In this document: positions 1 to 64,000 of the stretch, one piece after another
How positions within the stretch are numbered: the first letter of the stretch is position 1
Layout: every line of letters starts with the position of its first letter
Source: an uncultured Pseudomonadota bacterium
GTDB taxonomy: Bacteria > Pseudomonadota > Gammaproteobacteria > Acidiferrobacterales > UBA6901
Assembly: GCA_963698375.1 (NCBI GenBank)
Contig: CAVOQN010000006.1
Coordinates: 165,488 to 229,487 of the forward strand
Direction: 5' to 3'
DNA: 64,000 nucleotides
Translations under genes and position numbers: made by a program
Notes under the pieces: generated by a model
What the model was told of the DNA's origin: nothing
The model's database searches: none
The model's input: only the letters and a program-made list of their open reading frames with translations

Positions 1-163
1 TCATGGTCAGGCGTGCCGCTCAAGTGTGTTGGGATTCGCACCATCGTCCGGCGTCGTTTGCGTGATTCGCAGCGTGAAAAGAGACATCTTTTTTACATGC
101 AAGGCGACGCGTACTCCCTGAATAAGGTTCGGTGTCCGGCCGATTGCTTGGGGAGAATGTTTT

Positions 164-1183
164 TTAGACGGCATTTTCCACGCCGAGGTTATCGGTCAGG
201 AACCGGTCGTATTCTCCGGTGCTGACGATGTGCGTGCCATCGCAATTGAATTGCATTCGTATGGCATCGCGGGTGATGCTGATCCCCATGTTGCGCAGAT
301 AAAAGTTGGGAATGGTGCGCAGGATTTGCAGCTTCTTGACGACGTGTATGATTTCTTCCTTTGTCAGGGGTTGCCAGTTCTGGTAGCGGCGTTTGTAGGC
401 GTCCGTGTAATTTTCGGGAAGGCTCAGATTACTGAATTCCGAGGCGAGCGTGTCGTATAGCCGGCGGATCAGGCGGGTTTTTTCCTCATAGGCCAGTACC
501 GGAAAATGGCGGTCCAGATAACTGGTGTCGATCAGTTTGTTGGCGGGATGGATTTCATAATTGAGCGGATCGAAGATCGACGTCAGCCGGATTTCACCGC
601 TGTTGAAGTGCAGGGAAACTTCGCTTACGCAACGTTCGACCAGCAGGACTTGCAGACTGGGAACCAGCTCCGGCAGCACCTTGTCCATCGGGCTTTCACG
701 CCGCTCGCGGTCAAAGACCGATTCGCGCATGGACGGGTCGCCTTTGATGCTGACTTGCAGGTGGTTGCCCTTGATGCCGGTGGTGGCGAGCAGGTTCTCC
801 TTGAGTGTAAGCTCTTTGGTGCGCTGCGCGATAATTCGGTTAACTTTTTCGCTCACTGCGCAATCGGAGGCCATGAGCTTGAGGAAATGTTCCTTGTCCA
901 GGACAATCAGCGTCGTGTCGGTCGTGGCGGTGACCGAGGCCGTGCGCTTTCCCTGGCTGATGATGGCCATTTCACCGAAGATATTGCCACGACCGCGCTG
1001 CCCGATTTCCACCCGGTTGGTGAACTCGTGCAAAAAAATCGAAACCTCGCCGGACTCGATAAAGTAGGCAGAATCCGCCGGCTCGCCCTCGGAAAAAACC
1101 ACTTCACTCGGCTGATAATGGCGTACCGTGCCGCAGGCCCGAATGGTGTCGAAGTCCAACGCTTCAAACATAATCTCTTCCAT
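164..1183 (-). CDS. cyclic nucleotide-binding domain protein with uncharacterised ~220-aa C-terminal domain
   Basis: ORF 164..1234. N-terminal cNMP-binding signature (FGEMAIISQGKRTASVTA). ATG at 1183 lies 7 nt after GGAGG. Confidence 0.8.
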   Translation of the reverse strand: MEEIMFEALDFDTIRACGTVRHYQPSEVVFSEGEPADSAYFIESGEVSIFLHEFTNRVEIGQRGRGNIFGEMAIISQGKRTASVTATTDTTLIVLDKEHFLKLMASDCAVSEKVNRIIAQRTKELTLKENLLATTGIKGNHLQVSIKGDPSMRESVFDRERRESPMDKVLPELVPSLQVLLVERCVSEVSLHFNSGEIRLTSIFDPLNYEIHPANKLIDTSYLDRHFPVLAYEEKTRLIRRLYDTLASEFSNLSLPENYTDAYKRRYQNWQPLTKEEIIHVVKKLQILRTIPNFYLRNMGISITRDAIRMQFNCDGTHIVSTGEYDRFLTDNLGVENAV

Positions 1184-1335
1184 TGCTCGCCTCCTCTGTG
1201 CACGATGGGGCAATCTATCGGGATATCCAAGCACGAATTCTGGCTAGCATACAACAATGTCCCGCCAGTTCCCTTCTGTTATCGTGGTCGCGCAGGACCA
1301 GATCGGGGAACGGCAGTCCCGGACATTGGCATGGA

Positions 1336-3606
1336 ATGAGCCGGTTTCGGGCGTACGATTGGCCTCAATCACTAGGATATATAAGGAAGGCGTTTATTCA
1401 TTCTGAACCAGAAGGCGTGACACATCGCGGGCGGGTTTGGGGCGCGCTTTCCGGCGGGGCGGCCGTAGCCGCGGCTTCCCTGCCACCCGTGATCGCCCTT
1501 GGAGTTCTCGCTGCCACACCGCTGGGTTCCTCGATGCTCGTGTCCGGTATGGTGGCTGCTTTTGTCGCGGCAATATTCGGCCGCGCCTGCGCCGCGTTTA
1601 TCTCACGCACGCCGGGAGAAGTCTCCACACCGGATATCGCACTCACGATCGTCTATGCATCACTCTGTGCCGACCTCATTCTCCGAAGCAACTCCCAGCT
1701 GGCAGTGGGTGAAGTAATCGCTGCATTGTCGCTCGCGGTCGTGCTGATGGGTGTGCTGCAGATCCTGGCCGGCTGGGCGCGGTTGGGCAAGATGCTCAAT
1801 TTTCTGCCTTATCCGGTTACCGCCGGTATCGTCACCGGCACGGGGCTGCTTCTGGTGTGGGTACAGCTTGGCCCGTTGATCGGGCTTGAGGGTCGTCTCA
1901 CAAATTACGACTGGGCAAGTCTTGTCCGGGGTTTTAATGCACTGGCGTTGCTGATCGGCGTTGCCTCCGCGCTGGCGGTGTGGTTTTCCCCGAAGCGGAT
2001 CCAGCCGCTGCTCGCCGGCCTCGTTGTCGGCACTGTCCTCTATCATGTTGTGGTCTCCTTTTCCGGAGCCGGCACCGCAGGACCAACGCTCGATGCGATG
2101 TCCGCGTTCAGCGTTGCCCACGAGCGGGTAGCAGGATTCTGGGGTCGGGTGGATTCGGCGTGGCTGCTGGAGACGAGCATTCGAGTCCTGCCGTATGCGG
2201 CCCTGCTTGCTCTCGAAGGCACGCTGGAACTCGCACACACTTCACATGCCGTCAGCGAAATATCCGGTGTGCGGACCGATATTCACAGGGGATTGATTGC
2301 CCAGGGCGTCGCGAATATTTTGTCCGGTGTGTTGGCCGGTCTGCCCGTGGCGCCGAACCATTCGCAATCGGCGACGGCGGCACGCATGGGCGAAGCAAGC
2401 GCATTTGTTCCAGGCGTGAGTGCCGCGGTCATCTTTCTGGCTGCGGTGGCGTTCGGAGGATTTCTCGCCTTTGTACCCGTTGCGGCGCTCGCCGGTGTGC
2501 TCGTGGCCGTTGGGCTGGGGCTGATCGACCACTGGACACGTGGCCTTGTCCACCAGGCGGCGCGCAATCAAGACGCACACGTCGAGATCAAATGGAATCT
2601 TGTCGGCGTTGCCGCGGTGGCGGGCGCGTTCTTTTTCAGCGGCGTGCCGTTGGCGCTGCTGGTAGGCACGGTGCTGGCCATGGTTCTGCTGGCTCGCAGT
2701 CTGTCCGCCGCAACCAGCTTTTCTCCCGAGCATGGCGTACATTTCACATCTACCCGCTTGTGGCCGACGGAACAGGCGTTGTGGCTCAAGTCGAAACGCC
2801 ATGTCATCCGTGTGTTACGGCCTCGCGGTGGTTTGTTTTTCGGCACCGCCGAACAGCTTGCCGAACAGCTTGCCGAGATCGAAGCGCCCATACGCTATTG
2901 CATCATCGACTGCTCGCAACTGACCGTAATGGATGCGACCGGCTGCCACATCATCGCCACCAGCGCGAGAAAACTCGCCGAACGGGGCGTGATTACCCTG
3001 CTCGCGGGGCTTGATACGGAAAATCCGCGCGACAAGGGACTGGTAACGCTTGGTCTCGACTCTCCATCGCCACAGAAGTACTGGTTCCGCGACCTGGATC
3101 ACGCGCTGGAATGGGCGGAAGCGGAACTCCTGCGTGAGCGCTGGCCAGAGGCCGCAGCCGACGATCCAATCGGGCTCGGTGACACGCTGCTGGCAAAGGG
3201 AATGTCCCATGCGGAGATGACGGCATTGCAGCCGCACCTCGGGGTGACCGATCTCGAGGCGGGGACGCTGTTGTTCGAGCGCGGAGCGGAGGGCGATTCC
3301 CTGTACGTCATCAGCCAGGGCCTGATCGAGATTTGTGTATCCACAAATACCCGGGATGGTCAGAACCGGCGCCTGGCCGTGATCGGCCCGGGTTGTATAT
3401 TCGGCGAGATCACCATGCTGACAAATGGACCGCGCACAGCGGATGCGGTGTGCGTGAAACCCGCGCGGCTTTACGTGTTGCGGCGCGAAGGACTGCTCGA
3501 AATCGAAAGGCTGTTTCCAGGAATCCACGCAAAGATCATCGTCAATCTAAATCAGCACCTTGTGACACGGCTGACGGCGACGACCGAGATCGCGCGTGAA
3601 CGCTAG
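1336..3606 (+). CDS. SulP-family anion permease fused to STAS and C-terminal cyclic nucleotide-binding domains
   Basis: ORF 1183..3606. Multi-TM SulP core, STAS-like segment (VIRVLRPRGGLFFGTAEQL) and C-terminal cNMP motif (FGEITMLTNGPRTADAV). Start set at the MSRFRAY ATG. Confidence 0.85.
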   Translation: MSRFRAYDWPQSLGYIRKAFIHSEPEGVTHRGRVWGALSGGAAVAAASLPPVIALGVLAATPLGSSMLVSGMVAAFVAAIFGRACAAFISRTPGEVSTPDIALTIVYASLCADLILRSNSQLAVGEVIAALSLAVVLMGVLQILAGWARLGKMLNFLPYPVTAGIVTGTGLLLVWVQLGPLIGLEGRLTNYDWASLVRGFNALALLIGVASALAVWFSPKRIQPLLAGLVVGTVLYHVVVSFSGAGTAGPTLDAMSAFSVAHERVAGFWGRVDSAWLLETSIRVLPYAALLALEGTLELAHTSHAVSEISGVRTDIHRGLIAQGVANILSGVLAGLPVAPNHSQSATAARMGEASAFVPGVSAAVIFLAAVAFGGFLAFVPVAALAGVLVAVGLGLIDHWTRGLVHQAARNQDAHVEIKWNLVGVAAVAGAFFFSGVPLALLVGTVLAMVLLARSLSAATSFSPEHGVHFTSTRLWPTEQALWLKSKRHVIRVLRPRGGLFFGTAEQLAEQLAEIEAPIRYCIIDCSQLTVMDATGCHIIATSARKLAERGVITLLAGLDTENPRDKGLVTLGLDSPSPQKYWFRDLDHALEWAEAELLRERWPEAAADDPIGLGDTLLAKGMSHAEMTALQPHLGVTDLEAGTLLFERGAEGDSLYVISQGLIEICVSTNTRDGQNRRLAVIGPGCIFGEITMLTNGPRTADAVCVKPARLYVLRREGLLEIERLFPGIHAKIIVNLNQHLVTRLTATTEIARER

Positions 3607-3634
3607 TCGCGCGATCTCGGCTTGCTCCGCTTGA

Positions 3635-3873
3635 ATCTCGATCTTTGCAGAAAGTGCGCTTGCTTTTGATGCCTCGGGCATCTCTTGCCCCTGCCAGTAT
3701 TGAAAACCAGGGGATCGTTGTAAGACATGGACTCCGGGCAGATTCTGCGCGTGATATCCACCGACCCCGGTTCGGTGTGCGACATGGCTGCGTTTGCTGC
3801 ACAAACCGGCAACCAACGGTTGGAGCAAGGCAGCGAAAACAGCAAGTTTGTTTTCCATCCGATAAAAGCCTGA
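3635..3873 (+). pseudogene. TusA/SirA-like sulfurtransferase remnant (no start codon, one frameshift, one in-frame TAA)
   Basis: My own translation gives FDASGISCP in one frame and PLPVLKTRGSL*DMDSGQILRVISTDPGSVCDMAAFAAQTGNQ..FHPIKA* in another. Frame break at C-run 3688-3691, TAA at 3721-3723. Confidence 0.6.
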
Positions 3874-4042
3874 ACGCCAGTCACAGCCAACAATCCGATT
3901 CGTGGCGAGTTTCTCGCTAAAGGCATCCGCGGCAGTTCGGCAGCAAGCGGCGGTTAATACCATAGTGTATCTGTCGGGTATAGTGTCGTGATTCAACTGT
4001 CATTTATCGAATGCGCCGTTAGGGCAGCATAATCTCGCCCAT

Positions 4043-4117
4043 GTTTGGTGCGCGCCGCAGGCGTTCGGTGTAAGTTTGGTGCACGTTGTTGGCATTCGGT
4101 GAAAGTTTGAATGTGAC
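4043..4117. repeat. 31-nt tandem direct repeat, about 2.4 copies
   Basis: GTTTGGTGCGCGCCGCAGGCGTTCGGTGTAA / GTTTGGTGCACGTTGTTGGCATTCGGTGAAA / GTTTGAATGTGAC. It lies ~230 nt upstream of the FecR/TPR gene. Confidence 0.6.
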
Positions 4118-4347
4118 AAAGTAATTATATTCTTCACCAGCTAGAGTATCCCGCAGTTTTTTCAGTACAATGAATCGCGTCGTGTAGTTCTCGAACAGTC
4201 AAATCAGAACCAGTGTGTGAATCACTCGTTCTGTTGTGAATCCAAGAACAACAAAGCTGTAACAAGCCTGACTGCGTTTGAAGTGCCAGGAGCTGTCTGC
4301 CATGGATCCAAGGCAACAATAAAAAAATCGCGTTGGAGGTTATGGGG

Positions 4348-7300
4348 ATGGCAAGGAATTCTTCTGGCACGCATGCGTGCCACGAAAGTCTTGTGCGCTT
4401 GACGTTCGTCACAGCTGTCTTCGCATTTCTTTTCATTCCGAATTCGTATGCTGCCGCGCCTTGCGATCCTGCCGCCGGACAGATTGCGAGTGTGGAAGGC
4501 AAGATTGAAATCCAACGTGGCGTCGACGCACGTTGGGAGACGGTCAAGTTGAAAGACACCCTGTGCGAGGGTGATTCATTGCGGGCCGCCGAACGCAGCC
4601 GCGCGACGATTGCACTGGCGAATCAGGCAGTCTTCCGCATCGATCAAAACAGCACCATTCGCCTGACCAATATCAGCAGCAAGCCCGAGGAGCGCTCGTT
4701 CCTGAACCTTCTGAAGGGAGCGGTTCAGTCGTTCAGCCGCAAGCCGCGTCAGTTCGAAGTCAGCACCCCCTACCTGAACGGTTCTATCGAGGGCACCGAG
4801 TTCGTCATTCGCGTGACCGAGAATCAGACCATTCTTACGGTTTTAGAAGGCACGGTGCGGGCGGCCAATGAACAGGGGAGCGTAACGGTTCCTTCCGGAC
4901 AGGCGGTCGCCGCCGAGGCCGGCAAGGCACCACAATCGCTTACCGTAGTGCGCCCGCGCGACGCCGCCCAGTGGACGCTTTACTATCCGCCGGTATTGGA
5001 TCTGACGGATAGCGCCGCTGCACCAGCCTCCTTGCGCGATGCCCAGGAGCACGCGGCCCGCGGTGACTACCCCGCGGCGTTTACCGCGCTGGATGCCGTG
5101 AAGCAGGGTGAGCGTGACGCCCGCTATTCTCTTCTTCGCGCTTCGCTATTACTGTCTGTTGGCCGGATAGACGAGGGGCGTAAGGAGATCGACCGCGCCC
5201 TGGCGCTGGATGCCAATTCCGGTGTGAGCCATGCCCTCAATGCAGTCATTGCCGTAGTATTGAACGAGCGCGACCTGGCCTTGGCGGAAGGCCGCAAGGC
5301 AGTCGAATTGGCGCCGGATTCTGCCGCGGCATACATCGCCTTGTCTTACGCACATCAGGCACGTTTTGACTTGCCTGCGGCCCGCGAAACACTGCTGACG
5401 GCTGTGAAGCGTCAGCCGAAGGATGCCCTGGCCTGGGCACGTCTGGCCGAATTGCAGCTGATGCTCGGCGAACGCAACGAAGCCATTGCCGCAGCCGAGA
5501 AGTCTTCGGCCCTGGCACCTGGCCTGGGACGGGCGCACACAATCCTTGGTTTTGCAGCCCTTTCGGGCTTCCGTGTCGCGGCGGCAACCAAGTCTTTTGA
5601 AAAGGCGATCGCCGCCGATAACGCCGACCCCATGCCGCATCTGGGTCTCGGTCTGGCGCGCATCAATCGCGGTCAACTGGAAGCAGGTCGACGCGAGATT
5701 GAGCTGGCAGTTGGTCTGGATTCGAATAACGCCTTGCTGCGCGCCTATTTGGGCAAAGCCTATTTCGAGGAACGCCGCACGGACATCGACGCCCAGCAGT
5801 TCCAGGTCGCCAAGGAACTCGATCCGCGTGATCCCACGCCATACCTTTACGACGGTATCCGGCTGCAAACCGAGAACCGCCCGGTCGAGGCCGTACAGGC
5901 GTTGGAAGACTCGTCTGACCGCAACGATGATCGTGCCGCTTATCGCGGGCGACTGCTGCTGGACCAGGACCGTGCCGCGCGCGGCACCAGTGTGGCGCGC
6001 GCCTACAGCGACCTCGGTTTCTCGTCGGTGGCTGCCAACGAAGCCACGAATTCCCTGGCGGCGGATCCGAGCAATGCCTCGGCCCATCGCTTCCTGGCCG
6101 ATTCACTGCGTGATGATCCGCGCCGCGAGGTCGCGCGGGTGAGCGAGGAACTGCAGTCGCAATTGTTGCAGGATATTTCGATCTATCCGGTGCAGCCGAG
6201 TGCCGGTGAAACCGGCCTGAACGTGGTGACCGCCGGTGGCCCGGCGAACGCCGGCTTCAATGAATTCACGCCGCTGTTCCAGCGTGATCAGGTGCAGGCG
6301 ACGGTCAGCGCATTCATGGGCGGCCAAAATACCTCCGGTTACGAAGTGGCGGCGTCGGGTCTTTATAAACGCTTTTCCGTGAGTGTCGGCGCCTACGAAT
6401 ACACGAGCGACGGTTTCCGCCCGAACAACGACAACAAGCACTCCGTCAATAACTTCTTTGCCCAGGCCGAGGTGGCCGACGGGTTTAACGTGCAGGTCGA
6501 GCACCGCCATCGCTATTCCGAGAACGGCGATCTCGTCATGCAATTTGACCCGACGACGTTCTATCCGGACGCTCGTCAGAAGCGGGAAATCGAAAGCGAT
6601 CGCATTGGTGCCCGCCTGAACATCGGTCCGCGCTCGACGCTGTTGCTCTCTTCCATATTCTCGGATCGTTCGGAGGATGGCGGACTCACGCTGGTAAATA
6701 TCCCCAACGTTTTCGTCTTCCGCAGGGATTTTACGGTTCGAGAGGACAGCAATCAGCACGAACTGCAGTACCTGTATCGCGGCGATCAGTTCAAGCTTCA
6801 GGCTGGCGCCTCGCGCTCGAGTTCCGATGTGGATACCCTGGATCTGGCATCGTCGACGGTGTGGGTGCCCCTGCCGTCACCGCCGTTCCCCCCGGGCTCG
6901 ACAACGCCGGTCACGAGTGTGATCCCGACCCAGGCGAACAACGAACTGATCGACACGCGCGGCTATCTCTACGGCTACACCCGGTTCCCGTCGGTCGTGC
7001 AATGGACGGTGGGAGCCGGGTATGACAAGCATGAAGAAGATGCCTACAACTACGACGACGCGCAAATCAGCCCCAAGCTGGGCGCCAAGTGGGACATCAC
7101 CAAAGCGGTGGCCTTGCGCGCGGCCTACATCAAGTCCGTCAAGCCGGGCCTGTCGGCCAACCGCACGCTGGAACCGACCCAGGTGGCCGGGTTCAACCAG
7201 ATTTTCGATGACGCGAACGGCACCAAGGCAACACGGTATGGCGCCGGCCTGGATTGGCGCGCGGCGCGCAACGTGTTCACAGGTCTCGAGGCCACCTGGC

Positions 7301-7812
7301 GCGACATCGAGCACCCGAATATCGTCAGCAGCACCATCCAGTTCGAGGACTGGAACGAACAGTTGCATCGCCTGTACGCCTACTGGGTGCCCACCGCACG
7401 CTGGAGTCTGGGTGTCGAGGGAGCCTATGACATGTTCGAAAGTAACTCCCTGGACATCAGCCGGCCGCGCAATGTCACCACGTTCACGGCGCCTGTGCGT
7501 TTGCAATATTTCCACCCGAGTGGCTGGTTCGCCTCTCTGGTGACGACGTACGTCGATCAGACGGTCGAAAACAACAATCTTGCACCGCCGCCCGCAACGA
7601 TTCAGCTGGACAGCAAGTTCACCGTGACCGACTTTGCACTGGGTTACCGGTTACCGAAGCGGGCGGGCATCGCCAGCATCACAGTGCAGAACCTGTTCGA
7701 CCGGTCGTTCGACTATCAGGACAACAGCTATCGTGCCTTTCAGGATGTGAGTATCACGACGCCGTATCAGCCGGAACGTGTGGTGATGGGTCGCGTGACA
7801 CTAAGTTTCTAG
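4348..7812 (+). CDS. secreted FecR-domain / TPR-repeat / C-terminal beta-barrel outer-membrane protein
   Basis: ORF 4333..7812. Signal peptide ...FIPNSYA/AAP, FecR-like N-domain, ~350 aa of TPR-like repeats, ~550 aa beta-rich C-terminus ending ...VMGRVTLSF (aromatic terminus). GGAGG lies 7 nt before ATG 4348. Confidence 0.8.
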   Translation: MARNSSGTHACHESLVRLTFVTAVFAFLFIPNSYAAAPCDPAAGQIASVEGKIEIQRGVDARWETVKLKDTLCEGDSLRAAERSRATIALANQAVFRIDQNSTIRLTNISSKPEERSFLNLLKGAVQSFSRKPRQFEVSTPYLNGSIEGTEFVIRVTENQTILTVLEGTVRAANEQGSVTVPSGQAVAAEAGKAPQSLTVVRPRDAAQWTLYYPPVLDLTDSAAAPASLRDAQEHAARGDYPAAFTALDAVKQGERDARYSLLRASLLLSVGRIDEGRKEIDRALALDANSGVSHALNAVIAVVLNERDLALAEGRKAVELAPDSAAAYIALSYAHQARFDLPAARETLLTAVKRQPKDALAWARLAELQLMLGERNEAIAAAEKSSALAPGLGRAHTILGFAALSGFRVAAATKSFEKAIAADNADPMPHLGLGLARINRGQLEAGRREIELAVGLDSNNALLRAYLGKAYFEERRTDIDAQQFQVAKELDPRDPTPYLYDGIRLQTENRPVEAVQALEDSSDRNDDRAAYRGRLLLDQDRAARGTSVARAYSDLGFSSVAANEATNSLAADPSNASAHRFLADSLRDDPRREVARVSEELQSQLLQDISIYPVQPSAGETGLNVVTAGGPANAGFNEFTPLFQRDQVQATVSAFMGGQNTSGYEVAASGLYKRFSVSVGAYEYTSDGFRPNNDNKHSVNNFFAQAEVADGFNVQVEHRHRYSENGDLVMQFDPTTFYPDARQKREIESDRIGARLNIGPRSTLLLSSIFSDRSEDGGLTLVNIPNVFVFRRDFTVREDSNQHELQYLYRGDQFKLQAGASRSSSDVDTLDLASSTVWVPLPSPPFPPGSTTPVTSVIPTQANNELIDTRGYLYGYTRFPSVVQWTVGAGYDKHEEDAYNYDDAQISPKLGAKWDITKAVALRAAYIKSVKPGLSANRTLEPTQVAGFNQIFDDANGTKATRYGAGLDWRAARNVFTGLEATWRDIEHPNIVSSTIQFEDWNEQLHRLYAYWVPTARWSLGVEGAYDMFESNSLDISRPRNVTTFTAPVRLQYFHPSGWFASLVTTYVDQTVENNNLAPPPATIQLDSKFTVTDFALGYRLPKRAGIASITVQNLFDRSFDYQDNSYRAFQDVSITTPYQPERVVMGRVTLSF

Positions 7813-7896
7813 TAATGTAATACAGAAATTGGAGCGTCTTGTTTATTGTGCCAAGGAAACAGGGCCAAACCTCATAACTCAAGCAGGAGAACAGCA

Positions 7897-8724
7897 ATGA
7901 TCAACAAGTCAGGTGTGAAGTGGTTACTAAAGTTGGCTCTGGCCTCTCTGGCGATTGGAGCTTCGAGCAACATCTGGGCAGCCTGTACACAGGCCGCGCC
8001 CGGTGCAAAGACAGTTCTAAATCTCAAAGGCGTTGTGGCATGCGATGCCGTCGCCGGACGAGTTGGCTGTGACATCGCCAATGGTAGTGGCAGTTGTACT
8101 GCGTACTCAGGTAGCACCCCGATGTTCACCGCCAATAGCTCGATTAATTCAGACGGAAGCATCAGCTGGAACATCACTTCTGGTTCCCAATACAATGTCG
8201 ACGAGGTTTTTGTGCAGGGCACCACCGGAGGCGAGACGTGCGAGTACGCGTACGCGGACGAAGCCACAGCGGGACAGTTGCTCGGCTTCTATAAGGATAA
8301 CCAAACTTACCAAACCGTGAAAAATGTCAGCTTCTGCACCGATGGCAAAAATCAGGTAAAGCAGGTGGCTAAGCCGCTGCCGGGTTGCCCGGCTGACGTG
8401 CAGGCGGCCCTGAATGATGGCACCATTCCGGGTGACTACGCCATCGTCGGTACCATCACCGACGGTGACTCGGCGACCCTGTGTCTCAAGAGTGGTGTCA
8501 CGGTCGAGCCGTGCATCAACGAGGAAGGCAAGGGTCTCGGAACCACACCCGCCGGTAAAGTACCGCGCTGCTCGGAAGGTCCGAACGCGGCTGGCTCACC
8601 GTCCTTCAAGCGCAACCTGACCTTCTCGATGAACAAGACTGGCGAAAACAGCCAGCTGTTCGTCTGCCTGCCCCCGACCTATACCTTCGGCGGTGGTCAG
8701 TCCTGCGGTTGGGTATACTATTGA
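7897..8724 (+). CDS. secreted cysteine-rich protein of unknown function
   Basis: ORF 7846..8724. AGGAGA RBS before ATG 7897, signal peptide ending SNIWA/AC, many Cys residues, followed by a terminator. Confidence 0.7.
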   Translation: MINKSGVKWLLKLALASLAIGASSNIWAACTQAAPGAKTVLNLKGVVACDAVAGRVGCDIANGSGSCTAYSGSTPMFTANSSINSDGSISWNITSGSQYNVDEVFVQGTTGGETCEYAYADEATAGQLLGFYKDNQTYQTVKNVSFCTDGKNQVKQVAKPLPGCPADVQAALNDGTIPGDYAIVGTITDGDSATLCLKSGVTVEPCINEEGKGLGTTPAGKVPRCSEGPNAAGSPSFKRNLTFSMNKTGENSQLFVCLPPTYTFGGGQSCGWVYY

Positions 8725-8750
8725 TTGCGTGACGCACTCGCGTGAGATCA

Positions 8751-8777
8751 ATGCCCCCGAAAGGGGGCATTTTTTTG
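8751..8777 (+). terminator. rho-independent terminator
   Basis: ATGCCCCC-GAAA-GGGGGCAT stem-loop followed by T7. Confidence 0.8.
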
Positions 8778-8898
8778 TTTCTAGTTTTTGTTAAGGCTGG
8801 CCAGCCCGCGTTTTGACACCCTTCCCTGAACCAGCACTTATTCTCACGGTTCAATCACAATTCTTTTGTTCCGGTGTGTATGCAGGTATGTTGCAGCC

Positions 8899-10068
8899 AT
8901 GCCCGTAAACATTGCGATTGCCGTGATTGTTGTCGCCGAATTGTTCGGCACCTCACTGTGGTTCAGTGCCAATGCCGTGGCCGATGCGCTGCAACGCCAG
9001 TGGGGCATCTCCGTTCTGGATCTCGGCCACCTCACGAGTGCGGTGCAGTTCGGGTTCATCAGCGGTACCTTTGTCTTCGCTTTCTCGGGCGTGGCCGACC
9101 GGTTTTCCGCGAGCCGCATTTTTGCGCTGTGCGCAGTACTGGGCGCGGCAACCAATGCGGCATTTGCCTGGTCGAGCGGCGGGCTCGCCAGTGCGCTGCT
9201 GTATCGCTTTCTCACCGGTCTTGCACTCGCCGGCATTTATCCAATTGGCATGAAGCTGGTGGTGAGCTGGGCGCCACAAAAGGCCGGCAATGTATTGGGT
9301 TGGCTGGTCGGCATGCTGGTGTTCGGCAGCGGCCTGCCGCATTTCGTGCGCGGTCTGGATGTGACGCCAAACTGGCAAGGTGTGATCTACACCGCCTCGG
9401 CTCTCGCGCTGCTCGCGGCGTTGATGGTGGGCTGGCTCGGCGACGGGCCGCATCACGGCACCGCCCGGCGGCTGCAATGGGGTGCCGTGCTGCAGACGTA
9501 CCGCATTCCGGATTTCCGCGCGGCCGCGTTCGGTTACTTCGGCCACATGTGGGAGCTGTATGCGTTCTATGCGCTGGTGCCGCTGCTGATCGCGCAACGC
9601 ATCGGGAGCGTTGCATCGAACGAAGTGTATCTCGCGGCAGCGGGCGTGTTTGCCGCGGGTGGCATCGGTTGCATTGCCGGTGGCCTGATTAGTCATCGTT
9701 GGGGCAGCGCGCGGGTGGCGATCGTGGCGCTAGCGGGTTCAGCCACCTGTTGCCTGTTGTATCCGCTCGCGCAGGACCTGTCGTCGCCGATGCTGCTTGC
9801 CTTGTTGCTGGCGTGGGGATTTTTTGTCGTAACCGACTCGCCGCAATTTTCAGCACTCGCCGCCGGCGCCTGCCCGCCGGAGCGGGTAGGGAGTGCACTG
9901 GCGCTGATGAACAGTGTTGGATTTGCTATCACCATCGTGGCTATCGAACTTGCCACCAGCCAGTGGGAAGGCATGCGAACCCATATCGCCTGGTTGCTGT
10001 TGCCGGGCCCGCTGCTGGGCCTCATTGCCATGCGCCGGTTGTGGCACCATAACGAAACAGCCTTCTAA
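8899..10068 (+). CDS. MFS transporter
   Basis: ORF 8866..10068. About 12 hydrophobic segments with MFS-like loops. Start set at MPVNIAIAV. Confidence 0.85.
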
Positions 10069-10069
10069 A

Positions 10070-10112
10070 ATTCGGCCAGCCCGGCGAGGTGTGGTTGCCG
10101 GAGTCGAGGGGC
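10070..10112 (+). repeat. relic of the 3' end of a Vgb-like beta-propeller gene (left flank of the PhoX-like gene)
   Basis: About 36 nt nearly identical to 40966-41010 (GGCCAGCCCGGCGAGGTGTGGTTGCCGGAGTCGAGGGG; encodes ..GQPGEVWLPES..). Confidence 0.6.
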
Positions 10113-10133
10113 TGGAAGCGGTAATGGAGACAA

Positions 10134-11453
10134 ATGAAAAACGGCCCTGACCTTATATATCTGCTGCTTGCTGCCATGGTCGGTAGCAACACGCATTCCA
10201 TGTCTGTCGCCGATTCGACCGTCGTCAATGGTTCAATGGCGTTTAACCCGATCGCCGGTTCTGCGTACACCGCGCTTACCTCGGATCCCGTCATTCTCTC
10301 CAGCCAGCCGTGGGTCATCCCCGAGGGCTATACGCAGCGCATCATCGCAGACGAAACCAACCTGAATATTTATGCCGGCCCCGACTGGAGCGACATGAAT
10401 GTGGCCAACGAAACCGGCAAACACGCCGGCCGATATTTGTATCGCACCCACGAAGTGCGTCCGAGTTCGAGCAACCCCGGCGCCTACACCGGTGGCGCCG
10501 TGTCGGTGGTGGATCTTAAAACCGGCAAGGCCAGGGTTATGGCGCAGCGTCACGATTGGGAAGCAGTGGATGGACTCGTGTGGTCGCCGTGGGGCACGCT
10601 GCTGTTTGGCGAGGAGACCGGCAACGCCCGGTTGCGCGATCCGGATCATCCGGCGGCGATCCGCGGCCTGATTTACGAAATGAAGCCCGACACGCACGAT
10701 CCGACCCGTGCCGAATGGATAAAGGCGCGACCGATGCTCGGTTCGGTGTCGCATGAAGGCATTGAGCTCGACAGCGAGGGCAATGTGTATGTGATCGACG
10801 AATTCGCCTCGGGCGCGATCTACAAGTTCGTGCCGAAAAAGCACGGTGACCTGAGAGACGGCCAGTTGTACGCCCTAAAGCTTGATGGCAACAGCAACGC
10901 GGATCGCACCGGTCCGGCTACCTGGGTGGCGCTCGACATGGACCGCGTGCAAGTCGATGCGCGCACCGCCGCCGCAAACGCCGGTGCCACCGGCTACGGC
11001 CGCCCCGAGGATCTGGAACGCATCGGCGACAAGCTGTACGTCGCAATCACCAGCGAAGCGCGTGTGCTGTCCATCAGCCTGGGCGGCAAGCCAGTGGTGC
11101 AGAATTTTGTCCGTGCCGGGCTGAATGTCCCGGTCGAGAACCGCTCCGCCGGCATCACCGGTTTCCGCAAACCGGACAACCTGGCCAACGGACCGGACGG
11201 CAACCTCTGGATCGTGGAAGACAACGTCCCAAGTGATCTCTGGGTGGCACTGCCGGACAGCGATGGTGACGGCGCCAGCGATGGCGTGTCTCTGTTCGGT
11301 TCGCTCAAGGACAACGGTGCCGAGGGAACCGGCATCTACTTTGGCAAGGACCCCGACACGTTGTTCGTGAACGTGCAGCACTCGGTCACCGGCAATGACA
11401 AGACCATGGCGATCACGAGTCGCAAGCACCAGATTCCCAGCCGTCCCCGTTAA
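10134..11453 (+). CDS. PhoX/DUF839-like secreted beta-propeller protein, paralog 1
   Basis: ORF. Motifs GRPEDLERIGDKLYVAITSE, NLANGPDGNLWIVEDN and EGTGIYFGKDPDTLFVNVQHS resemble the PhoX C-terminal region. About 80% aa identity by eye to 23415..24737. Confidence 0.75.
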   Translation: MKNGPDLIYLLLAAMVGSNTHSMSVADSTVVNGSMAFNPIAGSAYTALTSDPVILSSQPWVIPEGYTQRIIADETNLNIYAGPDWSDMNVANETGKHAGRYLYRTHEVRPSSSNPGAYTGGAVSVVDLKTGKARVMAQRHDWEAVDGLVWSPWGTLLFGEETGNARLRDPDHPAAIRGLIYEMKPDTHDPTRAEWIKARPMLGSVSHEGIELDSEGNVYVIDEFASGAIYKFVPKKHGDLRDGQLYALKLDGNSNADRTGPATWVALDMDRVQVDARTAAANAGATGYGRPEDLERIGDKLYVAITSEARVLSISLGGKPVVQNFVRAGLNVPVENRSAGITGFRKPDNLANGPDGNLWIVEDNVPSDLWVALPDSDGDGASDGVSLFGSLKDNGAEGTGIYFGKDPDTLFVNVQHSVTGNDKTMAITSRKHQIPSRPR

Positions 11454-11456
11454 ACT

Positions 11457-11504
11457 TGGTTATCGGAGTCGGGGGCGTATAAGCTGGTAGTGATCCGGGA
11501 GTGA
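11457..11504 (+). repeat. relic of the Vgb-like gene 3' end (right flank of the PhoX-like gene)
   Basis: Translates WLSESGAYKLVVIRE*, compared with WLPESGADKLVVIRE* at 40987..41030. Confidence 0.6.
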
Positions 11505-11629
11505 AGCTTGGTTGTGGGTGGGAACTGACAAGGCCAGATATTATTCGGTGAAGGGCGGCTCTTTGCCTGACGTTGACAGCAGCGAGCCGGCAACTTATCT
11601 CAATGTGAGCAACAGCCTTGGGAGGAAAC

Positions 11630-12580
11630 ATGAAAATACGTCGCCTAGGCAGCGTGGCAGTGATGGCGAGTTTGGTGAGTGTGCTGGCGCAGGCGGCACC
11701 CACGGCGGTCGTTCTTGGCACGGCCACCAAGGGCGGCGGATTTGAACTCTACGGACAGCACCTGGCTGAGGTAATCGACGAAGCCGATGCGTCCTTGAAA
11801 ATCGAAATACGCGCCACCCGCGGCAGCGCGGAGAATCTGCCGCTGCTCGAAGCCGGCAAACTCGACATCGGACTGGTCGAAGGCAATGCCGTGCATGCGG
11901 CCTTCGAGGGCATCGACCGGCCGAAGTCCGCATTGCGTATTGTGGCCGCCATGTATCCGGGCCCCGGCATGTTCGTGGTGCGCGGCGACAGTCCGTATCG
12001 GACTGTCAGCGATTTAAAAGGAAAATCCGTGGCCTTCGGCACGCCGGCCTCGGGCCTGACCAAACTCGCGCGTGATGTGCTCGATGGTCTGGGGCTGACA
12101 CCGGAACGCGATTTTAAAGCGGTGTTTCTGGACAAGGCCGGCGATGGCCCGGCATTCGTGCTGGACGGAAAAGTCGCCGCGCTCTGGGGCGGCGGCATCG
12201 GCTGGCCGGGATTCACCAAGGTAGCCGCCGGCCCGCACGGTGCGCGCTTTATTGTTCCGGATGCAGGCGAAATCAAGTTTATTCAGGCCAAGCATCCGCA
12301 CCTGCGCCGCATGACTGTACCGGCCGGGACCTATGCCGGGCAGGACGCGCCCATTCATTCGGTAGGTTTGTGGTCGTTCGTGCTGGCACGCGCCGATCTG
12401 CCGGACGACGTGGCCTACAAGCTGGCGCGCGCCGTGCACCGCGGCGAAGCAAAACTGGCCGCGCGCCTGGCGCAGGGCCAGTATTCCACCGCGGCCAATA
12501 CCGCGAGCGAAGCGCCGCGCGCCGAGTTGCTGCATCCCGGCACGGCACGCTACCTGCGCGAAATCGGCGCACTGCGCTGA
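11630..12580 (+). CDS. TAXI-family TRAP transporter solute receptor
   Basis: ORF 11618..12580. GGAGG RBS, signal peptide, TAXI-like motif ATRGSAENLPLLEAGKLDIGLVEG. Confidence 0.85.
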   Translation: MKIRRLGSVAVMASLVSVLAQAAPTAVVLGTATKGGGFELYGQHLAEVIDEADASLKIEIRATRGSAENLPLLEAGKLDIGLVEGNAVHAAFEGIDRPKSALRIVAAMYPGPGMFVVRGDSPYRTVSDLKGKSVAFGTPASGLTKLARDVLDGLGLTPERDFKAVFLDKAGDGPAFVLDGKVAALWGGGIGWPGFTKVAAGPHGARFIVPDAGEIKFIQAKHPHLRRMTVPAGTYAGQDAPIHSVGLWSFVLARADLPDDVAYKLARAVHRGEAKLAARLAQGQYSTAANTASEAPRAELLHPGTARYLREIGALR

Positions 12581-12607
12581 AGCGGAATTATCGGCGGAAG
12601 CCCCATC

Positions 12608-12814
12608 GTGCCATACAAGACGGTTGCCGATCTGCCCGATGCCGTGCGCCAGCATCTGCCACCGGATGCCCAGCACATCTACCTGGCGGTGTTCAACAAT
12701 GCCTGGACTGAGTATGCGGAACGTGCCGACCGGGAGGTGATTGCGCACAAGGTGGCGTGGTCAGCGGTGAAGAAGCAATTCGTGAAACGCGGTGACCAGT
12801 GGGTGAAGAAGTAG
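12608..12814 (+). CDS. chaB: ChaB family protein
   Basis: 68-aa ORF. PYKTVADLPDAVRQHLPPDAQHIYLAVFNNAW...HKVAWSAVKK is typical of ChaB. Confidence 0.8.
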   Translation: MPYKTVADLPDAVRQHLPPDAQHIYLAVFNNAWTEYAERADREVIAHKVAWSAVKKQFVKRGDQWVKK

Positions 12815-12853
12815 CGGCCGCAACGCCATGACCTCAACATTGGCAGAGGCCGG

Positions 12854-13087
12854 TCAGTCTGGACAGTAGCAGTTGGTTACATGCCAGTCCGGATGGAAAC
12901 GCTTGCCGTGCTCTTCGCATGCGCCGCGCGCCGCGGCGATCGTGTCCGCGTAGAAATATTCGTGGCACAGGCGACACTTGCAGAATTTTGGTTCCTTGGT
13001 GACGGAGTGTGTTGTCGGCCTGTGCTTCGGTTCGCTCACATTCTCTTCCTGTTGTGCTTCACACACGCTTGCGTCGGGTGCACACAT
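12854..13087 (-). CDS. small cysteine-rich hypothetical protein
   Basis: 77-aa ORF. Its ATG overlaps the stop of the upstream PfpI gene (TGATG). I recognise no family. Confidence 0.45.
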   Translation of the reverse strand: MCAPDASVCEAQQEENVSEPKHRPTTHSVTKEPKFCKCRLCHEYFYADTIAAARGACEEHGKRFHPDWHVTNCYCPD

Positions 13088-13608
13088 CAGGCCGCGGTCG
13101 CGGCGACAGCCTGCAGTATTTTTATGAACTCGCGCAGGAAGGCGGGCAGGTCGGCCGGCGTGCGCGAGGTGACGAGATTGCCATCCACCACCACCTCGGC
13201 ATCGCGATAATTGGCACCGGCGGCCTTGAGTTCGTCCGCCACCGAGCGGTAAGCCGTGGCCGTGCGGCCAGACAACACGCCGGCCGAGATCAGCACTTGT
13301 GGTCCGTGGCAGATGGCGGCCACCGGTTTGCCAGCCGCAAAGAAATGCCGTACCAACGCCAGAACTTGTGCATCCTGGCGCAGTGCCGCCGGCGCCTTGC
13401 CGCCCGGCAGCAGGAGCGCGTCGTAGTCTTCGGGGCGAATCCCGGCTATCGCGCGGTTGGCGTGCACGCTTTCGCCGTGCTTGCCGCGAATCGGACCGAC
13501 CGTGAACGAACCGATATCCACCTGCATGCCTTCATCGCGCAGTCGCGCCAGCGGCACAAGCAGCTCTGAATCCTCGAAGCGGTCAGCGCCCAGAATCAGG
13601 ATCTTCAT
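13087..13608 (-). CDS. DJ-1/PfpI family protein
   Basis: MKILILGADRFEDSEL...GKPVAAICHGPQVLISAG nucleophile-elbow motif. Confidence 0.9.
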   Translation of the reverse strand: MKILILGADRFEDSELLVPLARLRDEGMQVDIGSFTVGPIRGKHGESVHANRAIAGIRPEDYDALLLPGGKAPAALRQDAQVLALVRHFFAAGKPVAAICHGPQVLISAGVLSGRTATAYRSVADELKAAGANYRDAEVVVDGNLVTSRTPADLPAFLREFIKILQAVAATAA

Positions 13609-14351
13609 TTCCGCCCTGCGACGCGCCGGACTTCCAGGTGGTTGACCACGTTGCGCACTCCGACCAGATACCAGGCGTTGTACTCGGTTTGGCGCCGCTC
13701 CTCCTCGTTGGTGACCACGCCGCTCAACGTGACAACATGATCGCGAACGCTGATACCGATATCGCCGGCATGCGGCATGAGCGGGTCTTTCTCCAGAACC
13801 AGGCGCAAGGCATCGGTGATCTCGCCATCGTTATCGGCCTCGGGTGGCACGACCTTCATCTCGTTCAGCACGTCGCGGCAACCCGGTGCCCACCACGCCA
13901 GTGCCCCGGTCAGCCGTTTGTGCGACAGGCTGCCGAGATGTCCGTTGAGTTCTACCACGCCATCCACAACGGTCACGCCGATAACGTCCTTGCCGCCCGG
14001 CGGGACGCGCAACGTCTCCATCACGCCCTTGTGATAAACATGCAGTGCACAATCGCGCAGTGTCGGCTCGTTGAGGATCGCCTGCGTGATCGACTCGCGG
14101 ATCGCGCCATCGCCGCGCGGCTCGCTCGGTCGCACGCGCAGCCGGTCCATGATGCCGTCGACACCGTCCACACGGCTGACACACTCGTAGGCGCGCCGCT
14201 TGGCGATGACACTGTCGACCTCGCCTTCGAGTATGAGTGAGCGGTCCACAACGTTGTATTCGATTTGCACCGGCCTGCGGTGCTGCTTCACCGCCGGCTC
14301 GCGCTCGAGCGCCGCAAGCACGGCCTTCTCCACTGCGGTTCGTTCGGCCAT
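13605..14351 (-). CDS. BON domain-containing protein
   Basis: ORF 13605..14378. Repeated BON-like segments. GGAGG before ATG 14351. ATGA overlap with the PfpI start. Confidence 0.8.
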   Translation of the reverse strand: MAERTAVEKAVLAALEREPAVKQHRRPVQIEYNVVDRSLILEGEVDSVIAKRRAYECVSRVDGVDGIMDRLRVRPSEPRGDGAIRESITQAILNEPTLRDCALHVYHKGVMETLRVPPGGKDVIGVTVVDGVVELNGHLGSLSHKRLTGALAWWAPGCRDVLNEMKVVPPEADNDGEITDALRLVLEKDPLMPHAGDIGISVRDHVVTLSGVVTNEEERRQTEYNAWYLVGVRNVVNHLEVRRVAGRK

Positions 14352-14644
14352 ACCGCCTCCTTCATCCGGTTGAGGCATTGATGAGGAAAATAGTGTATGC
14401 CGCGAAACACGGCGGCTGCATTGCGGAAGGTCAAAAAAAACCGCTTCGTAGCGGGAGGATCGGGGCGAAAATCATTCGCGACAACTCCTCTGTGGCCCGG
14501 TTTTCTGCCGATATTGGCAATCGGCAGGTGTCGGGTTGTTGAAAACGCCTGCCTGTGCGTAAATGCCAGCAGTCGTGCAGAAGTTGCAGGGCCCCCTCGA
14601 TCACATGGCGCACTCATGATCCATTCACATTTCGCTGCACCCTC

Positions 14645-15472
14645 ATGCCGGTAGCTTTCTGGTTGCTGCGTCTGGCGATACATCTGTTGAGTCTGGTCTC
14701 ACCAGAATTGGCCGCGCGCTGGGTGTATCGCCTGTGGTTTCAGCCGCTGCGTTATCCCGAACCACAGCAGGAAAAGGAATGGCGCCGCACGGCCCAACCG
14801 CTAACCGTGATGCATCGCGGTCAAACGCTGGCGGTTGAGTCCTGGGGAGCGGGGCCGACTGTATTGATGGTGCACGGCTGGAACGGGCGCGGCATGCAAC
14901 TCGGTGCCTTCGCGCCCGCGCTGGTAAAGGCCGGCTACCGGGTTGTGACGTTTGATACGCCGGCACACGGCCGCTCGCCGGGGCGCGCCACCAACATGCC
15001 GGAAATCAGCGAAGCCATCCAGGAGGTCGCGCGCGCCTGCGGGCCGGTGCACGCGGTGATCGGTCATTCCTTTGGTGTCGCCTGCACGCTCCTCGCGGTG
15101 CAGCAGGGGCTGAACGTGAACCGCATTGTCGCCATCAGCCCGCCGCACAACGTGCGCGGCCTCACGCAGAAGTTTTTCACGGCACTGGATATCGGCACGC
15201 CGGTACAGGAAATCTTTAACCGGAAATTTGAGAAGAAATTCGGCGCCGACCTGTGGGAACGATTTTCCACTGAAGTGCTGGCACGCCAACTCAGTGTGCC
15301 GGGCCTGATTGTTCACGACCAGGACGACCGCGACGTTCCCCTGGCCGAAGGCGAAGCCGTGGCACAGGCCTGGCCGGGGGCGCAGCTCGTTCGCACCACG
15401 GGCCTCGGCCATCGCCGCATCCTGCGCGACCCGGAAGTCATTGCGCGCGTCACGGCGTTTATCGCAGCCTGA
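14645..15472 (+). CDS. alpha/beta hydrolase
   Basis: ORF 14555..15472. HGWNGRG oxyanion region and GHSFG nucleophile elbow. Confidence 0.8.
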   Translation: MPVAFWLLRLAIHLLSLVSPELAARWVYRLWFQPLRYPEPQQEKEWRRTAQPLTVMHRGQTLAVESWGAGPTVLMVHGWNGRGMQLGAFAPALVKAGYRVVTFDTPAHGRSPGRATNMPEISEAIQEVARACGPVHAVIGHSFGVACTLLAVQQGLNVNRIVAISPPHNVRGLTQKFFTALDIGTPVQEIFNRKFEKKFGADLWERFSTEVLARQLSVPGLIVHDQDDRDVPLAEGEAVAQAWPGAQLVRTTGLGHRRILRDPEVIARVTAFIAA

Positions 15473-15627
15473 CCCCAGGCTGTACGGTAACGCCGCAATC
15501 AAGGCGTTACGGGTGGCGGTCGTGTACGCGTGTTCATGACATGAACTAATTCAATCCAGAGCAGCACTCATGGCATCCGTAGAAGGGGTGTCTCTCGGGA
15601 CCGGATTGCTGTGCTGATATGCCACGT

Positions 15628-16975
15628 TCAGGTATCGACCGCAAACGACACTTCCACGCACAGGCCCTTGCCGTCCTCGCCCGCGGCGAGGGTGACGTGC
15701 GCGTGATGCAGATCGGCTATGCGCTTGACGATGGACAGGCCAAGGCCGCTGCCGGTTTGTTCGGTGCCGAGCACGCGATAGAAGCGCTCCCAAACAAGTG
15801 GCTGCGCCTCGGCCGGGATGCCCGGGCCCTGATCGACAACGGAAAAAACTGCCTGGCCATCGCGGCTTGCGATGGCCACCCGCACCTGGCTTCCGGATGG
15901 GCTGTAGCGTATGGCGTTGTCGATGAGATTGCGCATCAGGATACCGAGCAAGGTGGCAACGCCGGGCGCGCGCACCGCGGCACCTTCCGCCAGTTGCAGC
16001 GTCGATGTTTTTTTGAATGGCAACGGGCGCCAGCGCGGAGATCACGTCCACGGCCAGCGCGCGCAAGTCGCAGGATTCGCCTGACTGAAGTTGTTCCGGC
16101 TCCAGCCGGGCGAGCGTCAGCAGTTGCTCCACCAGGTGCGCGGCACGCGTGCAGCCGAGCACGACGTTGTCCAGTGCACGCTGCCGTTCCGCATCCGCTG
16201 CGGCGGCGCGTGCCACTTGCGCCTGGGTCATGATGGCGGCCAACGGCGTGCGCAATTCATGCGCGGCATCGGCGGTGAAGCGCCGCTCCTTGTCGAGCGA
16301 GTCGCGCAGACGCGCGAACAGCTGGTTGAGTCCCTCCACCAGCGGCATGACCTCGACGGGAACAGAACTGCCTTCCAGCGGCGTGAGATTGTCGGCGCGC
16401 CGTTGCGCAACCTGGTTACTCAGTGATTGCAAAGGGCGCAGGCTGCGCGCGACGCCGAACCAGATGAGCAGGCCCAGCACTGGCAGCGCGAACAGCATCG
16501 GCCGCAACAGGTTTTCGGCAATGGTTTCCGCCAGCTCGTCGCGCACTTTGCGACGCTCGCCGACCTGGATGAGGTAGTGCCGCGAGTCGTCCCAGGCGCT
16601 GAACACGCGCCAGGATTTGCCATCGACACGGCTGTTGCTGAATCCTTCCTGCGTGGTTGACAACGGTGAGTTCGGCGCGCTGGCCGAATGCAGCACCAGC
16701 TTGCGTCCTTTCTCCCACACCTGAAACGCCACGTTGCGGCTGTAGCGGTGCAGTGGCGGTGCGTGTTCGGTGTCGTAGTCATCGGCTTCGTGGCCGATCT
16801 GAACGAACAGCAGTGAGGCGGACTGGGCCAGGTGCGCGTCGAGCAGTTCATCCAGCTCGTGACGCGTGTCCCGATAGCTGAAGATCAGGGTAACGCCCCA
16901 GGCCAGCAGCGTGACCAGCAGCAACACCACCAGCAGGCGGCGCTTGATGGAATGCCGGGTGCGTCGCTCAGTCAT
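15628..16975 (-). pseudogene. two-component sensor histidine kinase (QseC-like), frameshifted in a 7-nt homopolymer
   Basis: ORF 15551..16984 carries TM/HAMP/HisKA (FTADAAHELRTPL) and then leaves frame. ORF 15628..16023 carries HATPase_c (NLIDNAIRYS, GSGLGLSIV). The join is at T7 (fwd) 16008-16014. Confidence 0.8.
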
Positions 16976-17636
16976 GCGCGTCACGCGGTATCAGGTAGCC
17001 CACGCCCCGGATGGTGTGCACCAGTTCCGGCGCCAGTTTACGTCGCAGGTGGTGCACATGCACTTCTATTGCGTTGCTGCCTGGTTCTTCGCCCCACGCG
17101 TACAGCCGCTGCTCCAGTTGCTCGCGCGACAGCACGCGCCCGGCGTTGAGCATCAGTTCATGCAGCAGGGAAAATTCGCGCGCGCTGAGTTCAACCGGCT
17201 GGCCGCGGAACAGCACGCGGTGTTCCGCCGGATTCAACTCCAGATCATTCACATGCAGGGTCGCCGCCGCTTCGCCGCGGCTGCGGCGTGTGAGGGCGCG
17301 CACGCGCGCCGCCAGTTCATGCAGATCGAACGGCTTCACGACATAGTCGTCCGCGCCACTGTCCAGCCCTTTGATGCGATCTTCAATAGCATCGCGCGCT
17401 GTCAGGATCAGCACTGGCACGGTATTACCGCGGGTACGCACGCGATTCAGCAGTTCCAGTCCGGAAAGCTTCGGCAGGCCGAGATCAAGCACCACCGCCG
17501 CATAGGTTTCGGTTTGCAGCGCCGCATCCGCCTGCGCGCCGTCCTTCACCCAATCGACCGCGAAACCGGCTTGACCCAGTCCGGCCTGAATACCGTCACC
17601 GAGCAGACTGTCGTCTTCGACCAGCAATAGGCGCAT
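16968..17636 (-). CDS. OmpR-family response regulator
   Basis: MRLLLVEDD...VLDLGLP receiver domain plus winged-helix C-terminus. Overlaps the kinase start by 8 nt. Confidence 0.9.
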   Translation of the reverse strand: MRLLLVEDDSLLGDGIQAGLGQAGFAVDWVKDGAQADAALQTETYAAVVLDLGLPKLSGLELLNRVRTRGNTVPVLILTARDAIEDRIKGLDSGADDYVVKPFDLHELAARVRALTRRSRGEAAATLHVNDLELNPAEHRVLFRGQPVELSAREFSLLHELMLNAGRVLSREQLEQRLYAWGEEPGSNAIEVHVHHLRRKLAPELVHTIRGVGYLIPRDAHD

Positions 17637-17640
17637 GCCG

Positions 17641-18246
17641 CTATCTTATGACACTCCACAGCACAGCCATACTGGTCAGCAGGCCGGCACCGAGCAGCCA
17701 ATGCGCACGGCCCACACCCTGACCGGGTTCGCCGGTTTTGTAACCGTTGATCATCGCGCGCACCAGATTCTCGCGGTGCAACAGGCTGCTGACCAGCACG
17801 CCGAGCACATGCACCGACACAAGCGCCAGCATGGTGTTGGCAATACCTTCGTGCAGATCTTCCAGCCACTCGCCGCCAATCTTTTCGTAGGTCGCGTAGC
17901 CGGTAACGCCCGCGAGCAGACCCAGGAACAGCAGTCCGAAAATCACCCAGCTGCCCGCCGGGTTATGGCCCACGTAGTGTTGTGGAGAACGGGTGAGCAG
18001 CGACTTGAGGTAGGCCACAACTTTGGCGGGACGCAAGGTAAAGGCACTGAAGCGCGCATAACGTGTCCCGACGATGCCCCACAGCAGGCGGAAGCCGATC
18101 AGCCCGAGCATGGAATAACCGATCAGCACGTGCACGTCTCGAAAGTATTCCGACTCTGCGGTCAGAAACGCGCCGACAAAGGAAATGGCCAGCAGCCAGT
18201 GAAACAGGCGAGTAGGGATATCCCACACCAGAATGCGTGTTTTCAT
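17641..18246 (-). CDS. cytochrome b561 family protein
   Basis: Start MKTRILVWDIPTRLFHWLL with a GAAGGAGAA RBS. Four TM segments with conserved His residues. The longer 393-aa ORF is a spurious extension. Confidence 0.85.
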   Translation of the reverse strand: MKTRILVWDIPTRLFHWLLAISFVGAFLTAESEYFRDVHVLIGYSMLGLIGFRLLWGIVGTRYARFSAFTLRPAKVVAYLKSLLTRSPQHYVGHNPAGSWVIFGLLFLGLLAGVTGYATYEKIGGEWLEDLHEGIANTMLALVSVHVLGVLVSSLLHRENLVRAMINGYKTGEPGQGVGRAHWLLGAGLLTSMAVLWSVIR

Positions 18247-18257
18247 GCTGTTCTCCT

Positions 18258-18716
18258 TCATTTCGGCAGTCGTATGCCGCGTTCGCTGTAATTGCCCTTG
18301 TCGCCGTCGACATGGCAGGCCGAGCAGTTGGCCGCGCTTTTTACTTTCGGGTTGTTCCAGGTGTGCGCCGGCACCTCGTCGTGCTCGTGCATGAACCAGC
18401 GGGTTTCGGTAATGCGCAGCACCGGCGTCGAGGAGCCGGTACGATCGCGCCCCGCGTTCTGTTCCAGGAAGGCTGTAACGCGGGCCGCGGTCTGCGGATC
18501 GAGGCTGGCGTCTGTGCCGAAATGCTTGTCGAGTCCGGACATCAGTGCGCGCCACGATCGCACCGGCAACAGCCGTGGCGGATAGGCGATGTGGCAGCTG
18601 GCGCATTCGGCCTGATAAGTCGGGTCGCTGATGTTGTAGACATGGTCGCCGGCCTCGGCCAGGCCGGTGCCGCCGGCAAGCGCAAGAATAAAACCAAAAC
18701 GTTTCATCAAGTGCAT
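18258..18716 (-). CDS. diheme cytochrome c
   Basis: Signal peptide and two CxxCH motifs (CASCH, CSACH). Confidence 0.8.
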   Translation of the reverse strand: MHLMKRFGFILALAGGTGLAEAGDHVYNISDPTYQAECASCHIAYPPRLLPVRSWRALMSGLDKHFGTDASLDPQTAARVTAFLEQNAGRDRTGSSTPVLRITETRWFMHEHDEVPAHTWNNPKVKSAANCSACHVDGDKGNYSERGIRLPK

Positions 18717-18728
18717 GACAGGCTCCTG

Positions 18729-19145
18729 TTAGCGGACGGACATGAGATAGGTGAGCACATCGCCTTTTTCCGCGGGCGTGCAGGCGCGGCCGAGCACATC
18801 GTTGCAATTGCGCCGGAACCACTTCTCAACCTTGTCGGCCCGGGCAAAGCGTTCGGCATTGGCTGCTGGCGCGAGCGGCGCAATTGGCTTGTCGGTTTTG
18901 GCATGCCGGCCCTCAGTCGCCGGATTGCGCGTATGGCAGGCGGCACAACTCCACTCCCGCCCATGGGTACTGGTAAAGAAGGCCGCGCCGCGCGTGGCGG
19001 AGAAACCGGCGAAGCCGGTCTGTTCCTGTCGCGCTGCCGCCTCAAAGGTACGCAGGAAATCCGCCGGGGTTTCGGCGCGGGCCGAGACGGCAAGCGCCAC
19101 AGCCAGCGCGGCGAGGCCGGCTCGGACCAGAGGGAATGTGTGCAT
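18729..19145 (-). CDS. DUF1924-type monoheme cytochrome c
   Basis: Signal peptide, CAACH, and the C-terminal motif KVEKWFRRNCNDVLGRACTPAEKGDVLTYL. Confidence 0.75.
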   Translation of the reverse strand: MHTFPLVRAGLAALAVALAVSARAETPADFLRTFEAAARQEQTGFAGFSATRGAAFFTSTHGREWSCAACHTRNPATEGRHAKTDKPIAPLAPAANAERFARADKVEKWFRRNCNDVLGRACTPAEKGDVLTYLMSVR

Positions 19146-19553
19146 GGTGATGTCTCCCGCAGCGGTTGATTGCGGGACATACCCTAGCGCCCGAACCTTA
19201 TGGGAAACTTAACAGTGGCAATGAATCCGCGAGTATCCGGGCAGGAGAGGAGTTGTCGCGTATATTAGGAAGAATTCCCCTCTGGCGCGGGTTTTCGATG
19301 AGCAACTTCCGCACCTGATGAGCAAGATCGGTGTCTACACCTTATATAACCCGGAAGACTCGGTGACCAGAAAGAATTCAGCCGTCCCATCCAGGCCGAC
19401 GCTCGCGCCTGGAACGTTTCCTCATCCGGCACCAGGCCGGCATGCCGCGCACCATGTTGCGCTACGCCATTGGGCATCTGCCAGTGCCACAGCGCGGCGT
19501 TATCTTCAGGACAAGTCAGCACGAAGAGCGCAGCCGTTCGGAGCTTTACCGGA

Positions 19554-20528
19554 CTATGTACAGCACATGTATCGCCACACCGGTGCATACAAGGGCGTCC
19601 CGTCCGGCAGCAGCGGCGTCTTCTCGTCGGTGACAACCGCGCCGTGGGCGTCGTTGTAACTGCCGGTGGACGGCAACGCATCGCTGTGCAGCATGTGCGT
19701 GTTGTTGTAGGGCGCGGCGACGCTGTCGACATCGATCGGCGCGCCATAGTCGGCCAAACCCATCAGCGTCCACGCCGCCAGCTTCGCCGGCAGGTTGTCA
19801 CGGTCGTGGTTGAAGCCAAAGTAGCCAGCGGTCGGGGTCACGTGGTTGCGGTCCTGCCACGGTGCCACGCCATAGCTGTTGCCGTCGCCGGGGGCTGCAA
19901 ACATCAGCACCCGGTCGAGAACATAATACTTCCCGATCACGGCGGCGTGCCCGGCGCCTTGCGAGTGGCCGGAAAACTGCAGGCGTGACCAGAACGGCTG
20001 CCCGTTGTCCAGGTATTGGTCCCAGCCTTCACCCGGCCAGGTCGCGTGCAGGTATTGCAGCAGTTTGATCAGCCGGTTGATGATGGAATTGTTGGCGTTG
20101 ACCGCCACCAGCGTGCTGCGATCGGTACCGTCAATGATCTCGAGGCGAACCCGTTCGTAGCAGGTCAGGTCCGGATCGGTGGCGCACAGATCGATGACCT
20201 CCCAGGAGTTCGGGTAGCGCAAGCCGATGACATGGTTGCCGGCTGCCGCCATCTCCTGCATGTAGCGCTGACTGTTTTCGGGTTTGCCGTAGGAACCCGG
20301 CAAGTGCACCAGCAACCGGCCGCGTGCCACGACGCGCGTGTCGCGGTAGGCGTAGTGGTCGTCGAGCCAGTTGTTGATATTGGTGTCGGTGGCAGCTGGC
20401 GCCACGATGTGTTCGGACAGCGCACCGGCGGGTGGCGCGATGGGGGTGTCGCCACCGCCACCGCTCCCGCCACACCCGGCAATGTTCAACATCACTACCA
20501 AACCGGCAAATCCCGCCTGCCATGACAT
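19554..20528 (-). CDS. lipoprotein, alpha/beta-hydrolase-like (GHSQG)
   Basis: ORF 19554..20846 trimmed to the ATG after GGGAGG. Lipobox LNIAGC. GHSQG nucleophile elbow. Confidence 0.75.
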   Translation of the reverse strand: MSWQAGFAGLVVMLNIAGCGGSGGGGDTPIAPPAGALSEHIVAPAATDTNINNWLDDHYAYRDTRVVARGRLLVHLPGSYGKPENSQRYMQEMAAAGNHVIGLRYPNSWEVIDLCATDPDLTCYERVRLEIIDGTDRSTLVAVNANNSIINRLIKLLQYLHATWPGEGWDQYLDNGQPFWSRLQFSGHSQGAGHAAVIGKYYVLDRVLMFAAPGDGNSYGVAPWQDRNHVTPTAGYFGFNHDRDNLPAKLAAWTLMGLADYGAPIDVDSVAAPYNNTHMLHSDALPSTGSYNDAHGAVVTDEKTPLLPDGTPLYAPVWRYMCCT

Positions 20529-20582
20529 CGTATCCTCCCGTGGGCGCGCTTCGCCCCAACCCGAATGGCGGAGCATGCAATC

Positions 20583-20610
20583 ATAACGCACCGATTGGCC
20601 AGCGGTTGAC
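20583..20610 (-). promoter_or_regulatory. candidate ECF-type promoter GTCAACC-N15-CGTTAT (copy A)
   Basis: The same -35/-10 blocks at identical spacing, with a divergent spacer, occur at 22318..22345 and 25597..25624. Confidence 0.5.
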
Positions 20611-20668
20611 GCCGGCTGAATCTCCCCCACCAGAAATAGTCGTCTCCGATTGGAAGCGACTCGGATTG

Positions 20669-22261
20669 TTAACGTTTTCCAATCGGAGTGTCGGCACGGC
20701 GCAGGGCCCAGACACTGGTGGTGAAGTTCGAGCCGTTGGGCACCGCCGAGTAGAACACCCACGTCTTGGAGGTTCCGATGTAGGGCTCGGGTTCGGATTT
20801 CGCCAGGCTGGCGACGGTCAAGTCGCTCGTATTGGACAGTCGCCATTGCGATTCCGTAGGCGGCGATTGCAGCACCGTCGAGAGCCAGATCTCGCCAGTG
20901 TTGGTGATGGTGTCGTAGAAACCGAGGCCTCTTTCGTTCACCTGGTAAGTGGTGTAGAGCAAGTCATCGAAGACAATGCTCTGGTTGGATTGTGCGAGTG
21001 CCGGATTGACGAGCAGCGAGTCGGGCGGCGTAATCTGCTCGACACTGGTGAACAGCGTCTCCCCCGAACTGCGCTGGTAAACCGTGGTGGTGGCGGTAGC
21101 ATTGATGCCCGGAAGGATCAGCTCACTGTCGCCGAACACCATGGACCACGGGTCGATCTTGTTGCTCGGATCGCCGGTCACGAAATAGGGCGGCGTGCCC
21201 GGGCTGTCCACATCGAACTCCTTCACCTGCACGTAACCCCGCGCGTCGAAGCTGCCAAAACTGAGCGCGGCCTTGCCGCGGAACCAGCGCGCGAAGCCTG
21301 CATCCATCGGGGCGAAGCCGTTCGCGGGCAGCGGCTGGGTTTCCACATCGTGCACGCTGGCGGGATCGGCCAGGCTGATGTACTGCAACGTGAACGAGGT
21401 GTTGCCCGGGGGGCTGTAGCCGGCGCCGGCGACCGTCGAGTTGCGGATCCAGAAGACGTAGTTAGTCGCGTTCGGAAGGTTGGTGGGATAAATAGCGCGG
21501 CGCAGCGTGTCCACCGCGGTCGCGAGTGTGGTAACGGTTCCGGTGGTGGCACTGGTCGGGCGCACGAGAATCAGTTGCCCGGTACGATTCATGCCCACGT
21601 AGAACGCACCCTGCGCATCAATGCCGGCATTGGCCCGGCCCCAGGCGCTGCTGTCGAAAGCGCGAAAGCCTTTGCCGTCCGGCGGGTCGAGTGTTCCGGT
21701 GGCGGGGTCCACGGCACAGTGCCACATGGTGCCCAATCCGGAACCATCGGTGGACTGCTCAAACCAGACCATGTAGCGGCTATCGTCCGTGAACTCCACG
21801 TTGGCATAGCTTACGAGCGGGTCGCCCACCTGCACGTCGTTTACCGCAAAGGTGTGCGTCTGCGCGACCACCGCAGAGGACGGCGCCGACATGGCGCCCG
21901 CGCTGTCCTGGGAAGCCACTTGGTAACTGAAGCTGGTACCTGCAAACAGCCCGCTGTCGTTGAAATGGTTGCTGGTTGAGGTAGTGACTGGCTGGCCGTT
22001 GCGGTAGATCACGTACGAAGCCGCCGCGGTGACCACATCCCAGGCGAGGCTGATCTCCGACGACGACACTGCATTCGCCGTCAGGCCTGTGGGCGCCGTC
22101 AGCGAACCGGGTGGCGGGGGCGTCGAGCCAGAACCACCTCCGCCTCCGCACGCTGACAGGAATACGCATGACAAGAGGAGTATCGTCAGTCCAGTTGAAC
22201 GCATCATCACTGTTAACCCCGGTTTCAATTTATGTGTGAACACAGCTCGTCTGCATGACAT
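20669..22261 (-). CDS. lipoprotein with N-terminal fibronectin type III domain and unknown C-terminal domain
   Basis: ORF. Lipobox FLSAC followed by a G-rich linker. FN3-like LTANAVSSSEISLAWD...YVIYRNG. The start context GGAGGACACGATGTCATG is conserved with 20528. Confidence 0.75.
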   Translation of the reverse strand: MSCRRAVFTHKLKPGLTVMMRSTGLTILLLSCVFLSACGGGGGSGSTPPPPGSLTAPTGLTANAVSSSEISLAWDVVTAAASYVIYRNGQPVTTSTSNHFNDSGLFAGTSFSYQVASQDSAGAMSAPSSAVVAQTHTFAVNDVQVGDPLVSYANVEFTDDSRYMVWFEQSTDGSGLGTMWHCAVDPATGTLDPPDGKGFRAFDSSAWGRANAGIDAQGAFYVGMNRTGQLILVRPTSATTGTVTTLATAVDTLRRAIYPTNLPNATNYVFWIRNSTVAGAGYSPPGNTSFTLQYISLADPASVHDVETQPLPANGFAPMDAGFARWFRGKAALSFGSFDARGYVQVKEFDVDSPGTPPYFVTGDPSNKIDPWSMVFGDSELILPGINATATTTVYQRSSGETLFTSVEQITPPDSLLVNPALAQSNQSIVFDDLLYTTYQVNERGLGFYDTITNTGEIWLSTVLQSPPTESQWRLSNTSDLTVASLAKSEPEPYIGTSKTWVFYSAVPNGSNFTTSVWALRRADTPIGKR

Positions 22262-22317
22262 CGTGTCCTCCCCGTGGGCGCGTTTCGCCCGGGCCCGGAA
22301 ACCGGGGGCATGCAGTC

Positions 22318-22345
22318 ATAACGCACCGACAGGCTAGCGGTTGAC
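22318..22345 (-). promoter_or_regulatory. candidate ECF-type promoter GTCAACC-N15-CGTTAT (copy B)
   Basis: See 20583..20610. Confidence 0.5.
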
Positions 22346-22561
22346 ACGGCTGAACCTCCCACACCAGAAATAGCCGTCTCCAATCAGAAGCGGCCAAGGC
22401 ATCAGATGTTTGCGTTGACACACTCGACCCGCGCCGTGATGATTCAACAAGCCGGCAAGGAGAATATTAAGAAGAAACTGTTACGAGCCGGCCTCCGTCC
22501 GAAGGGAGAGTTCCGCATGCGCACGAGCACTCATGTTCTGCTGGCAGCGGCAAAAAAACCC

Positions 22562-22611
22562 GGGTCAGAGAGGAATTGTTGCTAATATTAGAAAATATTC
22601 CTCTCTGACCC
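22562..22611. repeat. 50-nt palindromic repeat, GGGTCAGAGAGG family
   Basis: GGGTCAGAGAGGAAT-N20-ATTCCTCTCTGACCC. Related copies at 44950, 45825 and 52796. Confidence 0.8.
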
Positions 22612-22657
22612 TGATTACCCAGTCCCCTCACGACGTAGTCAACGAAACAACACAGCA

Positions 22658-22999
22658 ATGAGCAGCCAACCCAAGTGCCCGAAGTGCGCTTCCGTCTACA
22701 CCTACGAAGACGGAAACATGTTTGTCTGCCCGGAATGCGCGCATGAATGGTCGAAGGAGGCGGCAGCCGAAATTATTGATGAGGGCCTGATAGTCAAAGA
22801 TGCGCACGGCAACCTGCTGCACGACGGTGACAGTGTGTCCGTCATCAAGGATCTCAAGGTCAAGGGTTCCTCGTCGGTGGTGAAGGTTGGCACCAAAGTG
22901 AAAAACATCCGGCTGGTCGAGGGCGACCACAATATCGACTGCAAAATCGACGGCATTGGGCCGATGAAACTGAAGTCAGAGTTTTTAAAGAAGGCGTAG
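22658..22999 (+). CDS. phnA: PhnA/YjdM zinc-ribbon protein
   Basis: CPKC...CPEC zinc ribbon and a C-terminal domain with [16 protein letters not shown]. Confidence 0.9.
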
Positions 23000-23089
23000 T
23001 TTATGAAAAGATGATGTAGTGATTAAACTTTTGTCACTGCGTACCCTAAAATGTCTTTAACAATTTCATCTTTCATCACCGTGGAATCC

Positions 23090-23239
23090 ATGAAAGCAGT
23101 TGTCCACGACCACTACGGCCCACCGGATGTGCTTCGGGTCTCGGAAATCGACAGGCCCATCCCCCGTAACCTGTGTTGGGCGAATGTCGCGAATACTGCA
23201 CTGAATTCCTTTCCGGCGCGGATCAGCTGGCGTATTTAA
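23090..23239 (+). pseudogene. N-terminal fragment of an MDR-family quinone oxidoreductase
   Basis: MKAVVHDHYGPPDVLRVSEIDRPIP matches the N-terminus of 43817..44797 ([25 protein letters not shown]) and then diverges into nonsense. Confidence 0.5.
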
Positions 23240-23414
23240 AAAAATTTCACTTGTTCGTCATATGCCTGCCATGCAGGCAGGCATGTCCCCGGCTCGCTCC
23301 GGCGCGCGCCGCGGCGGCGCCTGAGCCGATTTAATGAACAGGTAACAAACGGCCACTAGAGTTCCTGTCGCAGTGCGCACCCGCACCCCAAACCTTTGCT
23401 TACCGGGAGACAAA

Positions 23415-24737
23415 ATGAACAGGAAATCCTTGCTTGCCGCCGCGATCAGTGCCGTCGTGGTTTCCGCCGCCGTTGCCGATTCGACCGTCGTCAAGGGCCC
23501 GATCGCATTCAACCCGATCGCCGCCTCCGCGTACGCGGAGCTGACCACCGATCCGGTCATCCTCAACAGCCAGCCGTGGGTTATTCCCCAGGGCTTTTCG
23601 CAGCGCATCGTGTCCGACGAAAACAACCTGAATATTTATGCCGGCTCCGACTGGAACGACATGAACACGGTCAATGAGACCGGGAAACATGCCGGCCGAT
23701 ACATGTACCGCACTCATGAAGTGCGTCCGGACACCAGCAACCTCGGCGCGTACACCGGCGGTGCGGTGTCGGTGGTGGACCTGAAGACCGGCGAGGCCAG
23801 GCTTGTGGTGCAGCGCCTCGATTGGGAAGCCCTCGATGGCATCGTCTGGACGCCGTGGGGCACGGTGCTGTTTGCCGAGGAAACCGGCAGCGCCGTGTTT
23901 GCCGACCCGGATTATCCGGCCGCGATCCGCGGCCTGGTCTACGAGATGAAGCTCGACCGGAGGGACCCGACCCGCGCCGAATGGGTCAAGGTGCGTCCGA
24001 TGCTCGGTTCGGTGTCGCACGAAGGCATTGAATTCGACAGCGAAGGCAACGTGTACGTAATTGATGAAACCAGCCCAGGCGCAATCTTCAAGTTTGTGCC
24101 GAAGCACTATGGCGACCTGAGCGATGGACAGCTGTACGCGCTGAAGGTGGACGACAGCGCCAACGGTGATCGCGTCGGCCCGGCCGAATGGGTGGCGCTC
24201 GACATGAACCTGGCGCCGATGGATGCACGCACTGCCGCCGCCAATGTCGGCGCTACCGGCTACGGCCGCCCCGAGGACCTGGAGCGCATCGGCAACACGC
24301 TGTACGTCGCGATTACCAGCGAGGCGCGCGTGCTGTCAATCAGCCTCGGCAACACGCCGGTGGTGAAGAACTTCGTCAAGGCCGGCCTGAATGTCCCGGT
24401 GGAGAATCGCACGGCCGGCATCACCGGCTTCCGCAACCCTGACAACCTCGCGAACGGACCGGACGGCAAGCTCTGGATTGTAGAAGACAATGTGCCGAGT
24501 GATATCTGGGTGGCACTGCCGGACAAGGACGGCGACGGCGTCAGCGACGGCGTTTACCTGTTCGCCACGCTCAAGGATAACGGCGCCGAAGGCACCGGCA
24601 TCTACTTCGGCAAGGACCCGCACACCCTGTTCGTGAACGTGCAGCACTCGGCCACCGGCAATGACAAGACCATGGCGATTACCAATCGTCAACGCGGTCA
24701 TGGTGGCGATGACGACGATTATCACGTCGGCCGTTAA
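23415..24737 (+). CDS. PhoX/DUF839-like secreted beta-propeller protein, paralog 2
   Basis: ORF 23373..24737. Signal peptide MNRKSLLAAAISAVVVSAAVA. Colinear with 10134..11453. Confidence 0.75.
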   Translation: MNRKSLLAAAISAVVVSAAVADSTVVKGPIAFNPIAASAYAELTTDPVILNSQPWVIPQGFSQRIVSDENNLNIYAGSDWNDMNTVNETGKHAGRYMYRTHEVRPDTSNLGAYTGGAVSVVDLKTGEARLVVQRLDWEALDGIVWTPWGTVLFAEETGSAVFADPDYPAAIRGLVYEMKLDRRDPTRAEWVKVRPMLGSVSHEGIEFDSEGNVYVIDETSPGAIFKFVPKHYGDLSDGQLYALKVDDSANGDRVGPAEWVALDMNLAPMDARTAAANVGATGYGRPEDLERIGNTLYVAITSEARVLSISLGNTPVVKNFVKAGLNVPVENRTAGITGFRNPDNLANGPDGKLWIVEDNVPSDIWVALPDKDGDGVSDGVYLFATLKDNGAEGTGIYFGKDPHTLFVNVQHSATGNDKTMAITNRQRGHGGDDDDYHVGR

Positions 24738-24782
24738 CGCTGATTCGTATCAGGTTACCAGTTAGGGAATAGTCTTCATGAT

Positions 24783-24818
24783 TGCCGCGGCGCTGCAATG
24801 CGCCGCGGCATTTTTTTT
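24783..24818 (+). terminator. rho-independent terminator
   Basis: TGCCGCGGCG-loop-CGCCGCGGCA followed by T8. Confidence 0.8.
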
Positions 24819-24915
24819 GCCCAGCGAGCCTGCGGCCGTTTCATCTGAAAAATATCATCGCGCCAAAATCACACTGATCAACGCAATCGCTACCTCTGCA
24901 AATTCCGGATTGGAC

Positions 24916-25533
24916 TTATAAATAATTGCTGGAGTCCACCGGCCGGAAGTAGTTGCCAATCGCCGCCACATGGCGGTGATCGGTGCCGCAGCAGCCGCCG
25001 ACCACGCGCAGTTTCGGCAGCAGTGTGCCGAGCGCGCGGTATTCGTGTCCCAGTTCCACCGGGTTGCCGGCATCGAGGTCGGTGCTTTCGTCGAGTTCGG
25101 CATGGCTGCGTTTCGAGGCATTGGCGCGCAGCCCGCGAATGCGCTGCGTCCACGCGCCGCCATTTTTCAGCTCGCGCTCGAAGTGCGTGGGGTGTGCGCA
25201 GTTGATCATGAAGTAAGCCGCGTAGCCGCCGGTCTCGGCGTCGGTGCGCTCGATCGCGCGTTGCAGCGTGTCACCGCTCGGCAACTTGCCGTCGGTTTCG
25301 AGCGTGAACGAAATCACCACTGGCATCTGCGCGTCGCGCGCCGCCACGCGCGTGTCGCGGTAGGCGTAGTGGTCGTCGAGCCAGTTGTTGATATTGGTGT
25401 CGGTGGCAGCTGGCGCCACGATGTGTTCCGCCAGTGAACCGCCGATTGGGCTGCCCGGATTGTTGCTTCCGCCGCCACAGCCGGACAGGGCCAGCATCAT
25501 CACCAGACCAATAATCAGCAATTGTAAAGACAT
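24916..25533 (-). CDS. chimeric ORF: lipoprotein signal/N-terminus fused in frame to the C-terminal half of a homocysteine S-methyltransferase paralog
   Basis: The N-terminus MSLQLLIIGLVMMLALSGC...AEHIVAPAATDTNINNWLDDHYAYRDTRV matches 19554..20528. The C-terminus DAQMPVVISFTLETDG...GGCCGTDHRHV matches 32196..32626. Confidence 0.6.
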   Translation of the reverse strand: MSLQLLIIGLVMMLALSGCGGGSNNPGSPIGGSLAEHIVAPAATDTNINNWLDDHYAYRDTRVAARDAQMPVVISFTLETDGKLPSGDTLQRAIERTDAETGGYAAYFMINCAHPTHFERELKNGGAWTQRIRGLRANASKRSHAELDESTDLDAGNPVELGHEYRALGTLLPKLRVVGGCCGTDHRHVAAIGNYFRPVDSSNYL

Positions 25534-25596
25534 CAGAAATGAACCCTTCTGGTTGCACAGCATTCTGTTCCAGCCCGGTGTCCGGCGTATACAGCC

Positions 25597-25624
25597 ATAA
25601 CGCACCGGTCGACAAATGGTTGAC
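25597..25624 (-). promoter_or_regulatory. candidate ECF-type promoter GTCAACC-N15-CGTTAT (copy C)
   Basis: See 20583..20610. Confidence 0.45.
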
Positions 25625-25675
25625 GTCGTTTCGATATTCAATGCGTAGGCAGCCGGGTTTTGATCGAGGCACAAG

Positions 25676-26458
25676 TTACTGCGCCAGAATCTCGCGAATT
25701 GCCTCGATCACGAACTCCGGTTTGTCTGACTGGATGAAGTGCCCGCTCTCCACCCACTGCTGACGGCCCTCCGGGTACAGGCGCGCGAAATCCGCACGCG
25801 TATTGTTGGAGTGCTTCACGACGTCGCTGTCCCGCTTGTCCACCGCGCTCAGGATACTTACCGGTTTGTTGGTAACCGTGGGCAGGGCCAGCACTGCCTG
25901 ACCGGTGGCGGGTGCGGCATCGAACTCTCTTTTCTTTTCGCCGGTTAAATAAACGTGCAGGAGCGCGCGCACCCACCACGATTGCTTGTCGAGCGCGCCG
26001 GCGCCCTCCATCTGGGTGGGGTGTGTGGCGTCCACCAGCACCAGGCCACGGACTTCATCCGGATACTGGCGCGCGAACAGTTGCATGTACAAACCGCCGA
26101 GCGAATGGCCCACCAGCACATACGGCGGCATCAGCCCCTGGCGGCGCAGCAGCGTGCGCAGCTCGTCCACGATATGCGCGCCGTCGCGCGGCGTTACGGC
26201 CGGGTCGCTGCCGCCATAACCCGGCCGGTTGTAGGCGAACACCGTGGCGTCCTGACCGATGTCGCGAAATACCTTGTCCCAGCTGTGCAGGGACGCACCG
26301 AGACCATTCTCAAACACCACCACCGGCGCACCGCCCTTGATCAGCGCGAATTCGATATGTCGTTGATCAATCGTTGCCACGTCGACAGCGGGCAGGCTGG
26401 CGCAACCCGACAGGAGAGCGAGAAGCAAGAATGGAATTCCCAAAAAGCAATTTTTCAC
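25676..26458 (-). CDS. alpha/beta hydrolase lipoprotein
   Basis: Lipobox LLSGC and GHSLGG nucleophile elbow. Confidence 0.85.
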   Translation of the reverse strand: MKNCFLGIPFLLLALLSGCASLPAVDVATIDQRHIEFALIKGGAPVVVFENGLGASLHSWDKVFRDIGQDATVFAYNRPGYGGSDPAVTPRDGAHIVDELRTLLRRQGLMPPYVLVGHSLGGLYMQLFARQYPDEVRGLVLVDATHPTQMEGAGALDKQSWWVRALLHVYLTGEKKREFDAAPATGQAVLALPTVTNKPVSILSAVDKRDSDVVKHSNNTRADFARLYPEGRQQWVESGHFIQSDKPEFVIEAIREILAQ

Positions 26459-26602
26459 CAGCTATCCTCGGCATGCATGATTCGTGACAAAGATTCTCCG
26501 TGTGACCATGGCCGCAAGATGCAGAACCTACCGTAAACGGTTAAGGTGATCATTCACAGAGTGCTCATGCAATCGGCGCAGCCCTTGTCGGTGTCGGAGA
26601 AA

Positions 26603-29264
26603 TTATTTCAGCGGTGTGGCCGGGTTCGCTCGATTACCGTCGCGGGCGGCGCGTGCGCGATCCTGTAGATAGGCCTTGATCCCGGGGTTTTCCTGCGAGG
26701 TCGCAATGTCGGAATAATGCAGAGCGATGCGGGAACGAAGGCTCTCGTTCCAGGGCGCGAGCGCCAGCGCGTCGTCGTATTGACGAAAGATCTCCATCGC
26801 GGATCCCGGCCCCAGGCTGATGCGGTAGCCGTTCAGGTAAGCCTGTTCGGCGGCCAGCGCGCGTTCGAGTTTCTCTGCCTCGCCCTTGCTGCGCAGCTTG
26901 ATCGCCGCCAGGAAGTCGTGTGCGGCGGCACGTTTCAGGTCCGCAATAAACTCGATGTTTGCAGCGATCCGCAGTTTGTGCGGGACCGCATAATCCCACG
27001 GTGAGAAGAATTCGTAACGTGGATGGACCAGCGTATTCTCCGGCACGTCCCGCAGCACGCGCCGGATATGCTCGCCGTCTGTTACGAACTGCGCCAACAC
27101 CGCCTCCGGCGTCGTCAGGCCGTAACGCGCGAGCCCGGCGAGGGCTTCGTGCCCGGAGCGCATGACCCGTTCAATGCGGGTGCTGTCGAGTACAATCTTC
27201 TCGTTCGAGCCGATCAGGATTGTGTTGTAGCCGCTCGCCTTGAGTGCGGGCATGAAGAAGCCCATCAGCATATGCGGGAAGCTGTCGGCGAAGGTCTTCA
27301 ACACCATGGTGTACTGGCTCGGCGGCAGGTTCGCCGGCATCCACTGAATCAGCATGCCACCGGGTGCCAGGCGTTGCCGCAGCAGGTTGTAGTATTCACG
27401 AGAGTAGGAGAACCCGTTAGACGCAAAGTCGAGCGATGTCTTCTCATCGGCGGAGATCACGCGGTAGCGATCGTTCGTGGTCCGCAAGTAGTTCGCGATG
27501 TCGTCGATCACCACGCGTGCTCGCGGGTCAGACAGGACGCGGTGGTTTTCGTTGGTGAAGAACACCGCACCCGTGACGACGCTTGGCTCGATTTCCACGC
27601 AGGTAATCGTTTGCACCCGCGCATGGCGGATGCTTTCGCCCGCGAGAATGCCGGAACCAAGCCCGATCGACAGTTCGGTCGAGACATCGTCCAGCAGCAA
27701 CTTTGGCAAATGGGCCAACAACAGTTGCTTGTACTCGGTGAACGTATTGCCGCCGATGACGATGCCGTCGATGGCCATTACCTTCTCGCCCGTGACCGGG
27801 TCGAGTGTCACCTTGGTTGTGGCCGACGGTCCGTCCTGGTAGAACATGGTCAGATGCGTCGGGCTCTCATTTTCGGAGGGAAAATGAAAGTCGAGCGGCA
27901 CGTGCGCAAGAACCAGCAGCGCGCCCACGGCCGCCGCGGGCACGGCCCAGCGCAAACGTCGTGCGCCGGCCAGACGCAGCGCCAGGAAGGTAAATCCGAT
28001 ACAGGCGTTCAGTGCCGCCATCAGCAGGATGCCGCGCTGGATACCGAGCCAGTTCAGCAGCACGAAACCGGGCAGCAAGGCACCGGCCACATTGCCGAGG
28101 GTATTGCTCGCGTAAATCAGCCCGACGCGCCTGCCCGTGTGCTGAAGGTCGACAATGCCGACGCGCCCCACCAGCGGGAAGGTCGCGCCAATCAAGGTCG
28201 CCGGCACCAGCATCACGAGTAAACGCGATGCCGAAGCGCGCGACAGTGAGCAACCCGATATTGCCCGTCGCTTCACTCAGGAATTCGCGGATTGCCTGCG
28301 GCCCGAGGAATGCAAACAGCACCGGTAGCGCCACAGCCGAAGACACGGCAATGAGCACCTGAATCCAGCCAAACAGTGCCACCCGGTCAACGACCCGATC
28401 AACGAACAGGCGGGCCAGGTAACCACCAAGCGCGATGCCGGTAATAAATGCCGTGAGCATCGTCGTGAGCGCGTAGGTCGAATTGCCCAGGAGAAAAACG
28501 AGCGATCGCGTCCAGTAGATCTCGTAGGCAAAGGATGTCAGGCCGGACACACCGAGAGCGAAGAGCAGCAATGCATAGGTTCTGGGCGAGAGCGCCTCGC
28601 CGTTCGGTGCCGGCCTTGCGTCGGGTAGCGGCACCGCCGTCGCTGGCACCGGGTTCACGCGGCGGGACGCGGCCCACGCGATCAAGCCCAGACCCAGGTT
28701 GCCCACGACCGCGACGTAGACAGTCACGTGGATACCAAAGGTTCCGATCAGGTAAAAGCCGCTTGCCATGGCGCCTGCAACTGCGCCAATGGTGTTGATG
28801 GCATAGAGAGTGCTCAGATCGGCACCCGCCGCGGAGAGCCGCCGGACCACGAACCGCGCGAGCACCGGCAGCGTCGCGCCCATGAGAAAGGTCGGTATCA
28901 TGACCAGACCAAAGGCGAGCACGAAACGCGAAGCCGCGAGCATCGCTTCGGAATGACCCGAGATCTCGTAGAGTGCGAGATAGGCGGGCGTAATTCGCAA
29001 CAGCAGAAAATGTACGGCGAGCGCCGCGAGACCAATCCCGATTTCCAGGAGGGCATAGAAGCGCAGCGAATTGGTGTTCCGGTCCGCGACTTTTCCGAGC
29101 AGCCAACTCCCCAGCGCGAGTCCCGACATGAACGCTGCCAGCACGACACCCACGGCAACGGCCGTTGTTCCGAACACATGCGTGAGCATTCGTACCCAGA
29201 CGATCTGGTAGACGAGGCCGCAGGCGCCGGAGAAGAAAAACAGGGTTAGGATGAGTAGCCGCAT
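26603..29264 (-). pseudogene. spermidine synthase-like protein with N-terminal polytopic membrane region and C-terminal TPR-like tail, one frameshift
   Basis: ORFs 27867..29264 and 26603..28276 join at ..LLTVARFGIA / LLVMLVPATLIG (homopolymer at 28221-28223). The aminopropyltransferase-like core has IGLGSG and DAYKQ-type segments. Confidence 0.7.
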
Positions 29265-29401
29265 ACCACGCCTATTCTGACTGATAATGCAGTCAGATAT
29301 TAAGGGTATCGACCCCTTTATTTCCGCGGGGCGGTTGCGTTAAACCTGTTTTGTATTTGCAAGTAGCTTTCGCGGTACTGTACATCGTTAGGGATCAGGC
29401 G

Positions 29402-29917
29402 TTACGCATGGCCGAGATAGGCGAGCGCCTGATCCATGCAGCAGTTCGAGTGCGACAGGTTCAGGCCTAGCTGATACGACAGCTCGGCGATCATGGCTTC
29501 ATCGTTGGTTCCCAGCTCTCGCGTGTCCATGGACATTGGCCCGTAGCACTGTGAATCGTAGAGCACGGTGTAGTGGACAATCGCCGGATAGCGTGCCACC
29601 TCGAGCCGGAACACGCTGCAGGGCACCTCCTTGTCACAGTCATTCCTGCACACGCCCGTGCCGAGGTGCAGGGCTTCCTCGGGAACACCCGCCGGCGTCG
29701 CGATCTTGCAGGTTTGGCGCGGAGCAGCTGTGTCGTGTTCTGTCAGTTGAAACACACGCGGCCCGTCGTGCCGGAAGCTGGCCACCGCCTTCGGCACCAC
29801 GCCGCCCTGGAAGAACAGCCGATAGCGGCCGCGTGTGTATTCGCCGCAAAGCCAAGCGCAGCGGCGAACAGCAAGCCGCAGCAGGTGGTTCGTGCCGGCC
29901 CTGGGCGGTTTTTTCAA
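29402..29917 (-). CDS. hypothetical protein
   Basis: 171-aa ORF with a TTG start, divergent from 30018. I recognise no family and the start is uncertain. Confidence 0.4.
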   Translation of the reverse strand: MKKPPRAGTNHLLRLAVRRCAWLCGEYTRGRYRLFFQGGVVPKAVASFRHDGPRVFQLTEHDTAAPRQTCKIATPAGVPEEALHLGTGVCRNDCDKEVPCSVFRLEVARYPAIVHYTVLYDSQCYGPMSMDTRELGTNDEAMIAELSYQLGLNLSHSNCCMDQALAYLGHA

Positions 29918-29922
29918 GATCG

Positions 29923-29951
29923 TTGACTCTGCAAACCAAGCTGGCGAATAT
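29923..29951 (+). promoter_or_regulatory. candidate sigma70 promoter TTGACT-N17-GAATAT
   Basis: Lies 67 nt upstream of ATG 30018. Confidence 0.4.
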
Positions 29952-30017
29952 CGGCAGGCGGCAGGGGAGATGGAAAATCCAGGCCCCCCGCATCGAATGA
30001 TAGTGGGGGGTTAGCGC

Positions 30018-31991
30018 ATGCGAGTATCGTTCATCAGGACCGCACAGTTTTACAGCATATTGCTGCTGCTCTGGACCGCAAGCGGCATGTCGCCGGCCTC
30101 TGCCAACAGTCCGCCTGACACACCGTCAATTGACGCCCCGAGCGTCGATGGAACGATCGTCCACCCCGCCGACGTGCACATGGAAACGAATACGACGTTT
30201 TCCGACCCCGATCCCGGCGACACACATGTCTGTACCGATTTTGAAATCTGGATCGTCGCGCCTTCGGAACGCGTCTGGGTAGCATCGTGCATAGCCGGCC
30301 CGCAGAAGTATCACACCCACATCGGCGACGGCGTGTTTGAGAACTCGCACGCGGGAAGAACCGCGTTCATGTTCGAAACCGACTATCTGCTTCGCGCACG
30401 CTTCAAGGACAGCAGCGGTGATCCAGGCACGGAGTGGAGCGATTGGGGCCAGCGCCTTTTCCGCACCGCTTCCACCCCCGCGCCCGGCGGGCCGATCGCC
30501 TGGACCGTGATGCAACCGGATTACGAAGTCGAGATTTTTGCCACGGGGTTCGAGCTTCCGGTCAACATCGCCTTTGTGCCAAATCCGGGGCCGAATCCGG
30601 ACGACATTTTCTTTTACGTGACGGAGCTGTACGGCCGCATCAAGGTGGTCACGCGCGACGGCACCGTCACGGATTACTTTAGTGGTGCACTCAATACAAC
30701 GCCGAGTGGGGAGTTTCCTGGCTCGGGCGAGATGGGCCTGGCCGGAATCGTCGTTGATCCGGCGACCGGCGATGTCTTCGCCAGCATGCTTTACGATGCC
30801 GATGGCGTTGTGGGCGGCCCGAGTTATCCCAAAGTTGTGCGCTTCCACAGTCACAGCGACGGCAGAATAGCGGACGACGCCACCACGATCCTGGATATGC
30901 CCGGCGAGGACAATTACGAATCGCACCAGATATCCAACCTTACCATCGGCCCCGACGGCAAGCTCTACGTGCACTTGGGCGATGGCTTCGATGAATCTAC
31001 CGCGCAGTACCTCGACTCCTACCGTGGCAAGATACTGCGCATGAACCTCGACGGCTCACCCGCGAGCGACAATCCGTTTTACGACCTCAGCGACGGCATT
31101 AATTCCAGAGACTACATATTCGCCTATGGATTCCGCAATCCGTTCGGCGGCGCCTGGCGGGCGGCCGATAACGCTCACTACGCAGTTGAAAACGGACCTG
31201 GTGTAGACCGGTTCGCCAAGATTGTGCGCGGCTGGAATTACCTCTGGGATGGAACCGATGACAGCATGCTGAATTTTGCCATCTACAATTGGTCACCCGC
31301 CGTCGCGCCGGTAAACATTGCTTTCGTCCAAACGGCGACTTTCAACGGAAGCAGGTTTCCTCTAATAAAGATGGATCACGCCTACGTTACCGAATCCGGC
31401 CCGACGTGGGCCACCGGCCCCGTGGGTGAATTCGGAAAGCGAATCAGCGAATTCGCCCTCGATCCGGTTGGCAACTTGCTGAGCGGTTACCCCAGGACAT
31501 TGATCGAATATAGCGGCACTGGCAAAGCGACGGCTGCCGGTTTGGCCGCGGGTCCCGACGGACTCTATTTCACGGATTTGTACGTTGACCAGCGCTTCGA
31601 CACCGCAGTCGCCGTGGGCGCCAACGTTCTTCGAATCAGGTACGTCGGTACACTGCCTGTTCCTGAACCGCCGCCTGTCCCGTCGCCGTCCGCCAAGGCG
31701 GATGGGGCAAAGTGCTTTATCGCCACCGCGGCCTACGGATCGCCAATGGCGCATGAAGTGCGATACCTGCGCGCGATGCGCGACCGCTATCTGCTTCCCA
31801 GCAATCTCGGCCGCTGGTTTGTTGAACAGTACTATCGGTTCAGCCCGCCGCTCGCACAGACGCTGCGCGTGCATGATGATTTAAGGGCGGTCGTGCGCGT
31901 TGGCCTTGCACCGCTGGTGGCGTTCAGCAAGTGGTTGGTGGGTTCCGATGAGTCCGAAGGCGATACGATCGGTGGGGTCAGGGTCAATTAA
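30018..31991 (+). CDS. PQQ-dependent sugar dehydrogenase-like beta-propeller protein with C-terminal CFIATAAYGS module
   Basis: Signal peptide. Motifs GPDGKLYVHLGDG, GKILRMNLDGSPASDNPF and FAYGFRNPFG. C-terminal CFIATAAYGSPMAHEVRYLRAMRDRYL. Confidence 0.8.
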   Translation: MRVSFIRTAQFYSILLLLWTASGMSPASANSPPDTPSIDAPSVDGTIVHPADVHMETNTTFSDPDPGDTHVCTDFEIWIVAPSERVWVASCIAGPQKYHTHIGDGVFENSHAGRTAFMFETDYLLRARFKDSSGDPGTEWSDWGQRLFRTASTPAPGGPIAWTVMQPDYEVEIFATGFELPVNIAFVPNPGPNPDDIFFYVTELYGRIKVVTRDGTVTDYFSGALNTTPSGEFPGSGEMGLAGIVVDPATGDVFASMLYDADGVVGGPSYPKVVRFHSHSDGRIADDATTILDMPGEDNYESHQISNLTIGPDGKLYVHLGDGFDESTAQYLDSYRGKILRMNLDGSPASDNPFYDLSDGINSRDYIFAYGFRNPFGGAWRAADNAHYAVENGPGVDRFAKIVRGWNYLWDGTDDSMLNFAIYNWSPAVAPVNIAFVQTATFNGSRFPLIKMDHAYVTESGPTWATGPVGEFGKRISEFALDPVGNLLSGYPRTLIEYSGTGKATAAGLAAGPDGLYFTDLYVDQRFDTAVAVGANVLRIRYVGTLPVPEPPPVPSPSAKADGAKCFIATAAYGSPMAHEVRYLRAMRDRYLLPSNLGRWFVEQYYRFSPPLAQTLRVHDDLRAVVRVGLAPLVAFSKWLVGSDESEGDTIGGVRVN

Positions 31992-32050
31992 ATCCCGTCG
32001 CGCTGCCGCCATCACGCAGGCAATCAACGATGCAACCTAGCAAATGACGA

Positions 32051-32093
32051 GGTCAGGTCTTGCAAAGATCATTGGATCTAGCAAGACCTGACC
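32051..32093. repeat. palindromic repeat, GGTCAGGTCTTGC family
   Basis: GGTCAGGTCTTGC-N17-GCAAGACCTGACC. Related to 43669..43742. Confidence 0.8.
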
Positions 32094-32195
32094 CTATTGT
32101 CTTGTGTCTTGCAGGCGTATATCGGCATGCACGCTGCCCTGAAAATCGCCAAACCGTTGCATGTATTCAATGATCAGCGACGACCGGATCGGGCT

Positions 32196-33158
32196 TCATA
32201 AAAAACTGCTGGAGTGCACCGGCCGGAAGTAGTTGCCAATCGCCGCCACATGGCGGTGATCGGTGCCGCAGCAGCCGCCGATCACGCGCAGTTTCGGCAG
32301 CAACTTGCCAAGCGCGCGGTACGCGTGTCCCAGCTCCACCGGGTTGCCGGCATCGAGGTCGGTGCTTTCGTCGAGTTCGGCATGGCTGCGTTTCGAGGCA
32401 TTGGCGCGCAGCCCGCGAATGCGCTGCGTCCACGCGCCGCCATGTTTCAGCTCGCGCTCGAAGTGCGTGGGGTGCGCGCAGTTGATCATGAAGTAGGCCG
32501 GGTAGCCGCCGGTGTCGGCGTCGGTGCGCTCGATCGCGCGTTGCAGCGTGTCGCCGCTCGGCAGCTTGCCGTCGGTTTCGAGCGTGAACGAAATCACTAC
32601 CGGCATCTGCGCATCGCGCGCCGCCAGCACAATGCCGATCGCCTCCTCGACATAGGTCATGGTGAACGCCGCCACCAGATCGGCGTCGGTCTGCGCGAAG
32701 GTTTCAATCTGCGGCGCGTGGTAGGCGCGCGCCTCTTCCACCGACATGCGCGCATCGACGCGGTAGCCGTCGCCGCGCGGGCCGAGGTTGCCGCTGATCG
32801 GCATCGGTGATTGCGCGGTTTCGAACGCATCGCGGATTTCCAGCATCAGGCCAATCGCCTTGCGGTTGGCGTCGGCCAGCGCGACCGCGTCGTAGCCGAG
32901 TTTGGCCGCCCAGTCCGGGTTGGCGCGCCAGGTGGGAGCTTCCAGTACCAGCCCCATGCCCTGGTCGCGGGCAATGCCGGCATAGCAGCGATAATAATCG
33001 CGCAGCCGTTCGAAACCGGCATCGTCCTTGAGCAGGTCGAAGGACGCGAAATACGGCAGGTCGAGCCCGTCGTGGAAAATCAGTGTGGTTTCGAGGCCGC
33101 CGTCGGTGAGGAACAGCTGGTCGCGAAGTTGTGGGAGATGCTCGCGGTATTTGCTCAT
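32196..33158 (-). CDS. homocysteine S-methyltransferase family protein
   Basis: ORF 32196..33278 trimmed to MSKYREHL. Motifs LFLTDGGLETTLIF and C-terminal GGCCGT. Confidence 0.85.
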   Translation of the reverse strand: MSKYREHLPQLRDQLFLTDGGLETTLIFHDGLDLPYFASFDLLKDDAGFERLRDYYRCYAGIARDQGMGLVLEAPTWRANPDWAAKLGYDAVALADANRKAIGLMLEIRDAFETAQSPMPISGNLGPRGDGYRVDARMSVEEARAYHAPQIETFAQTDADLVAAFTMTYVEEAIGIVLAARDAQMPVVISFTLETDGKLPSGDTLQRAIERTDADTGGYPAYFMINCAHPTHFERELKHGGAWTQRIRGLRANASKRSHAELDESTDLDAGNPVELGHAYRALGKLLPKLRVIGGCCGTDHRHVAAIGNYFRPVHSSSFL

Positions 33159-33216
33159 GACGTTTCTCCGTATTGAGTTGATGGTATTCGGTTTCAGGAA
33201 TGTTCGTTCGCCCGGC

Positions 33217-34011
33217 TCAGCCACTGCGCTGCTGCAGCACCTCCAGTTCCTCGTCTTCGGAACGCGGGCGCGACACATCCTGCCACCGCAGCATGTCGAT
33301 CACCCGCGCCGAGGCCCCGTCGTAGAAGCCGGTTTCGCGCGCGAAGTCCTTCGGGTTGTGGAAGGTGCCGAACAGGATGTCGAACAGCGGCAGGTCGCTG
33401 TAGTTGCGCGCGTGCACGCCGCGCTCGTGGTGCGCGGAGTGGCTTTCCGGACGCTGGATGATGTAGCCCAGCCACCGTGGCGTGCGAATATTGCTGTGCT
33501 GGAACACGCCGAGGAAGGTGGTGGTATAGATCACCAGCACCGTCGCCTCGGGGGTGATGCCGACGATCATCGTGAGGCACAGGCTGCTGAGTGCCGTCCA
33601 GCCGATCATGTCGAGCGGGCTGAACCAGAAGGCGCCGGCCGCATCCAGTCGCTCGGCGCTGTGGTGCATCTGGTGCACGCTGCGCCACAGCCAGGTCGAG
33701 GCGTGCATGCTGCGGTGATAGACCCAGGCACCGGCCTCGTACACCAACAGGCCGGCGAGTGCGCCGCCCCAGGTGCCGAGGGCGGTGAGATCAAACAGCC
33801 GCAGGCCGGCGAGCGCCTCGCCCCACACGAACGGCAGGTACGACGACACCAGGAAAAACACCGCAAACATGGCGATTCCCTTCGCTTGCCAGCCGCGCAC
33901 TTTCGGCAGTTTCCGCGCCGGGGCCACGGTTTCCCACAGCATCAGGCCGCCGATGATGGTAAAGATCACAAGCGAAACGGGGTCGAGGATCAATTGCAAA
34001 AGGGTTGGCAT
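33217..34011 (-). CDS. sterol desaturase / fatty acid hydroxylase family protein
   Basis: Histidine boxes HQMHHS and HSAHHE. TM-rich N-terminus. AAGGAG RBS before ATG 34011. Confidence 0.85.
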   Translation of the reverse strand: MPTLLQLILDPVSLVIFTIIGGLMLWETVAPARKLPKVRGWQAKGIAMFAVFFLVSSYLPFVWGEALAGLRLFDLTALGTWGGALAGLLVYEAGAWVYHRSMHASTWLWRSVHQMHHSAERLDAAGAFWFSPLDMIGWTALSSLCLTMIVGITPEATVLVIYTTTFLGVFQHSNIRTPRWLGYIIQRPESHSAHHERGVHARNYSDLPLFDILFGTFHNPKDFARETGFYDGASARVIDMLRWQDVSRPRSEDEELEVLQQRSG

Positions 34012-34109
34012 GACAGGGCTCCTTGGATAATGATGAACGTGCACGCAGGCTACGCCGCCCGACCCCGGCCCACTAAAGCCAAACACGCCACCAACCGGAC
34101 ATATCAGCC

Positions 34110-35168
34110 ATGCTCAATCCGAATCCGCCTGATTCACCGCCTATTCCGGTCGCGATGCTGGTGTTTCCCGAGACCACGGCCTCGGTGGTGTATGGCATGT
34201 ACGACATGTTCATGTCGGCCGGGCGCGACTGGAGCGTGATTCTCGATGGCCGGCCCGGCCCGCAGCGGATGCAGCCGATGCTGGTGTCCGCGCGTCCCGG
34301 TCCGGTTGCCGTCGGCAACGACGTGTCGATTGCCGTGCACGCAACGTTCGCCGACTGCCCGCCGGTCGAGATCATCTGCGTACCGGAAATGAACCTGCCG
34401 CCCGGCGAACCGTTGGGCGATCGCTTCAAGGCCGAGATCGACTGGCTGCATCGAGCGCCACGCGCAGGGCGCCATTCTCGCCAGCGCCTGCTCGGGCGCC
34501 ATGCTGCTGGCCGAGGCCGGACTGCTCGACGGGCTCGATGCCACCACCCACTGGGCATGGTGCGCCGATGCTGTGCGAGCAGTACCCGAAGGTGAAGGTG
34601 CGCGAACAGCGCGCGCTGGTGGTGAGCGGCGAGGGCCAGCGTCTGGTGATGGCCGGTGGCGGCACCACCTGGCTCGACCTCGCGTTGTATCTCATCGCGC
34701 GCAGCGTCGGCGTCGAAGCCGCGATGCAGGTGGCGCGCATTAACCTCATCGACTGGCACGCCATCGGTCAGCAGCCGTTCGCGCGCCTCGCGCGTTCACG
34801 CCAGGTGGAAGATGCCGTCATCGCCCGCTGCCAGGCGTGGATCGCCGAGCACTACAACGAGCCCAACCCGGTGCACCGCGCTGGTGCGACTCTCGGGCCT
34901 CGCCGAACGTTCGTTCAAGCGCCGCTTCCAGCAGGCCACCGGCATGCCGCCGCTGGAATACGTGCACGCGCTGCGCATCGAGGAAGCCAAACAGATGCTG
35001 GAGGCGGGCGAGGAACCGATCGAGACCATCGCCCTTGAGGTGGGTTACGAAGACGCGGCGTTTTTCAGCCGCCTGTTCAAGCGCAAGGTGGCCTTGAGCC
35101 CGGCGCAGTACCGCAAGCGCTTCGGGGCGCTGCGGCAATCGCTGATGAATCCGCCGTCGCCCGGTTGA
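34110..35168 (+). pseudogene. GlxA-like (DJ-1 domain + AraC HTH) transcriptional regulator with three frameshifts
   Basis: The coding signal passes through four frames: 34110.., HAQGAILASACSGAMLLAEAGLL.., CEQYPKVKV.., ..LSGLAERSFKRRFQQATGMPPLEYV... Breaks are near 34458, 34561 and 34875. Confidence 0.75.
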
Positions 35169-35279
35169 CCTGTCCTCGTGCACGGGTGCTTCGCTTCATT
35201 TGCAGTAGCCCGGGTTTCGGCAGACACTGCAAGGCTTGGTCCGCAACCGCGGAGCAAGCGAGCGAAACGGAGGCCGACC

Positions 35280-36128
35280 ATGAACAAGGTGGAAGCGAAA
35301 GACAAGCAGCACAAGAGCTGGACGCTGGTCGCGCCGGGCTGGGGCAAGTATGACTCGTTGATGCGCGCCTGGAGCGCGCCGGTCACCGAGCGCATGATCG
35401 CGCTGGCCGCCATTCGCGAAGGTTCGCGCGTGCTCGACATCGCCTGCGGCGCCGGCGAGCCGGCGCTGACCGTGGCCGAGAAGGTCGGGCCGACGGGTGC
35501 CGTGCTGGCCACCGACTTCGTCGAGGAAATGGTCGGCTTCGCGCGCTCCAAGGCCCAGGCGCGCGCGCTCACCAACGTCGAGTTCCGCTGTGTCGATGGC
35601 GAAGCGCTCGACGCCACGGGCGGCGCGTTCGACGCCGTGACCATGCGTTGGGGCCTCATGTTTATGCCCGACCCGGTCGCGTGCATGCGCCGCGTGCACG
35701 ACGCGCTCCGGCCCGGCGGCAAGGCGGTGGTGTGCTGCTGGACCGAGGCCGCAGACAACCCGTTCGTCACTGTGCCGCTCGGGGTGCTCAAGCGGCACAT
35801 GGAGGTTCCCCAGCCGCCCGCCGGCGCCCCCGGCATCTTTGCGCTCGCCAGCGCCGACCGGTTACACGAAATCTTTGCCGAAGCCGGGTTTCGCAACGTG
35901 GCCATCGAGCAGGTGACCATCCCGATGGCCGATTTCGCCACCGGTGCCGAGTACGACGAATTCATTCGCGAACTGGCGGGACCGGTGGCCAGCCTGTTTG
36001 TGCAGCTGCCAGCCGAAACACAGGAAGTAGTAAAAAAAGAAATCGCCCGCGATGCCGAGGCCTACAGCGCCACGCCCGGGCGCGTGGTGCTGCATGGCAT
36101 CACCCATGTTGTGGTCGGCACCAAGTAG
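35280..36128 (+). CDS. class I SAM-dependent methyltransferase
   Basis: ORF 35178..36128 trimmed to the ATG after GGAGG. SAM motif VLDIACGAGEP. Confidence 0.85.
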   Translation: MNKVEAKDKQHKSWTLVAPGWGKYDSLMRAWSAPVTERMIALAAIREGSRVLDIACGAGEPALTVAEKVGPTGAVLATDFVEEMVGFARSKAQARALTNVEFRCVDGEALDATGGAFDAVTMRWGLMFMPDPVACMRRVHDALRPGGKAVVCCWTEAADNPFVTVPLGVLKRHMEVPQPPAGAPGIFALASADRLHEIFAEAGFRNVAIEQVTIPMADFATGAEYDEFIRELAGPVASLFVQLPAETQEVVKKEIARDAEAYSATPGRVVLHGITHVVVGTK

Positions 36129-36220
36129 CCGGATCCAGTCCGTAGCGTTGTGTTGACACACCCAGTCACCGCCACAGGGGGGAAGCAGCACAGGCGCAGG
36201 GAAGCACGGGTTTTCATATT

Positions 36221-36252
36221 TATAAAAAGAAAAGGCCCGGTGATGACCGGGC
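36221..36252 (-). terminator. rho-independent terminator (hairpin GCCCGGT-CATC-ACCGGGC plus T-rich tail on the minus strand)
   Basis: Lies between convergent genes. An A-rich run on the plus side could make it bidirectional. Confidence 0.6.
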
Positions 36253-36285
36253 TCGAAGACAAAGTGAAAATGATTTATGAACCGT

Positions 36286-37829
36286 TCAGGCCTGGCCCGG
36301 ATCGCCCGGTGATCCCTTGAGCGGTTGGCCGCCCTGCCGGGCACAATCGTCGGCGGGCAGAATCAGGTAGCCCTTGCCCTTGCAGCTGTTCATTCCACCG
36401 CAGGCGTTGCTGGCGGTGGCGCACACGGTCTTGCCCTTGCAGCTGTTGATACCGTAGCAGGCGATCTCGCCGGCCTCGACCTTGGGCGCGTACACATCGA
36501 CGGATTTGTACAGGCCGTAGAAGGCGCCGGCCGCGGCGATGCTCAGGGCGGCGCCGCGGGTGAGTTGCGCCTGGCGCGGGCGCTCGCGCCTGGCCACCGA
36601 GCGGATCATTTCCTCCAGGCACCGGTCCGGTTGCAATGGCAGCCACAGGCAGTACACGCTGGCGGCAAGCAGAACCGCCAGCGGCGCGATGAGTGACCAC
36701 AGCGGCAGGGTCATGGTATTGGTGATCATGAGCCACAGCACGACTGCCGAAATGGCGGCGCTGGCGGTGCCGACCCAGAACGGCGCGAGCCGGTCGCGGC
36801 GGATGCCTTCGCGGTACAAGCCGTAACTCGCAGCCGCGACGGAGGCGACGAATAGCGGGTACATGTAGGCGTGCGTGGCGAAGGCCGCGGCGCCCACCGC
36901 GCCGAACGCGGCGACCAGCAGCGGAATACCCGCGCACACGCCGGCGGCAACCACGGCGCCGGCGAGTGTGAACAGCTGACGCGCCATGACGCTACCACGG
37001 CGACGCCACGAGGATTGTTCATCGATGAACTGCTGCAAGGCGGCGCCGGCCGGCTTGTCCGCTTTCAACACCACGCTGTGGGCGCCGAACAGGCCGGCGA
37101 CCTCGCGTGTCTTGTCGCTGTTGCTGCCGGTAAAGTAATCGAGCTGGTCGACAATTTCGACATTGCCGAAGCCGGCGGCGCGGAACATTTCCAGGTAGCG
37201 GTCTTCGGACACCGCCCGACAACACATTCGGCCCACAGGGCCGGGTCGTTCTGGAACTGCGCGCCAATCGGCTGGCGCAGCGCGATGTCCGCCAGTTGCA
37301 GCCGCCCGCCCGGGCGCAGCACGCGGAAAATTTCCGCCAGCGCGCGCGCCTTGTCGGGCACCAGGTTCAGCACACCGTTGCTGGTGACGACGTCCACCGA
37401 GGCGTCGGGCAGCGGAATGGATTCGGCATTGCCGCCCAGGATCTCGACATTGCGGATGCCGTGTTGATCGAGGATGCCGCGCAGCTTCGTGCGCATCGCC
37501 TCGGTCATGTCGAGCGCATAGACCTTGCCGCGTTCGCCCGCCTGTCGCTGCGCGATCATCACGTCGGTGCCGGAACCCGAGCCGATGTCGAGCACGGTAT
37601 CCCCTTCCCGGATCGCGTCGGCGGCAAAGGGGTAGCCGACACCGGCAAACGATTCCAGCGCCGCCGCCGGCAATCCGGCGAGGACCGTGGCCGGGTAGTG
37701 CACAAACTCGCAGGCCGTGCGGCCGGTGGGGAAATGAAAATCGGACTGTGGCGCGTTCGCGACCTGGGTGTACATCTGCTTCACCGCGCCGAGTATGTGC
37801 TCGCGCTTGTTGCTGGTGATGGCAACCAT
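36286..37829 (-). CDS. ArsM-like SAM methyltransferase fused to a 5-TM domain and a C-terminal 6-Cys (CYGINSCKG...) domain, one frameshift in a G-run
   Basis: ORFs 37065..38030 and 36286..37236 join at ..LWAECVVG/AVSEDRYLEMFRAAGF (C-run fwd 37215-17). Motifs VLDIGSGSG and SNGVLNLVPDK. No stop codon before the TM region. Confidence 0.7.
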
Positions 37830-37903
37830 GCTTTTCTCCCGTGGTGATCGGCGCAGGGCTTTGTTGTGTGGGTCGACGTGATTATCCGAAACCGGACGCC
37901 GGA

Positions 37904-38146
37904 TTAAAACCGTTTGGTCAATTTCCGGATGCGCTGTCGCAGGGCGTCCGGCGCGACGGCGATTTCGGGGGCCTTGATCATCCCGTGCAGGCGCTTGTCG
38001 AACTCCATGCGTGAGAAGCAGGCGCGGCATTTGTGCAGGTGCGCATCAACCGCGGCGTGATCGTTCGGTTCCAGTTCGTTGTCGAGGAACTCGAACAGCA
38101 TGCGGATGGCTTCGTCACAGTTCAGTGTGCGGGGTTCTTTGCTCAT
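37904..38146 (-). CDS. RsrA-type ZAS anti-sigma factor (small, soluble)
   Basis: 80 aa. C10, H36-x3-C40-x2-C43 (HLHKCRAC). ATGA overlap with the sigma gene stop. Confidence 0.85.
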   Translation of the reverse strand: MSKEPRTLNCDEAIRMLFEFLDNELEPNDHAAVDAHLHKCRACFSRMEFDKRLHGMIKAPEIAVAPDALRQRIRKLTKRF

Positions 38147-38793
38147 TGTTCCTCTTTCGGTGGCGCGTCCACCAGCCCCTTGTCGAGGGCGTGTTGCCAT
38201 AGACACTTCTGCATCATGCTGCGCGCCCTGGCCAGGCGCGAGCGCACGGTGCCGACCGGGAGGTCCAGGTTCTCCGCGATCTCGTGGTACTTGAAACCTT
38301 CAACGTCGGCCAGCATCAGCACCACGCGAAAAGATTCGGGCAGGCTGGCGAGCGCCGACTCGATGTCATCATGCAGCAGCCGGTCGAGGAACTGTTGTTC
38401 GGGGTTTCCCCACCACAGTAGCACCGGCTGGTGCAGGCGCTCGAAGATCGAGAACGGCCGGTCATCGCCCTCCGGCTCCTCGATGTATTCCTCGTGCGGT
38501 GTGCGGTTCACGGCCCGGCGCCGCTCGCTGATGAAATGATTGGTCATGATGCGCATCAGCCACGCCCCGATGCGCGTCGGGTCCTGCAGCGTGTCGATAC
38601 TTTTCCACGCATGCTCAACCGTGTCGGCCACCAGGTCTTCGGCGTCGTGCGGATTGCGCGTCAGTCGCCGGGCCTTGCAAAAGAGCTGGCCGAGGTTGGT
38701 GTCGATGTACTGCCCCAGCAGCTCGAGGGAGGGAGTCGGAGAGTTCATCTGCCGAATGATCACCACGTCTGTTTTAAGTGTGATCCCGATCAT
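38143..38793 (-). CDS. ECF (sigma-70 family) RNA polymerase sigma factor
   Basis: Region 2 DAEDLVADTVEHAW and region 4 VGTVRSRLARAR. Start at 38793 (GGAGGG 8 nt upstream). Alternative start ATG 38748. Confidence 0.9.
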   Translation of the reverse strand: MIGITLKTDVVIIRQMNSPTPSLELLGQYIDTNLGQLFCKARRLTRNPHDAEDLVADTVEHAWKSIDTLQDPTRIGAWLMRIMTNHFISERRRAVNRTPHEEYIEEPEGDDRPFSIFERLHQPVLLWWGNPEQQFLDRLLHDDIESALASLPESFRVVLMLADVEGFKYHEIAENLDLPVGTVRSRLARARSMMQKCLWQHALDKGLVDAPPKEEQ

Positions 38794-38880
38794 ACACGAA
38801 CCCTCCGGCTTCCCGGGGCACGGGCCGCCGCGGGGGAGCAAGTGTAGTCGGAATGCGGTGTTTTCCTGTTCATAAGGGGC

Positions 38881-38909
38881 AAGACGCAAACCCCCGGCAA
38901 ATGGTTCCC
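38881..38909 (-). promoter_or_regulatory. candidate ECF promoter GGGAAC-N17-CGTCTT (sigma operon)
   Basis: The motif recurs at 38955, 58192 and 58732. Confidence 0.55.
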
Positions 38910-38954
38910 GCCAGTTTCGATGTTCCGGAAAAAGTTTTGCCCCTGCCCGGGGAC

Positions 38955-38984
38955 GGGAACTCTTTCGCGGGCGTGTTGCGTCAT
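38955..38984 (+). promoter_or_regulatory. candidate ECF promoter GGGAAC-N18-CGTCAT (divergent methyltransferase)
   Basis: Lies 67 nt upstream of ATG 39051. Confidence 0.5.
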
Positions 38985-39050
38985 GCAGCCTAACGGCGGA
39001 ATAAACCGCCCAATACCAACCACCAGCACTACTACTACGGAGGATTTACC

Positions 39051-39854
39051 ATGAGCCTGACCTGCCCAGTTAATTTTGACGTGGACTACCTGCGCCAGCA
39101 GGTGGAAATTGAATACGACCGCGTGGCCCGCGAGCCGCATGGCGAGTTTCACTTTCACCGTGGTGCGGAATACGCCCATCGCTACCTCAACTATTCGCGC
39201 GAGGACCTGAGCCTTGTGCCGACCGTAGCCAGCGACCGTTTCGCCGGGGTCGGCAACCCGCACCGGGTCGGGCCGATTTATCCCGGCGAAGTGGTGCTGG
39301 ATCATGCCTGCGGTGCCGGCATGGACCTGATCATTGCCGCGCACCACGTTGGCCCGCGCGGCCGGGTGATCGGCGTGGACATGACACGTTCCATGCGCGA
39401 GAAAGCGGCCGAGGGCGTGCGACTCGCCGGTGTGGCCGACCGCACCCAGATCCTCGACGGGCTCTATGAGCAGCTGCCATTGGAAGACAACAGCGTGGAT
39501 GTCGTGATCTCGAACGGTGTCATCAACCTGGCGCCCGACAAGACCCAGGTGTTCAGCGAGATCAACCGGGTCCTGCGCCCGGGTGGCCGGGTGTTCATCT
39601 CCGACGTGGTGATCGCGCACGAGCTGAAGGTCGAAACGCGCAGCAATCCCGATATCTGGGCGGCCTGCATCGGCGGCGCGTTGCAGGAGCATGAGCTGGT
39701 CGAACTGGCCCTCGGCGCCGGCATGAAGAATGCGCGCATCACCGAGCACTTCGACTGCTTCCGCGACACCCCGGCGGAGCGCAAGGTGGCCAAGGCGCTG
39801 AACGTGCACGGCGTGAATTTCTTCGCCAACAAGGCCTATCAGGTGTATCAATAG
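39051..39854 (+). CDS. ArsM-like SAM-dependent methyltransferase
   Basis: Motifs VLDHACGAGMD, SNGVINLAPDK and IWAACIGGAL. GGAGGA RBS. Confidence 0.85.
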   Translation: MSLTCPVNFDVDYLRQQVEIEYDRVAREPHGEFHFHRGAEYAHRYLNYSREDLSLVPTVASDRFAGVGNPHRVGPIYPGEVVLDHACGAGMDLIIAAHHVGPRGRVIGVDMTRSMREKAAEGVRLAGVADRTQILDGLYEQLPLEDNSVDVVISNGVINLAPDKTQVFSEINRVLRPGGRVFISDVVIAHELKVETRSNPDIWAACIGGALQEHELVELALGAGMKNARITEHFDCFRDTPAERKVAKALNVHGVNFFANKAYQVYQ

Positions 39855-39882
39855 TAGAGGCATCGAGGTGAAGCGGAAGATC

Positions 39883-39913
39883 AAAACCCGGCCACTGCCG
39901 GGTTTTGATTTTT
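39883..39913 (+). terminator. rho-independent terminator
   Basis: AAAACCCGGC-CACT-GCCGGGTTTT followed by GATTTTT. Confidence 0.8.
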
Positions 39914-40071
39914 AAGCGCGTCGACCTGATGCTCGGTTGGCATTTGTTGGTCAGGGCCCGGCCCGCGCATTGACACACCCCGCCCGCGGCCGCGATGATT
40001 CAGCAAGGCTGGCGATGTATATATAAGGATAAACTGTAACGCGCCGGCCACCGCCACAGGGGAGAGAGCGC

Positions 40072-41030
40072 ATGCGCAAGGAAACCCGGGCTTTACTGGC
40101 CGTCCTGCTGCTCGTTACCAGCACGCTGTGCGCCGCGTTCGAAATCAAGGAATACCCGGTTCCGAAAGGCGCGCACCCGCACGATGTCGCGCCGGCCGCC
40201 GATGGCGGCGTGTGGTACACCGCCCAGCATCAGGGCGCGCTCGGGTATCTCGACCCGAAAACCGGCAAGACCCGCCACATCCCGCTCGGCAATGGTTCCC
40301 GTCCACATGGGGTTATCGTGGGGCCGGATGGCGCCGCGTGGATCACCGATTCCGGTCTCAACGCCAATCGTGCGCGTCGACCCGAAAACCGACAAGGTCG
40401 AAGTCTTCCCGCTGCCCAAGGGCACGCCGAACGTCAACCTCAACACCGCCACGTTCGATAACGCCGGCATCCTGTGGTTCACCGGCCAGAACGGTTACTA
40501 CGGCAGCTTCGATCCCAAAACCAAAAATAACCAAGGTGTTCGAGGCCCCGCAAGGCCGCGGGCCGTATGGCATCTGCACCGCGCCGGATGGCAGCGTGTA
40601 TTACGCCTCGCTCGCCGGCAGCCACATCGCGCGCATCGATACCAAAACCGGCAAGGCCACGGTCATCGAGCCGCCCACGCCGTACCAGGGCGCGCGCCGC
40701 GTGTGGGCGGATTCACAAAACCGAATCTGGGTCAGCGAATGGATCTCCGGCCAGGTGTCGCTGTACGACCCGAAAACAAAAAAATGGAAAGAATGGAAAG
40801 CCCCGGGCGACAACCCGCAGGTGTATGCGGTGTACGTGGACAACAAGGACATTGTCTGGCTGTCGGATTTCGGCGCCAACGCCATGCTGCGCTTCGACCC
40901 GAAGACCGAAAAGTTCACCGTGATCCCGAGCAAGAGCGGCAACGCGCGCGTGCGCCAGATTCTCGGCCGGCCCGGCGAGGTGTGGTTGCCGGAGTCGGGG
41001 GCGGATAAGTTGGTGGTGATACGGGAGTGA
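40072..41030 (+). pseudogene. Vgb (streptogramin lyase)-like beta-propeller protein with two homopolymer frameshifts
   Basis: Three ORF segments (40072.., 40184.., 40128..41030) read through as FEIKEYPVPKGAHPHDVAPAADGGVWYT...IVRVDPKT...KITKVFEAPQGRGPYGI... Breaks at AA 40366-67 and A5 40523-27. Confidence 0.75.
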
Positions 41031-41117
41031 TGGAATAAGAGTGACTAGCCAGAAAATAAATCTGTCCCGGTTTTAGTCCCGATTCTGTTTTTTATGACGG
41101 CATGTTTTTTTATCAGA

Positions 41118-41150
41118 CCTTAATGCCGGGTTGCAAACCCGGCATTAAGG
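41118..41150. repeat. perfect 15-bp inverted repeat (CCTTAATGCCGGGTT-GCA-AACCCGGCATTAAGG)
   Basis: Read directly from the sequence. Lies 37 nt upstream of the NYN gene start. Confidence 0.8.
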
Positions 41151-41186
41151 AGGTCTAATAAAAGTTGGTGCTCAAGGAGAAACACT

Positions 41187-41730
41187 GTGGCCGAACTCGT
41201 ATATGTCGACAATTCCAACGTGTTCATCGAAGGCGAACGCGTTATGGCTGTTGAAACAGGGATTGCGATGAACATTTACGACGCTATGAACAACCGAATT
41301 CTGGACAACTCCTACAAGATTGATTTCGGTCGTTTGCACGAATTTCATAGCCGGTAAAGATCGGTCCAATATTAAGAGATGCATGCTATTCGGCAGCCGT
41401 CCTCCCCCCAACGATTCAATTTGGCAAATCGCCAGAAAAGCAGGCTTCGAGGTAATCACCGAAGATCGAAATGTTGCAAACAAAGAAAAGAAGATCGACA
41501 CAGGAATCGTCGCGGCTATGACGAAAGACGCCTATACCATCGCAGACAAAGCTAATGATACGATTACCCTCGTCGCGGGTGACGCAGATTTCGTACCGTC
41601 GATTCGAATGCTCAAGGATGACGGATTCAATATAGAAGTAGCGTTCTGGGATCATGCTTCCAGAGAGTTGCGGGAGGTATGTTCTAGATTCATCTCCCTT
41701 AACCCAATACTCAAGCATTTAGCCTATTAG
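41187..41730 (+). pseudogene. NYN (LabA-like) domain protein, one frameshift
   Basis: GTG 41187 after AAGGAGA gives VAELVYVDNSNVFIEGE...RLHEF. Continues in ORF 41320..41730 (..LVAGDADFVPSIRMLKDDGFNIEV). Break at TTT 41343-45. Confidence 0.7.
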
Positions 41731-41811
41731 GCTTGAGCGCTAACGAGTCAATCGCGCTATGCTAAAAGTGTCGAGGCTATTTAACTTGATGGAAAAACCA
41801 GTATTCCCTTA

Positions 41812-42002
41812 GACAACAAGGTTTTCGTCTAGATGTCGGATTTCGGCGCGAATGCCATGCTGCGCTTCGACCCGAAGACCGAAAAGTTCACCGTGATCCC
41901 GAGCAAGAGCGGTAACGCGCGCGCGCCAGATTCTCGGCCGGCCCGGCGAGGTGTGGTTACCGGAGTCGGGGGGCGAATAGGTTGGTGGTGGTGAGGGAGT
42001 GA
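41812..42002 (+). repeat. degenerate duplicate of the Vgb-like gene 3' end
   Basis: Aligns base for base with 40839..41030 apart from a few substitutions, a 2-nt deletion and a premature TAG. Confidence 0.8.
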
Positions 42003-42138
42003 CTGATAGTTTTGAATCTATTATTTCGAATGGCGTAACAAAGTATTACAGAGCTTTCGGGCCACTTGACTGCCTCACCGTACTTTACCATTATGAACCG
42101 AAGTATCCCAAAGGACTAAAGATCTTCCATGTACGTCT

Positions 42139-42585
42139 ATGACAATGAAACAGGCTGAAGGCAACACGGCGATGAAGTGTCTCGCACCCCTTGTCGGGAT
42201 ATTTTCCGGATCGATGCTTGGCTGGGCACTGTTTTTTCTATCGCCGGATTTCGCATCGGAAAAAATCACTGTGGGCGATATTTGCGCGCGACTATATGGC
42301 TTGGCATTCGGATTTTATGGTTGGGGTATTGCCATTGTTATCGGCCAAAACAAGAGTCTTTTTTGCGGTGGCTTCAATGAGTTTATGAGTGAAGATCGTT
42401 TAAGGATAAGCGGGCTTGCAGTGGTTTCTGTCGTGCTTCTCATAGTAGATGCGGGTTTGTTAGTGAAAGGCCACTACGAGATTTATTCAGTAATCTGGGT
42501 TATTTTGATGTTTGGATTTCTCGGCGAGGTTGGCTGGGCAAATCCGTTATATATACCTAAAAAGTTTATCGACTTTTTTATTTGA
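42139..42585 (+). CDS. hypothetical membrane protein (AT-rich)
   Basis: 148-aa ORF with about 4 hydrophobic segments. I recognise no family. Confidence 0.55.
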   Translation: MTMKQAEGNTAMKCLAPLVGIFSGSMLGWALFFLSPDFASEKITVGDICARLYGLAFGFYGWGIAIVIGQNKSLFCGGFNEFMSEDRLRISGLAVVSVVLLIVDAGLLVKGHYEIYSVIWVILMFGFLGEVGWANPLYIPKKFIDFFI

Positions 42586-42624
42586 GTGAATGACTGTGTT
42601 TGTCTGGAAAACGGATACTGTCTT

Positions 42625-43077
42625 ATGAAAAAGATGATTATTGCCAAACGCAACGCACGTGTACTCGGTCTGGTTGTCGGTATCATGTGGCTGACCACGT
42701 GCCTAACCTCAATGCTTTTGGTTCTAGATTTAATTCTAAGCCGAAGTGTGACCATTTATGGTTTGGTTTACCCATTGGTCTTGGCCTCGTGCGTGATAGC
42801 AGGTTTTGTCGGCGCTACCGTATTGTCGAAGCTGCTTGCGTCGTTATTTACGGTTCCCAGCGCACCAAGTGTCCGGACTATTTCTTCACCGAATAAGTAC
42901 ACTCTCGCCGGAAGTCCGGCAGCCTTTTGTTCGATAGTAGCTATTGCAGTGATTGCACCGGTTCATTTCGTTGGCGGTGTGGCGTTATCTTCCGATACGA
43001 CATCCGCCCCTATTTACCTCAGTGATGACACACAGGCAACTCCTAGCCCATCGGAAGTAAAAAATTTCGGTAATTAA
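42625..43077 (+). CDS. hypothetical membrane protein (AT-rich)
   Basis: ORF 42586..43077 trimmed to MKKMIIAKRN. Hydrophobic segments are present. Confidence 0.55.
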   Translation: MKKMIIAKRNARVLGLVVGIMWLTTCLTSMLLVLDLILSRSVTIYGLVYPLVLASCVIAGFVGATVLSKLLASLFTVPSAPSVRTISSPNKYTLAGSPAAFCSIVAIAVIAPVHFVGGVALSSDTTSAPIYLSDDTQATPSPSEVKNFGN

Positions 43078-43096
43078 TCTGAGCGCTACTTAAAAC

Positions 43097-43513
43097 ATGT
43101 CAAACGATAAAAAATATCCATCGGTTATTTGGTCCATCCTTGCGGATGACGTCAGACAGGAAACGGGCTCCAAGATATCCATCATTGGCGCTTATACTGG
43201 CAACGATATAACAGTTACGCCAACACAGCAGTTGCCGACAGGTCAATCGATTGGATTTCCGTTGACAGTATTGTATGTATTCGAAGGTGTCGAAGGTGAG
43301 CACGAAGCGCGGCTAAACATCTTCGATCCATTAGGTAAAGCAGTTGGGAATGGAGTTCTGAAGTTTAATCCGGGCAAGGTGAGTACTGTTAACGCGATAT
43401 TTAAGTTACCAAATTTTGTTGTATCTGAGTCTGGTCAATATACCGCCAAACTTTCATTTGGTGATCAAAAACCATACGAATTCAAGTTCAAGGTTAAAAT
43501 CGCACAAGCGTAA
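43097..43513 (+). CDS. hypothetical soluble protein (AT-rich)
   Basis: 138-aa ORF with beta-rich composition. I recognise no family. Confidence 0.6.
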   Translation: MSNDKKYPSVIWSILADDVRQETGSKISIIGAYTGNDITVTPTQQLPTGQSIGFPLTVLYVFEGVEGEHEARLNIFDPLGKAVGNGVLKFNPGKVSTVNAIFKLPNFVVSESGQYTAKLSFGDQKPYEFKFKVKIAQA

Positions 43514-43516
43514 GAA

Positions 43517-43661
43517 TTAAAGGGGTCAGTACCCTTTTAGCCTCGCAGTACCGCAGAATCCAGTCAGATTGAACGGCCACGCCATTTCATTGCACGTGCT
43601 GTAACAACGCCTGTTCGACCTCGTCCAGCGAAAACTTGCCCACCTCGACAACCGTGGCCCG
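43517..43661. repeat. 145-nt direct repeat, copy 1 (contains the 3' end of a lost minus-strand gene)
   Basis: About 90% identical to 44794..44939. The minus strand reads ..ATVVEVGKFSLDEVEQALLQHVQ*. Confidence 0.8.
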
Positions 43662-43668
43662 CAACTAT

Positions 43669-43742
43669 GGGGTCAGGTCTTGCAAGTTAACTTCCACTAA
43701 AATCAAATCATGGCGCAAATTGATTGCTCAAGACCTGACCCC
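43669..43742. repeat. palindromic repeat, GGGGTCAGGTCTTG family
   Basis: GGGGTCAGGTCTTG-N46-CAAGACCTGACCCC. Confidence 0.75.
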
Positions 43743-43816
43743 GTTTCACAGCGGAGTTGGTTTCTCGGACAATGTGAACGATTGCGGATCAAAGCTGCCT
43801 GCGAAGGAGATAACGC

Positions 43817-44797
43817 ATGAAAGCAGTTGTGTATGAGAAATACGGGCCGCCCGAGGTTCTTCAAATTCGGGAGGTTGAAAAGCCCGTACCCAAGGACAAT
43901 GAAGTCCTGATAAAAACACATGCGACAACGGTTACATCCGGGGACTGGAGGGTGCGGAGTCTCAATGTGCCTGTCGGCTTCGGGCTCATCACGCGTTTGG
44001 TATTTGGAATTACAAGACCAAGGCAACCCATACTCGGGACAGAGCTGGCGGGTGTCGTTGAATCGGTCGGCAACCATGTAAGCAAATTCAAGGTCGGTGA
44101 CCAGGTTTTTGCGTTCAGCGATGCCGCCATGGGTTGTTATGCGGAGTACAAATGCATGCCACAAGACGGGGCGATGGCATTAAAACCGGCCAACCTGACC
44201 TTTGACGAAGCCGCCGCCATCTCGTTTGGCGGCACAACGGCATTGAATTTCCTCAGGAGAGGAAAACTTCAGCGCGGAGAAAGCGTACTCGTCATTGGGG
44301 CGTCCGGCGGGGTAGGCACCGCAGTGGTGCAGCTTGCCAGGCACTTCGGCGCCGACGTGACCGGGGTGTGCAGTAGCGCGAACGTGGAATTGGTGAGGTC
44401 ACTGGGCGCCCGTCATGTTATCGACTACACCAAAGAAGACTTCACGCAGAATGGCAAAACCTATGACATCATTGTCGATACCGCCGGCACGGCGCCGTTC
44501 TCCCGCAGCAAGGCTTCATTAAAGGCAGGCGGCCGCCTGCTACTGGTTCTGGCTGGGCTGCCAGACATGCTTCTGATTCCATGGGGGGCAATGACAAGCA
44601 ACAAGAAGATCATCGCCGGGCCAGCGTCCGGACGCGCGGAAGATCTGCGTTTTCTCGCGAGTCTGGCTGAGACCGGTGAATTCAAACCTGTCATTGATCG
44701 GCGCTATCCGTTTGAGCAGATCGCCGAGGCACACCGCTACGTCGATTCCGGACGCAAGAGGGGAAACGTCGTCATCACGCTGAAACATGACAATTAA
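43817..44797 (+). CDS. NADPH:quinone oxidoreductase / zinc-type alcohol dehydrogenase (MDR) family protein
   Basis: MKAVVYEKYGPPEVL..., GASGGVGTAVVQLA Rossmann motif, AAGGAGA RBS. Confidence 0.9.
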   Translation: MKAVVYEKYGPPEVLQIREVEKPVPKDNEVLIKTHATTVTSGDWRVRSLNVPVGFGLITRLVFGITRPRQPILGTELAGVVESVGNHVSKFKVGDQVFAFSDAAMGCYAEYKCMPQDGAMALKPANLTFDEAAAISFGGTTALNFLRRGKLQRGESVLVIGASGGVGTAVVQLARHFGADVTGVCSSANVELVRSLGARHVIDYTKEDFTQNGKTYDIIVDTAGTAPFSRSKASLKAGGRLLLVLAGLPDMLLIPWGAMTSNKKIIAGPASGRAEDLRFLASLAETGEFKPVIDRRYPFEQIAEAHRYVDSGRKRGNVVITLKHDN

Positions 44798-44939
44798 AGG
44801 GGTCAGCACCCTTATAGCCTCGCAATACCGCAGTACCCGGTTCAGATTGAACGGCCCCGCCGTTTCATTGCACGTGCTGTGACAACGCCTGTTCGACCTC
44901 ATCCAGCGAAAACTTACCCACCTCGACGACCGTGGCCCG
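44794..44939. repeat. 145-nt direct repeat, copy 2
   Basis: See 43517..43661. Both copies begin at the stop codon of the preceding gene. Confidence 0.8.
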
Positions 44940-44949
44940 AAAATAATGT

Positions 44950-44998
44950 GGGTCAGAGAGGATTATTCCCTATAGTAGGGAACATTGTTCTCTAACCC
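44950..44998. repeat. palindromic repeat, GGGTCAGAGAGG family (degenerate)
   Basis: GGGTCAGAGAGGATT...TTGTTCTCTAACCC. Confidence 0.65.
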
Positions 44999-45036
44999 GG
45001 TTATCCGTTCGTACTCCACCTGGCCACTGACCTGTC

Positions 45037-45816
45037 ATGCTGTTAGGAAGTAATCGACTTCTCTTCACCGCCGTGTTTGTTTCCGTGGCCTTGCATGCCA
45101 TGGCGTTTGTGCTGTCTGGCCATCTGTTCAAACTCACCGGCAAGCCAGAAGTCCTCGAACTGAAGAACGAGATTATCCTTACGGAGGTGTTGCCGCCTGC
45201 GGACAATCCGGTCACGACACCCGTCACGAAGAACCAACCGGCCTCGCAGGCAGCCCCGCCTGCCCCGACGGCGGAAGCATGGGCCTTTGCGGGCCGGTAC
45301 ACGCTCAAAAACAGCAAGGGCTACCGGTATAACTGGGGACAACAGGTTCGCAGCATGATGGGCACCGCCGTCGATGGGCCCGATCAGGGCCTCGTCCGGT
45401 TTCGTCTGGAAATTGCACCCGACGGGACGTTGGCAAAACTGGAAACGCTGTGGACCACCTCTGCCGCCGCCGAGCGGCTGGCTCGCCAGGCCATCCGCAA
45501 CCTGCCGCCGTTGCCGCCCACCCCGACTGGCAAGCCGTTGATCTTTGATCGAACGATTTCGTTCCTGTCCGATACCACGGAAAGCCCGCCGACCTACAAG
45601 GACGACTGTGATCCGGTGCCACCCGCGTTCGAGAGCCCGTACACCTGGGACGGCAAAGAACCGTGGGTGCCGCCCAAACCGAAACCTGTTGTAAAGCCCG
45701 ACCCGCAGGCCATGGAAGAGTGCCTCAAGCAACTGCCGCAGGATTCGATCGAGGCAGAACTCGGGCGCAACGAGGACCTGTACGGACGATGGGGGACCCG
45801 CGAGTCGGAGCGGTAG
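45037..45816 (+). CDS. TonB C-terminal domain family protein
   Basis: N-terminal TM segment, Pro-rich linker, and a C-terminal segment GLVRFRLEIAPDGTLAKLE...AERLARQAIRNLPPLPP. Confidence 0.7.
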   Translation: MLLGSNRLLFTAVFVSVALHAMAFVLSGHLFKLTGKPEVLELKNEIILTEVLPPADNPVTTPVTKNQPASQAAPPAPTAEAWAFAGRYTLKNSKGYRYNWGQQVRSMMGTAVDGPDQGLVRFRLEIAPDGTLAKLETLWTTSAAAERLARQAIRNLPPLPPTPTGKPLIFDRTISFLSDTTESPPTYKDDCDPVPPAFESPYTWDGKEPWVPPKPKPVVKPDPQAMEECLKQLPQDSIEAELGRNEDLYGRWGTRESER

Positions 45817-45824
45817 AAAAAACC

Positions 45825-45874
45825 GGGTCAGAGAGCAATTCTTTCCAATATAAGCAACAATTCCTCTCTGACCC
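45825..45874. repeat. 50-nt palindromic repeat, GGGTCAGAGAG family
   Basis: GGGTCAGAGAGCAATT...AATTCCTCTCTGACCC. Confidence 0.8.
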
Positions 45875-45987
45875 AGATTTTCCTAAATGCTACGAGCAGG
45901 CATGGACCAAACTAAAGTTGGCCCGTGGCCAAGCCGTGAGGCTTTGCAGCGCAGGTATAGGGCAAATGAAACTATGACCAAACTAAA

Positions 45988-46023
45988 GGGGTCGGAGTGA
46001 TTTAACTTTAATCACTCCGACCC
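45988..46023. repeat. hairpin repeat, GGGGnCGGAG family (possible bidirectional terminator)
   Basis: GGGGTCGGAGTGATT-TAACTTT-AATCACTCCGACCC flanked by A-rich and T-rich runs. Lies between convergent genes. Confidence 0.75.
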
Positions 46024-46053
46024 TTATTAACTTTTTAAACTTGCGTTCGATCC

Positions 46054-46491
46054 TTACGGCTTCAGGTAGGCGTACTTTTCCTTGACCTGGAGTCGCGTGA
46101 CCTCACGGACGCCGGAGGGCACGAGCTTGATGACCGACAGAAACTTCTTCGGGTCGAGGTTTCTGCGTTTCAGGGTGATTTCGCAGACGCGGAATTCCAC
46201 ACCCTTGGACGCCAGCTTTTCCACGGGAATGCTGTAGGGATTACCTTTCTTGTCTTCCGTGCCTTCCATCAGGAAATCGACCCCGCTGGAGTGAGTGACC
46301 ACGACGATCTTTGCATTCGGTTCGACTTCCAGATGGTTGCTGATGTTGCGCAACGCGTCCGAAGCCTGCTCATTGCCGAGGTTCACGTGATAAAGCACCT
46401 TCTCCACGTCGCTGTCGGCAGCCATCGCCATGCCCGAAATTGCAATAGCACCGATCGCACCGGCGATCAGAAATACTTTACGAATACCCAT
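46054..46491 (-). CDS. periplasmic DsrE/DsrF-like (COG1416-type) protein
   Basis: Signal peptide. Motifs KVLYHVN...IVVVTHSSGV...GVEFRVCEITL...VPSGVREVTRLQ..YAYLKP. Confidence 0.75.
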   Translation of the reverse strand: MGIRKVFLIAGAIGAIAISGMAMAADSDVEKVLYHVNLGNEQASDALRNISNHLEVEPNAKIVVVTHSSGVDFLMEGTEDKKGNPYSIPVEKLASKGVEFRVCEITLKRRNLDPKKFLSVIKLVPSGVREVTRLQVKEKYAYLKP

Positions 46492-46837
46492 AGTCCAGCT
46501 CCTCGTTGGTGGTTGTTGGGAATCAAATCCCGTTGTTCCGAAGGGAACATGAGGGAGACGGGCGCGAAGGGGCTAATATTTCAGAAGAATTATTACTTAT
46601 AACGATTAATACCATTGATGGTATCGGGATGCGAGGCAAGCCAAACCGTGCCGCTATCCGGATGCTCCGAAAGGAGGGGAAAGATTGATTTTCTGCACCA
46701 AACGATGAAAGTGGACGCTAATTCAAGGTGTCAGGAGTTAGAATTATAAAGAGTCGTAGTGATGTATCGTTAATCACTCCGACCCTTTTAATTCGACGCT
46801 TTAATCGTTTGCTATTAACGTTTTTCCACTTTTCCTT

Positions 46838-47749
46838 ATGACTAAAATAAACGCGATGCGGGTTTTGTTTTCAGTTGTTTGTTTGAGCATGGTGGCTTTA
46901 AGCGCGCAGGCGGCGGAACCCATTCGCCACTACGCTGGCCCATTGTTTGATGCCCATTTGCATTACAACGCCGAGGCGGGTGATGGCCAGACTGACCCGT
47001 TTCCGCTCCCGGATGTGTTGGCGCGCATGCAGCGCAATGGCGTGCGCGGCATCCTTGCCAACTCGCGCCCGAATGATGGCACGCTGGCGCTCGCCGCAAC
47101 GCCGCTCGCGCGAAAAGCAAATGTGCAGGTGGTTCCTTTTGTGCGCCTCTATCGTAACCAGGCGGATTACGACAGCTGGTTCGGCGATGAGTCTATTTAC
47201 CAGATGGTGCAAACTGAATTGGCACGTGGCACGGGAGCCGGGCCATTCAGGGGTTTGGGCGAATTTCATCTTTACGACAGCGCCAACGCCAATGGCGTGG
47301 TGGTGAAAAAAATAATGGCGTTGGCGGAGGAAAAGAATCTGGTGCTGCTCGCACATGTGGACGATGTGGCGATTGACCTATTAATGGCCAGCACCGTGTC
47401 GCGCGGCCAGAAAGTCCGCCTGATCTGGGCGCACACCGGTATTGACGGCGCACCTGTAGCACGAGTGGAGGAGTTGCTGGTCAAGTACCCGTTGCTCATG
47501 GGGGAGTTGTCCTACCGGCCGGGGCTGGCTTGCGGCGATTTCAATTTTTGCCCCGAGTGGCGCGCCTTGTTCATCAAATACCCCGGCCGCTTCCTGATCG
47601 GTTCGGACACCTGGAACAATCAACGTTGGCTGAGTTATGACGACCTTATCAAGCGTTACCGCATCCTGCTGGCGGATTTACCTGCCGATGTGGCGCGACG
47701 CATCGGATGGTTGAATGGCAAGGAGTTGTTTGGGCTGTCGGAGCCTTGA
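46838..47749 (+). CDS. secreted metal-dependent amidohydrolase (TIM-barrel) family protein
   Basis: Signal peptide. FDAHLHYN metal-binding motif. HVDD and IWAHTG segments. Confidence 0.7.
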
Positions 47750-47897
47750 TTTTTTAAATGCGAGCTAAAACCACGAAAATCGGGTCAGACCACAGTTTCT
47801 TAAGGTATCTGTAATATAAGGGGACGGCGGGATTGCTGTTCGTGGTTAAGCTGATCAACACCAGACCTTATGTGCTTATAGATTTATAGGAGTAAAA

Positions 47898-48242
47898 ATG
47901 AGATTTTCAATTATTATTTTACTAATAATGTTTTTAGGCGGCTGCGCATCAGGATTAGAAAAGTTGCGTAATGTAAATTCTGGTATGACGCCGAATGAAG
48001 TAGATCAAATTATGGGAAACAGGGATGATTTCAGTACTATAGAAAAAAATGGTGATACATTCACCCTCTATAAATACACAAATCGATTTTGCAATTCTCA
48101 CGTCGACATAAAAGATAAATGTGATTACTTTGTCGTATTTAAAAACGATAAGGTAACTGAAACGGGTATAAAAAATATAGGCGCCAACAAACCGAGTCTG
48201 GAATATACGAATATGAAATATATTAATCTTTTTCAGAAATAA
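47898..48242 (+). CDS. small lipoprotein (AT-rich), BamE/SmpA-like motif
   Basis: Lipobox FLGGC. GMTPNEVDQIMG. Confidence 0.65.
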   Translation: MRFSIIILLIMFLGGCASGLEKLRNVNSGMTPNEVDQIMGNRDDFSTIEKNGDTFTLYKYTNRFCNSHVDIKDKCDYFVVFKNDKVTETGIKNIGANKPSLEYTNMKYINLFQK

Positions 48243-48298
48243 ACTATTGCGTAACAAGTCGCCCGTTGGGACGCTTTGCCGCGATGCGGCTAATAAAA

Positions 48299-48331
48299 GG
48301 GGACGGAGGGATTAAAGTTTAATTCCTCCGT
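48299..48331. repeat. hairpin repeat, GGGGnCGGAG family
   Basis: GGGGACGGAGGGATTAAAGTTTAATTCCTCCGT. Confidence 0.7.
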
Positions 48332-48387
48332 TTTGTGAATTCATTAAGTTTCTCCGGCCTTTTTGTTACCCCGTGCTTGTGCTGTTC

Positions 48388-49242
48388 TCAGCTGCGGGGG
48401 ACGGTTTGTTTACGTGCGTGCTGCAACTCCAGTTCAAGCAACATGTCTTTTTCCAGATTCTTTAAATAACCCGGGTTCGTATTGTGGTAGCCGTTAAGAA
48501 AGGCGATGCGGACTTTATTGTCCGGTAGCGACAGGATTTCGACACGGTACTCGATTTCCTTGCGTGTGTAGCTTCCAGTGCTCCGACCTGGTTCGCTTTT
48601 CAATACGGTCCAACCACGCTTTAACAGGGCAATATTCGCCACTTGTTGCAGGGTGGCGGGTGTGGCATTGAACTTCTCCACATTGAGCGTAACGTATTCA
48701 ACAAACAGGGCCGGTTCATCCACCGCCTTTTTGGCCACAGGCTTTACTGCACCGGGCGTACCCGTGTTTGATTGGGGCGTTGGCAGTGTCGGAATTGTTT
48801 TGGCCAGGTAGTCGGCCATGGCTATCATGTCGGGATCGCTACGGGGGCTTATGGTAAATCTTTCGACGGCTTCCTGCGCTGTGAGTTTAGCGTTATTCCG
48901 AATTCGGAAATCAGCGCCGTTCCTGAGTAAAATTGCCGCCACCGGCCGGTGCATGTAGACGCCCGCCAGATGCAGGGCGGTATCCCCATTGTTGTCCTGA
49001 AGATTGAGGTCGGCCCCGGCCTGGACCAATTCCTCGACGGCGTTCTGTTTTCCATAGCGTGCCGCAATCATCAAGGCACTGCGGCCGATATCGTAGCGCT
49101 TGTTGATGTCCGCGCCGGTGCTGAGTTGCGCACGCAGCGCTCCCACATTGCCTTTTTTGGCAGCCTCATCCAGGGTCGGCGCGGCGTGTACTACCGGTAC
49201 CAGCAGTGAGATATTCAAAAAAAATATGATATAGCGAAACAT
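48388..49242 (-). CDS. secreted ankyrin-repeat protein with unknown C-terminal domain
   Basis: Signal peptide. Three to four ANK repeats (GRSALMIAARYGKQNAVEELVQAGADLN, NGDTALHLA). Confidence 0.8.
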   Translation of the reverse strand: MFRYIIFFLNISLLVPVVHAAPTLDEAAKKGNVGALRAQLSTGADINKRYDIGRSALMIAARYGKQNAVEELVQAGADLNLQDNNGDTALHLAGVYMHRPVAAILLRNGADFRIRNNAKLTAQEAVERFTISPRSDPDMIAMADYLAKTIPTLPTPQSNTGTPGAVKPVAKKAVDEPALFVEYVTLNVEKFNATPATLQQVANIALLKRGWTVLKSEPGRSTGSYTRKEIEYRVEILSLPDNKVRIAFLNGYHNTNPGYLKNLEKDMLLELELQHARKQTVPRS

Positions 49243-49479
49243 GGATTCTCCAGATGTAACAGACCGGTGAGTATGCAGAAATAGTAAGCGTTCCTTTCAG
49301 GAAAAACCACGCGTGCTCAATCGACGTCGTTTCTTGCTCACAACTATGCAAGAATCTGTGTCAAATATTCAGGGTCAGAGTCAAAACTGCGCACTTCTGT
49401 ACAATTAGTTAAAGGGAACGCAGTGATTTAGGTTTGATCCCCCTATCTCCGTACCACCACCGACACACGAGGACCACCC

Positions 49480-49944
49480 ATGGATATCCAACGACTTGCC
49501 GTTCTCCTTTCCATTTGTTTTGCCGTAACCGCTTCTGTTGTCGTGGCCGACGATGTCCCGGGCATCAAGGACGGCGACCGGTTGACACAGGACGTTGCCG
49601 GCAAAGTCGCTGACATCTCCACCCCGGACTTGCAGCGCGCGATCGAGAAGATTCCGGACCTGGTGCTGATCGACATCCGCATGCCGAGCGAAATCGAGTC
49701 CATGGGCGGCGCCATCAAGGCGCCGCAGAACGTCAACATCCCGCGCGGCTGGCTTGAATTCCGCGTTACCAACACTGCCCGGAGCAAGGACACGCCCATC
49801 GTCGTGTACTGCGGCGGCAACATTCGCAGCGTTCTGGCCGCCCACACGCTACAGCAGATGGGCTACACCAACGTGAAGAACTACGCCGACGGTTTCTTCG
49901 GCTGGAAGCAGAAGGGGTTGCCGGTCAAACAGCAAGACAAATAG
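49480..49944 (+). CDS. secreted rhodanese-domain sulfurtransferase
   Basis: Signal peptide. Active-site loop VVYCGGNIRS. Confidence 0.85.
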   Translation: MDIQRLAVLLSICFAVTASVVVADDVPGIKDGDRLTQDVAGKVADISTPDLQRAIEKIPDLVLIDIRMPSEIESMGGAIKAPQNVNIPRGWLEFRVTNTARSKDTPIVVYCGGNIRSVLAAHTLQQMGYTNVKNYADGFFGWKQKGLPVKQQDK

Positions 49945-50030
49945 GGTCAGTGAGCATTTGTTGCTTGTAAGAGGGAAATTGGTGTCGGAAGGATCAGTAC
50001 CCAATTATTCGTTGCGAGTTGGACTGTAAA

Positions 50031-50064
50031 GGGGGACGGAGAGAGTTTAACCCCTCCGTCCCCC
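50031..50064. repeat. hairpin repeat, GGGGnCGGAG family (terminator-like)
   Basis: GGGGGACGGAGAGAGTTTAACCCCTCCGTCCCCC followed by TTTTTA. Confidence 0.75.
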
Positions 50065-50207
50065 TTTTTACGTCCTGAATTCCTTGCGGTTTGACAGCGA
50101 TTCCGTCCACGCGCAAGCTGTAAGCCGCTTCAAGTCCCGGTCTGAATCGCTTTCTCGCAAGATCCGTTCCGCGCCGTCCTGGCGCCCCTGCACGAGGAGA
50201 GATCGTC

Positions 50208-50486
50208 ATGCCACGTTATATGATTGAAGTCCCGCACAGCGCCGACAAGCGCGCCTGCCTGAATGCCGTTCACATTTTTCTCAAGACCGGCTCCCACTAC
50301 CTGACCCACTGTGACTGGGGTTGTTTCGATGGCGAACACAAGGCCTGGATCACGGTTGAAACCGACAGCCGCGATGATGCGCTGCGCATCGTGCCGCCCG
50401 CGTTCCGGCACGAGGCGAAGGTGACCCAGCTCAACGGCTTCAGCCTCGAACAGATCGAAGGCATGATGGAAAAACACCCCGGCTAA
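50208..50486 (+). CDS. hypothetical small protein
   Basis: 92-aa ORF with a GAGGAGAG RBS. I recognise no family. Confidence 0.6.
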   Translation: MPRYMIEVPHSADKRACLNAVHIFLKTGSHYLTHCDWGCFDGEHKAWITVETDSRDDALRIVPPAFRHEAKVTQLNGFSLEQIEGMMEKHPG

Positions 50487-50523
50487 CTGTTTGCATCGCC
50501 GATGCCCCGGGAGGGGAAAATTC

Positions 50524-51135
50524 ATGTCAGACTTTTATCTCGACAGTCATCGTGAACTGCAGGATCGCTTCGACACCCGGCGTCTCGCCGACCGCCTGGA
50601 CGAGGCGCTGGTGCATGACACCATCACCGAATCCGAGAAGGCGTTCATCGAAAGCCGCATGATGTTCTTCATTGCGACCGTGGACGAACGCGGGCACGCC
50701 ACCTGTTCCTATCGCGGCGGCGACCCCGGGTTCGTGCGGGTGGTGGACGAGCACACTATTGCCTTTCCCAACTACGACGGCAACGGGATGTACCAGTCCA
50801 TGGGGAACGTGCTCAACACCGGCCAGGTTGGGATCCTGTTTATCGACTTCGAACGGCCGCAGCGACTGCGCTTCAATGGCGAGGCGCGTATCGACCACAG
50901 CGATCCGCTCATGGCGGCGTATCCGGAAGCGCAATTCGTGGTCCGGGTACGGGCGCGCGAAATTTTCGGCAATTGTCCGCGCTACATTCACAAAATGAAG
51001 CTCGTCGAACGCTCCCATTTCGTACCCAAGCGCGGTTGCCAGACACCGGTACCCGGCTGGAAGGCCGGGGAATGGGTGGCGGATGTGTTGCCGCAGAGCG
51101 ATCCGGCCCGGGACAAGACCCGCGAAGTGCTGTAA
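50524..51135 (+). CDS. pyridoxamine 5'-phosphate oxidase-like FMN-binding protein
   Basis: ORF 50491..51135 trimmed to MSDFYL. Motifs MFFIATVDERGHATCSYRGG...NYDGNGMYQSMGN. Confidence 0.8.
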   Translation: MSDFYLDSHRELQDRFDTRRLADRLDEALVHDTITESEKAFIESRMMFFIATVDERGHATCSYRGGDPGFVRVVDEHTIAFPNYDGNGMYQSMGNVLNTGQVGILFIDFERPQRLRFNGEARIDHSDPLMAAYPEAQFVVRVRAREIFGNCPRYIHKMKLVERSHFVPKRGCQTPVPGWKAGEWVADVLPQSDPARDKTREVL

Positions 51136-51314
51136 CCGCCCACCTGACGGGCGCTCGGAATAACATAGATAGAGTCTGTGTGTCGCCATGCCAGCACATG
51201 CCTGGGCTATCCCTTGGGTGCTCAGTCCGGCTCGACTAGACTTATTGTCAATGGCACGTGGTAGGCCAGCGGATGGGCGTGTGCCGAAAGCCACATGGGC
51301 GGTAACCATAACGC

Positions 51315-52769
51315 ATGCGCTTCGTCCCATCTCTACGACTCATCGGTGCGCTGTACGCGACGATCGTCACCCTCATCATTGGGGCCGCATCGGGCTACGT
51401 ACTCTACGATCTCTATCGCCAGTCGCAGCAGCAGGGTGCGCAACGCATCGAGCGTGAATTCGCGCAGCAGGCGCAGGGCATCACCCAGCTCGTGCAGTTC
51501 TACAGCGGGGTGGCCGAACGCCTGGCGCGGCAGAGAACGGTTGTTGACCTCGCCCTGTTCGCCGACCACACCAAGGCGCAGGAATGGTCCGCCTCGTTGC
51601 GTGCGCATCTGCCCGATGTCACCGGACTTGCCTTGTTCGCCACCGACGGCGGAATCCTGGGTGAGTCGGCACCGCAACGTGTCGGACAACTCTGTCTTGC
51701 CGATATGCGCCGCCTGGCGACGGGCATGGCGGCACCGCGCTTTCCGGTACACAGCGAACGTGCCGGATTGGAGCATGTCGACATCACCGCAATGGTCAAA
51801 GAGAGCGAGAACACCGCGGGCATTCTGTTCCTCAGCCTTTCACTGCAGCGACTGCAGCAGACACTCGAAGAGGCGGCAGTCGCCGGTCAGGCCCTTGTGT
51901 TGCGCGACGCCGAAGGCAAGCGGATCGCAAGCATCGACAAGCTCGGGGAAGCGTCCGACGCTCAAACCGAGCAAGGACCGATTCCCGGCACACCCTGGTC
52001 GCTGGAACTCACACAGCGCAGTCCGGATGTCTGGCGTCTGTACCAGGTGTTTATTCCCGCCACCGTCGTGGCCGCACTCGCAGCGATCGTGCTGATCCTG
52101 GTTTTGTCCTGGAACTCGACGCGCCTGTTCACGCGCGAACTCGACCAGTTGCGAACCATGTTGCAGCAAGTGGCCGAAGGCGCGCCGCTTGGGCCTCAGC
52201 GGCAGCCGTGGTTACGTGAGTTGCAGCCCATCATTCCGGCCATTCACGTGCTCGCCGCTCAGATTCAAGACAAGCAAAATCAACTTGCCGAGCTCAGCGC
52301 GACCGACGCCCTCACGAAACTTGCCAACCGACGGCGCTTCGAGACGGACCTGGCCAGCGCGTTTGCCAACGCCCAACGCGGTCACGCGATGTATCTGGCG
52401 CTCATCGACCTCGATTATTTCAAGGACATCAACGATCAACAGGGGCACGACACCGGTGATCGCGTGTTGTGTGCACTGGCCGACGTACTGCGTCACGAAT
52501 GTCGTGCCGGCGACCAGGTCGCGCGTCTTGGAGGCGATGAGTTTGCGGCGATTCTGGCCGATACCACCAGCGAGGGAGTGGAGCAGTGGTACGAACGTCT
52601 CCGTGAGCATTTACGTAGTACCGCGGTGACGGCGTCCCTCACGATCAGCGTGGGTTTCATTGCCCTCGGGGGCGACCGCTTTGACCAGACGAGTGACGCA
52701 CTGCGTGCGGCCGATGCCGCACTCTATCAAGCCAAGGAGCGCGGTCGCAATTGTGTGATCGAGGGCTGA
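51315..52769 (+). CDS. membrane sensor diguanylate cyclase (GGDEF)
   Basis: Two TM segments flank a periplasmic region. Motifs DALTKLANRRRF and GGDEFAAIL. Confidence 0.85.
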   Translation: MRFVPSLRLIGALYATIVTLIIGAASGYVLYDLYRQSQQQGAQRIEREFAQQAQGITQLVQFYSGVAERLARQRTVVDLALFADHTKAQEWSASLRAHLPDVTGLALFATDGGILGESAPQRVGQLCLADMRRLATGMAAPRFPVHSERAGLEHVDITAMVKESENTAGILFLSLSLQRLQQTLEEAAVAGQALVLRDAEGKRIASIDKLGEASDAQTEQGPIPGTPWSLELTQRSPDVWRLYQVFIPATVVAALAAIVLILVLSWNSTRLFTRELDQLRTMLQQVAEGAPLGPQRQPWLRELQPIIPAIHVLAAQIQDKQNQLAELSATDALTKLANRRRFETDLASAFANAQRGHAMYLALIDLDYFKDINDQQGHDTGDRVLCALADVLRHECRAGDQVARLGGDEFAAILADTTSEGVEQWYERLREHLRSTAVTASLTISVGFIALGGDRFDQTSDALRAADAALYQAKERGRNCVIEG

Positions 52770-52795
52770 CAGGTTCCGGAGCGGGGTGCAATAGC

Positions 52796-52852
52796 TGTCA
52801 GAGAGAAATTCTTTCTAATACAAGAGCAATTGCTCTCTGTCCTCGTTTCATT
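52796..52852. repeat. palindromic repeat, GTCAGAGAG family (degenerate)
   Basis: CTGTCAGAGAGAAATTC...CAATTGCTCTCTGTCC. Confidence 0.65.
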
Positions 52853-52916
52853 CTCTATACCCACGCGGCCTGCACCATGCGTTTTTCTCAGTCGTTCAAA
52901 TGGAGGAGAATGCACG

Positions 52917-53214
52917 ATGCGTATTGGAAATCCCGGCACACTCGATTTCCGTAGCGTCGTAGCCGAGAATGGGAAAGAGGTTGTGACCTTTTGCTTGACA
53001 CGTGCCCAGGGAAGTCCTGCATCTGCATGTTTGCGTGCAGGACCGAGACGGTCTGTGGGTATATGACTGCTGTCCCACCCGCGAGGGCTTTGAGTCGTTT
53101 GCTGAAAGTGAGAATTTTCAGAATGCAGTGAAGGCCGCAGGGCTCCCGGCGCCGAAGGTAACGCCGATGGGTGATGTGCACGCCGCATTTCTGGCAGGAC
53201 AGCGTGCCCTGTAA
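52917..53214 (+). pseudogene. small conserved-looking protein, apparently frameshifted near 53000
   Basis: GGAGGAG RBS before ATG 52917 (MRIGNPGTLDF...). Continues in ORF 53002..53214 (..GLWVYDCCPTREGFESFAESENFQNAV..). Confidence 0.4.
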
Positions 53215-53267
53215 AAACAAGAAACAAGTCGTGAATGGATTCTGAATCCACTCCACAGGAAAACCAA

Positions 53268-54230
53268 ATGCCAACGGCACGCTTTCGAAATGCAGCACTG
53301 GTGATAGTGGGCGCAGTGGTTGTCGGGCTGGGCGTAGTGACGGCTTCGTATCAACGCGACATTCAACAGGCCCGCGAGCGGGTGGCGACTGGCAGCCGCA
53401 TTGCCCAGACGCCCTGCGGTCCGATTGAATACGCCGTGGTGGGTGACGGTCCGCCAGTGCTGGTGGTGCATGGCGCCGGCGGTGGATTCGACCAGGGACT
53501 GGATTTCGCGACGCCACTGGCTGGACGCGGCTTTCGCCTTATCGCCATGTCACGCTTCGGTTATTTGCGCACGCCGCTGCCGACGGATGCCTCGCCGCCG
53601 GCGCAGGCCGATGCGCATGCCTGCCTGCTGGACGCACTCGGCATCAAGCGCGTCGGCGTTTTCGGCGCTTCGGCCGGTGCCCCGTCTTCCCTGCAGTTTG
53701 CCTTGCGGCACCCGCAACGAATCAGCGCACTTGTGTTGCTCGTTCCGGCCACTTATGTACCGCGACCCGGCGACGCACCGTCGGTGACCAAGCCCAGTGG
53801 CCTGGAATTCGTGATTGATATGGGCCTGCGGTCGGATTTTCTGTTTTGGGCAGCTGCGCGGCTCGCGCCTCAAACCTTGACCCGCGCAATACTCGCGACA
53901 CCGCCGGCCGTGGTGGCGGGCGCCAGCCCTGAGGAGCAGGCACGCGTGCAGATGATGCTGGACCACATCCTGCCGATTTCGCAGCGCCGGTTCGGCCTGC
54001 TGAACGAGGCCGCCGTTATCCCTTCCATCCAGCGCTATGCGCTCGAACGCATCCGCACCCCGACCTTGACGATGAGTTTTGCTGACGACCTGTTTGGTAC
54101 CTATGAAGCTGCCCGCTACACGGCCGAGCAGATACGCGGCGCTCACTTTGTCGGCTACCCGAGTGGTGGACACCTGGCAGTTGGACGCCAGCAAGAAGTA
54201 TGGAACGAGATTGCGCGTTTTCTGAAATAG
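53268..54230 (+). CDS. alpha/beta hydrolase
   Basis: ORF 53235..54230. Motifs VVHGAGGG and GASAGA nucleophile elbow. N-terminal TM segment. Confidence 0.8.
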   Translation: MPTARFRNAALVIVGAVVVGLGVVTASYQRDIQQARERVATGSRIAQTPCGPIEYAVVGDGPPVLVVHGAGGGFDQGLDFATPLAGRGFRLIAMSRFGYLRTPLPTDASPPAQADAHACLLDALGIKRVGVFGASAGAPSSLQFALRHPQRISALVLLVPATYVPRPGDAPSVTKPSGLEFVIDMGLRSDFLFWAAARLAPQTLTRAILATPPAVVAGASPEEQARVQMMLDHILPISQRRFGLLNEAAVIPSIQRYALERIRTPTLTMSFADDLFGTYEAARYTAEQIRGAHFVGYPSGGHLAVGRQQEVWNEIARFLK

Positions 54231-54470
54231 CAGCTAACAACGTGGACCAGGTAATCGTGTCAGCGATAAGAGTGGTCAGAACACATCCAGGAGATACGAA
54301 TAGTAAGGGCCAACGTATAAACAGCTCACTTCTGCACCATTGCATGTTTTCCGGTTGATTCGACCCCATGCCCCATATGACTATTCCATCCAGGCTGGTT
54401 ATACCAATAGCCCGGGCCTTCGCACGTGGATTAGATTGGGATACCTTCCCTGGAACGAGATAAAGGTGAA

Positions 54471-55079
54471 ATGAAGATGAAAAACAAAATACTGATCGGA
54501 ATTGGAATTCTGGTTGTCATTCTGGCTGTTGCATGGGTCTTTGCCGAGCCAGTGGAAAAGTATAAGGCTGGCGACGCGTTCCCGCCGACGAAACTCGTGA
54601 ACATACACGGTGTTGAGGTCACCATCCCGAACTCAAAATCAAAATGGATTCACCTTCAATTCCGCAGATTTGCCGGCTGCCCAATCTGCAACTTGCATCT
54701 TCAGTCATTCTTAAAAAGAAACTCAGAGATTGAAGCAGCGGGTATTCGTGAGGTTGTCGTATTCCACTCGCCCAGAGAGTCGCTGCTGCCGTATCAGGGT
54801 AAATTCCCGTTTGATGTCATCGGCGATCCCGACAAGAAGTTGTACGCACAATTCGGCGTCGGGACGTCAATATTTTCCTTGCTGGATGTACGCGCCTGGC
54901 CGGCTATCGTGCGAGGCAATTCTGCAAAAGACAAACCGACAGTGGATCCGGAGGGCAGCGTTTTGGGTTTACCGGCAGACTTCCTCGTCAATTCAGAGGG
55001 CACAATTGTCGCCAGTCATTATGGCAGACATTCCTACGATCAGTGGTCGGTAGATGAACTTCTGGCGCTTGCGAAATAG
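54471..55079 (+). CDS. peroxiredoxin-like (AhpC/TSA, redoxin) family protein
   Basis: N-terminal TM or signal segment. FRRFAGCPICNLHL motif. Confidence 0.8.
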   Translation: MKMKNKILIGIGILVVILAVAWVFAEPVEKYKAGDAFPPTKLVNIHGVEVTIPNSKSKWIHLQFRRFAGCPICNLHLQSFLKRNSEIEAAGIREVVVFHSPRESLLPYQGKFPFDVIGDPDKKLYAQFGVGTSIFSLLDVRAWPAIVRGNSAKDKPTVDPEGSVLGLPADFLVNSEGTIVASHYGRHSYDQWSVDELLALAK

Positions 55080-55192
55080 AAATTCGAATCCGGGGGCAGA
55101 TTTATTTACAGCGCGCGTATCTGCAGGGACAGTGGAAAGTGCTTGCGTTGATAAGCAATATTCCCTCTGCCCCCTTTCCCGTCCTCGTCAGA

Positions 55193-55498
55193 TTAGAAAC
55201 TGGAGCAGGCTGGCCCATCCTTGCCCGCAAGGACGCCTTTGATATCCGGATGATTTTTTAGCTCGCCCAGTATTTTGCTGTAGAGCGCGTCAGGCGTATT
55301 TCTGGCGAAGACAACATCAAGATAGCCGTCCTCTCCAATGACATAACTTGTGAATTCGTCCGCATCGTACTTAAAAAGTATATTGGTAACGGCAGTACTG
55401 GTTTTTGCCTGAGCATCCTCTGCAAGAACTGTTTCAGTACCAGCGATTCCGCAGAACATCATGAACGTAAATAAAAAAGGCGTTATTTTCCGACGCAT
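55193..55498 (-). CDS. small secreted hypothetical protein
   Basis: 101-aa ORF with a signal peptide. I recognise no family. Confidence 0.55.
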   Translation of the reverse strand: MRRKITPFLFTFMMFCGIAGTETVLAEDAQAKTSTAVTNILFKYDADEFTSYVIGEDGYLDVVFARNTPDALYSKILGELKNHPDIKGVLAGKDGPACSSF

Positions 55499-55915
55499 TG
55501 TAATTCCTCGCTTGTAGATCAGGGCAACACCCTGACGATCCTAATCACCAGCAGTTGATATATTAGGTGTGGCAAAGGCGTATCGTTTTTTTGTCGTCCG
55601 TGTTTTGAGTGTAGTTCGACTGAGTGCAGAGTACAGGCGCATCTCATTGCCTGTCAGGCCCTCGTTTGGGATGGGCGTCAACTGATCGCCGGCTATCCGA
55701 TCGAAGAAACCAGCCCCATCGACTGCTCCAGTGAGAAGAGACGAGTGATGTCTATCCGGAAACCCAAGGCAAAAAGTAGACGCCTTGTTGCGGCGTATTT
55801 TCTTTCAGGACCTGACGGTTTGCATGCTCATGGTAGTGTCCTTTTTGGTAGTTAGGGACACCAAGCCTAGCCGGGGCCTGCTGACAGCCTTATGTCAGTA
55901 GGCTTTGAAAAATAA

Positions 55916-55940
55916 TGCCTGTCGAAGCGGGGATCGAACT
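55916..55940 (-). other. tRNA 3'-end-like fragment (T-loop plus acceptor 3' strand), not a complete tRNA
   Basis: The minus strand reads GTTCGATCCCCGCTTCGACAGGCA. No matching 5' half or anticodon arm. Confidence 0.3.
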
Positions 55941-56073
55941 ATGGGGGCAGACCACGGATCCTTCTGTATTGATGAATGGGCCTGGTGCAAGACGCAGCCT
56001 TTGTCCCAACTTCTCAACTGAGAATCTTTTGTCCTTGACCTGAACTAATACCGGAAGATTGGTCATTCCCGAC

Positions 56074-56526
56074 TCAGTGTAAATAGGCGTAACCGTCGTG
56101 TTGCAAGCGGACGATCTCCGCATCCGCCATGGGCACGAGCTTGATGAAGTCCTCAAAATCGTTCCGGCCGAAGCCTTGCATTTTTGCCGAAGCCTGACAA
56201 AGCCGGAATTGGATCACGTCGCCGATAGCGAGATCCCGTGCGCGCCTGGCATGGTCCTGGTGATGTTTGCGCGTGCCTTTCGCGAACGGTTGAATCGCAC
56301 CGTCGTGGATTACGACGACGATTGAGGCGGCGAAGGGATCGCTGCCATAAATAGTCTGCAGCAGACTAACCCGATCGAGAATCTGCATTAATTTGGAAGG
56401 ATCGGCGCTGGAGACGTCGTACACCACCTTTGCCGGTGCATACCGACCTGAATCGGTCGCCCTGACGGGCGCGGCAACCAATACCAGCATCAATGCGGCG
56501 ATGACGTAACGGATTGGCATGTTCAT
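56074..56526 (-). CDS. periplasmic DsrE/DsrF-like (COG1416-type) protein
   Basis: Signal peptide. Motifs KVVYDVS...IVVVIHDGAI...FRLCQASA...VRLQHDGYAYLH. Lies 8 nt after the anti-sigma stop. Confidence 0.7.
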   Translation of the reverse strand: MNMPIRYVIAALMLVLVAAPVRATDSGRYAPAKVVYDVSSADPSKLMQILDRVSLLQTIYGSDPFAASIVVVIHDGAIQPFAKGTRKHHQDHARRARDLAIGDVIQFRLCQASAKMQGFGRNDFEDFIKLVPMADAEIVRLQHDGYAYLH

Positions 56527-56534
56527 CCGGCGAA

Positions 56535-56795
56535 TCAGAAATTGTCGATCAGCTTCTTCAAACGATTCTGCAGCGAAGGGGGAGTTTTATCCGCGCCGGT
56601 TTTCTTCAGGCGCTCGTTGATCTCCCGCTCGATCTGGGCGCGGGAAAAGCAGCTGCGGCAGTGGTCGAGGTGGTGCTCGATCATGTTTATGTCTTTCGGA
56701 TTCTTCAGCTCGCCATTCAAGTACGCATAGAGATGATCGAACGCCTCCAGGCAGTCGCTGTCCAGGTTTTCGGGCTTGTCGGGTGTGTGTGTCAT
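56535..56795 (-). CDS. RsrA-type ZAS anti-sigma factor (small, soluble)
   Basis: 86 aa. C15, H42-x3-C46-x2-C49 (HLDHCRSC). ATGA overlap with the sigma stop. Confidence 0.85.
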   Translation of the reverse strand: MTHTPDKPENLDSDCLEAFDHLYAYLNGELKNPKDINMIEHHLDHCRSCFSRAQIEREINERLKKTGADKTPPSLQNRLKKLIDNF

Positions 56796-57409
56796 GAGTG
56801 CGATTCCATCTGGTTGCAGTTAGGTACAAGACCGGCATCCTGTGCGTGCTGCCACAGGGATTTTTGCAGCAAGGTGCGGCCCCGGTTCATTCGTGAACGG
56901 ATGGTGCCGGGTGAGACATCCAGAACCTCGGCGGCATCGTCGTAGGACAGCCCTTCGATGTTGATCAGCACCACCACCACACGGAACGACTCGGGCAGGC
57001 TTTCAATCGCGGCGAGCAGGTCGTTGCCGAGCAGTTTATTGAATACTTCCCGCTCCGGGTTGGCCCACCAATTAAGAAACTCATCGGATTGATGGATAAG
57101 CAGGCTGGCGATTTCACTGTCATCACCTGCCGTGGACAATTCATCGTATGCGGTTTCCGTCGGGCGAACGGATTTCTTGCGGTAATCGCTGAAATAGCAG
57201 TTGTGGAGAATGCGGAACATCCACGGGCGGAAACGACCCTGATCCTCCAGGCTGTCGAGGGACGACCACGCCCTCGATGCGGCCTCCGCGACCAGGTCTT
57301 CGGCATCGGCGCTGTTGCGGGTGAGCCGCAGCGCCACCGAATACAGTGAGTGCATGTTGTCGTCGATGCGTCGGCTGAAGAAGGCCTTCTTGTCGTCTTG
57401 ATCCGACAT
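56792..57409 (-). CDS. ECF sigma factor, paralog of 38143..38793
   Basis: Motifs DAEDLVAEAASRAW, WWANPE, LPESFRVVVVL and PGTIRSRMNRGR. Confidence 0.9.
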   Translation of the reverse strand: MSDQDDKKAFFSRRIDDNMHSLYSVALRLTRNSADAEDLVAEAASRAWSSLDSLEDQGRFRPWMFRILHNCYFSDYRKKSVRPTETAYDELSTAGDDSEIASLLIHQSDEFLNWWANPEREVFNKLLGNDLLAAIESLPESFRVVVVLINIEGLSYDDAAEVLDVSPGTIRSRMNRGRTLLQKSLWQHAQDAGLVPNCNQMESHS

Positions 57410-57413
57410 CGTG

Positions 57414-58145
57414 TTATCCCGCGGCCATTCCCGATTGATAAACCCGTATACCACCCGGAGACAGCAGGCGCCAGTTCTCGTTCGTCAATGGCGCGGTTGC
57501 CAGCAGCACCTGCGAGTTCCGGCTGATCGATGTATAGAAGGTCTGTTCCAGCACATGCAGCTGTGTGTGGGCATGAACAAAGAGGTATTCGCCGTTGCTG
57601 AGAATGAAATTGAATTCCCCGAGTGCAGACAGCTCGTTGACGACCGGCTCTATCGCGGCCGTCACGTCGCCCGGAAAAATTGCGCTGCCGTGTTTAACAT
57701 TGGTTGCGATGGCATCCAGCAGCATGCAAAAAGCCCGCTCGGAATCGGTATTCCCCAGCGGCTGAAACCGGCCGGGGGTGCATTGACTCACATCGGCCAA
57801 CCCCGGCAGTTTGCCGTTGTGCGCGAAAATCCAGGAGTGGCCATTCCATTCCCTCTCGAAGGGGTGGGTGTTGGCGGCCGTCCGGCCAGCGCTGGCGGGA
57901 TTGGCCCTGCGAATATGGGCAACCACGGTTGTGCTTTTCAGACGCGATTTCGCCAGCAAGGAGAGATAGCGACTCTCTGACGCGGGGACCGCGTCCTTGA
58001 AGACGCGCGAAGCACGGCCCTCGAAATAGGCTACCCCCCAACCGTCGGCGTGCGGTCCACTCTTCCCACCGCGGGGGATCAGGCGCGTCAAATAATGGCC
58101 AACATCCGTTGGCTGGTTCGCGCTCATTGCAAAAAGTTCGCACAT
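57414..58145 (-). CDS. class II glutamine amidotransferase (YafJ-like)
   Basis: N-terminal MCELFAMSAN... with nucleophile Cys2. DGWGVAYFEG. Confidence 0.85.
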   Translation of the reverse strand: MCELFAMSANQPTDVGHYLTRLIPRGGKSGPHADGWGVAYFEGRASRVFKDAVPASESRYLSLLAKSRLKSTTVVAHIRRANPASAGRTAANTHPFEREWNGHSWIFAHNGKLPGLADVSQCTPGRFQPLGNTDSERAFCMLLDAIATNVKHGSAIFPGDVTAAIEPVVNELSALGEFNFILSNGEYLFVHAHTQLHVLEQTFYTSISRNSQVLLATAPLTNENWRLLSPGGIRVYQSGMAAG

Positions 58146-58191
58146 GATCCACCTGTCTTTCGTTATGCCGGAAGCCGGGCCTCTATGGCTA

Positions 58192-58220
58192 TAGACGCAG
58201 TGCGTGGCACGTCAGGTCCC
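58192..58220 (-). promoter_or_regulatory. candidate ECF promoter GGGACC-N17-CGTCTA (amidotransferase-sigma operon)
   Basis: Same architecture as 38881..38909. The -35 lies within hairpin 58211..58249. Confidence 0.5.
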
Positions 58221-58249
58221 GAAAAGAAGAATAAATTTCGGGACCTGAC
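58211..58249. repeat. hairpin GTCAGGTCCCGAAA-N11-TTTCGGGACCTGAC
   Basis: 14-bp perfect stem, downstream of gene 58261..58629. Related to the GTCAGGTC repeats. Confidence 0.75.
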
Positions 58250-58260
58250 GCCAGGGCCGG

Positions 58261-58629
58261 TTAAAACGTAAGCGTTGCCGCGCCTTCGCTGACCACACCC
58301 AGCATGGCGACCGACCCGGCCAGCACTGCGCCATCGATCAGGTCTTCCTTCTCGTAACCGCGCACCTTGGCGCAGGGTGGGCAAACCATTATGGTGCCGC
58401 CGTTGTCCATGATGTTCTTCATCATGTCCTTGATCGGCGGGTCGAGCGGGTTCGGCCGGGCCATTTCCGCCGCACCCTTGCGCGCCCAATCGGCGCCTGA
58501 GCTCACCAGAAACATCGTCACGTTGTAGCCGGAAGCGATGCCGCCATTGGCAACGCTCCATGCCACGGAGGCGCGTTCATCGTTAAAACCGTTCGTTACC
58601 ACAACGACCAGCTTCTTTGTGTCTGACAT
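58261..58629 (-). CDS. DsrE-family protein with CPPC motif (cytoplasmic)
   Basis: ORF 58261..58701 trimmed to MSDTKKLVVVV after GGGAGA. Motifs FLVSSGADW and IMVCPPCAKVRG. Confidence 0.8.
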   Translation of the reverse strand: MSDTKKLVVVVTNGFNDERASVAWSVANGGIASGYNVTMFLVSSGADWARKGAAEMARPNPLDPPIKDMMKNIMDNGGTIMVCPPCAKVRGYEKEDLIDGAVLAGSVAMLGVVSEGAATLTF

Positions 58630-58731
58630 GTGTATTCTCCCAGTTTGGTTGAACTCAGGACATTCGCAATGTCCGTCGATTTGCTCCTCAAGAGCCCGCA
58701 TGTTCCGCAGTTTTGGACATGCTTATGGGTG

Positions 58732-58760
58732 AAGACGCATTGCCATGTCATCCAGGTCCC
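58732..58760 (-). promoter_or_regulatory. candidate ECF promoter GGGACC-N17-CGTCTT (DsrE-family gene)
   Basis: Same architecture as the other three sites. Confidence 0.5.
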
Positions 58761-59014
58761 GGGAATTCAGAAATTTTTATAAAAGCAGAGTTTAAACGTT
58801 GTTTACCCCAACCCATTTCGTTGCTGCGTTTCAGAAAGTGCCAAGCCCGGCAATACCATGGCTGTTATCCCCCCGGTACTTCGTGATAGCCGGATTGAAG
58901 AACTATTTCCCTGTTTTGATCACGCCCACGTCTGATCTCGATCAAGGAAATGGAGGCGTATGGGCGTAAGGTGATAAACGGAATCAAGTAATTCTCAGCG
59001 AGGAGGTGTGTTCC

Positions 59015-59137
59015 ATGCTTCCTGCTCAACCCCAATTACCTGTCAGACAGCCTGTCTGTGGATTATTGCACCCGGTCGATCGTGCCTTTCTTGTTTCAAA
59101 CCGACTGCACGCTGACAAGAAAATGATTAATTGTTGA
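59015..59137 (+). CDS. 40-codon ORF with a strong RBS (speculative small protein)
   Basis: GAGGAGG lies 8 nt before the ATG. Encodes MLPAQPQLPVRQPVCGLLHPVDRAFLVSNRLHADKKMINC. Ends 10 nt before the next gene. Confidence 0.3.
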   Translation: MLPAQPQLPVRQPVCGLLHPVDRAFLVSNRLHADKKMINC

Positions 59138-59146
59138 AAACATACG

Positions 59147-59887
59147 ATGACACACCTTGTAAACGCGAATATCACGATATCGAAACGGTTAACAGAGTTA
59201 CCGGATCAACATATCCAGCGCATGGCAGAAATTGTTGTCCACTATTTTCCCGATCAGAGGTTAATGGAAGAGACGATACGCAATCACCTGAAACAAGCAG
59301 GCACGGTGCGCCTTGCCTGGCGTCAGGATCGAATTGTCGGTTTTTCGATCGCATCAGGATACAAAATGCTGACACCTTTTTACCCGAAACCGGCGAACGT
59401 CATCTTTCAGCGCATGTTGTATCTGGATCCGGATATTTTGTATCGTGGTCTGGGTCTGCGGCTGCTGTCGGTCACCCTGAAAGATCTGTTCGGCTGGCTG
59501 TGGCCGCTCAAACGGCTGGTCTGTATTTGCCGCACCCAAAATCCTGTCGTGGCCAGGATCATGGACATGTATAACGTGTCCTATCCGCAGCATCAGCAGC
59601 CAGTGCCACAAGAAATCAGAAAGTTTGGCGAAAGTTTGTTGCCCATTCTTGGCGCCGATTCTCTGGATGAACAATGTCGGCTGGTCGGCACGCTTACATC
59701 GTTTGCCGGCAGGGACTACACGGATATCTGGAATCGGTTTCTGCATCGTCGTAATAACAAATATGAGACGCTGATGTTGAACAGCGCATTCAAGGAAGAA
59801 AAAGGCCGCATAATCAATAGTGGCGCATTTGTGTTGATGATCGCCTATGCGAAACCACTCCGGTTTATTCGTTATATTTTCCATTGA
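59147..59887 (+). CDS. hypothetical protein with GNAT-like N-terminal half
   Basis: 246-aa ORF. YRGLGLRLL resembles GNAT motif A. The C-terminal half is unrecognised. Confidence 0.55.
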   Translation: MTHLVNANITISKRLTELPDQHIQRMAEIVVHYFPDQRLMEETIRNHLKQAGTVRLAWRQDRIVGFSIASGYKMLTPFYPKPANVIFQRMLYLDPDILYRGLGLRLLSVTLKDLFGWLWPLKRLVCICRTQNPVVARIMDMYNVSYPQHQQPVPQEIRKFGESLLPILGADSLDEQCRLVGTLTSFAGRDYTDIWNRFLHRRNNKYETLMLNSAFKEEKGRIINSGAFVLMIAYAKPLRFIRYIFH

Positions 59888-59931
59888 TGTCGAAGTGGAG
59901 GAATTTCAGCGACGAAAGGGATCGACCAAAT

Positions 59932-59966
59932 GGGTGGGAGTGATTTTCACTTTAAACTCTCCGCCC
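59932..59966. repeat. hairpin repeat, GGGnGGGAG family
   Basis: GGGTGGGAGTGATTTTCACTTTAAACTCTCCGCCCC. Confidence 0.65.
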
Positions 59967-60215
59967 CATTATCGTTCGCTAATGTAGATCAGAAATCTCT
60001 GGCCAGAGCGGAATTTTCTACAATAACCTGTTGCTGCTAGTATTTACGCGTCCTCGACGAGGTATACGAACAGTACCGCAGCCGAGTGAAAAACTGGTTC
60101 TGACTCGAGGGCAGGGCCGGTGGCGAGTAGCCGGTTCTGCGGCGCCCGAATGGACAGGGGTGTCAGGGCGAGTAGCAGCTGGCATGCCGAAGTGTTCACA
60201 GAGAGTTGGATTGGG

Positions 60216-60656
60216 ATGGCATCTGCAAAAGAACAGGCGCAAAAGCTTTCTCGGGAAATTCGCGAGGCGATACGGACTGCACGCACAGCGAGCACACGCG
60301 CCCGGATGGCGGGTGAGGAGTTCAAGGAATTGCTGGTGAAAGTCGAGGCCGAGGCCGAGGCGGCGAGAAATGTGGTGGAATATCCGGGCGGGCGCTACGA
60401 GTGCAACGCCTGTCACCAGCCGGTGATTTTTACGGAAACCCAACGCGAGTTTCCGCCGTGCGACAGTTGCGGCAGTAGCCGTGGGTTTAGCGGCCCGCCC
60501 CCGCGGGTGCTCGACGTGATACCTGCTACGCCTCGAAGATTTTCTGCCGGGCTCTATGAATGCACGCAATGCAACGCACCGGTGGCCTTGGTCGAGAACA
60601 GCGATACGCTCTTGCCTTGCGAGTTTTGTGGCGCAACAGAGTTCCGCGAATTGTAG
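60216..60656 (+). CDS. double zinc-ribbon protein with N-terminal coiled coil
   Basis: ORF 60120..60656 trimmed to MASAKEQ. CNAC...CDSC and CTQC...CEFC. Confidence 0.6.
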   Translation: MASAKEQAQKLSREIREAIRTARTASTRARMAGEEFKELLVKVEAEAEAARNVVEYPGGRYECNACHQPVIFTETQREFPPCDSCGSSRGFSGPPPRVLDVIPATPRRFSAGLYECTQCNAPVALVENSDTLLPCEFCGATEFREL

Positions 60657-60850
60657 AGTTGACGCGGATTATTCAGGACGAAAAGAATAAAAGAGGCTGG
60701 AAAGATATAACATTAATCACCCGACGAAGGGGGTTGAATCAACGGACCAGTGTTGATGAAATGTTTTCCAGCAATGCAGGCTTATTGAACTTCGGATTCC
60801 ATACAACACCGGCTAGACTCACTCACGCACTCAAACAACTGGAGTCAACA

Positions 60851-61651
60851 ATGTCTCTCCTGACCCGTCTCGTTCTCGCAGTTTTGTTGGCGGCCACTCT
60901 GGCCACCCCGGTGCTCGCGCGTGACGAGGCACCAGCTACCGATGCGCAGGGGCTTGTGACGTTTGCCTCGGAGGATGGCCTGGCGCGCCTGGCGCGTTCG
61001 CCGGCGAAGATCGACTTTCCCGCGCTCGCGAACCAGTTCGAGGCGCAAACCAATGCCATGTTCTGCGGTCCGACCACTGCGGCCATTGTGCTCAACGCCG
61101 TGCGCACCCGTAGCTCCGAGCTGCCGCGTGATCGCAGCCGCCTGCGTGCCGATGACTTGCGGTACATACCGGGCACGATCGATCCGGTTATCCCGCGCTA
61201 CACGCAGGATAACGTCATAACGAAAGGTCCGAAGACCCGCGCCCAGGTGATGGGCGAGCCCATCACTGTCGATGGAAAGCAAATCAAGGACTTCGGCTAT
61301 CAGCTACGCCAGTTCGATGAACTGCTCAAAGCGCACGCGCTCCACACCCGACTCGTCATCGTCGACGACAAAAAGTCCGAGAAGGAAATACGCACCGACC
61401 TGGTTGAAAACCTCAAGCGCCTCGGCGACTACGTGGTCGTCAACTACTGGCGCAAGGCGGTTGGCCAGCAGGGCGGTGGCCATATATCACCACTGGGCGC
61501 CTACGATGCGGAATCGGATTCGTTCCTCGTCCTGGACGTGAATCCCGCCAGCGCCGGATGGGTCTGGATGCCAACCACGACACTGGTCAACGGCATGCGC
61601 ACGCTTGATACGGTCGAGAACCGCGGGTATATCCACGTGGAATTGCGCTAA
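60851..61651 (+). CDS. secreted phytochelatin synthase-like (papain-fold) protein
   Basis: Signal peptide. Motifs QTNAMFCGPTTAAIVLNA and GGGHISPLGAYDAESDSFLVLDV...RGYIHV. Confidence 0.9.
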   Translation: MSLLTRLVLAVLLAATLATPVLARDEAPATDAQGLVTFASEDGLARLARSPAKIDFPALANQFEAQTNAMFCGPTTAAIVLNAVRTRSSELPRDRSRLRADDLRYIPGTIDPVIPRYTQDNVITKGPKTRAQVMGEPITVDGKQIKDFGYQLRQFDELLKAHALHTRLVIVDDKKSEKEIRTDLVENLKRLGDYVVVNYWRKAVGQQGGGHISPLGAYDAESDSFLVLDVNPASAGWVWMPTTTLVNGMRTLDTVENRGYIHVELR

Positions 61652-61701
61652 GCGAGAATGGGCTGTCACTGGAGTCAGACTGCCGTGGAAAACACTGGCG
61701 A

Positions 61702-62364
61702 GTGAACGGATACTGGGCAATGATGCGAAATCATTTCAGTAATATCCGTCATGACGATTTTTTTCCTGCTATCCAGCGGGTGGCACTGGCGGCCGTGATG
61801 TTGTCTCTGGCTGTGCCAGCCATTGCAGTCATCAATACCGGCACTGATGCGGAGGCCGAGCTTCCGTACTGGGAGGTTGTCGATCAGGGTGTTTCGATAC
61901 GCCTGGTGCAGCGCCTGCCCGATCAGACGCGCGGTTTCTACCAGGCTCGCGGATTTTCTATTGCCGACTCGGAGTTGATCGCGCAAAGCTGCATGTTTCA
62001 GACTGTGATCAAGAATGTCACACCGCCTTCTGACCCGGCCGTAATCGAGTACAACATGGAAGAGTGGATTGTGCATGCCGTTGGTGCGCAACGCAGAATG
62101 AAAACCCGCGAAGACTGGAAGAAGGAATGGATGGCGCGTGGCGCACCGAAGGCCGCGCAACTGGCTTTTGAATGGGGGCTCATACCAACCCGCCAGACTT
62201 ACCGACCGGGTGATTACAACTGGGGCTTGTCTGTATACAACCTCCCACCCGGCACGCCATTCGATCTCGACGTTGTCTGGTACCAGAACGGCGAACGCCG
62301 AAGCGCGCTGCTGAAAGGTGTGGTTTGTGCGCCAGATATACACGTGTCGCCGGCCCCACAATGA
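61702..62364 (+). CDS. hypothetical periplasmic protein
   Basis: 220-aa ORF with one N-terminal hydrophobic segment. The stop overlaps the TlpA start (ATGA). The start is uncertain. Confidence 0.65.
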   Translation: MNGYWAMMRNHFSNIRHDDFFPAIQRVALAAVMLSLAVPAIAVINTGTDAEAELPYWEVVDQGVSIRLVQRLPDQTRGFYQARGFSIADSELIAQSCMFQTVIKNVTPPSDPAVIEYNMEEWIVHAVGAQRRMKTREDWKKEWMARGAPKAAQLAFEWGLIPTRQTYRPGDYNWGLSVYNLPPGTPFDLDVVWYQNGERRSALLKGVVCAPDIHVSPAPQ

Positions 62365-62897
62365 AGACACTGAGACGCTCATTCCTCCGCTGCACGATTC
62401 TCGTGTCGTGGTTTGTGCTGTACGCGGCGCAGGCTGCCGGCAACGATGCGGCGCAATTCTTGCCGCCCCTGCAAAAACCATTTGCCGCACCGGATTTCAC
62501 GTTGCGGGGCGAAGACGGAAAAACTTACCGGCTGTCGGATTATCGCGGCAGTGTCGTCGTGCTGAACTTCTGGGCGACATGGTGCCCGCCGTGCCGTTAC
62601 GAAATGCCCTCAATGGAGCGCGCCCACAAGAAGCTGCAGGGCGAGAAGATTGTGCTGCTGGCAATCAATGTGGGTGAAAGCGAAGACAAGGTCTTTGAGT
62701 TTACCGGTCAATACCCGGTAACGTTCCCGCTGTTGCTGGATACCGAAGGTGCCATCATCCGCAAATATAAGGTGATCGGGATGCCTACGACCTTTGTGAT
62801 CGACCCGCGCGGTATCGTCACGCACCGTGCTGTCGGTAGCCGTGAGTGGGATGATGAACAATTGCTCGCGCAGCTGCGCAAACTGCTGAAGCCGTAA
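62361..62897 (+). CDS. TlpA-family thiol:disulfide oxidoreductase
   Basis: Signal peptide. FWATWCPPCRYEMP. Confidence 0.9.
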   Translation: MKTLRRSFLRCTILVSWFVLYAAQAAGNDAAQFLPPLQKPFAAPDFTLRGEDGKTYRLSDYRGSVVVLNFWATWCPPCRYEMPSMERAHKKLQGEKIVLLAINVGESEDKVFEFTGQYPVTFPLLLDTEGAIIRKYKVIGMPTTFVIDPRGIVTHRAVGSREWDDEQLLAQLRKLLKP

Positions 62898-63287
62898 TCG
62901 CCAACCAGCGGCTTGGCCGTGCCCGGCATGCTGCACTCGTACCCGCAATTAAAATCACGCAACGAAATGGTTTTGTGTACTTATTTGTTGTAGCCCCCGG
63001 AACTGGAAAAGCAAGCCGGTAATTTTTCGTAAAATCCATGCACGCCATTGCCCCGGACTAGCCTTACAAATATCAAAGGCACCGCTTTAGCTGTTTGATC
63101 CATCCTGCGGAATTTTCGAACATTCTTGCCCGAGTTTCAGCCTTATCCCGAATGGCTTCCCGGTTGCCCATTGACGTCTAATCACCGTTCCATCACCATT
63201 CGCGCCGAACGCGAACTTATAAATGCGTAACCAAGAACCAGAAGTGATGGCCTGACTCAGGCCCATCGTTTACAAAGGGGCCCACAC

Positions 63288-64000
63288 ATGTCGTTGTTCG
63301 TCGCTTATGTCCGGCGCTTGTTCGCCGCGTCTGTTATTTTGCTGCTCGCAGCCTGCGGCGGCGGCGGAGGTGGCGGGGCCAGTGCCCCCGGGTTTTCGGT
63401 CGCGCCACAAAGTCTGACGTTCAGTGCAGCATCTGCCGCAAGCGCAACCCCGTCAGCACAGACGATCACGGTCACTGTCACGAGCGGCACTGTTTATCTG
63501 GCTGCCGCCTACGGCGGCACCGCCATTGCGAATGCCACGTTTTATATCACGGGACCAACGACAGCGGAGGTGACGGTTTTTCCGGCCGCACCATCCAGTC
63601 TCGGTCCCGGACAGCACAGCGGCACGGTGGCAATCATTGGCTGTAATGACGTCGCCTGCAATTCACAAGTTGCCGGTAGTCCCTATTACGTAACGGTAAC
63701 CTACAATATCCAAGGTGTAGTGGCTTCTCCTTCCGCGTTGACTTATACACTTGGCAACTCGCCGGTTGCCGGCGATTTAAGCCGTCAATTCACCATTACC
63801 GGATACCCGAATCAGAACTGGAGCATTGGCACTAATGTTTCATGGCTTAGTGTGACACCATTGGTTGGCAATACCGGTGGCCCCGTTCAGGTTACGGCTT
63901 CTCTTGTGCAGGCACAGATTGATGCGCTCGGTAATGGAGTCTATACGGGATCCATCACGGTAACCCCGGCTTCCAGCCCTCCTTTTGCTGTACCGGTAAC
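63288..64000 (+). CDS. lipoprotein with repeated Ig/BACON-like domains (3' end truncated by the window)
   Basis: My own translation from ATG 63288 gives MSLFVAYVRRLFAASVILLLAAC-GGGGGG..., open to the window end. It is absent from the ORF track because it has no stop codon. Confidence 0.75.
   Translation, partial: MSLFVAYVRRLFAASVILLLAACGGGGGGGASAPGFSVAPQSLTFSAASAASATPSAQTITVTVTSGTVYLAAAYGGTAIANATFYITGPTTAEVTVFPAAPSSLGPGQHSGTVAIIGCNDVACNSQVAGSPYYVTVTYNIQGVVASPSALTYTLGNSPVAGDLSRQFTITGYPNQNWSIGTNVSWLSVTPLVGNTGGPVQVTASLVQAQIDALGNGVYTGSITVTPASSPPFAVPV

Follow-up and report, generated by a model that had tools for sequence, protein, structure and literature searches.

On either side of the PhoX-like gene at 10134–11453 lies a decayed copy of the final ∼80 nt of a Vgb-like gene, from codon ∼297/301 to the stop; the two copies were acquired separately. 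As the order "cargo, then Vgb tail" is repeated many times in related environmental bacteria, we consider this gene end to be a junction at which recombination recurs rather than the trace of a single insertion. The features concerned, within the window (the whole 64-kb stretch of DNA that was analysed), are as follows; core copies were found by a search allowing ≤2 mismatches.

8866–10068, + strand: MFS transporter gene (Pfam MFS_1, 87.6 bits; 96% amino acid identity to related locus L021, residues 1–396 only)
10069–10137, + strand: left Vgb-tail relic (A-left), Vgb codon ∼301 to stop (blastn; alignment with the L021 orthologue)
10092–10110, + strand: core copy 1 (TGGTTGCCGGAGTCGAGGG)
10134–11453, + strand: PhoX-like gene A, 439 aa (Pfam PhoX, 79.6 bits; 81% nucleotide identity to 23431–24688 with sharp ends; tail comparison)
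11421–11504, + strand: right Vgb-tail relic (A-right), Vgb codon ∼297 to stop, continuing the PhoX reading frame (84 nt at 77% by blastn; L021 and L022 carry orthologous relics)
11457–11475, + strand: core copy 2 (TGGTTATCGGAGTCGGGGG)
11522–11554, + strand: decayed flank motif (GAACTGACAAGGCCAGATATTATTCGGTGAAGG), tentative (by eye against the motif alignment)
23373–24737, + strand: PhoX-like gene B, the paralogue of ancestral type, which has its native His/Asp-rich tail and lacks a Vgb relic (nucleotide and tail comparison)
40072–41030, + strand: Vgb-like beta-propeller gene, full length, with two apparent frameshifts at ∼40365 and ∼40520 (three-frame ORFs; Pfam Vgb_lyase on the fragments; 91% amino acid identity to the intact P0121)
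40983–41001, + strand: core copy 3, exact
41032–41074, + strand: post-stop flank motif (GAGTGACTAGCCAGAAAATAAATCTGTCC...) (nhmmer E = 7e-9; motif alignment)
41187–41730, + strand: NYN-domain gene with one apparent frameshift, the cargo flanked by the Vgb gene and partial copy C (Pfam NYN, 59.5 bits; ORFs)
41812–42002, + strand: partial Vgb copy C, from codon ∼260 to the stop; 91% identical, 2 nt deleted and 1 nt inserted (blastn and copy alignment)
41954–41972, + strand: core copy 4 (TGGTTACCGGAGTCGGGGG)

Four copies of the Vgb-like 3′ end are present in the window (10072–10110, 11421–11504, 40839–41030, which is the gene itself, and 41812–42002); the number expected by chance is none. With blastn, 10072–10110 aligns to 40963–41001 (39 nt, 95%), 11421–11504 to 40947–41030 (84 nt, 77%) and 41812–42002 to 40839–41030 (193 nt, 91%). 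The 19-nt core, TGGTTGCCGGAGTCGGGGG, occurs four times with at most two mismatches, and no match was seen in any of 100 shuffles. It is found at both ends of the insert, in 4/4 window copies and in all relic copies of L021 and L022. All sequences named in the preliminary description of this DNA were found in place, and both its count of four copies or fragments in one window (blastn and core search) and its reading of the relics as genuine Vgb 3′ ends (blastn, 77–95% to the Vgb-like gene) were borne out. No tRNA, tmRNA or known RNA was found at the Vgb-tail site, and the relics contain no consensus match to a promoter or terminator.

Gene A is a predicted member of the PhoX family (PF05787), scoring 79.6 bits against a cut-off of 24 with part of the 515-position model matched. 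Its body (10165–11422) is a diverged duplicate of PhoX-like gene B; the start region and the last 11 codons have other origins. These 11 codons and the stop are supplied in frame by the right relic, within which the stop at 11451–11453 arose by a GAG-to-TAA change. The right-hand copy had been placed from 11457 onward; it actually begins at 11421, inside the PhoX-like coding sequence and in the same frame. The homology between the two PhoX-like genes ends sharply at 11422, exactly where the Vgb homology starts, and any microhomology at this join amounts to 2–5 nt only. We conclude that the native last ∼12–15 codons of PhoX-A were replaced via an in-frame join to Vgb codon ∼297. For annotation, the graft accounts for the foreign start region and the foreign C-terminal tail of the PhoX-like protein.

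The PhoX/Vgb junction is the older event and is common to three lineages, as A-right was found in the window, L021 and L022. The gene order PhoX/NMT1_3/ChaB/DJ-1/BON is conserved in L021 and L022, and the region upstream of PhoX is variable. PhoX-A-type proteins comprise P0001–P0003 only, all of which lack the native tail. In the intergenic region 3′ of PhoX the segment from core to stop is the best conserved (85% vs 56–70%). The flank motif called at 11522–11554 is tentative because its score lies below the nhmmer threshold. Exact-protein searches with PhoX-A and with the NMT1_3-family substrate-binding protein encoded just downstream gave no match, and a scan of genome contigs with PhoX returned only relatives at ≤59% identity without synteny.

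The left relic has a different history. It is present in the window and L021 only; L022 carries no left relic. It is chimeric, with 10072–10110 being 95% identical to the Vgb gene and 10111–10137 decayed (∼55%). In this decayed form, which is clear in the L021 orthologue, it continues as far as a TGA at 10135–10137, overlapping the PhoX ATG at 10134. As the right copy starts at 11421 and the left copy runs to 10135–10137, the two overlap by ∼80 nt of Vgb coordinates and are not complementary. The PhoX-like gene thus does not sit in a "split relic", as first proposed: each side is a copy of the same ∼80-nt Vgb segment. The two copies are ∼70% identical and differ in age, the left being found in two lineages and the right in three. 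The last ∼7 codons of the MFS gene are unlike those of its L021 orthologue, so that its 3′ end marks the left edge of a deletion abutting the left relic.

Taken together, these comparisons show that after the PhoX/Vgb join the lineage of the window and L021 gained, immediately upstream of PhoX, a second unit with a Vgb tail at its end. The two genes of this unit are still carried in L021 and were deleted in the window, where a fresh Vgb copy later replaced the part of A-left that precedes the core.

The Vgb-like gene at 40072–41030 is the source type of all relics. It is a putative Vgb_lyase (PF24684): with the cut-off at 50 bits, its frameshifted fragments reach 44.0 and 44.7, and intact homologues that are 91% identical carry PF24684. 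The same sequence brackets the NYN gene, as described before, with the Vgb gene on one side and the 193-nt partial copy on the other. Among 27 foreign copies, 23 are closer to window copy B than copy C is. Copies B and C differ by indels and mixed substitutions; a DGR VR/TR pair was rejected, as the mismatches are not adenine-specific and the Pfam scans contain no RT gene. An unrelated, S-methyltransferase-like gene in the same window has the same architecture, i.e., the gene, 6.8 kb of cargo and its own 443-nt 3′ fragment.

A metagenome scan revealed about 40 related loci with the Vgb-tail pattern; the 19-nt core had 84 matches, ∼40 of which were unrelated and at chance level. Many of the loci are arrays of full Vgb, cargo and 5′-truncated Vgb (L047, L072, L075, L081, L082 and others), and the cargo includes HigBA, ParDE, MNT/HepT, restriction-modification, CBASS, NYN and a cation transporter. 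The same modules are seen in different order in contigs that are 85–93% identical. All 5′-truncated copies retain the stop codon, and about two thirds retain a ∼45-nt flank motif. Their right boundary is therefore constant (stop plus up to 45 nt), whereas the left junctions, preceded by unrelated sequences, are scattered over codons 201–302 and beyond the stop. Some junctions lie past the core: ParE is joined directly to the motif, and L056 carries an internal deletion. Module starts lie ∼60 nt apart between loci. We found no 5′-only Vgb fragments vs at least 12 independent 3′ fragments, a count biased by the choice of most loci via the 3′ core; internal fragments are present in L109 and L056. 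Within one array, the paired repeats are not most closely related to one another, which suggests that the incoming DNA carried its own part of Vgb.

Earlier, a recurrent recombination site had been suspected from the window, and the metagenome loci with at least 12 independent junctions agree with this. It had also been argued that the same arrangement in relatives, with no intact ancestral gene anywhere, would speak against insertion. The PhoX arrangement does recur in relatives without an intact Vgb gene at the locus, but intact Vgb genes with unoccupied ends exist elsewhere, being followed by no fragment in L061, L071 and L107. These three loci, and L022 with its missing left relic, are candidates for the empty sites that the preliminary description had asked for; no isogenic empty/occupied pair was found among the loci compared. 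Across Sulfuricaulis, Nitrospirota and Rhodospirillales the Vgb family is 70–91% identical in amino acid sequence, and within one related assembly copies lie in differing contexts. By these sequences, the Vgb gene is prone to transfer and often multi-copy. Synonymous-site constraint at the 3′ end is not distinctive in 12 intact genes (codon identity 0.79–0.84 vs ∼0.75 gene-wide), and no literature linking Vgb-like genes to an integration hotspot was found.

The ∼45-nt flank motif follows most Vgb stops in the related loci and carries 2–3 tandem GTCACC-TTTT-like units. In the window, 41032–41074 is the sole significant nhmmer match. In three cases the motif follows the stop of another gene with no Vgb to its left (MFS in L021, ParE in L081/L070, and upstream of HigBA in L105). 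A role as a general cassette boundary was rejected, as nhmmer matches fall almost only after Vgb stops. No consistent hairpin or terminal inverted repeats between Vgb tail and flank motif were found in 35 copies.

A search for a recombinase associated with these junctions had been proposed. Pfam scans of essentially all window ORFs ≥100 aa gave no tyrosine, serine or DDE recombinase, and among the cargo ORFs or called genes of about 25 related loci (including L025, L026, L072, L081 and L107–L110) the sole recombinase was an IS3 transposase ∼5 kb downstream of the Vgb gene of S. limicola (L110). A phage or plasmid carrier was rejected: no viral locus and no phage match to the Vgb-tail site were found, and chromid or plasmid homologues of the site are distant (63–74%). 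An integron was also rejected, as intI is absent and neither inspection by eye nor repeat finders detected attC-like palindromes after Vgb or between cassettes.

With moderate confidence, we explain the Vgb tail as portable homology for RecA-type insertion, combined with illegitimate joins and later deletions. The end of the Vgb gene would serve as the anchor for DNA of the form "Vgb 3′ part, flank, cargo" that enters a genome already carrying a Vgb copy. The DNA would integrate through homologous recombination within the Vgb segment, by a Campbell-type crossover or by two crossovers between repeated copies, and would leave "full Vgb, cargo, partial Vgb". The joint between cargo and fragment would be an illegitimate (microhomology) join made once per module, then inherited and spread by homologous recombination, and redundant copies would be trimmed from the 5′ side by later deletions. 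A dedicated recombinase would not be required. The sharp end of the PhoX homology at 11422 speaks for this explanation, as does the S-methyltransferase-like repeat, whose homology stops 11 nt past the stop codon. So do the scattered left junctions, the repeat pairs that are not sister copies, the transfer-prone Vgb family, and the scans in which neither dedicated machinery nor a phage copy was found. Several observations count against it. The PhoX-locus repeats (39–84 nt) are rather short for RecA to recombine efficiently, neither a circular nor a donor intermediate was seen, the constant right boundary is suspicious, 5′-only fragments are lacking among the loci (mostly chosen via the 3′ core), and the left junctions cluster at codons 256–260 and 296–302. 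Since the flank motif also follows non-Vgb stops, a pure homologous insertion would need very neat deletions. Further, the L021 left relic is degraded except for the core, which is intact (19/19), and in the window left relic young sequence gives way to old exactly at the 3′ edge of the core; both are as expected of a crossover site.

The last two observations favour the main rival, site-specific recombination, which we regard as rather unlikely. Here the Vgb tail (core to stop), to which the flank motif may or may not belong, would be an attachment site, and integrase-less modules "motif, cargo, Vgb tail" would be excised and integrated by a recombinase encoded elsewhere, building tandem arrays like SCC at rlmH and CIMEs at fda. 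It fits that every core-selected fragment extends from 15 nt or more before the core to the stop, that modules begin with the conserved GTCACC-TTTT-like motif and finish at the Vgb stop, that this motif also occurs after other genes' stops where Vgb is absent, that the last copy of an array has no motif, as for an attR, and that toxin–antitoxin and defence cargo lies in same-strand arrays. However, the recombinase search described above found only the one IS3 ∼5 kb away, and the Vgb homology upstream of the putative crossover varies from 0 to ∼470 nt and would be superfluous for such a system. The module boundary is not fixed either, as the HigBA module extends from L081 position 7761 in some loci and from 7819 in others. 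Dyad symmetry or an inverted repeat around the site, extra synonymous constraint on it in intact genes and a phage or viral attP copy are all absent. It is quite improbable, in our view, that the Vgb-tail modules form a new class of integrase-less mobile cassettes with the ∼45-nt GTCACC-TTTT iteron motif on the left and the last ∼80 nt of Vgb on the right, moved by a putative trans-acting site-specific recombinase with the crossover in or next to the 19-nt core. If so, they would make up integron-like toxin–antitoxin and defence arrays in diverse environmental Proteobacteria.

Plain paralogue decay is similarly improbable. In this case several tandem or dispersed Vgb paralogues would have suffered unrelated deletions, and the fragments would be independent of the arrival of the neighbouring genes. 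Vgb is indeed multi-copy in differing contexts in relatives, the window's own Vgb and NYN genes are frameshifted, two different junctions between a cation transporter (CDF) and a Vgb fragment exist (L092, L026), and a single deletion of ∼900 nt would turn "HigBA then full Vgb" (L033, L105) into "HigBA then fragment from codon 256". Against decay stand the strong 3′ bias, the repeat pairs from different Vgb lineages, and fragments lying exactly at module boundaries and at the joints of modules reshuffled between near relatives. Also, the two PhoX relics start at most ∼4 codons apart, and codons 296–302 contain four or five of the independent junctions. The preliminary description had instead suggested a transposon-type insertion of PhoX (and NYN), with a ∼20-nt target duplication or att core from one insertion. 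Direct repeats of the same sequence do lie on both sides of PhoX and NYN. A target-site duplication was nevertheless rejected and is extremely improbable, as the repeats have no short fixed length (39–84 nt or ∼80 nt at PhoX, 193 nt at 41 kb, up to ∼470 nt elsewhere), those at PhoX are ∼70% alike and of unequal age, array repeats are not sister copies, and terminal inverted repeats and a transposase are absent.

Elements that integrate at the 3′ end of a protein-coding gene and leave a displaced partial copy are e14 and phage 21 (icd), SCCmec and pseudo-SCC arrays (rlmH/orfX) and ICESt1/CIME accretion (fda). The Vgb arrays resemble them in the order of intact gene, cargo and partial 3′ copy, in the tandem accretion of repeat-bounded units, in having members without an integrase, and in their accessory and defence cargo. 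Unlike these elements, the Vgb system has no recombinase or attP-bearing phage or plasmid that we could find, and its repeat (0 to ∼470 nt) is not set by a crossover core. As the homology to Vgb is situated upstream of the boundary that stays constant, the Vgb gene is not restored by the extra copy. In Rhs/CdiA "orphan" modules, truncated copies of a conserved segment likewise mark successive displaced modules, and recombination runs via that segment; there, the conserved fragment is the 5′ boundary, in frame with a variable toxin tip, whereas the conserved Vgb fragment is the extreme 3′ end of its gene, and the cargo genes are separate. Integron cassette arrays and CALINs share the small same-strand toxin–antitoxin and defence cassettes reshuffled between close relatives. 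They differ in that the Vgb arrays have no intI, no attI and, at their boundaries, no attC-like imperfect palindromes with RYYYAAC/GTTRRRY boxes.

Homology-driven insertion with duplication corresponds to Campbell-type single crossover and merodiploid formation in natural transformation, and is known mainly from laboratory crosses. To our knowledge, no recurrent natural process of this kind, centred on a single gene family and building up arrays of several modules, has been described. Homology-facilitated illegitimate recombination is defined in PMC3240628. The likeness to the Vgb loci lies in the insertion of foreign DNA by one homologous anchor and one illegitimate (microhomology) joint, and in the direct anchor repeats that flank the insert. 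In such insertions one repeat comes from the donor and one from the recipient, and the repeats are therefore not sister copies.

Should complete genomes bear out the pattern, a single beta-propeller gene that spreads horizontally would offer its end as a reusable docking point, at which toxin–antitoxin, restriction-modification, CBASS and other modules are stacked and exchanged in uncultured sulfur- and nitrogen-cycling Proteobacteria. Vgb tail and flank motif could then act as a simple sequence tag for defence and accessory islands in metagenomes. The loci would also offer a natural test case of whether accessory arrays can be built by homologous and illegitimate recombination alone or need a hidden recombinase. 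The E. coli Chi sequence (GCTGGTGG) is present within the L022 relic, which we treated as a coincidence of the K-L-V-V codons.

The Vgb-tail sequences quoted in the preliminary description were found where it had placed them. Allowing up to two mismatches, the window holds four occurrences of TGGTTGCCGGAGTCGGGGG, the 19-nt core near the Vgb 3′ end (10092-10110, 11457-11475, 40983-41001 and 41954-41972); 100 dinucleotide-preserving shuffles produced none. When the Vgb-like gene was searched against the window by sensitive blastn, three more copies of its 3′ end emerged:

8866-10068, MFS gene (Pfam MFS_1)
10072-10110, left relic, copy of Vgb 40963-41001 (95%, 39 nt, blastn)
10134-11453, PhoX-A (Pfam PhoX)
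11421-11504, right relic, copy of Vgb 40947-41030 (77%, 84 nt, blastn)
40072-41030, Vgb-like gene, in pieces (Pfam Vgb_lyase on pieces, below the curated cut-off)
41187-41730, NYN gene (Pfam NYN, matched at 41320-41730)
41812-42002, partial copy C, copy of Vgb 40839-41030 (91%, 193 nt, blastn)

The Vgb-like gene runs through three reading frames, with frameshifts at ~40365 and ~40520 (the latter in an A-run), the NYN gene through two, with one frameshift at ~41340-41357, and copy C differs by a deletion of 2 nt and an insertion of 1 nt. Either these are genuine pseudogenes or the lesions stem from sequencing errors in homopolymers. In metagenome locus L071, the orthologue of the window's Vgb is intact.

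The relics flanking PhoX-A had been read as complementary halves of one split gene. Since the right relic starts at 11421 and the left one reaches the Vgb TGA, they are instead overlapping copies of the same ~80-nt segment, both extending from codon ~297/301 to the stop, with a mutual identity of only ~70%. In the related contig L021 the left relic can be traced through to the TGA, which overlaps the PhoX ATG as ATGA, and the same overlap is seen in the window at 10134-10137. The alignment of PhoX-A with its paralogue PhoX-B (23373-24737) is gapless, 81% identical and confined to 10165-11422. As PhoX homology ends at 11422 and Vgb-tail homology starts at 11421, the junction is sharp and leaves room for no more than a few bases of microhomology. 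After it, PhoX-A ends in R-K-H-Q-I-P-S-R-P-R-stop, in frame with Vgb R-V-R-Q-I-L-G-R-P-G-E, and its TAA stop occupies the position of the Vgb GAG; PhoX-B and more than 50 homologues have a His/Asp-rich C-terminal tail instead. Between PhoX and NMT1_3 (11421-11630 and its orthologues in L021 and L022) the core-to-stop segment of the relic is the most conserved part (~85% between the window and L022, surroundings 56-70%), and may have come to serve in regulation or translation.

The history of this locus was followed in two contigs reached via the three closest PhoX-A proteins in the protein database:

L021 (PhoX-A 91% identical in amino acids): FecR/TPR, hypothetical, MFS, 247-aa hypothetical, guanylate-cyclase-domain gene, PhoX, NMT1_3, ChaB, DJ-1, BON
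L022 (PhoX-A 85% identical in amino acids): ThiC, MFS, CorA, DUF302, PhoX, NMT1_3, ChaB, DJ-1, BON

All three lineages have the right relic (that of L022 matches the Vgb gene of the window at 82% identity); the left one is confined to the window and L021, where it follows the cyclase gene and is not next to MFS. The PhoX N-terminus is PhoX-B-like in L022 and in database protein P0002 (MNRK.../MTCK...); a different one (MKN...) is common to the window and L021. Vgb tails were therefore added on either side of PhoX-A independently, one earlier than the other. Directly after its MFS stop, L021 carries a decayed version (AAAATAAAT box) of the flank motif that follows most Vgb stops, and its unit order is motif, two genes, Vgb tail. 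These two genes, for the 247-aa hypothetical and a 429-aa guanylate-cyclase-domain protein, lie between MFS and PhoX (L021 6494-9125, corresponding to window 10069-10133), flanked by the motif-like AAAATAAAT box and, at the opposite end, by the left Vgb relic. Both genes have been lost from the window, along with the last ~7 MFS codons. The window's left relic is chimeric, 10072-10110 being 95% identical to Vgb and 10111-10137 only ~55%, and the L021 left relic shows the opposite pattern to the window's upstream of the core. Together these patterns imply that the window's relic subsequently exchanged sequence with a fresh Vgb copy, the switch falling at the 3′ edge of the core.

Homologues of the Vgb-like protein with 70-91% identity occur in Sulfuricaulis, Nitrospirota, Rhodospirillales and many other contigs. 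The related assembly GCA_974499275.1 is 87% identical in nucleotides to the window across 15638-19270, a two-component-system/cytochrome b561 cluster (6232-9868 of its locus L109). There a Vgb paralogue comes directly after the cluster, along with MNT/HepT and an internal Vgb fragment; Vgb is missing from the matching position in the window, so Vgb copies lie at different loci in close relatives. This assembly holds two Vgb paralogues in two further contexts, with nucleotide homology to the window copy only across 40148-41066, i.e., from inside the CDS to 36 nt past the stop. The contexts and homology limits indicate that the Vgb gene with a short 3′ flank is itself a transfer-prone, multi-copy unit.

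The suggestion of a recurrent recombination site was borne out, as the same gene tail lies at module boundaries in dozens of environmental contigs. Scanning public metagenome contigs for the core gave 84 loci, ~40 of which encode ...SRNA[SR]VRQILGRPGEVWLPESGADKLVVIRE-stop; the remainder are chance-level matches. Mapping by tblastn with a reconstructed Vgb protein revealed many multi-copy contigs, in which one copy is sometimes full length and the others are 5′-truncated; every copy reaches the stop.

L075: full copy, then fragments from ~codon 224-258 (tblastn and blastn disagree) and ~codon 162-201
L081: fragment from codon 240, full copy, fragment from codon 256
L082, L072, L047: two Vgb copies each
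Cargo between or after Vgb copies: HigBA, ParDE and MNT/HepT toxin-antitoxin pairs; Eco57I-type methylase with XhoI-type endonuclease; CBASS cyclase; HATPase_c_3 protein; cation-diffusion transporter; NYN (window)

Contigs 85-93% identical contain the same modules in different order with Vgb pieces at the joints; HigBA is downstream of the full Vgb in L081 and L075 and upstream of it in L033 and L105. The relic at 10-11.5 kb is in itself an old scar of modest interest, and the gene tail as a mark of module boundaries in these contigs is the more interesting observation.

Fragment left ends map to codons 201, 226, 232, 240, 247, 251, 256, 258-260, 264, 265, 278, 286-289, 296-297 and 301-302, clustering at 256-260 and at 296-302, which adjoins an alternating CG tract. 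The upstream sequence differs for each left end, implying at least 12 independent junctions; the HigA/codon-256 joint is shared by L075, L079 and L081. The right end is the stop codon in every fragment. About two thirds of distinct Vgb copies are followed by the ~45-nt motif GAGTGACTAGCCAGAAAATAAATCTGTCACCTTTT, often with 1-2 more GTCACC-TTTT-like units after it. A profile search found the motif almost only after Vgb stops (single window match 41032-41074); it also follows the stop of ParE, precedes HigBA where no Vgb sequence is present, and is joined to a Vgb that has an internal deletion. In L037 a ~32-nt palindromic insertion (ACTGAC...GTCAGT, oriented ~1463-1500), relative to the L071-type flank, sits after the Vgb stop between two GGAG(N)TGA copies; it resembles a very small MITE that duplicated an 8-nt target on insertion exactly at the stop.

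A target-site duplication, as proposed initially, is excluded: repeat lengths span 39 to ~470 nt, the two PhoX repeats are of unequal age, Vgb tail and flank are not linked by any terminal inverted repeat or conserved dyad, and in arrays the repeats flanking cargo are usually closer to other genomes' copies than to each other. The last point argues that incoming DNA carried its own Vgb segment. A DGR was rejected because differences between copies are not adenine-specific, and an integron because attC-like structures are absent, also from the S. limicola array. No tRNA or Rfam family was found at the site, no promoter or terminator consensus in the relics, and no viral contig, phage record or small plasmid with the sequence. 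In 12 intact Vgb genes, identity at synonymous sites is not distinctive at the 3′ end (0.79-0.84 vs. ~0.75 gene-wide).

We favor homology-driven insertion as the explanation of the Vgb-tail arrays, giving it about an even chance. DNA carrying a Vgb 3′ part, flank and cargo would recombine with a resident Vgb copy, by a Campbell-type event or two crossovers between repeated copies, to yield full Vgb, cargo and partial Vgb. The cargo-to-fragment joint would be a one-off illegitimate join, inherited afterwards, and redundant copies would be trimmed by later deletions. A site-specific recombinase acting in trans would better fit the constant right boundary, the perfect preservation of the core within an otherwise degraded relic, the change of age that the window's left relic shows at the core, the motif after another gene's stop without Vgb to the left (three cases), and the absence of 5′-only fragments, though locus selection was biased to the 3′ end. 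We consider it rather unlikely; no recombinase was found in the window or the related loci examined, except an IS3 ~5 kb from the Vgb gene in S. limicola. Plain paralogue decay appears less probable still, as it leaves unexplained both the 3′ bias and the reshuffling with fragments at the joints. Under homology-driven insertion, the PhoX locus would be an old two-unit example that lost its full-length Vgb, and PhoX-A would have co-opted the relics as translation start region and C-terminal tail.

The same architecture was seen at a gene unrelated to Vgb, an apparently complete homocysteine-S-methyltransferase-like gene (minus strand, ~32.2-33.1 kb). Its 3′ fragment at 24905-25346 (443 nt) is 95% identical to 32184-32626, across 6.8 kb of other genes, and the homology stops 11 nt beyond the stop codon. 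Such a layout argues for a general tendency of the genome to recombine in this way, not for a Vgb-specific machine. An unrelated N-terminal ORF part is fused to the fragment (24916-25674).

Elements integrated at the 3′ ends of protein-coding genes (icd/e14, rlmH/SCCmec arrays, fda/ICESt1-CIME) share the architecture of the Vgb arrays, which however lack their recombinase and fixed repeat length. Campbell-type and homology-facilitated illegitimate recombination (PMC3240628) and Rhs/CdiA orphan-module arrays follow the same logic. Integron arrays are similar in cargo and shuffling, but Vgb arrays lack intI and attC. Our literature search found no paper tying Vgb-like genes to an integration hotspot.

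Further repeats were noted in the window. A segment of ~150-300 nt that takes in the 3′ end of ORF 20016-20525 and its flank is present in three partial copies (20321-20614, 22241-22392 and 25335-25628), 70-81% identical; one of them abuts the methyltransferase fragment, and together they form a patchwork of relics of gene ends. Strong palindromic hairpins, REP-like or terminator-like, fall into two families, AAGGGGTCGGAGTGATT...AATCACTCCGACCCTT and GGGTCAGAGAGGAAT...ATTCCTCTCTGACCC, located at 45986-46025, 46748-46787, 48297-48336, 49412-49451, 59930-59969 and 23008-23047; and at 22546-22616, 45809-45879 and 19223-19293. Members of these families also lie directly at Vgb-fragment junctions in L044, L060 and L072. 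Downstream of the Vgb locus, 41031-~50000 is low in GC (45-50% vs. ~61%) and holds small ORFs, mostly on the plus strand, including two membrane proteins, DUF6941, Zn-dehydrogenase, DsrE, an ankyrin protein and a rhodanese, with a ~180-nt repeat after two genes (43501-43676 and 44778-44956, 87% identical). This stretch looks like accumulated cargo of the same hotspot. ECF sigma-factor paralogues at 38189-38707 and 56844-57368 (59% nucleotide identity) each lie beside DsrE or methyltransferase-type genes, and several methyltransferase paralogues are present (35178-36128, 37065-38030 and 39051-39854).

Follow-up and report, generated by a model that had tools for sequence, protein, structure and literature searches.

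An open reading frame at about 25 kb in the window, the whole 64,000-nt stretch of DNA that was analysed, fuses the N-terminus of a lipoprotein to the C-terminal half of a homocysteine S-methyltransferase (MT). With a probability of roughly 0.7, this lipoprotein/MT fusion (the chimera) is a real, accidental and non-functional recombination product, namely the orphaned 5′ module of a BPSS1187-family α/β-hydrolase lipoprotein gene. The orphaned module would consist of an ECF-like promoter (X), a ribosome-binding site, a lipobox-bearing signal peptide and about 45 residues from the start of the mature protein. On this reading a 5,014-bp mosaic segment now lies inside the hydrolase lipoprotein gene, bounded on both sides by the same repeat R. 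Its far end would have brought in a second promoter/signal-peptide module (Y) that is now in charge of the hydrolase body, and its near end the 3′ half of an MT gene from a related lineage, joined to R illegitimately; the in-frame outcome of this R/MT join would be a 1-in-3 accident. The features on which this reading is based are as follows.

24916..25536, minus strand: chimeric ORF, 205 aa including the stop codon, with a signal peptide and lipobox (LALSGC), followed by ~45 aa from the lipoprotein N-terminus and then by the MT C-terminal half (143 aa)
25346..25347, minus strand: junction J1 between lipoprotein repeat R and the middle of the MT sequence, an illegitimate in-frame join with 1 nt of strict overlap
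25347..25428, minus strand: repeat R copy 1, 82 nt, encoding ..EHIVAPAATDTNINNWLDDHYAYRDTRV, Y-type in sequence though it stands behind an X-type signal peptide
20333..20414, minus strand: repeat R copy 2, identical to R copy 1
25596..25625, minus strand: motif X, GTCAAC-N16-CGTTATG, an ECF-like promoter motif upstream of the chimera that is also conserved on contigs L083, L084, L087 and L088 in the X-type orthologues
24905..25346, minus strand: 3′ half of an MT gene, covering residues 178-320 and ~11 nt beyond the stop codon, with 94.6% identity to the resident MT and a position outside the clade formed by the resident, L001 and L002 MT genes
32196..33158, minus strand: resident full-length MT gene, which encodes P0003 of 320 aa and lies in synteny with L001 and L002
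19554..20528, minus strand: intact hybrid BPSS1187-family lipoprotein gene (the 20-kb gene), 324 aa with a GHSQG motif, N-terminus and R of Y-type and body of X-type directly after R
20415..20625, minus strand: promoter Y (motif at 20570-20610) and Y-type signal peptide (MSWQAGFAGLVVMLNIAGC..), now driving the hydrolase body

The chimera begins with MSLQLLIIGLVMMLALSGC, which carries a hydrophobic core and the lipobox L-S-G-C, and reads MSLQLLIIGLVMMLALSGC...YAYRDTRV/AARDAQMPVV... down to the stop codon of the MT itself; the gene caller places the start 10 codons further upstream, which gives the 215-aa protein P0001. Translation passes from ..EHIVAPAATDTNINNWLDDHYAYRDTRV on the lipoprotein side to AARDAQMPVVISF.. 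on the MT side, so that the peptide spanning the junction is ..YAYRDTRVAARDAQMPVV.. (also written ..YAYRDTRVAARDAQMPVVISF..), and the junction 40-mer in nucleotides is TACCGCGACACGCGCGTGGCGGCGCGCGACGCGCAGATGC. An earlier note on this DNA had described an in-frame junction at a short microhomology, GCCAC/CGCGCG. The frame and the single 205-aa ORF hold; the microhomology, taken strictly, comes down to a single nucleotide (T) within patchy GC-rich similarity. The ECF-like motif reported by the same note upstream of the chimera was found again, as GTCAAC-N16-CGTTATG, and is conserved in orthologues. This sequence, which appears to resemble the AAC-N16/17-CGT pattern of ECF sigma promoters, occurs three times in the window, always on the minus strand, before the chimera, the 20-kb gene and a lipoprotein gene with an fn3 domain, and its three copies suggest that these genes may be co-regulated. 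Expression of the chimera is plausible because its promoter motif, ribosome-binding site and lipobox are all intact and no premature stop interrupts it.

At the protein level, the C-terminal 143 aa of the chimera show 93% identity to the resident MT over its residues 178-320. They match the Pfam profile PF02574 (S-methyl_trans) at positions 159-280 of 283 only, against 2-280 for the resident enzyme, and no complete (βα)8 domain spans the profile from end to end. The three Zn-ligand cysteines (INC and GGCC) are retained, in MINCAHP and VGGCCGT, and correspond to the motifs of PDB 5DML through alignment of the resident MT. Compared with the homocysteine S-methyltransferases of PF02574, as exemplified by E. 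coli MmuM (PDB 5DML), the MT part is thus a bona fide C-terminal half with its zinc cysteines kept, but the chimera has lost the N-terminal ~55% of the barrel and has gained a Sec/lipoprotein signal, and cannot be an active member of this family, whose proteins are expected to be cytoplasmic and free of export signals. Nor is it a member of the BPSS1187 family, since the 244-position NF047580 domain with its GHSQG nucleophile elbow is absent; with the intact paralogue, whose NF047580 domain covers residues 72-322, it shares residues 1-69 only. In the AlphaFold2 (AF2) model, residues ~66-200 form four β-α units with four strands at a pLDDT of ~80-90, and the N-terminal 60 residues stay below 50. 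The confidence in the MT part reflects the family alignment and not the stability of a half barrel. If produced, the chimera would send half of a cytoplasmic (βα)8 barrel, unfolded and behind a lipobox, through Sec into a different compartment, and the protein is most likely unstable, if made at all, and non-functional.

The two copies of R, reported earlier as identical, do agree at all 82 positions (25347-25428 and 20333-20414), at a spacing of 5,014 nt, and blastn extends the match to 107 nt at 93%. A perfect run of 82 nt is far beyond chance (~0.7^82) because the homologous sequence flanking R is only ~65-83% identical, and the 82/82 identity therefore indicates a shared recent origin of the two copies and not slow divergence. 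The similarity between the chimera locus and the locus of the 20-kb lipoprotein gene also continues upstream of R, at ~65-70%, into the signal peptide and promoter.

By blastn, positions 24905-25346 align to 32184-32626 with 94.6% identity over 443 nt (23 mismatches, 1 gap). The earlier description of a diverged copy of the 3′ half of the MT gene is borne out to this extent, with 93% identity in amino acids; the run past the stop, given there as about 20 nt, is corrected to ~11-23 nt, with no significant similarity further on. A continuation of the MT 3′ flank up to the terminator of the neighbouring PhoX-like gene was considered and rejected, local alignment there being no better than with shuffled sequence. 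Of 431 nt compared, the fragment differs at 22-24 from each of three MT genes (window, L001, L002), while those three differ among themselves at 5-14, and several of its amino acids that are unlike the resident MT (E, E, V) are states of more distant orthologues. A recent copy of the resident gene is thus rejected, the fragment standing equally far from all three orthologues, whose mutual distances are much smaller. The related idea of a decayed copy is equally at odds with the dN/dS values, which are 0.19-0.23 for the fragment against full-length genes and 0.21-0.27 between functional full-length orthologues. As the dN/dS is like that of functional orthologues, the truncation must be recent, with no time spent under relaxed selection. 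The sequence comparisons thus point to a piece that diverged within a working MT gene of a related lineage, or within an old paralogue, and was truncated too recently for decay. The dN/dS of the fragment is uninformative about function, its value being the expectation for a very recent truncation. A recent truncation also agrees with the zero divergence between the R copies and with the ~0.1% divergence from the L083 allele described below. The best MT match in GTDB representative genomes reaches 81% amino acid identity, and within the window neither a reciprocal product (a hydrolase body joined to the 5′ half of MT) nor a second full Y-type locus was found.

The earlier note had treated the chimera as an isolated join between two parents. 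It turns out to be the left edge of a 5,014-bp mosaic unit bounded by the 82-bp direct repeat R, in which at least two more illegitimate joints occur besides J1. Four pieces make up the unit: the MT 3′ half, a yjdM/PhoX-like cassette, a 12-codon gene stump, and an fn3 lipoprotein gene with the second promoter/signal peptide. Apart from the elements listed above, the unit contains the following.

24831..24904, strand not assigned: junction zone J2, ~74 nt, between the MT remnant and the terminator of the PhoX-like gene
22553..24830, plus strand: cassette with a REP-like palindrome (22557-22616), yjdM (22658-22999), a PhoX-like gene (23415-24737) and a terminator (24783-24810)
22415..22552, plus strand: sigma-70-like promoter, leader and opening 12 codons (MRTSTHVLLAAA) of a paralogue of the gene at window position 40072.., cut off by the REP-like palindrome (junction J3)
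20669..22261, minus strand: lipoprotein gene with an fn3 domain, preceded by a further copy of the ECF-like motif at 22305-22345

Read along the minus strand from R copy 1, the order is MT 3′ half, ~74 nt, the cassette (terminator, PhoX-like gene, yjdM, REP-like palindrome), gene stump, fn3 gene, promoter Y with its signal peptide, and R copy 2. The cassette is 94% identical to contig L089, where its neighbours are the 3′ end of a gene (window copy at 45037-45816) on one side and an ADH gene on the other; the corresponding place in the window, at 45.8-46.0 kb, holds two flanking hairpin elements ~100 nt apart and no cassette. The fn3 lipoprotein family adjoins a BPSS1187-like gene in the distant contig L091, and in JGI metagenomes relatives of the fn3 gene were found at two distant loci only, with 56-57% identity. 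A donor locus running from a full second MT gene to fn3 and a Y-type gene was not found in any collection searched, and the gene lists around the Y-type lipoproteins P0122 and P0130 gave no clear donor arrangement. The unit was also considered as a mobile element (transposon, IS, integron or prophage), which was rejected: the unit has no recombinase gene and no inverted repeats at its ends, the window has no tRNA gene, and the MT remnant, the PhoX-like gene, yjdM, the gene stump, the fn3 gene and promoter Y together explain the whole of the unit. An Rfam scan of the window returned no matches. Other illegitimate deletions are found nearby in the same lineage, one of 3.4 kb beside an abhydrolase gene and one of 570 bp inside a DNA_alkylation gene.

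Related sequences supply the alternative state of the locus. Among 5.8 billion database proteins, the chimera protein P0001 forms a one-member cluster from one contig. A search with the hydrolase found P0121, which combines the exact N-terminus of the chimera with the complete hydrolase body of the 20-kb gene and is encoded on L083, a Logan contig of 1,902 nt (run ERR14949366). This contig runs along window positions 25846 to 25347, through a single R, and on along 20414 to 18931; once alignment overhang is removed, only two true SNPs (25726 and 25506) separate it from the window in ~1.9 kb. In this allele promoter X, signal peptide and R are joined directly to the full hydrolase body in one uninterrupted gene, and the window equals L083 plus one R-bounded unit of 5,014 bp. 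An insert flanked by a direct duplication, together with an uninterrupted allele that differs by exactly one unit, is the arrangement left by Campbell-type integration. Contigs L084 to L088 each carry one uninterrupted gene with an X-type promoter and signal peptide; L084 continues contig L001, deposited under the label Acidiferrobacterales UBA6901, and its flanks are 96-98% identical to the window. The chimera is read as very young and strain-specific because an almost identical strain (L083) has the gene uninterrupted, and it is most likely a by-product at the edge of the unit. The refuting observation named in the earlier note, an intact full-length gene at this place in related genomes, was made in part: such a lipoprotein gene is present in L083 and in more distant relatives. 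The chimera itself is real in sequence. Between the two options offered in the earlier note, a young nonfunctional recombination scar fits the evidence, and new-gene formation finds nothing in its support, the protein being a singleton in the database.

The product of the 20-kb gene has no Pfam match and belongs to the NCBIfam BPSS1187 family NF047580, with 254 bits against a cut-off of 125. In alignment, R copy 1 is preceded by a clearly X-type promoter and signal peptide, like those of L084, L087 and L088. Copy 1, copy 2 and L083 have one and the same R sequence, which differs from X-type orthologues at ~17 of 82 positions and whose nearest counterparts at the protein level are Y-type genes, P0130 and P0122 among them. 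The body that follows R copy 2 returns to the X-type, residues 76-105 being identical at 30/30 positions to an X-type orthologue (best of P0241, P0243 and P0127), as again for residues 91-105. With X-type sequence upstream, a Y-type R and an X-type body, both edges of R are therefore recombinant joints. The 20-kb gene is accordingly a hybrid in which promoter Y, the Y-type signal peptide and R precede an X body, and the chimera consists of promoter X and its signal peptide, then a Y-type R, then the MT remnant.

The repeat and its junction, the mosaic make-up of the segment, the uninterrupted allele of a near-identical strain and the Y-type character of both R copies are read directly from the sequences; for the mechanism behind them, two routes can be proposed. 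In one, a mosaic fragment would have circularised, the circle being hypothetical and J1 made at circularisation, and would have entered the gene by a single crossover in R (Campbell-type integration). The recipient would already have carried a Y-type R, as in the L083 form, because the X and Y versions of R are too different for a crossover and because one crossover leaves one copy of each type. For the same reason a simple single crossover in a diverged R was rejected as sufficient: with ~17/82 differences between X and Y, it would give one R of each type. In the other route, replicative template switching would have led from an X template to the Y locus and through R, back to the middle of an MT gene, on from the MT remnant through module Y to R for a second time, and into the X body. 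That both R copies are Y-type requires the recipient's R to have been converted beforehand, or else a template-switch origin, either of which goes beyond a simple crossover. By either route, RecA recombination between the two R copies would delete the unit and reconnect module X to the body, which is the L083 allele; a length of 82 bp is short for a RecA-dependent crossover, which counts against the mechanism. The direction of change could be an insertion into an L083-like gene or a deletion from a window-like state.

The fusion might instead have arisen in the computer, with a contig that threads two co-occurring strains or loci so that no single molecule carries it. The source contig looks metagenome-like, its closest relatives are MAG and metagenome contigs, the alternative arrangement comes from another run (L083), and three suspicious +1 frame changes in two window genes hint at an imperfect consensus; in an assembly graph, the exact-repeat bounds would also fit a chromosome plus a 5-kb circle. 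Such an assembly error is nevertheless unlikely because the junction shares only 1 nt between its R and MT parents. No k-mer or overlap assembler would make such a join, and 25346/25347 does not lie inside shared sequence long enough for one. Moreover, no available MT gene matches the MT piece exactly (identity 94-95%), so that it must reside somewhere, its other end also enters unique sequence, and two of the four joints, X signal peptide to R and R to body, are independently confirmed by L083. Even a chromosome plus a circle would keep an in-frame lipoprotein-MT fusion, with signal peptide Y in place of X. As for the three frame changes themselves, they may be real pseudogenisation or consensus indel errors.

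If the molecule is real, the chimera could still be other than a scar. It might be a newborn functional gene, expressed from the ECF-like promoter, exported and lipidated, whose Zn-binding (βα)4 half barrel would be useful in the envelope, perhaps as a homodimer or pseudo-barrel; if true, a gene would have been caught within ~0.1% sequence divergence of its birth. The intact promoter motif conserved in orthologues, the intact lipobox and open frame, the three retained Zn cysteines and the four β-α units that AF2 gives with confidence are all compatible with this. A precedent also exists, isolated HisF half barrels being reportedly able to dimerise (Hocker et al. 2001). The idea is nonetheless highly improbable: the protein is a singleton missing from a strain ~0.1% different, selection has had no time to act and the dN/dS signal is older than the fusion, the substrate-binding N-terminal half of the barrel is absent, the AF2 confidence comes from the family alignment and is silent on half-barrel stability, and direct repeats make the locus prone to loss. 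A further proposal takes the 82-bp segment as a recombination anchor by which one promoter/signal-peptide module, X or Y, is exchanged for the other before a single hydrolase body, the fn3/yjdM/PhoX cargo being carried along or not. In favour of it are the two states in near-identical strains (a Y-driven body with an orphaned X in the window, an X-driven body in L083), the recombinant joints at both edges of R, the hint of co-regulation in the three ECF-like motifs, and the orphan-module arrays built on a conserved anchor in T6SS and Rhs loci (PMC5361080). Set against this, there are just two states in two sequences, deletion between R copies goes in one direction only, the cargo consists of truncated genes pieced together and is no tidy cassette, and the boundaries have neither a recombinase gene nor inverted repeats. 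Switching of this kind is improbable, and it is equally improbable that the chimera is a parked inactive module which, by analogy, mirrors the orphan modules of Rhs, CDI and T6SS effectors; if it did occur, the 82-bp repeat would let alternative promoter/signal-peptide modules alternate before one hydrolase body.

The accidental recombination scar thus remains the preferred reading. It is an ordinary kind of event, a scar that yields a fusion ORF, and no new kind of system, yet it is unusually well documented because both alleles are available. It shows, in a clean natural case, how fusion ORFs come about in bacteria through illegitimate and short-homology recombination, with a ‘before or after’ allele and a patchwork allele in strains ~0.1% apart and with identifiable parents for each piece, and is useful for work on how genes are born and on structural variation among uncultivated bacteria (Acidiferrobacterales UBA6901 is the label of the closest contigs). 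Annotators, too, can take a caution from it, because the chimeric ORF scores as a homocysteine S-methyltransferase in Pfam.

Several known processes resemble parts of this locus. Microhomology-mediated template switching (MMBIR/FoSTeS), reportedly set out by Hastings et al. in 2009, shares with it the presence of several junctions of low or no homology within a few kb, the copying of a short segment twice from one template and the stitching together of pieces from several loci; for the window, it is read from the end product, and serial deletions and insertions could give the same patchwork. In Campbell-type integration, as studied with the single-crossover entry of a circle of partial homology into E. 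coli lacZ, a duplication of the homologous segment flanks the insert (PMC3240628). The likeness lies in this direct duplication (82 bp here, 109-950 bp in E. coli), in the splitting of one gene into a truncated and a reconstituted copy, and in reversibility by repeat recombination. It differs in that the 5-kb unit has no plasmid, phage or replicon functions, leaving the circle hypothetical, and in that the homology is short and both repeats are donor-type, which calls for an extra step. Homology-facilitated illegitimate recombination (HFIR), described in PMC3240628 and cited in PMC5361080 as de Vries & Wackernagel 2002 and Prudhomme et al. 2002, likewise pairs one homologous end with one illegitimate end, here the R side in the lipoprotein gene and the R/MT join, and traps foreign or paralogous DNA beside an anchor. 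However, recipient DNA is normally deleted in HFIR, with 3-10 bp of microhomology (PMC3240628), whereas at this locus sequence of the recipient has been duplicated and the parents strictly share 1 nt, and classical HFIR would fit the chimera less well. Finally, in Rhs, CDI and T6SS effector-immunity loci the variable 3′ toxin/immunity ends become orphaned (PMC5361080). The window resembles these in having a conserved anchor, a displaced gene part left as an orphan and repeats whose recombination can reconnect it; it departs from them in that a 5′ promoter/signal-peptide module is what has been orphaned, fused to an unrelated enzyme fragment and with no toxin system involved.

The yjdM/PhoX-like cassette of the window, which lies at 22553-24830 within the 5-kb unit (the mosaic segment bounded by the 82-bp direct repeat), is carried at a different site by L089, a UBA6901 contig. 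When window positions 45784-46030 were compared with L089 1-112 and 2381-2430, the counterpart of the L089 cassette site appeared to be vacant, retaining the end of the upstream gene with 100% identity to L089 over 34 nt, together with two hairpin/REP-like elements separated by about 100 nt. Because this site looks vacant while the cassette is found at 22553-24830, the sequence comparison hints at relocation of the cassette within the genome. The yjdM-PhoX intergenic region (23068-23166) contains a 99-nt copy of the 5′ end of the L089 zinc-ADH gene with 93% identity, a copy apparently older than the split from the UBA6901 contig. PhoX-family (PF05787) genes occur as two paralogues in the window, at 23415-24737 and 10134-11453, sharing 82% nucleotide identity, and the copy at 10 kb adjoins an MFS transporter and an NMT1/phosphonate-binding-like protein.

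One copy of a REP-like palindromic element truncates the adjacent gene after codon 12 and marks the exact boundary there, leaving a second gene stump within the 5-kb unit. The features concerned are as follows:

22557-22616 and 45817-45881, two copies of the REP-like palindrome, each about 60 nt long (AACCCGGGTCAGAGAGGAATT...AATTCCTCTCTGACCC)
22415-22552, gene stump consisting of the 12 initial codons preceded by a leader and a sigma-70-like promoter (TTGACA-17-GATGAT)

The truncated gene encoded a secreted protein and is a paralogue of the gene starting at 40072. The latter (40072-41030, plus strand) encodes a secreted beta-propeller protein, Vgb/SMP-30-like as judged by eye, but reading it through requires a +1 frame change at each of two short A runs, near 40365 and 40560; it is either a pseudogene or the product of consensus indel errors. 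The spermidine-synthase-domain/MFS-like gene at 26603-29264 (minus strand), a single 886-aa ORF in the related contig L001, is split in the window into ORFs of 557 and 465 aa by a 1-nt insertion with adjacent substitutions at position 28223. The G+C content at 41000-50000 is 45-56%, compared with about 60-65% elsewhere, and this stretch may be an acquired island.

L084, L087, and L088 each carry an undamaged DNA_alkylation (PF08713) gene. In the window this gene has lost about 570 bp internally at approximately 19397-19403, with a junction overlap of 3-7 nt, and this deletion is common to the window and the near-identical strain L083. Both also lack about 3.4 kb of L084 sequence at 25626-25671, in the interval separating the abhydrolase gene from promoter X (the ECF-like motif upstream of the chimera). 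In L084 the missing stretch encodes a cytochrome c-like protein (166 aa), a membrane protein (140 aa), a GAF protein (447 aa), and a 167-aa protein. The lipoprotein gene shows only 82-88% identity to L084, against 96-98% for its flanks. Between the GSDH-like gene and the gene after it, the intergenic sequence (29828-29897) is about 300 nt shorter than its L001 counterpart (4372-4729), with a 70-nt repeat at the boundary.

The promoter-like element GTCAAC-N16-CGTTATG is present in three copies in the window, all on the minus strand:

20570-20610, minus strand, 5′ of the hybrid BPSS1187 lipoprotein gene
22305-22345, minus strand, 5′ of the fn3 lipoprotein gene
25584-25624, minus strand, 5′ of the chimera (lipoprotein N-terminus joined to the C-terminal half of a methyltransferase)

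The first two loci share about 82% identity across approximately 150 nt. The three copies, together with retention of the motif in the orthologues of L083, L084, L087, and L088, suggest a small putative ECF-type regulon. In a distant genome (L091, JGI Ga0187893 contig, 4609-7164), a BPSS1187-like hydrolase lipoprotein gene directly adjoins an fn3 lipoprotein homologue with 57% amino acid identity to that of the window, and the two families may constitute a conserved functional pair.

Follow-up and report, generated by a model that had tools for sequence, protein, structure and literature searches.

Within the window, the whole 64-kb stretch of DNA analysed here, the two transcription units of one small locus share a single ECF-type promoter motif. 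The locus comprises four genes, located where the earlier note had placed them: an ECF sigma factor, a ZAS anti-sigma factor, an ArsM-like methyltransferase fusion (MT1) and a divergent ArsM-like paralogue (MT2) (Table 1). All four have very numerous homologues and are thus not chance open reading frames. The sigma/ZAS switch probably turns on both methyltransferases next to it, and the regulon architecture of sigma factor, anti-sigma factor, MT1, MT2 and motif is assigned with high confidence. That the locus constitutes a self-contained ECF sigma regulon, with methylation of a soft nucleophile (sulfur, selenium, tellurium or a metalloid) as its candidate output, is given an even chance. The earlier note knew of no regulon joining an RsrA-type switch to methyltransferases, and a literature search likewise returned no paper describing either the methyltransferase family or the sigma/ZAS/methyltransferase regulon.

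Table 1. Features of the sigma/methyltransferase locus (positions in the window)
Feature	Position	Strand	Basis
Terminator-like hairpin and T-run, 33 nt past MT1 stop	36235..36252	-	consensus scan
MT1 gene, three-part fusion, 514 aa when intact, 1-nt deletion here	36286..37829	-	ORFs in two frames
MT1 BufA2 bufferin-type C-terminal domain, residues 427-502, six Cys	36325..36552	-	NCBIfam NF050166
MT1 MerC-like membrane domain, residues about 275-452, five helices	36475..37008	-	Pfam MerC, AlphaFold2
MT1 invariant Cys404	36619-36621	-	family alignment
MT1 invariant His320	36871-36873	-	family alignment
MT1 invariant Cys299	36934-36936	-	family alignment
MT1 methyltransferase domain, residues 1-262, ArsM-like	37045..37829	-	Pfam Methyltransf_31 and Methyltransf_11
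MT1 frameshift site, three-G run (four G in relatives)	37215..37217	-	blastn, L167-L170 vs window
MT1 invariant Cys202	37224-37226	-	family alignment
Soluble ZAS anti-sigma factor, 80 aa, C10-x25-H36-x3-C40-x2-C43	37904..38146	-	zf-HC2
ECF (group IV) sigma factor, 216 aa	38143..38793	-	Pfam Sigma70_r2 2.1e-13, Sigma70_r4_2 4.9e-15
Motif GGAAC-N16-GCGTC facing sigma operon, ~90 nt upstream of sigma ATG	38883..38908	-	exact match
Motif GGAAC-N17-GCGTC facing MT2, ~69 nt upstream of MT2 ATG	38956..38982	+	exact match
MT2, free-standing ArsM-like methyltransferase, 267 aa	39051..39854	+	Pfam, NCBIfam
Probable MT2 terminator: hairpin AAAACCCGGC-CACT-GCCGGGTTTT then GATTTTT	39883..39917	+	read from sequence

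The sigma/anti-sigma pair, its promoter motif and its linkage

The Pfam domains bear out the sigma factor, which is also called at 216 aa in short-read assemblies; its best curated model is TIGR02947 (SigH_actino), at 125 bits under the cut-off of 251.55. The start of the anti-sigma gene overlaps the sigma stop as caATGAgc, which, together with the reading frame and a zf-HC2 score of 38.5 bits (Pfam cut-off 22.2), confirms the ATGA-coupled protein described earlier. Counting on its translation finds no hydrophobic stretch and recovers the claimed C10/H36/C40/C43, four zinc-ligand positions that are invariant in 98-100% of 68 homologues. Their spacing is identical to that of C11/H37/C41/C44 in RsrA, as quoted in PMC2893595, but the label "RsrA-type" is good only as a resemblance, the curated antisig_RsrA model being missed (51.7 bits against a cut-off of 62.5). 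The earlier note had furthermore expected a thiol-oxidation switch from the spacing alone, a step that the spacing does not justify: MseR of Neisseria, the most thoroughly studied look-alike from proteobacteria, has the same RsrA-exact spacing and did not respond to oxidants (PMC2893595).

The pair resembles SigR-RsrA of Streptomyces coelicolor and SigH-RshA of mycobacteria, in which an ECF sigma factor is likewise co-transcribed with a small soluble ZAS anti-sigma factor, and models of the SigR/RsrA type are the best-scoring curated ones for both proteins, yet under their cut-offs. Unlike SigR-RsrA, the present pair occurs in Proteobacteria or Gemmatimonadota rather than Actinobacteria, and a mycothiol context is therefore absent; the promoter reads GGAAC-N16-GCGTC, and the conserved output consists of methyltransferases instead of a thioredoxin system. 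By description, the locus is also similar to sigmaE-MseR of Neisseria meningitidis (NMB2144/NMB2145), a proteobacterial, autoregulated system with a small cytoplasmic ZAS anti-sigma factor and a very small regulon. Its -10 element CGTCTAAH resembles GCGTCT here (PMC2893595), whereas its -35 element is GTMAGBWTT, its spacer is shorter and its known output is MsrA/MsrB.

The motif GGAAC-N15-16-GCGTC has only two exact matches in the window, the background being about one match per 64 kb in shuffled sequence, and both copies lie within the 257-bp spacer between sigma and MT2, each oriented toward its gene. Across related loci, it precedes sigma in 38 of 46 unique cases and the MT2 paralogue in 26 of 35. 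Family loci contain 116 matches in 658 kb, whereas other ArsM-like loci contain 15 in 1.07 Mb; the motif is at chance level in a set of 77 ordinary ArsM-like loci. Other genes preceded by the motif encode DsrE, DUF1858, DUF2917, a cupin, GST, an OYE-type reductase and a PALP cysteine-synthase-like enzyme.

The earlier note had staked its proposal on the linkage being conserved, and it is: of the 52 related loci in which 1100 nt or more are available upstream of the methyltransferase, 50 have the sigma and ZAS genes directly before it on its own strand, a figure too high as a tally of independent observations because there is some redundancy among the metagenome loci. Many uncultured bacteria share the arrangement; it is annotated in Sulfurifustis variabilis, in a Burkholderiales MAG and in JGI metagenomes, and the linkage is also present in Aromatoleum tolulyticum and in two further MAGs, one beta-proteobacterial and one from Gemmatimonadales. 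MT2 paralogues adjoin the sigma operon in many loci. Genes for DsrE, thioredoxin, OsmC, GST, the PALP cysteine-synthase-like enzyme and a globin, which lie near the module or carry the motif in other loci, fit a theme of thiol/sulfur stress.

The ArsM-like methyltransferases and the MT1 fusion

MT1 and MT2 share the fold and SAM-binding core of ArsM and AS3MT, which are their top PDB matches by both sequence and structure. Specifically, MT1 aligns to ArsM 5eg5 and 5evj and MT2 to 5evj (E about 1e-26 to 1e-28), and Foldseek ranks ArsM and AS3MT highest for the methyltransferase domain of MT1. In these alignments, TSNGVLNL of MT1 and ISNGVINL of MT2 correspond to ISNCV(C/I)NL of crystallised ArsM, in agreement with the replacement of SNCVINL noticed earlier. 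The claim that an arsenite-binding cysteine is missing thus holds for both proteins (SNCV to SNGV), but had overlooked a second loss, GCG to GVG: the equivalents of ArsM Cys72 and Cys174 are Val and Gly, and only that of CmArsM Cys224 is retained. With one of three aligned arsenic-site cysteines kept, MT1 and MT2 therefore form a separate clade. Unlike ArsM, they do not have its C-terminal domain, and the HMM comparison proposed in the earlier note places both under the cut-off of every curated NCBI ArsM model (NF008823: 199.9 bits for MT1 and 196 for MT2, cut-off 263). The GVG/SNGV signature, with the third cysteine kept, is found in all methyltransferase-only family members with the gene start on the contig, and Cys202, Cys299, His320 and Cys404 are invariant across the family alignment. 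MT2, a divergent reading frame as described earlier, carries the motifs FAGVGNP, ISNGVINL and WAACIGGAL; its terminator hairpin is absent from the consensus-scan output.

The earlier note was right to call MT1 a fusion and had left the partner unnamed, which here proves to be a pair of domains: a MerC-like one in the membrane and, C-terminal to it, one of the BufA2 bufferin type. Pfam MerC matches 16 of 24 family members (best E 1.8e-8) and is weak on the window copy (11.7 bits, below threshold); the five helices derive from an AlphaFold2 model in which the membrane and bufferin parts are modelled at low confidence. NF050166 (Cu_RiPP_BufA2) scores 70.3 bits against a cut-off of 60 over profile positions 2-77 of 79, the fifth membrane helix being the equivalent of the signal peptide. 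This C-terminal half has the same architecture as the MerC|Buf2 chimaeras and BufA2 bufferins of Leprevost et al. (PMC12452194, PMC11626156), the chimaeras being reported to have five helices in the membrane and their bufferin domain in the periplasm (PMC12452194), and, as in BufA2 systems, MNIO and DUF2063 genes occur in some family loci. Unlike the few chimaeras of these papers, for which neither an N-terminal methyltransferase nor a ZAS anti-sigma factor is mentioned, the locus has both, and its bufferin part is an optional extension of a module built around the methyltransferase. As tblastn detects no MNIO or DUF2063 maturation gene in the window, the domain may stay unmodified here. By analogy only, MT1 could furthermore be likened to the Mer relay (MerP to MerT/MerC to MerA), with which it would have three parts in common: a thiol-rich binder in the periplasm, a domain that places a cysteine within the membrane and, on the cytoplasmic side, an enzyme for detoxification. 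Unlike Mer, MT1 unites the three in one polypeptide, its enzyme is a SAM methyltransferase and not a flavin reductase, neither merR nor merA is present, and TM1 holds a single cysteine in place of the pair of Mer transporters.

The MT1 gene is present where it had been described, but its 1544 nt are not one reading frame in the window; instead, overlapping frames at 37065-38030 and 36286-37236 meet at a frameshift. Four independent short-read assemblies, 99.1-99.9% identical, read GTCGGGGCGG and the window reads GTCGGGCGG, so that one G is missing from the window. The assemblies encode an intact product (P0001) that differs from the repaired window product at one residue (D270N). Taken as given, the frameshift could mean that MT1 is a pseudogene in this organism, with the deletion real, the methyltransferase truncated and the membrane/bufferin part lost. 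This is unlikely in view of the intact gene in all four assemblies, the position of the lesion within a G homopolymer, and frame breaks in at least two other nearby window genes (AraC/GlxA-like at 34110-35168, Vgb-lyase-like at 40072-41030), a pattern typical of assembly indel errors.

Alternative explanations and a proposed mechanism

The kinship with ArsM and AS3MT raises the question whether arsenic or antimony species are still substrates of the two enzymes, one example being the methylation of methylarsenite, for which two cysteines suffice in ArsM. The missing thiols would then come from Cys299/Cys404 of the MerC-like domain or from a small-molecule thiol, and the anti-sigma factor would sense As(III)/Sb(III) through zinc displacement. 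The invariant Cys224 equivalent and the two further invariant cysteines of the fused membrane domain are compatible with such a role, yet the other two arsenic-site cysteines are replaced in all family members checked, including the 37 genes for the methyltransferase alone, where no fused domain supplies cysteines, and both proteins fall short of all ArsM models. Moreover, unlike ordinary ArsM genes, the family is tied to a sigma/anti-sigma pair, with no ars gene among the Pfam-annotated neighbours of its loci, and sigma/ZAS genes are linked to ordinary SNCV-type ArsM genes in only 1 of 77 loci, all of which makes this substrate improbable.

Alternatively, the locus might in essence serve a bufferin, a copper-chelating RiPP, with ECF regulation of the kind that SigF/NrsF exerts on the buf operons of Caulobacter; copper or another metal would be the signal, and the methyltransferase would be an accessory that, for example, tailors the bufferin domain. 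The MT1 C-terminal domain does pass the curated BufA2 model, known bufferin operons are ECF-regulated and induced by copper (PMC11626156), and in three loci (L005, L006, L163) the fusion gene is directly followed by MNIO (MbnB_TglH_ChrH) and DUF2063 (HvfC_N) genes and then by a motif-preceded MT2. However, this reading has little probability, given that the domain occurs in 17 of 79 complete family genes and MNIO genes in 3 of 89 loci, that the maturation genes are absent from the window, and that it is the methyltransferase domain which invariably accompanies sigma/ZAS; a published survey, furthermore, places sigma/anti-sigma genes in Buf1 and not Buf2 clusters, with NrsF and not ZAS as the anti-sigma factor (PMC12452194). 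A regulon for general oxidative or electrophile stress, similar to those of SigR and MseR, with the methyltransferases in repair or housekeeping such as quinone or lipid modification, would suit the thioredoxin, OsmC, GST, old-yellow-enzyme-type reductase and fatty-acid hydroxylase genes among neighbours in other loci, as well as the additional Pfam matches to UbiE/COQ5-type models. It is nonetheless an unlikely account: ArsM-type enzymes and not UbiE are by far the closest relatives, one substrate-site cysteine is strictly retained, DsrE sulfur-carrier genes recurrently adjoin the module, and a fusion to a MerC-like domain with invariant intramembrane Cys/His and a cysteine-rich periplasmic domain is hard to square with it.

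For a regulon that methylates a soft nucleophile, the SAM-dependent H2S/methanethiol S-methyltransferases MddA, MddH and MddM1/2 offer a comparison by description: their substrates are toxic sulfur nucleophiles, sulfide and oxidative stress induce some of them, some are membrane-bound, and MddH genes are located among metal-resistance genes (PMC11445057, PMC12904073). Unlike the ArsM-like MT1 and MT2, they are described as an integral membrane enzyme or as UbiE/UbiG-type enzymes of ~200 aa, and control by a sigma/anti-sigma pair is not reported for them. A small soft nucleophile as the substrate class is a tentative and rather doubtful assignment, and the choice of sulfur, selenium or tellurium is guesswork; the MerC-like and bufferin domains of MT1 are at least as suggestive of soft metal(loid)s. 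A thiol-reactive agent as the signal could equally well be right or wrong.

In the proposed mechanism, the resting anti-sigma factor would hold the sigma factor through its Cys3-His zinc site, which a thiol-reactive agent, such as an oxidant, a reactive sulfur, selenium or tellurium species or a soft metal(loid), would attack. The released sigma factor would then amplify its own operon and switch on MT2. MT1 here would be tethered to the membrane by its five-helix MerC-like domain, ending in the periplasmic six-cysteine bufferin-type domain, which would capture the substrate for relay by Cys299/His320/Cys404 to the cytoplasmic catalytic domain; this relay cannot be the core mechanism because 37 of 79 complete family genes, roughly half, encode the methyltransferase alone. 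MT1 and MT2 would use SAM to methylate sulfide, persulfide or a thiol, a selenide or telluride species, or a metalloid bound to the single remaining cysteine, thereby giving a product that would be volatile or less reactive.

The sigma/anti-sigma/methyltransferase string and its promoter

Open reading frames and Pfam matches bear out the gene order proposed in the earlier note, in which a minus-strand sigma factor is followed by an overlapping anti-sigma factor and an ArsM-like methyltransferase fusion gene (MT1), and a free-standing paralogue (MT2) diverges on the plus strand. MT1 starts at 37829, 74 bases downstream of the anti-sigma frame. The sigma factor matches Pfam Sigma70_r2 (residues 31-94) and Sigma70_r4_2 (residues 142-193), lacks region 3, and is assigned to the ECF class by TIGR02937 (sigma70-ECF; 92.4 bits, cut-off 42.9).

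Coordinates of the features discussed (window positions unless a related locus is named)
Feature	Position	Strand	Remarks
FecR/TPR protein	4333-7812		large
Homocysteine S-methyltransferase	32196-33158	-	
Fatty-acid hydroxylase family membrane protein	33217-34086	-	
Split AraC/GlxA-like regulator	34110-35168		frame-broken, HTH_18 in third frame
Third, UbiE-like methyltransferase	35178-36128	+	convergent with MT1
MT1	36286-37829	-	1544 nt, two overlapping ORFs
ZAS anti-sigma	37904-38146	-	80 aa; ATG overlaps sigma stop (caATGAgc)
ECF (group IV) sigma	38143-38793	-	216 aa, sigma-70 regions 2 and 4 only
Motif copy facing sigma	38883-38908	-	exact match
Motif copy facing MT2	38956-38982	+	exact match
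MT2	39051-39854	+	267-aa methyltransferase, diverges from sigma across 257-bp spacer
Split Vgb-lyase-like beta-propeller	40072-41030		frame-broken
NYN-domain protein	41320-41730		opens low-G+C region
AhpC/TSA_2 (peroxiredoxin-like)	54471-55079		between the two sigma modules
Secreted DsrE-like protein	56074-56526	-	after second anti-sigma
Second ZAS anti-sigma	56535-56795	-	33% identical to first, same C/H/C/C pattern
Second sigma	56792-57454	-	44% identical to first
Class-II glutamine amidotransferase	57414-58145	-	precedes second sigma/anti-sigma pair
GGACC-N16-GCGTC	58194-58219		upstream of glutamine amidotransferase
DsrE protein	58261-58701	-	precedes second sigma/anti-sigma pair
GGACC-N16-GCGTC	58734-58759		upstream of DsrE
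Stretch with MNIO (MbnB_TglH_ChrH), DUF2063 (HvfC_N), DUF2917-like and MT2-paralogue genes	L005/L006 9552-12422; L163 5766-8706		after fusion gene

The linkage extends well beyond the window. On the annotated contigs of four of four diverse homologues (a 294-kb MAG contig, Sulfurifustis variabilis, a Burkholderiales genome and JGI metagenome contigs), sigma, zf-HC2 and methyltransferase genes stand in a row, with a second methyltransferase nearby in three. Scanning metagenomes with a sub-alignment restricted to the family brought the set, earlier loci included, to 89 loci whose methyltransferase domains are 49-84% identical to that of the window. Among the 52 with at least 1100 nt of upstream sequence, 50 carry the sigma and zinc-binding anti-sigma (ZAS) genes directly upstream on the same strand, a figure that lies above the independent count because some of the 89 are near-duplicates; the two loci that depart from this order belong to the remotest relatives. 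The conserved neighbourhood spans several lineages: besides Gammaproteobacteria and a Gemmatimonadales MAG, it occurs in Betaproteobacteria, among them the cultured Aromatoleum tolulyticum. A ZAS match occurred in one of 77 other ArsM-like loci (53 with canonical SNCV), a control set that came from a full-length-alignment scan of genome contigs, in which a generic SAM-motif pattern brought in mainly ordinary ArsM-like genes.

The anti-sigma factor had been proposed as an RsrA-type switch, a label that holds in part. Specifically, the protein matches Pfam zf-HC2 (38.5 bits, gathering score 22.2), carries the ZAS motif H36-x3-C40-x2-C43, and has the extra N-terminal ligand of RsrA-type proteins, C10, 26 residues ahead of the histidine; this spacing equals C11/H37/C41/C44 of RsrA (positions as quoted in PMC2893595). 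It has no hydrophobic segment and is thus predicted to be soluble, and across 68 unique homologues C10 is conserved in 100% and H36, C40 and C43 in 98% each. The assignment fails at the level of curated families: the RsrA equivalog TIGR03988 (mycothiol-system anti-sigma-R) gives 51.7 bits against a cut-off of 62.5, and the nearest NCBIfam model of the sigma factor, TIGR02947 (SigH_actino), gives 125.1 against 251.55. The Neisseria anti-sigma MseR, which is small, cytoplasmic and autoregulated with a -10 element of CGTCTAAH, has identical ligand spacing, yet oxidants gave no response in published tests (PMC2893595). A role as zinc-thiolate sensor is therefore well supported.

The upstream regions of the sigma genes share the element (T/G)GGAAC(C/T)nTTT-...-GCGTC(T/C)TG, which provides, as computed, the GGAAC-like -35 and CGTC-like -10 hallmark of an autoregulated ECF promoter. 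GGAAC-N15-17-GCGTC has exactly two matches on both strands of the 64-kb window, one facing sigma and one facing MT2. Two matches per window is the shuffle level (mean 1.02); what departs strongly from chance is their placement together in one 257-bp spacer, each correctly oriented, for which about 0.002 per site is expected. Family loci hold 116 matches in 658 kb versus 15 in 1.07 Mb of control ArsM-like loci, where the motif is at chance level. Of the unique upstream regions in related loci, 38 of 46 for sigma and 26 of 35 for MT2 contain it; its spacer measures 16 nt in 50 cases and 15 nt in 13. The motif also precedes genes for DsrE-family proteins, DUF2917, DUF1858, a secreted cupin, an old-yellow-enzyme-type reductase, a PALP cysteine-synthase-like enzyme and GST, and genes directly 3' of the short methyltransferases encode, among others, OsmC, thioredoxin, DsrE, bacterial globin and fatty-acid hydroxylase. 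This computational evidence points to an autoregulated, compact regulon with a sulfur, thiol and redox flavour. An internal promoter between anti-sigma and MT1, as seen in the related loci L001 and L090, has no exact motif match in the window; the most similar sequence, located at the 3' end of the anti-sigma gene, has its two elements 22 nt apart.

The methyltransferases and the fusion partner of MT1

The earlier note described MT1 as one fusion gene, and a fusion gene is indeed present, but the window sequence reads it in two differing frames. The repaired translation, which served as the query for homology searches, differs by one residue (D270N) from P0001, an intact 514-aa homologue from short-read assemblies. 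Four such assemblies, with 99.1-99.9% identical DNA, read GTCGGGGCGG where the window reads GTCGGGCGG; the window is therefore short of one G in a G4 run at 37215-37217. Together with the two split genes on either side, this deletion suggests homopolymer-type indel errors in the assembly. The rival explanation is that MT1 is a dead gene in this strain; with intact copies in near-identical assemblies and two frame-broken neighbours, a pseudogene is less likely than an indel introduced by the assembly.

Both enzymes share a predicted class I SAM-binding fold closest to that of ArsM. Their best PDB sequence matches (phmmer) are ArsM chains, with E-values of 7e-27 for MT1 and 3e-28 for MT2, and the top 13 Foldseek matches of a predicted model are all ArsM or human AS3MT. 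Residue-by-residue alignments with these structures verify the reported SNGV in place of SNCV (ArsM ISNCV to (T/I)SNGV; CmArsM Cys174 to Gly) and add a second cysteine loss, from F(W/Y)GCG to FAGVG (Cys72 to Val). The third site, GEC(L)GGA in ArsM, survives in both enzymes (MT1 AECVVGA, MT2 AACIGGA), so that each keeps one of the three conserved As(III)-binding cysteines, the equivalent of Cys224. The NCBIfam ArsM model NF008823 scores 199.9 bits for MT1 and 196 for MT2 against a cut-off of 263, and both fall far below the cut-offs of the remaining ArsM models. Judged by sequence, the two are the nearest relatives of ArsM yet lie outside its membership, and their clade is predicted to be unable to bind arsenite in the manner of ArsM. 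A match to the MddH/MddM thiol methyltransferases was considered; these are described as UbiE/UbiG-type.

Besides the frameshift, the earlier note had missed the fusion partner of MT1. Residues ~275-452 form five helices in the AlphaFold2 model. Pfam MerC (PF03203) gives the window protein 11.7 bits (E 0.41; gathering score 27.6) and matches 16 of 24 aligned family members at E <= 0.01 (best 1.8e-8), which makes homology of the membrane domain to MerC likely. Positions that do not vary across this 24-member alignment include C202, H320 and G152, the last being where a cysteine was lost, as well as C299, which lies in the first membrane helix, and C404, which follows helix 4 on the cytoplasmic face. 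Nothing marks the locus as a mer operon: no merR, merA or merP was found among the annotated neighbours on the four homologue contigs or the window ORFs scanned. Residues 427-502 match the BufA2 bufferin model NF050166 (70.3 bits, cut-off 60; profile positions 2-77 of 79), with six cysteines within residues 455-500, and the fifth membrane helix of the 514-aa protein would stand in for the cleavable Sec signal that characterises bufferins, which are free, secreted, thiooxazole-modified and copper-binding peptides. Queries with the maturation genes BufB (MNIO) and BufC (DUF2063) from L005 gave no tblastn match in the 64-kb window; many bufferin precursors are known without linked MNIO genes (PMC12452194).

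Across the family, methyltransferase genes encode the enzyme alone (~260 aa, 37 genes), the enzyme with a MerC-like domain (~445-450 aa, 17 genes) or a form with the bufferin domain added (~511-518 aa, 17 genes). Three loci only (L005, L006 and L163) have MNIO and DUF2063 genes after the fusion gene, followed by a motif-preceded small DUF2917-like gene and an MT2 paralogue, an arrangement that amounts to a putative full bufferin maturation set embedded within the sigma operon. Because enzyme-only forms are common and MNIO/DUF2063 genes are confined to these three loci, the constant partner of the sigma/anti-sigma pair is the cysteine-poor methyltransferase domain, with the membrane and bufferin parts as lineage-specific add-ons. 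A 2025 survey of MNIO clusters described a small number of "MerC|Buf2 chimaeras", in which five membrane helices are joined to a bufferin domain in the periplasm, made no mention of a methyltransferase domain or ZAS anti-sigma for them, and associated sigma/anti-sigma genes with Buf1, not Buf2, clusters (PMC12452194). The reported chimaeras are in fact tails of methyltransferases under predicted ZAS/ECF control, which extends the bufferin story.

Further genes in the window

A second, paralogous module lies at 56074-58759 on the minus strand. The motif variant GGACC-N16-GCGTC occurs only twice in the window, directly upstream of the glutamine amidotransferase and DsrE genes of this module, and points to a sister regulon in which the -35 element is slightly altered. 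The peroxiredoxin-like gene between the two modules adds to the redox flavour of the region. Further methyl-transfer genes adjoin MT1 (32196-36128); in the window motif scan no promoter motif preceded the homocysteine S-methyltransferase, fatty-acid hydroxylase or UbiE-like genes. A fatty-acid hydroxylase gene also follows the short methyltransferase in the related loci L131, L135 and L144.

Just past the propeller gene, G+C falls from ~0.62-0.67 to 0.46-0.57 (41000-49000); this region, which opens with the NYN-domain gene and small membrane ORFs, may be a foreign insert. The FecR/TPR protein is 100% identical to one on a 305-kb NCBI/ENA contig, and its named relatives are from uncultured Gammaproteobacteria; on a related contig its gene adjoins those of a sulfate-transporter/STAS protein and a TusA-like protein. 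No tRNAs or Rfam RNAs were found in the window.

Mechanism, rival readings and significance

What is established comprises the conserved gene string, the shared promoter motif, the invariant zinc ligands, the domain architecture and an ArsM-like fold that has lost two of the three aligned cysteines; a mechanism can be proposed on top of this. A thiol-reactive agent would disrupt the zinc site of the anti-sigma factor and free the sigma factor, which would then raise expression of its own operon and of MT2. The two enzymes would methylate a soft nucleophile with SAM. In the long forms, substrate delivery to the catalytic domain would fall to the MerC-like helices and the cysteine-rich periplasmic domain, on the model of the MerP-MerT/C-MerA relay. 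Since DsrE, cysteine-synthase-like, globin and thioredoxin neighbours recur, reactive sulfur, or else one of the heavier congeners selenium and tellurium, is a first guess for the substrate, and with the MerC and bufferin parts in view a soft metalloid stays a candidate. A bolder reading, which we consider rather unlikely, is uptake-coupled methylation on one polypeptide, in which the periplasmic bufferin-type domain captures a thiophilic metalloid or chalcogen, the MerC-like channel relays it via Cys299/His320/Cys404, the ArsM-like domain methylates it with SAM, and the zinc-thiolate anti-sigma factor senses the same agent. If true, this would constitute a widespread, unrecognised route, served by a dedicated sigma regulon, for methylating Se, Te, Sb, Bi or reactive sulfur.

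Several rivals compete with this proposal. Residual arsenic or antimony methylation would draw on the kinship with ArsM and the one retained cysteine, and has to contend with the two lost ones. A bufferin/copper system with the methyltransferase as accessory would explain the bufferin-bearing forms and the three loci with maturation genes; the 37 enzyme-only genes speak for the opposite hierarchy. The thioredoxin, OsmC and reductase genes would suit a general redox regulon with housekeeping methylation, a reading under which the capture domains are hard to explain. Mercury methylation was rejected on chemical grounds, because SAM transfers its methyl group to nucleophiles as a cation, whereas Hg(II) has to receive a carbanion, for instance from methylcorrinoid.

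ECF/ZAS pairs, ArsM-like enzymes, MerC and bufferins are each already known separately. In the open-access literature searched, we found no description of their combination, of the dedicated promoter, or of a large ArsM-like clade that is poor in cysteine and linked to a sigma/anti-sigma pair, and nothing relevant on ECF-linked arsenite methyltransferases, ArsM-MerC fusions, RsrA with sulfane sulfur or ArsM homologues acting on Se/Te. The same searches uncovered no regulon in which an RsrA-type switch drives methyltransferases, in agreement with the earlier note.

How mobile and volatile arsenic, selenium, tellurium and sulfide are depends on their methylation by microbes, which to our knowledge the known enzymes explain only in part. 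The locus, well defined, widespread and tractable by experiment, is of hypothetical function; its compact regulon makes signal and substrate directly testable, the promoter motif predicts targets, and two cultured carriers exist (Aromatoleum tolulyticum ATCC 51758 and Sulfurifustis variabilis). Taken together, these findings add a proteobacterial family of RsrA-like anti-sigma factors and define a widespread, sharply delimited ArsM-like clade that has a dedicated sensor and regulator, is served by a recognisable promoter and, in some lineages, comes with putative domains for capture in the membrane and periplasm.
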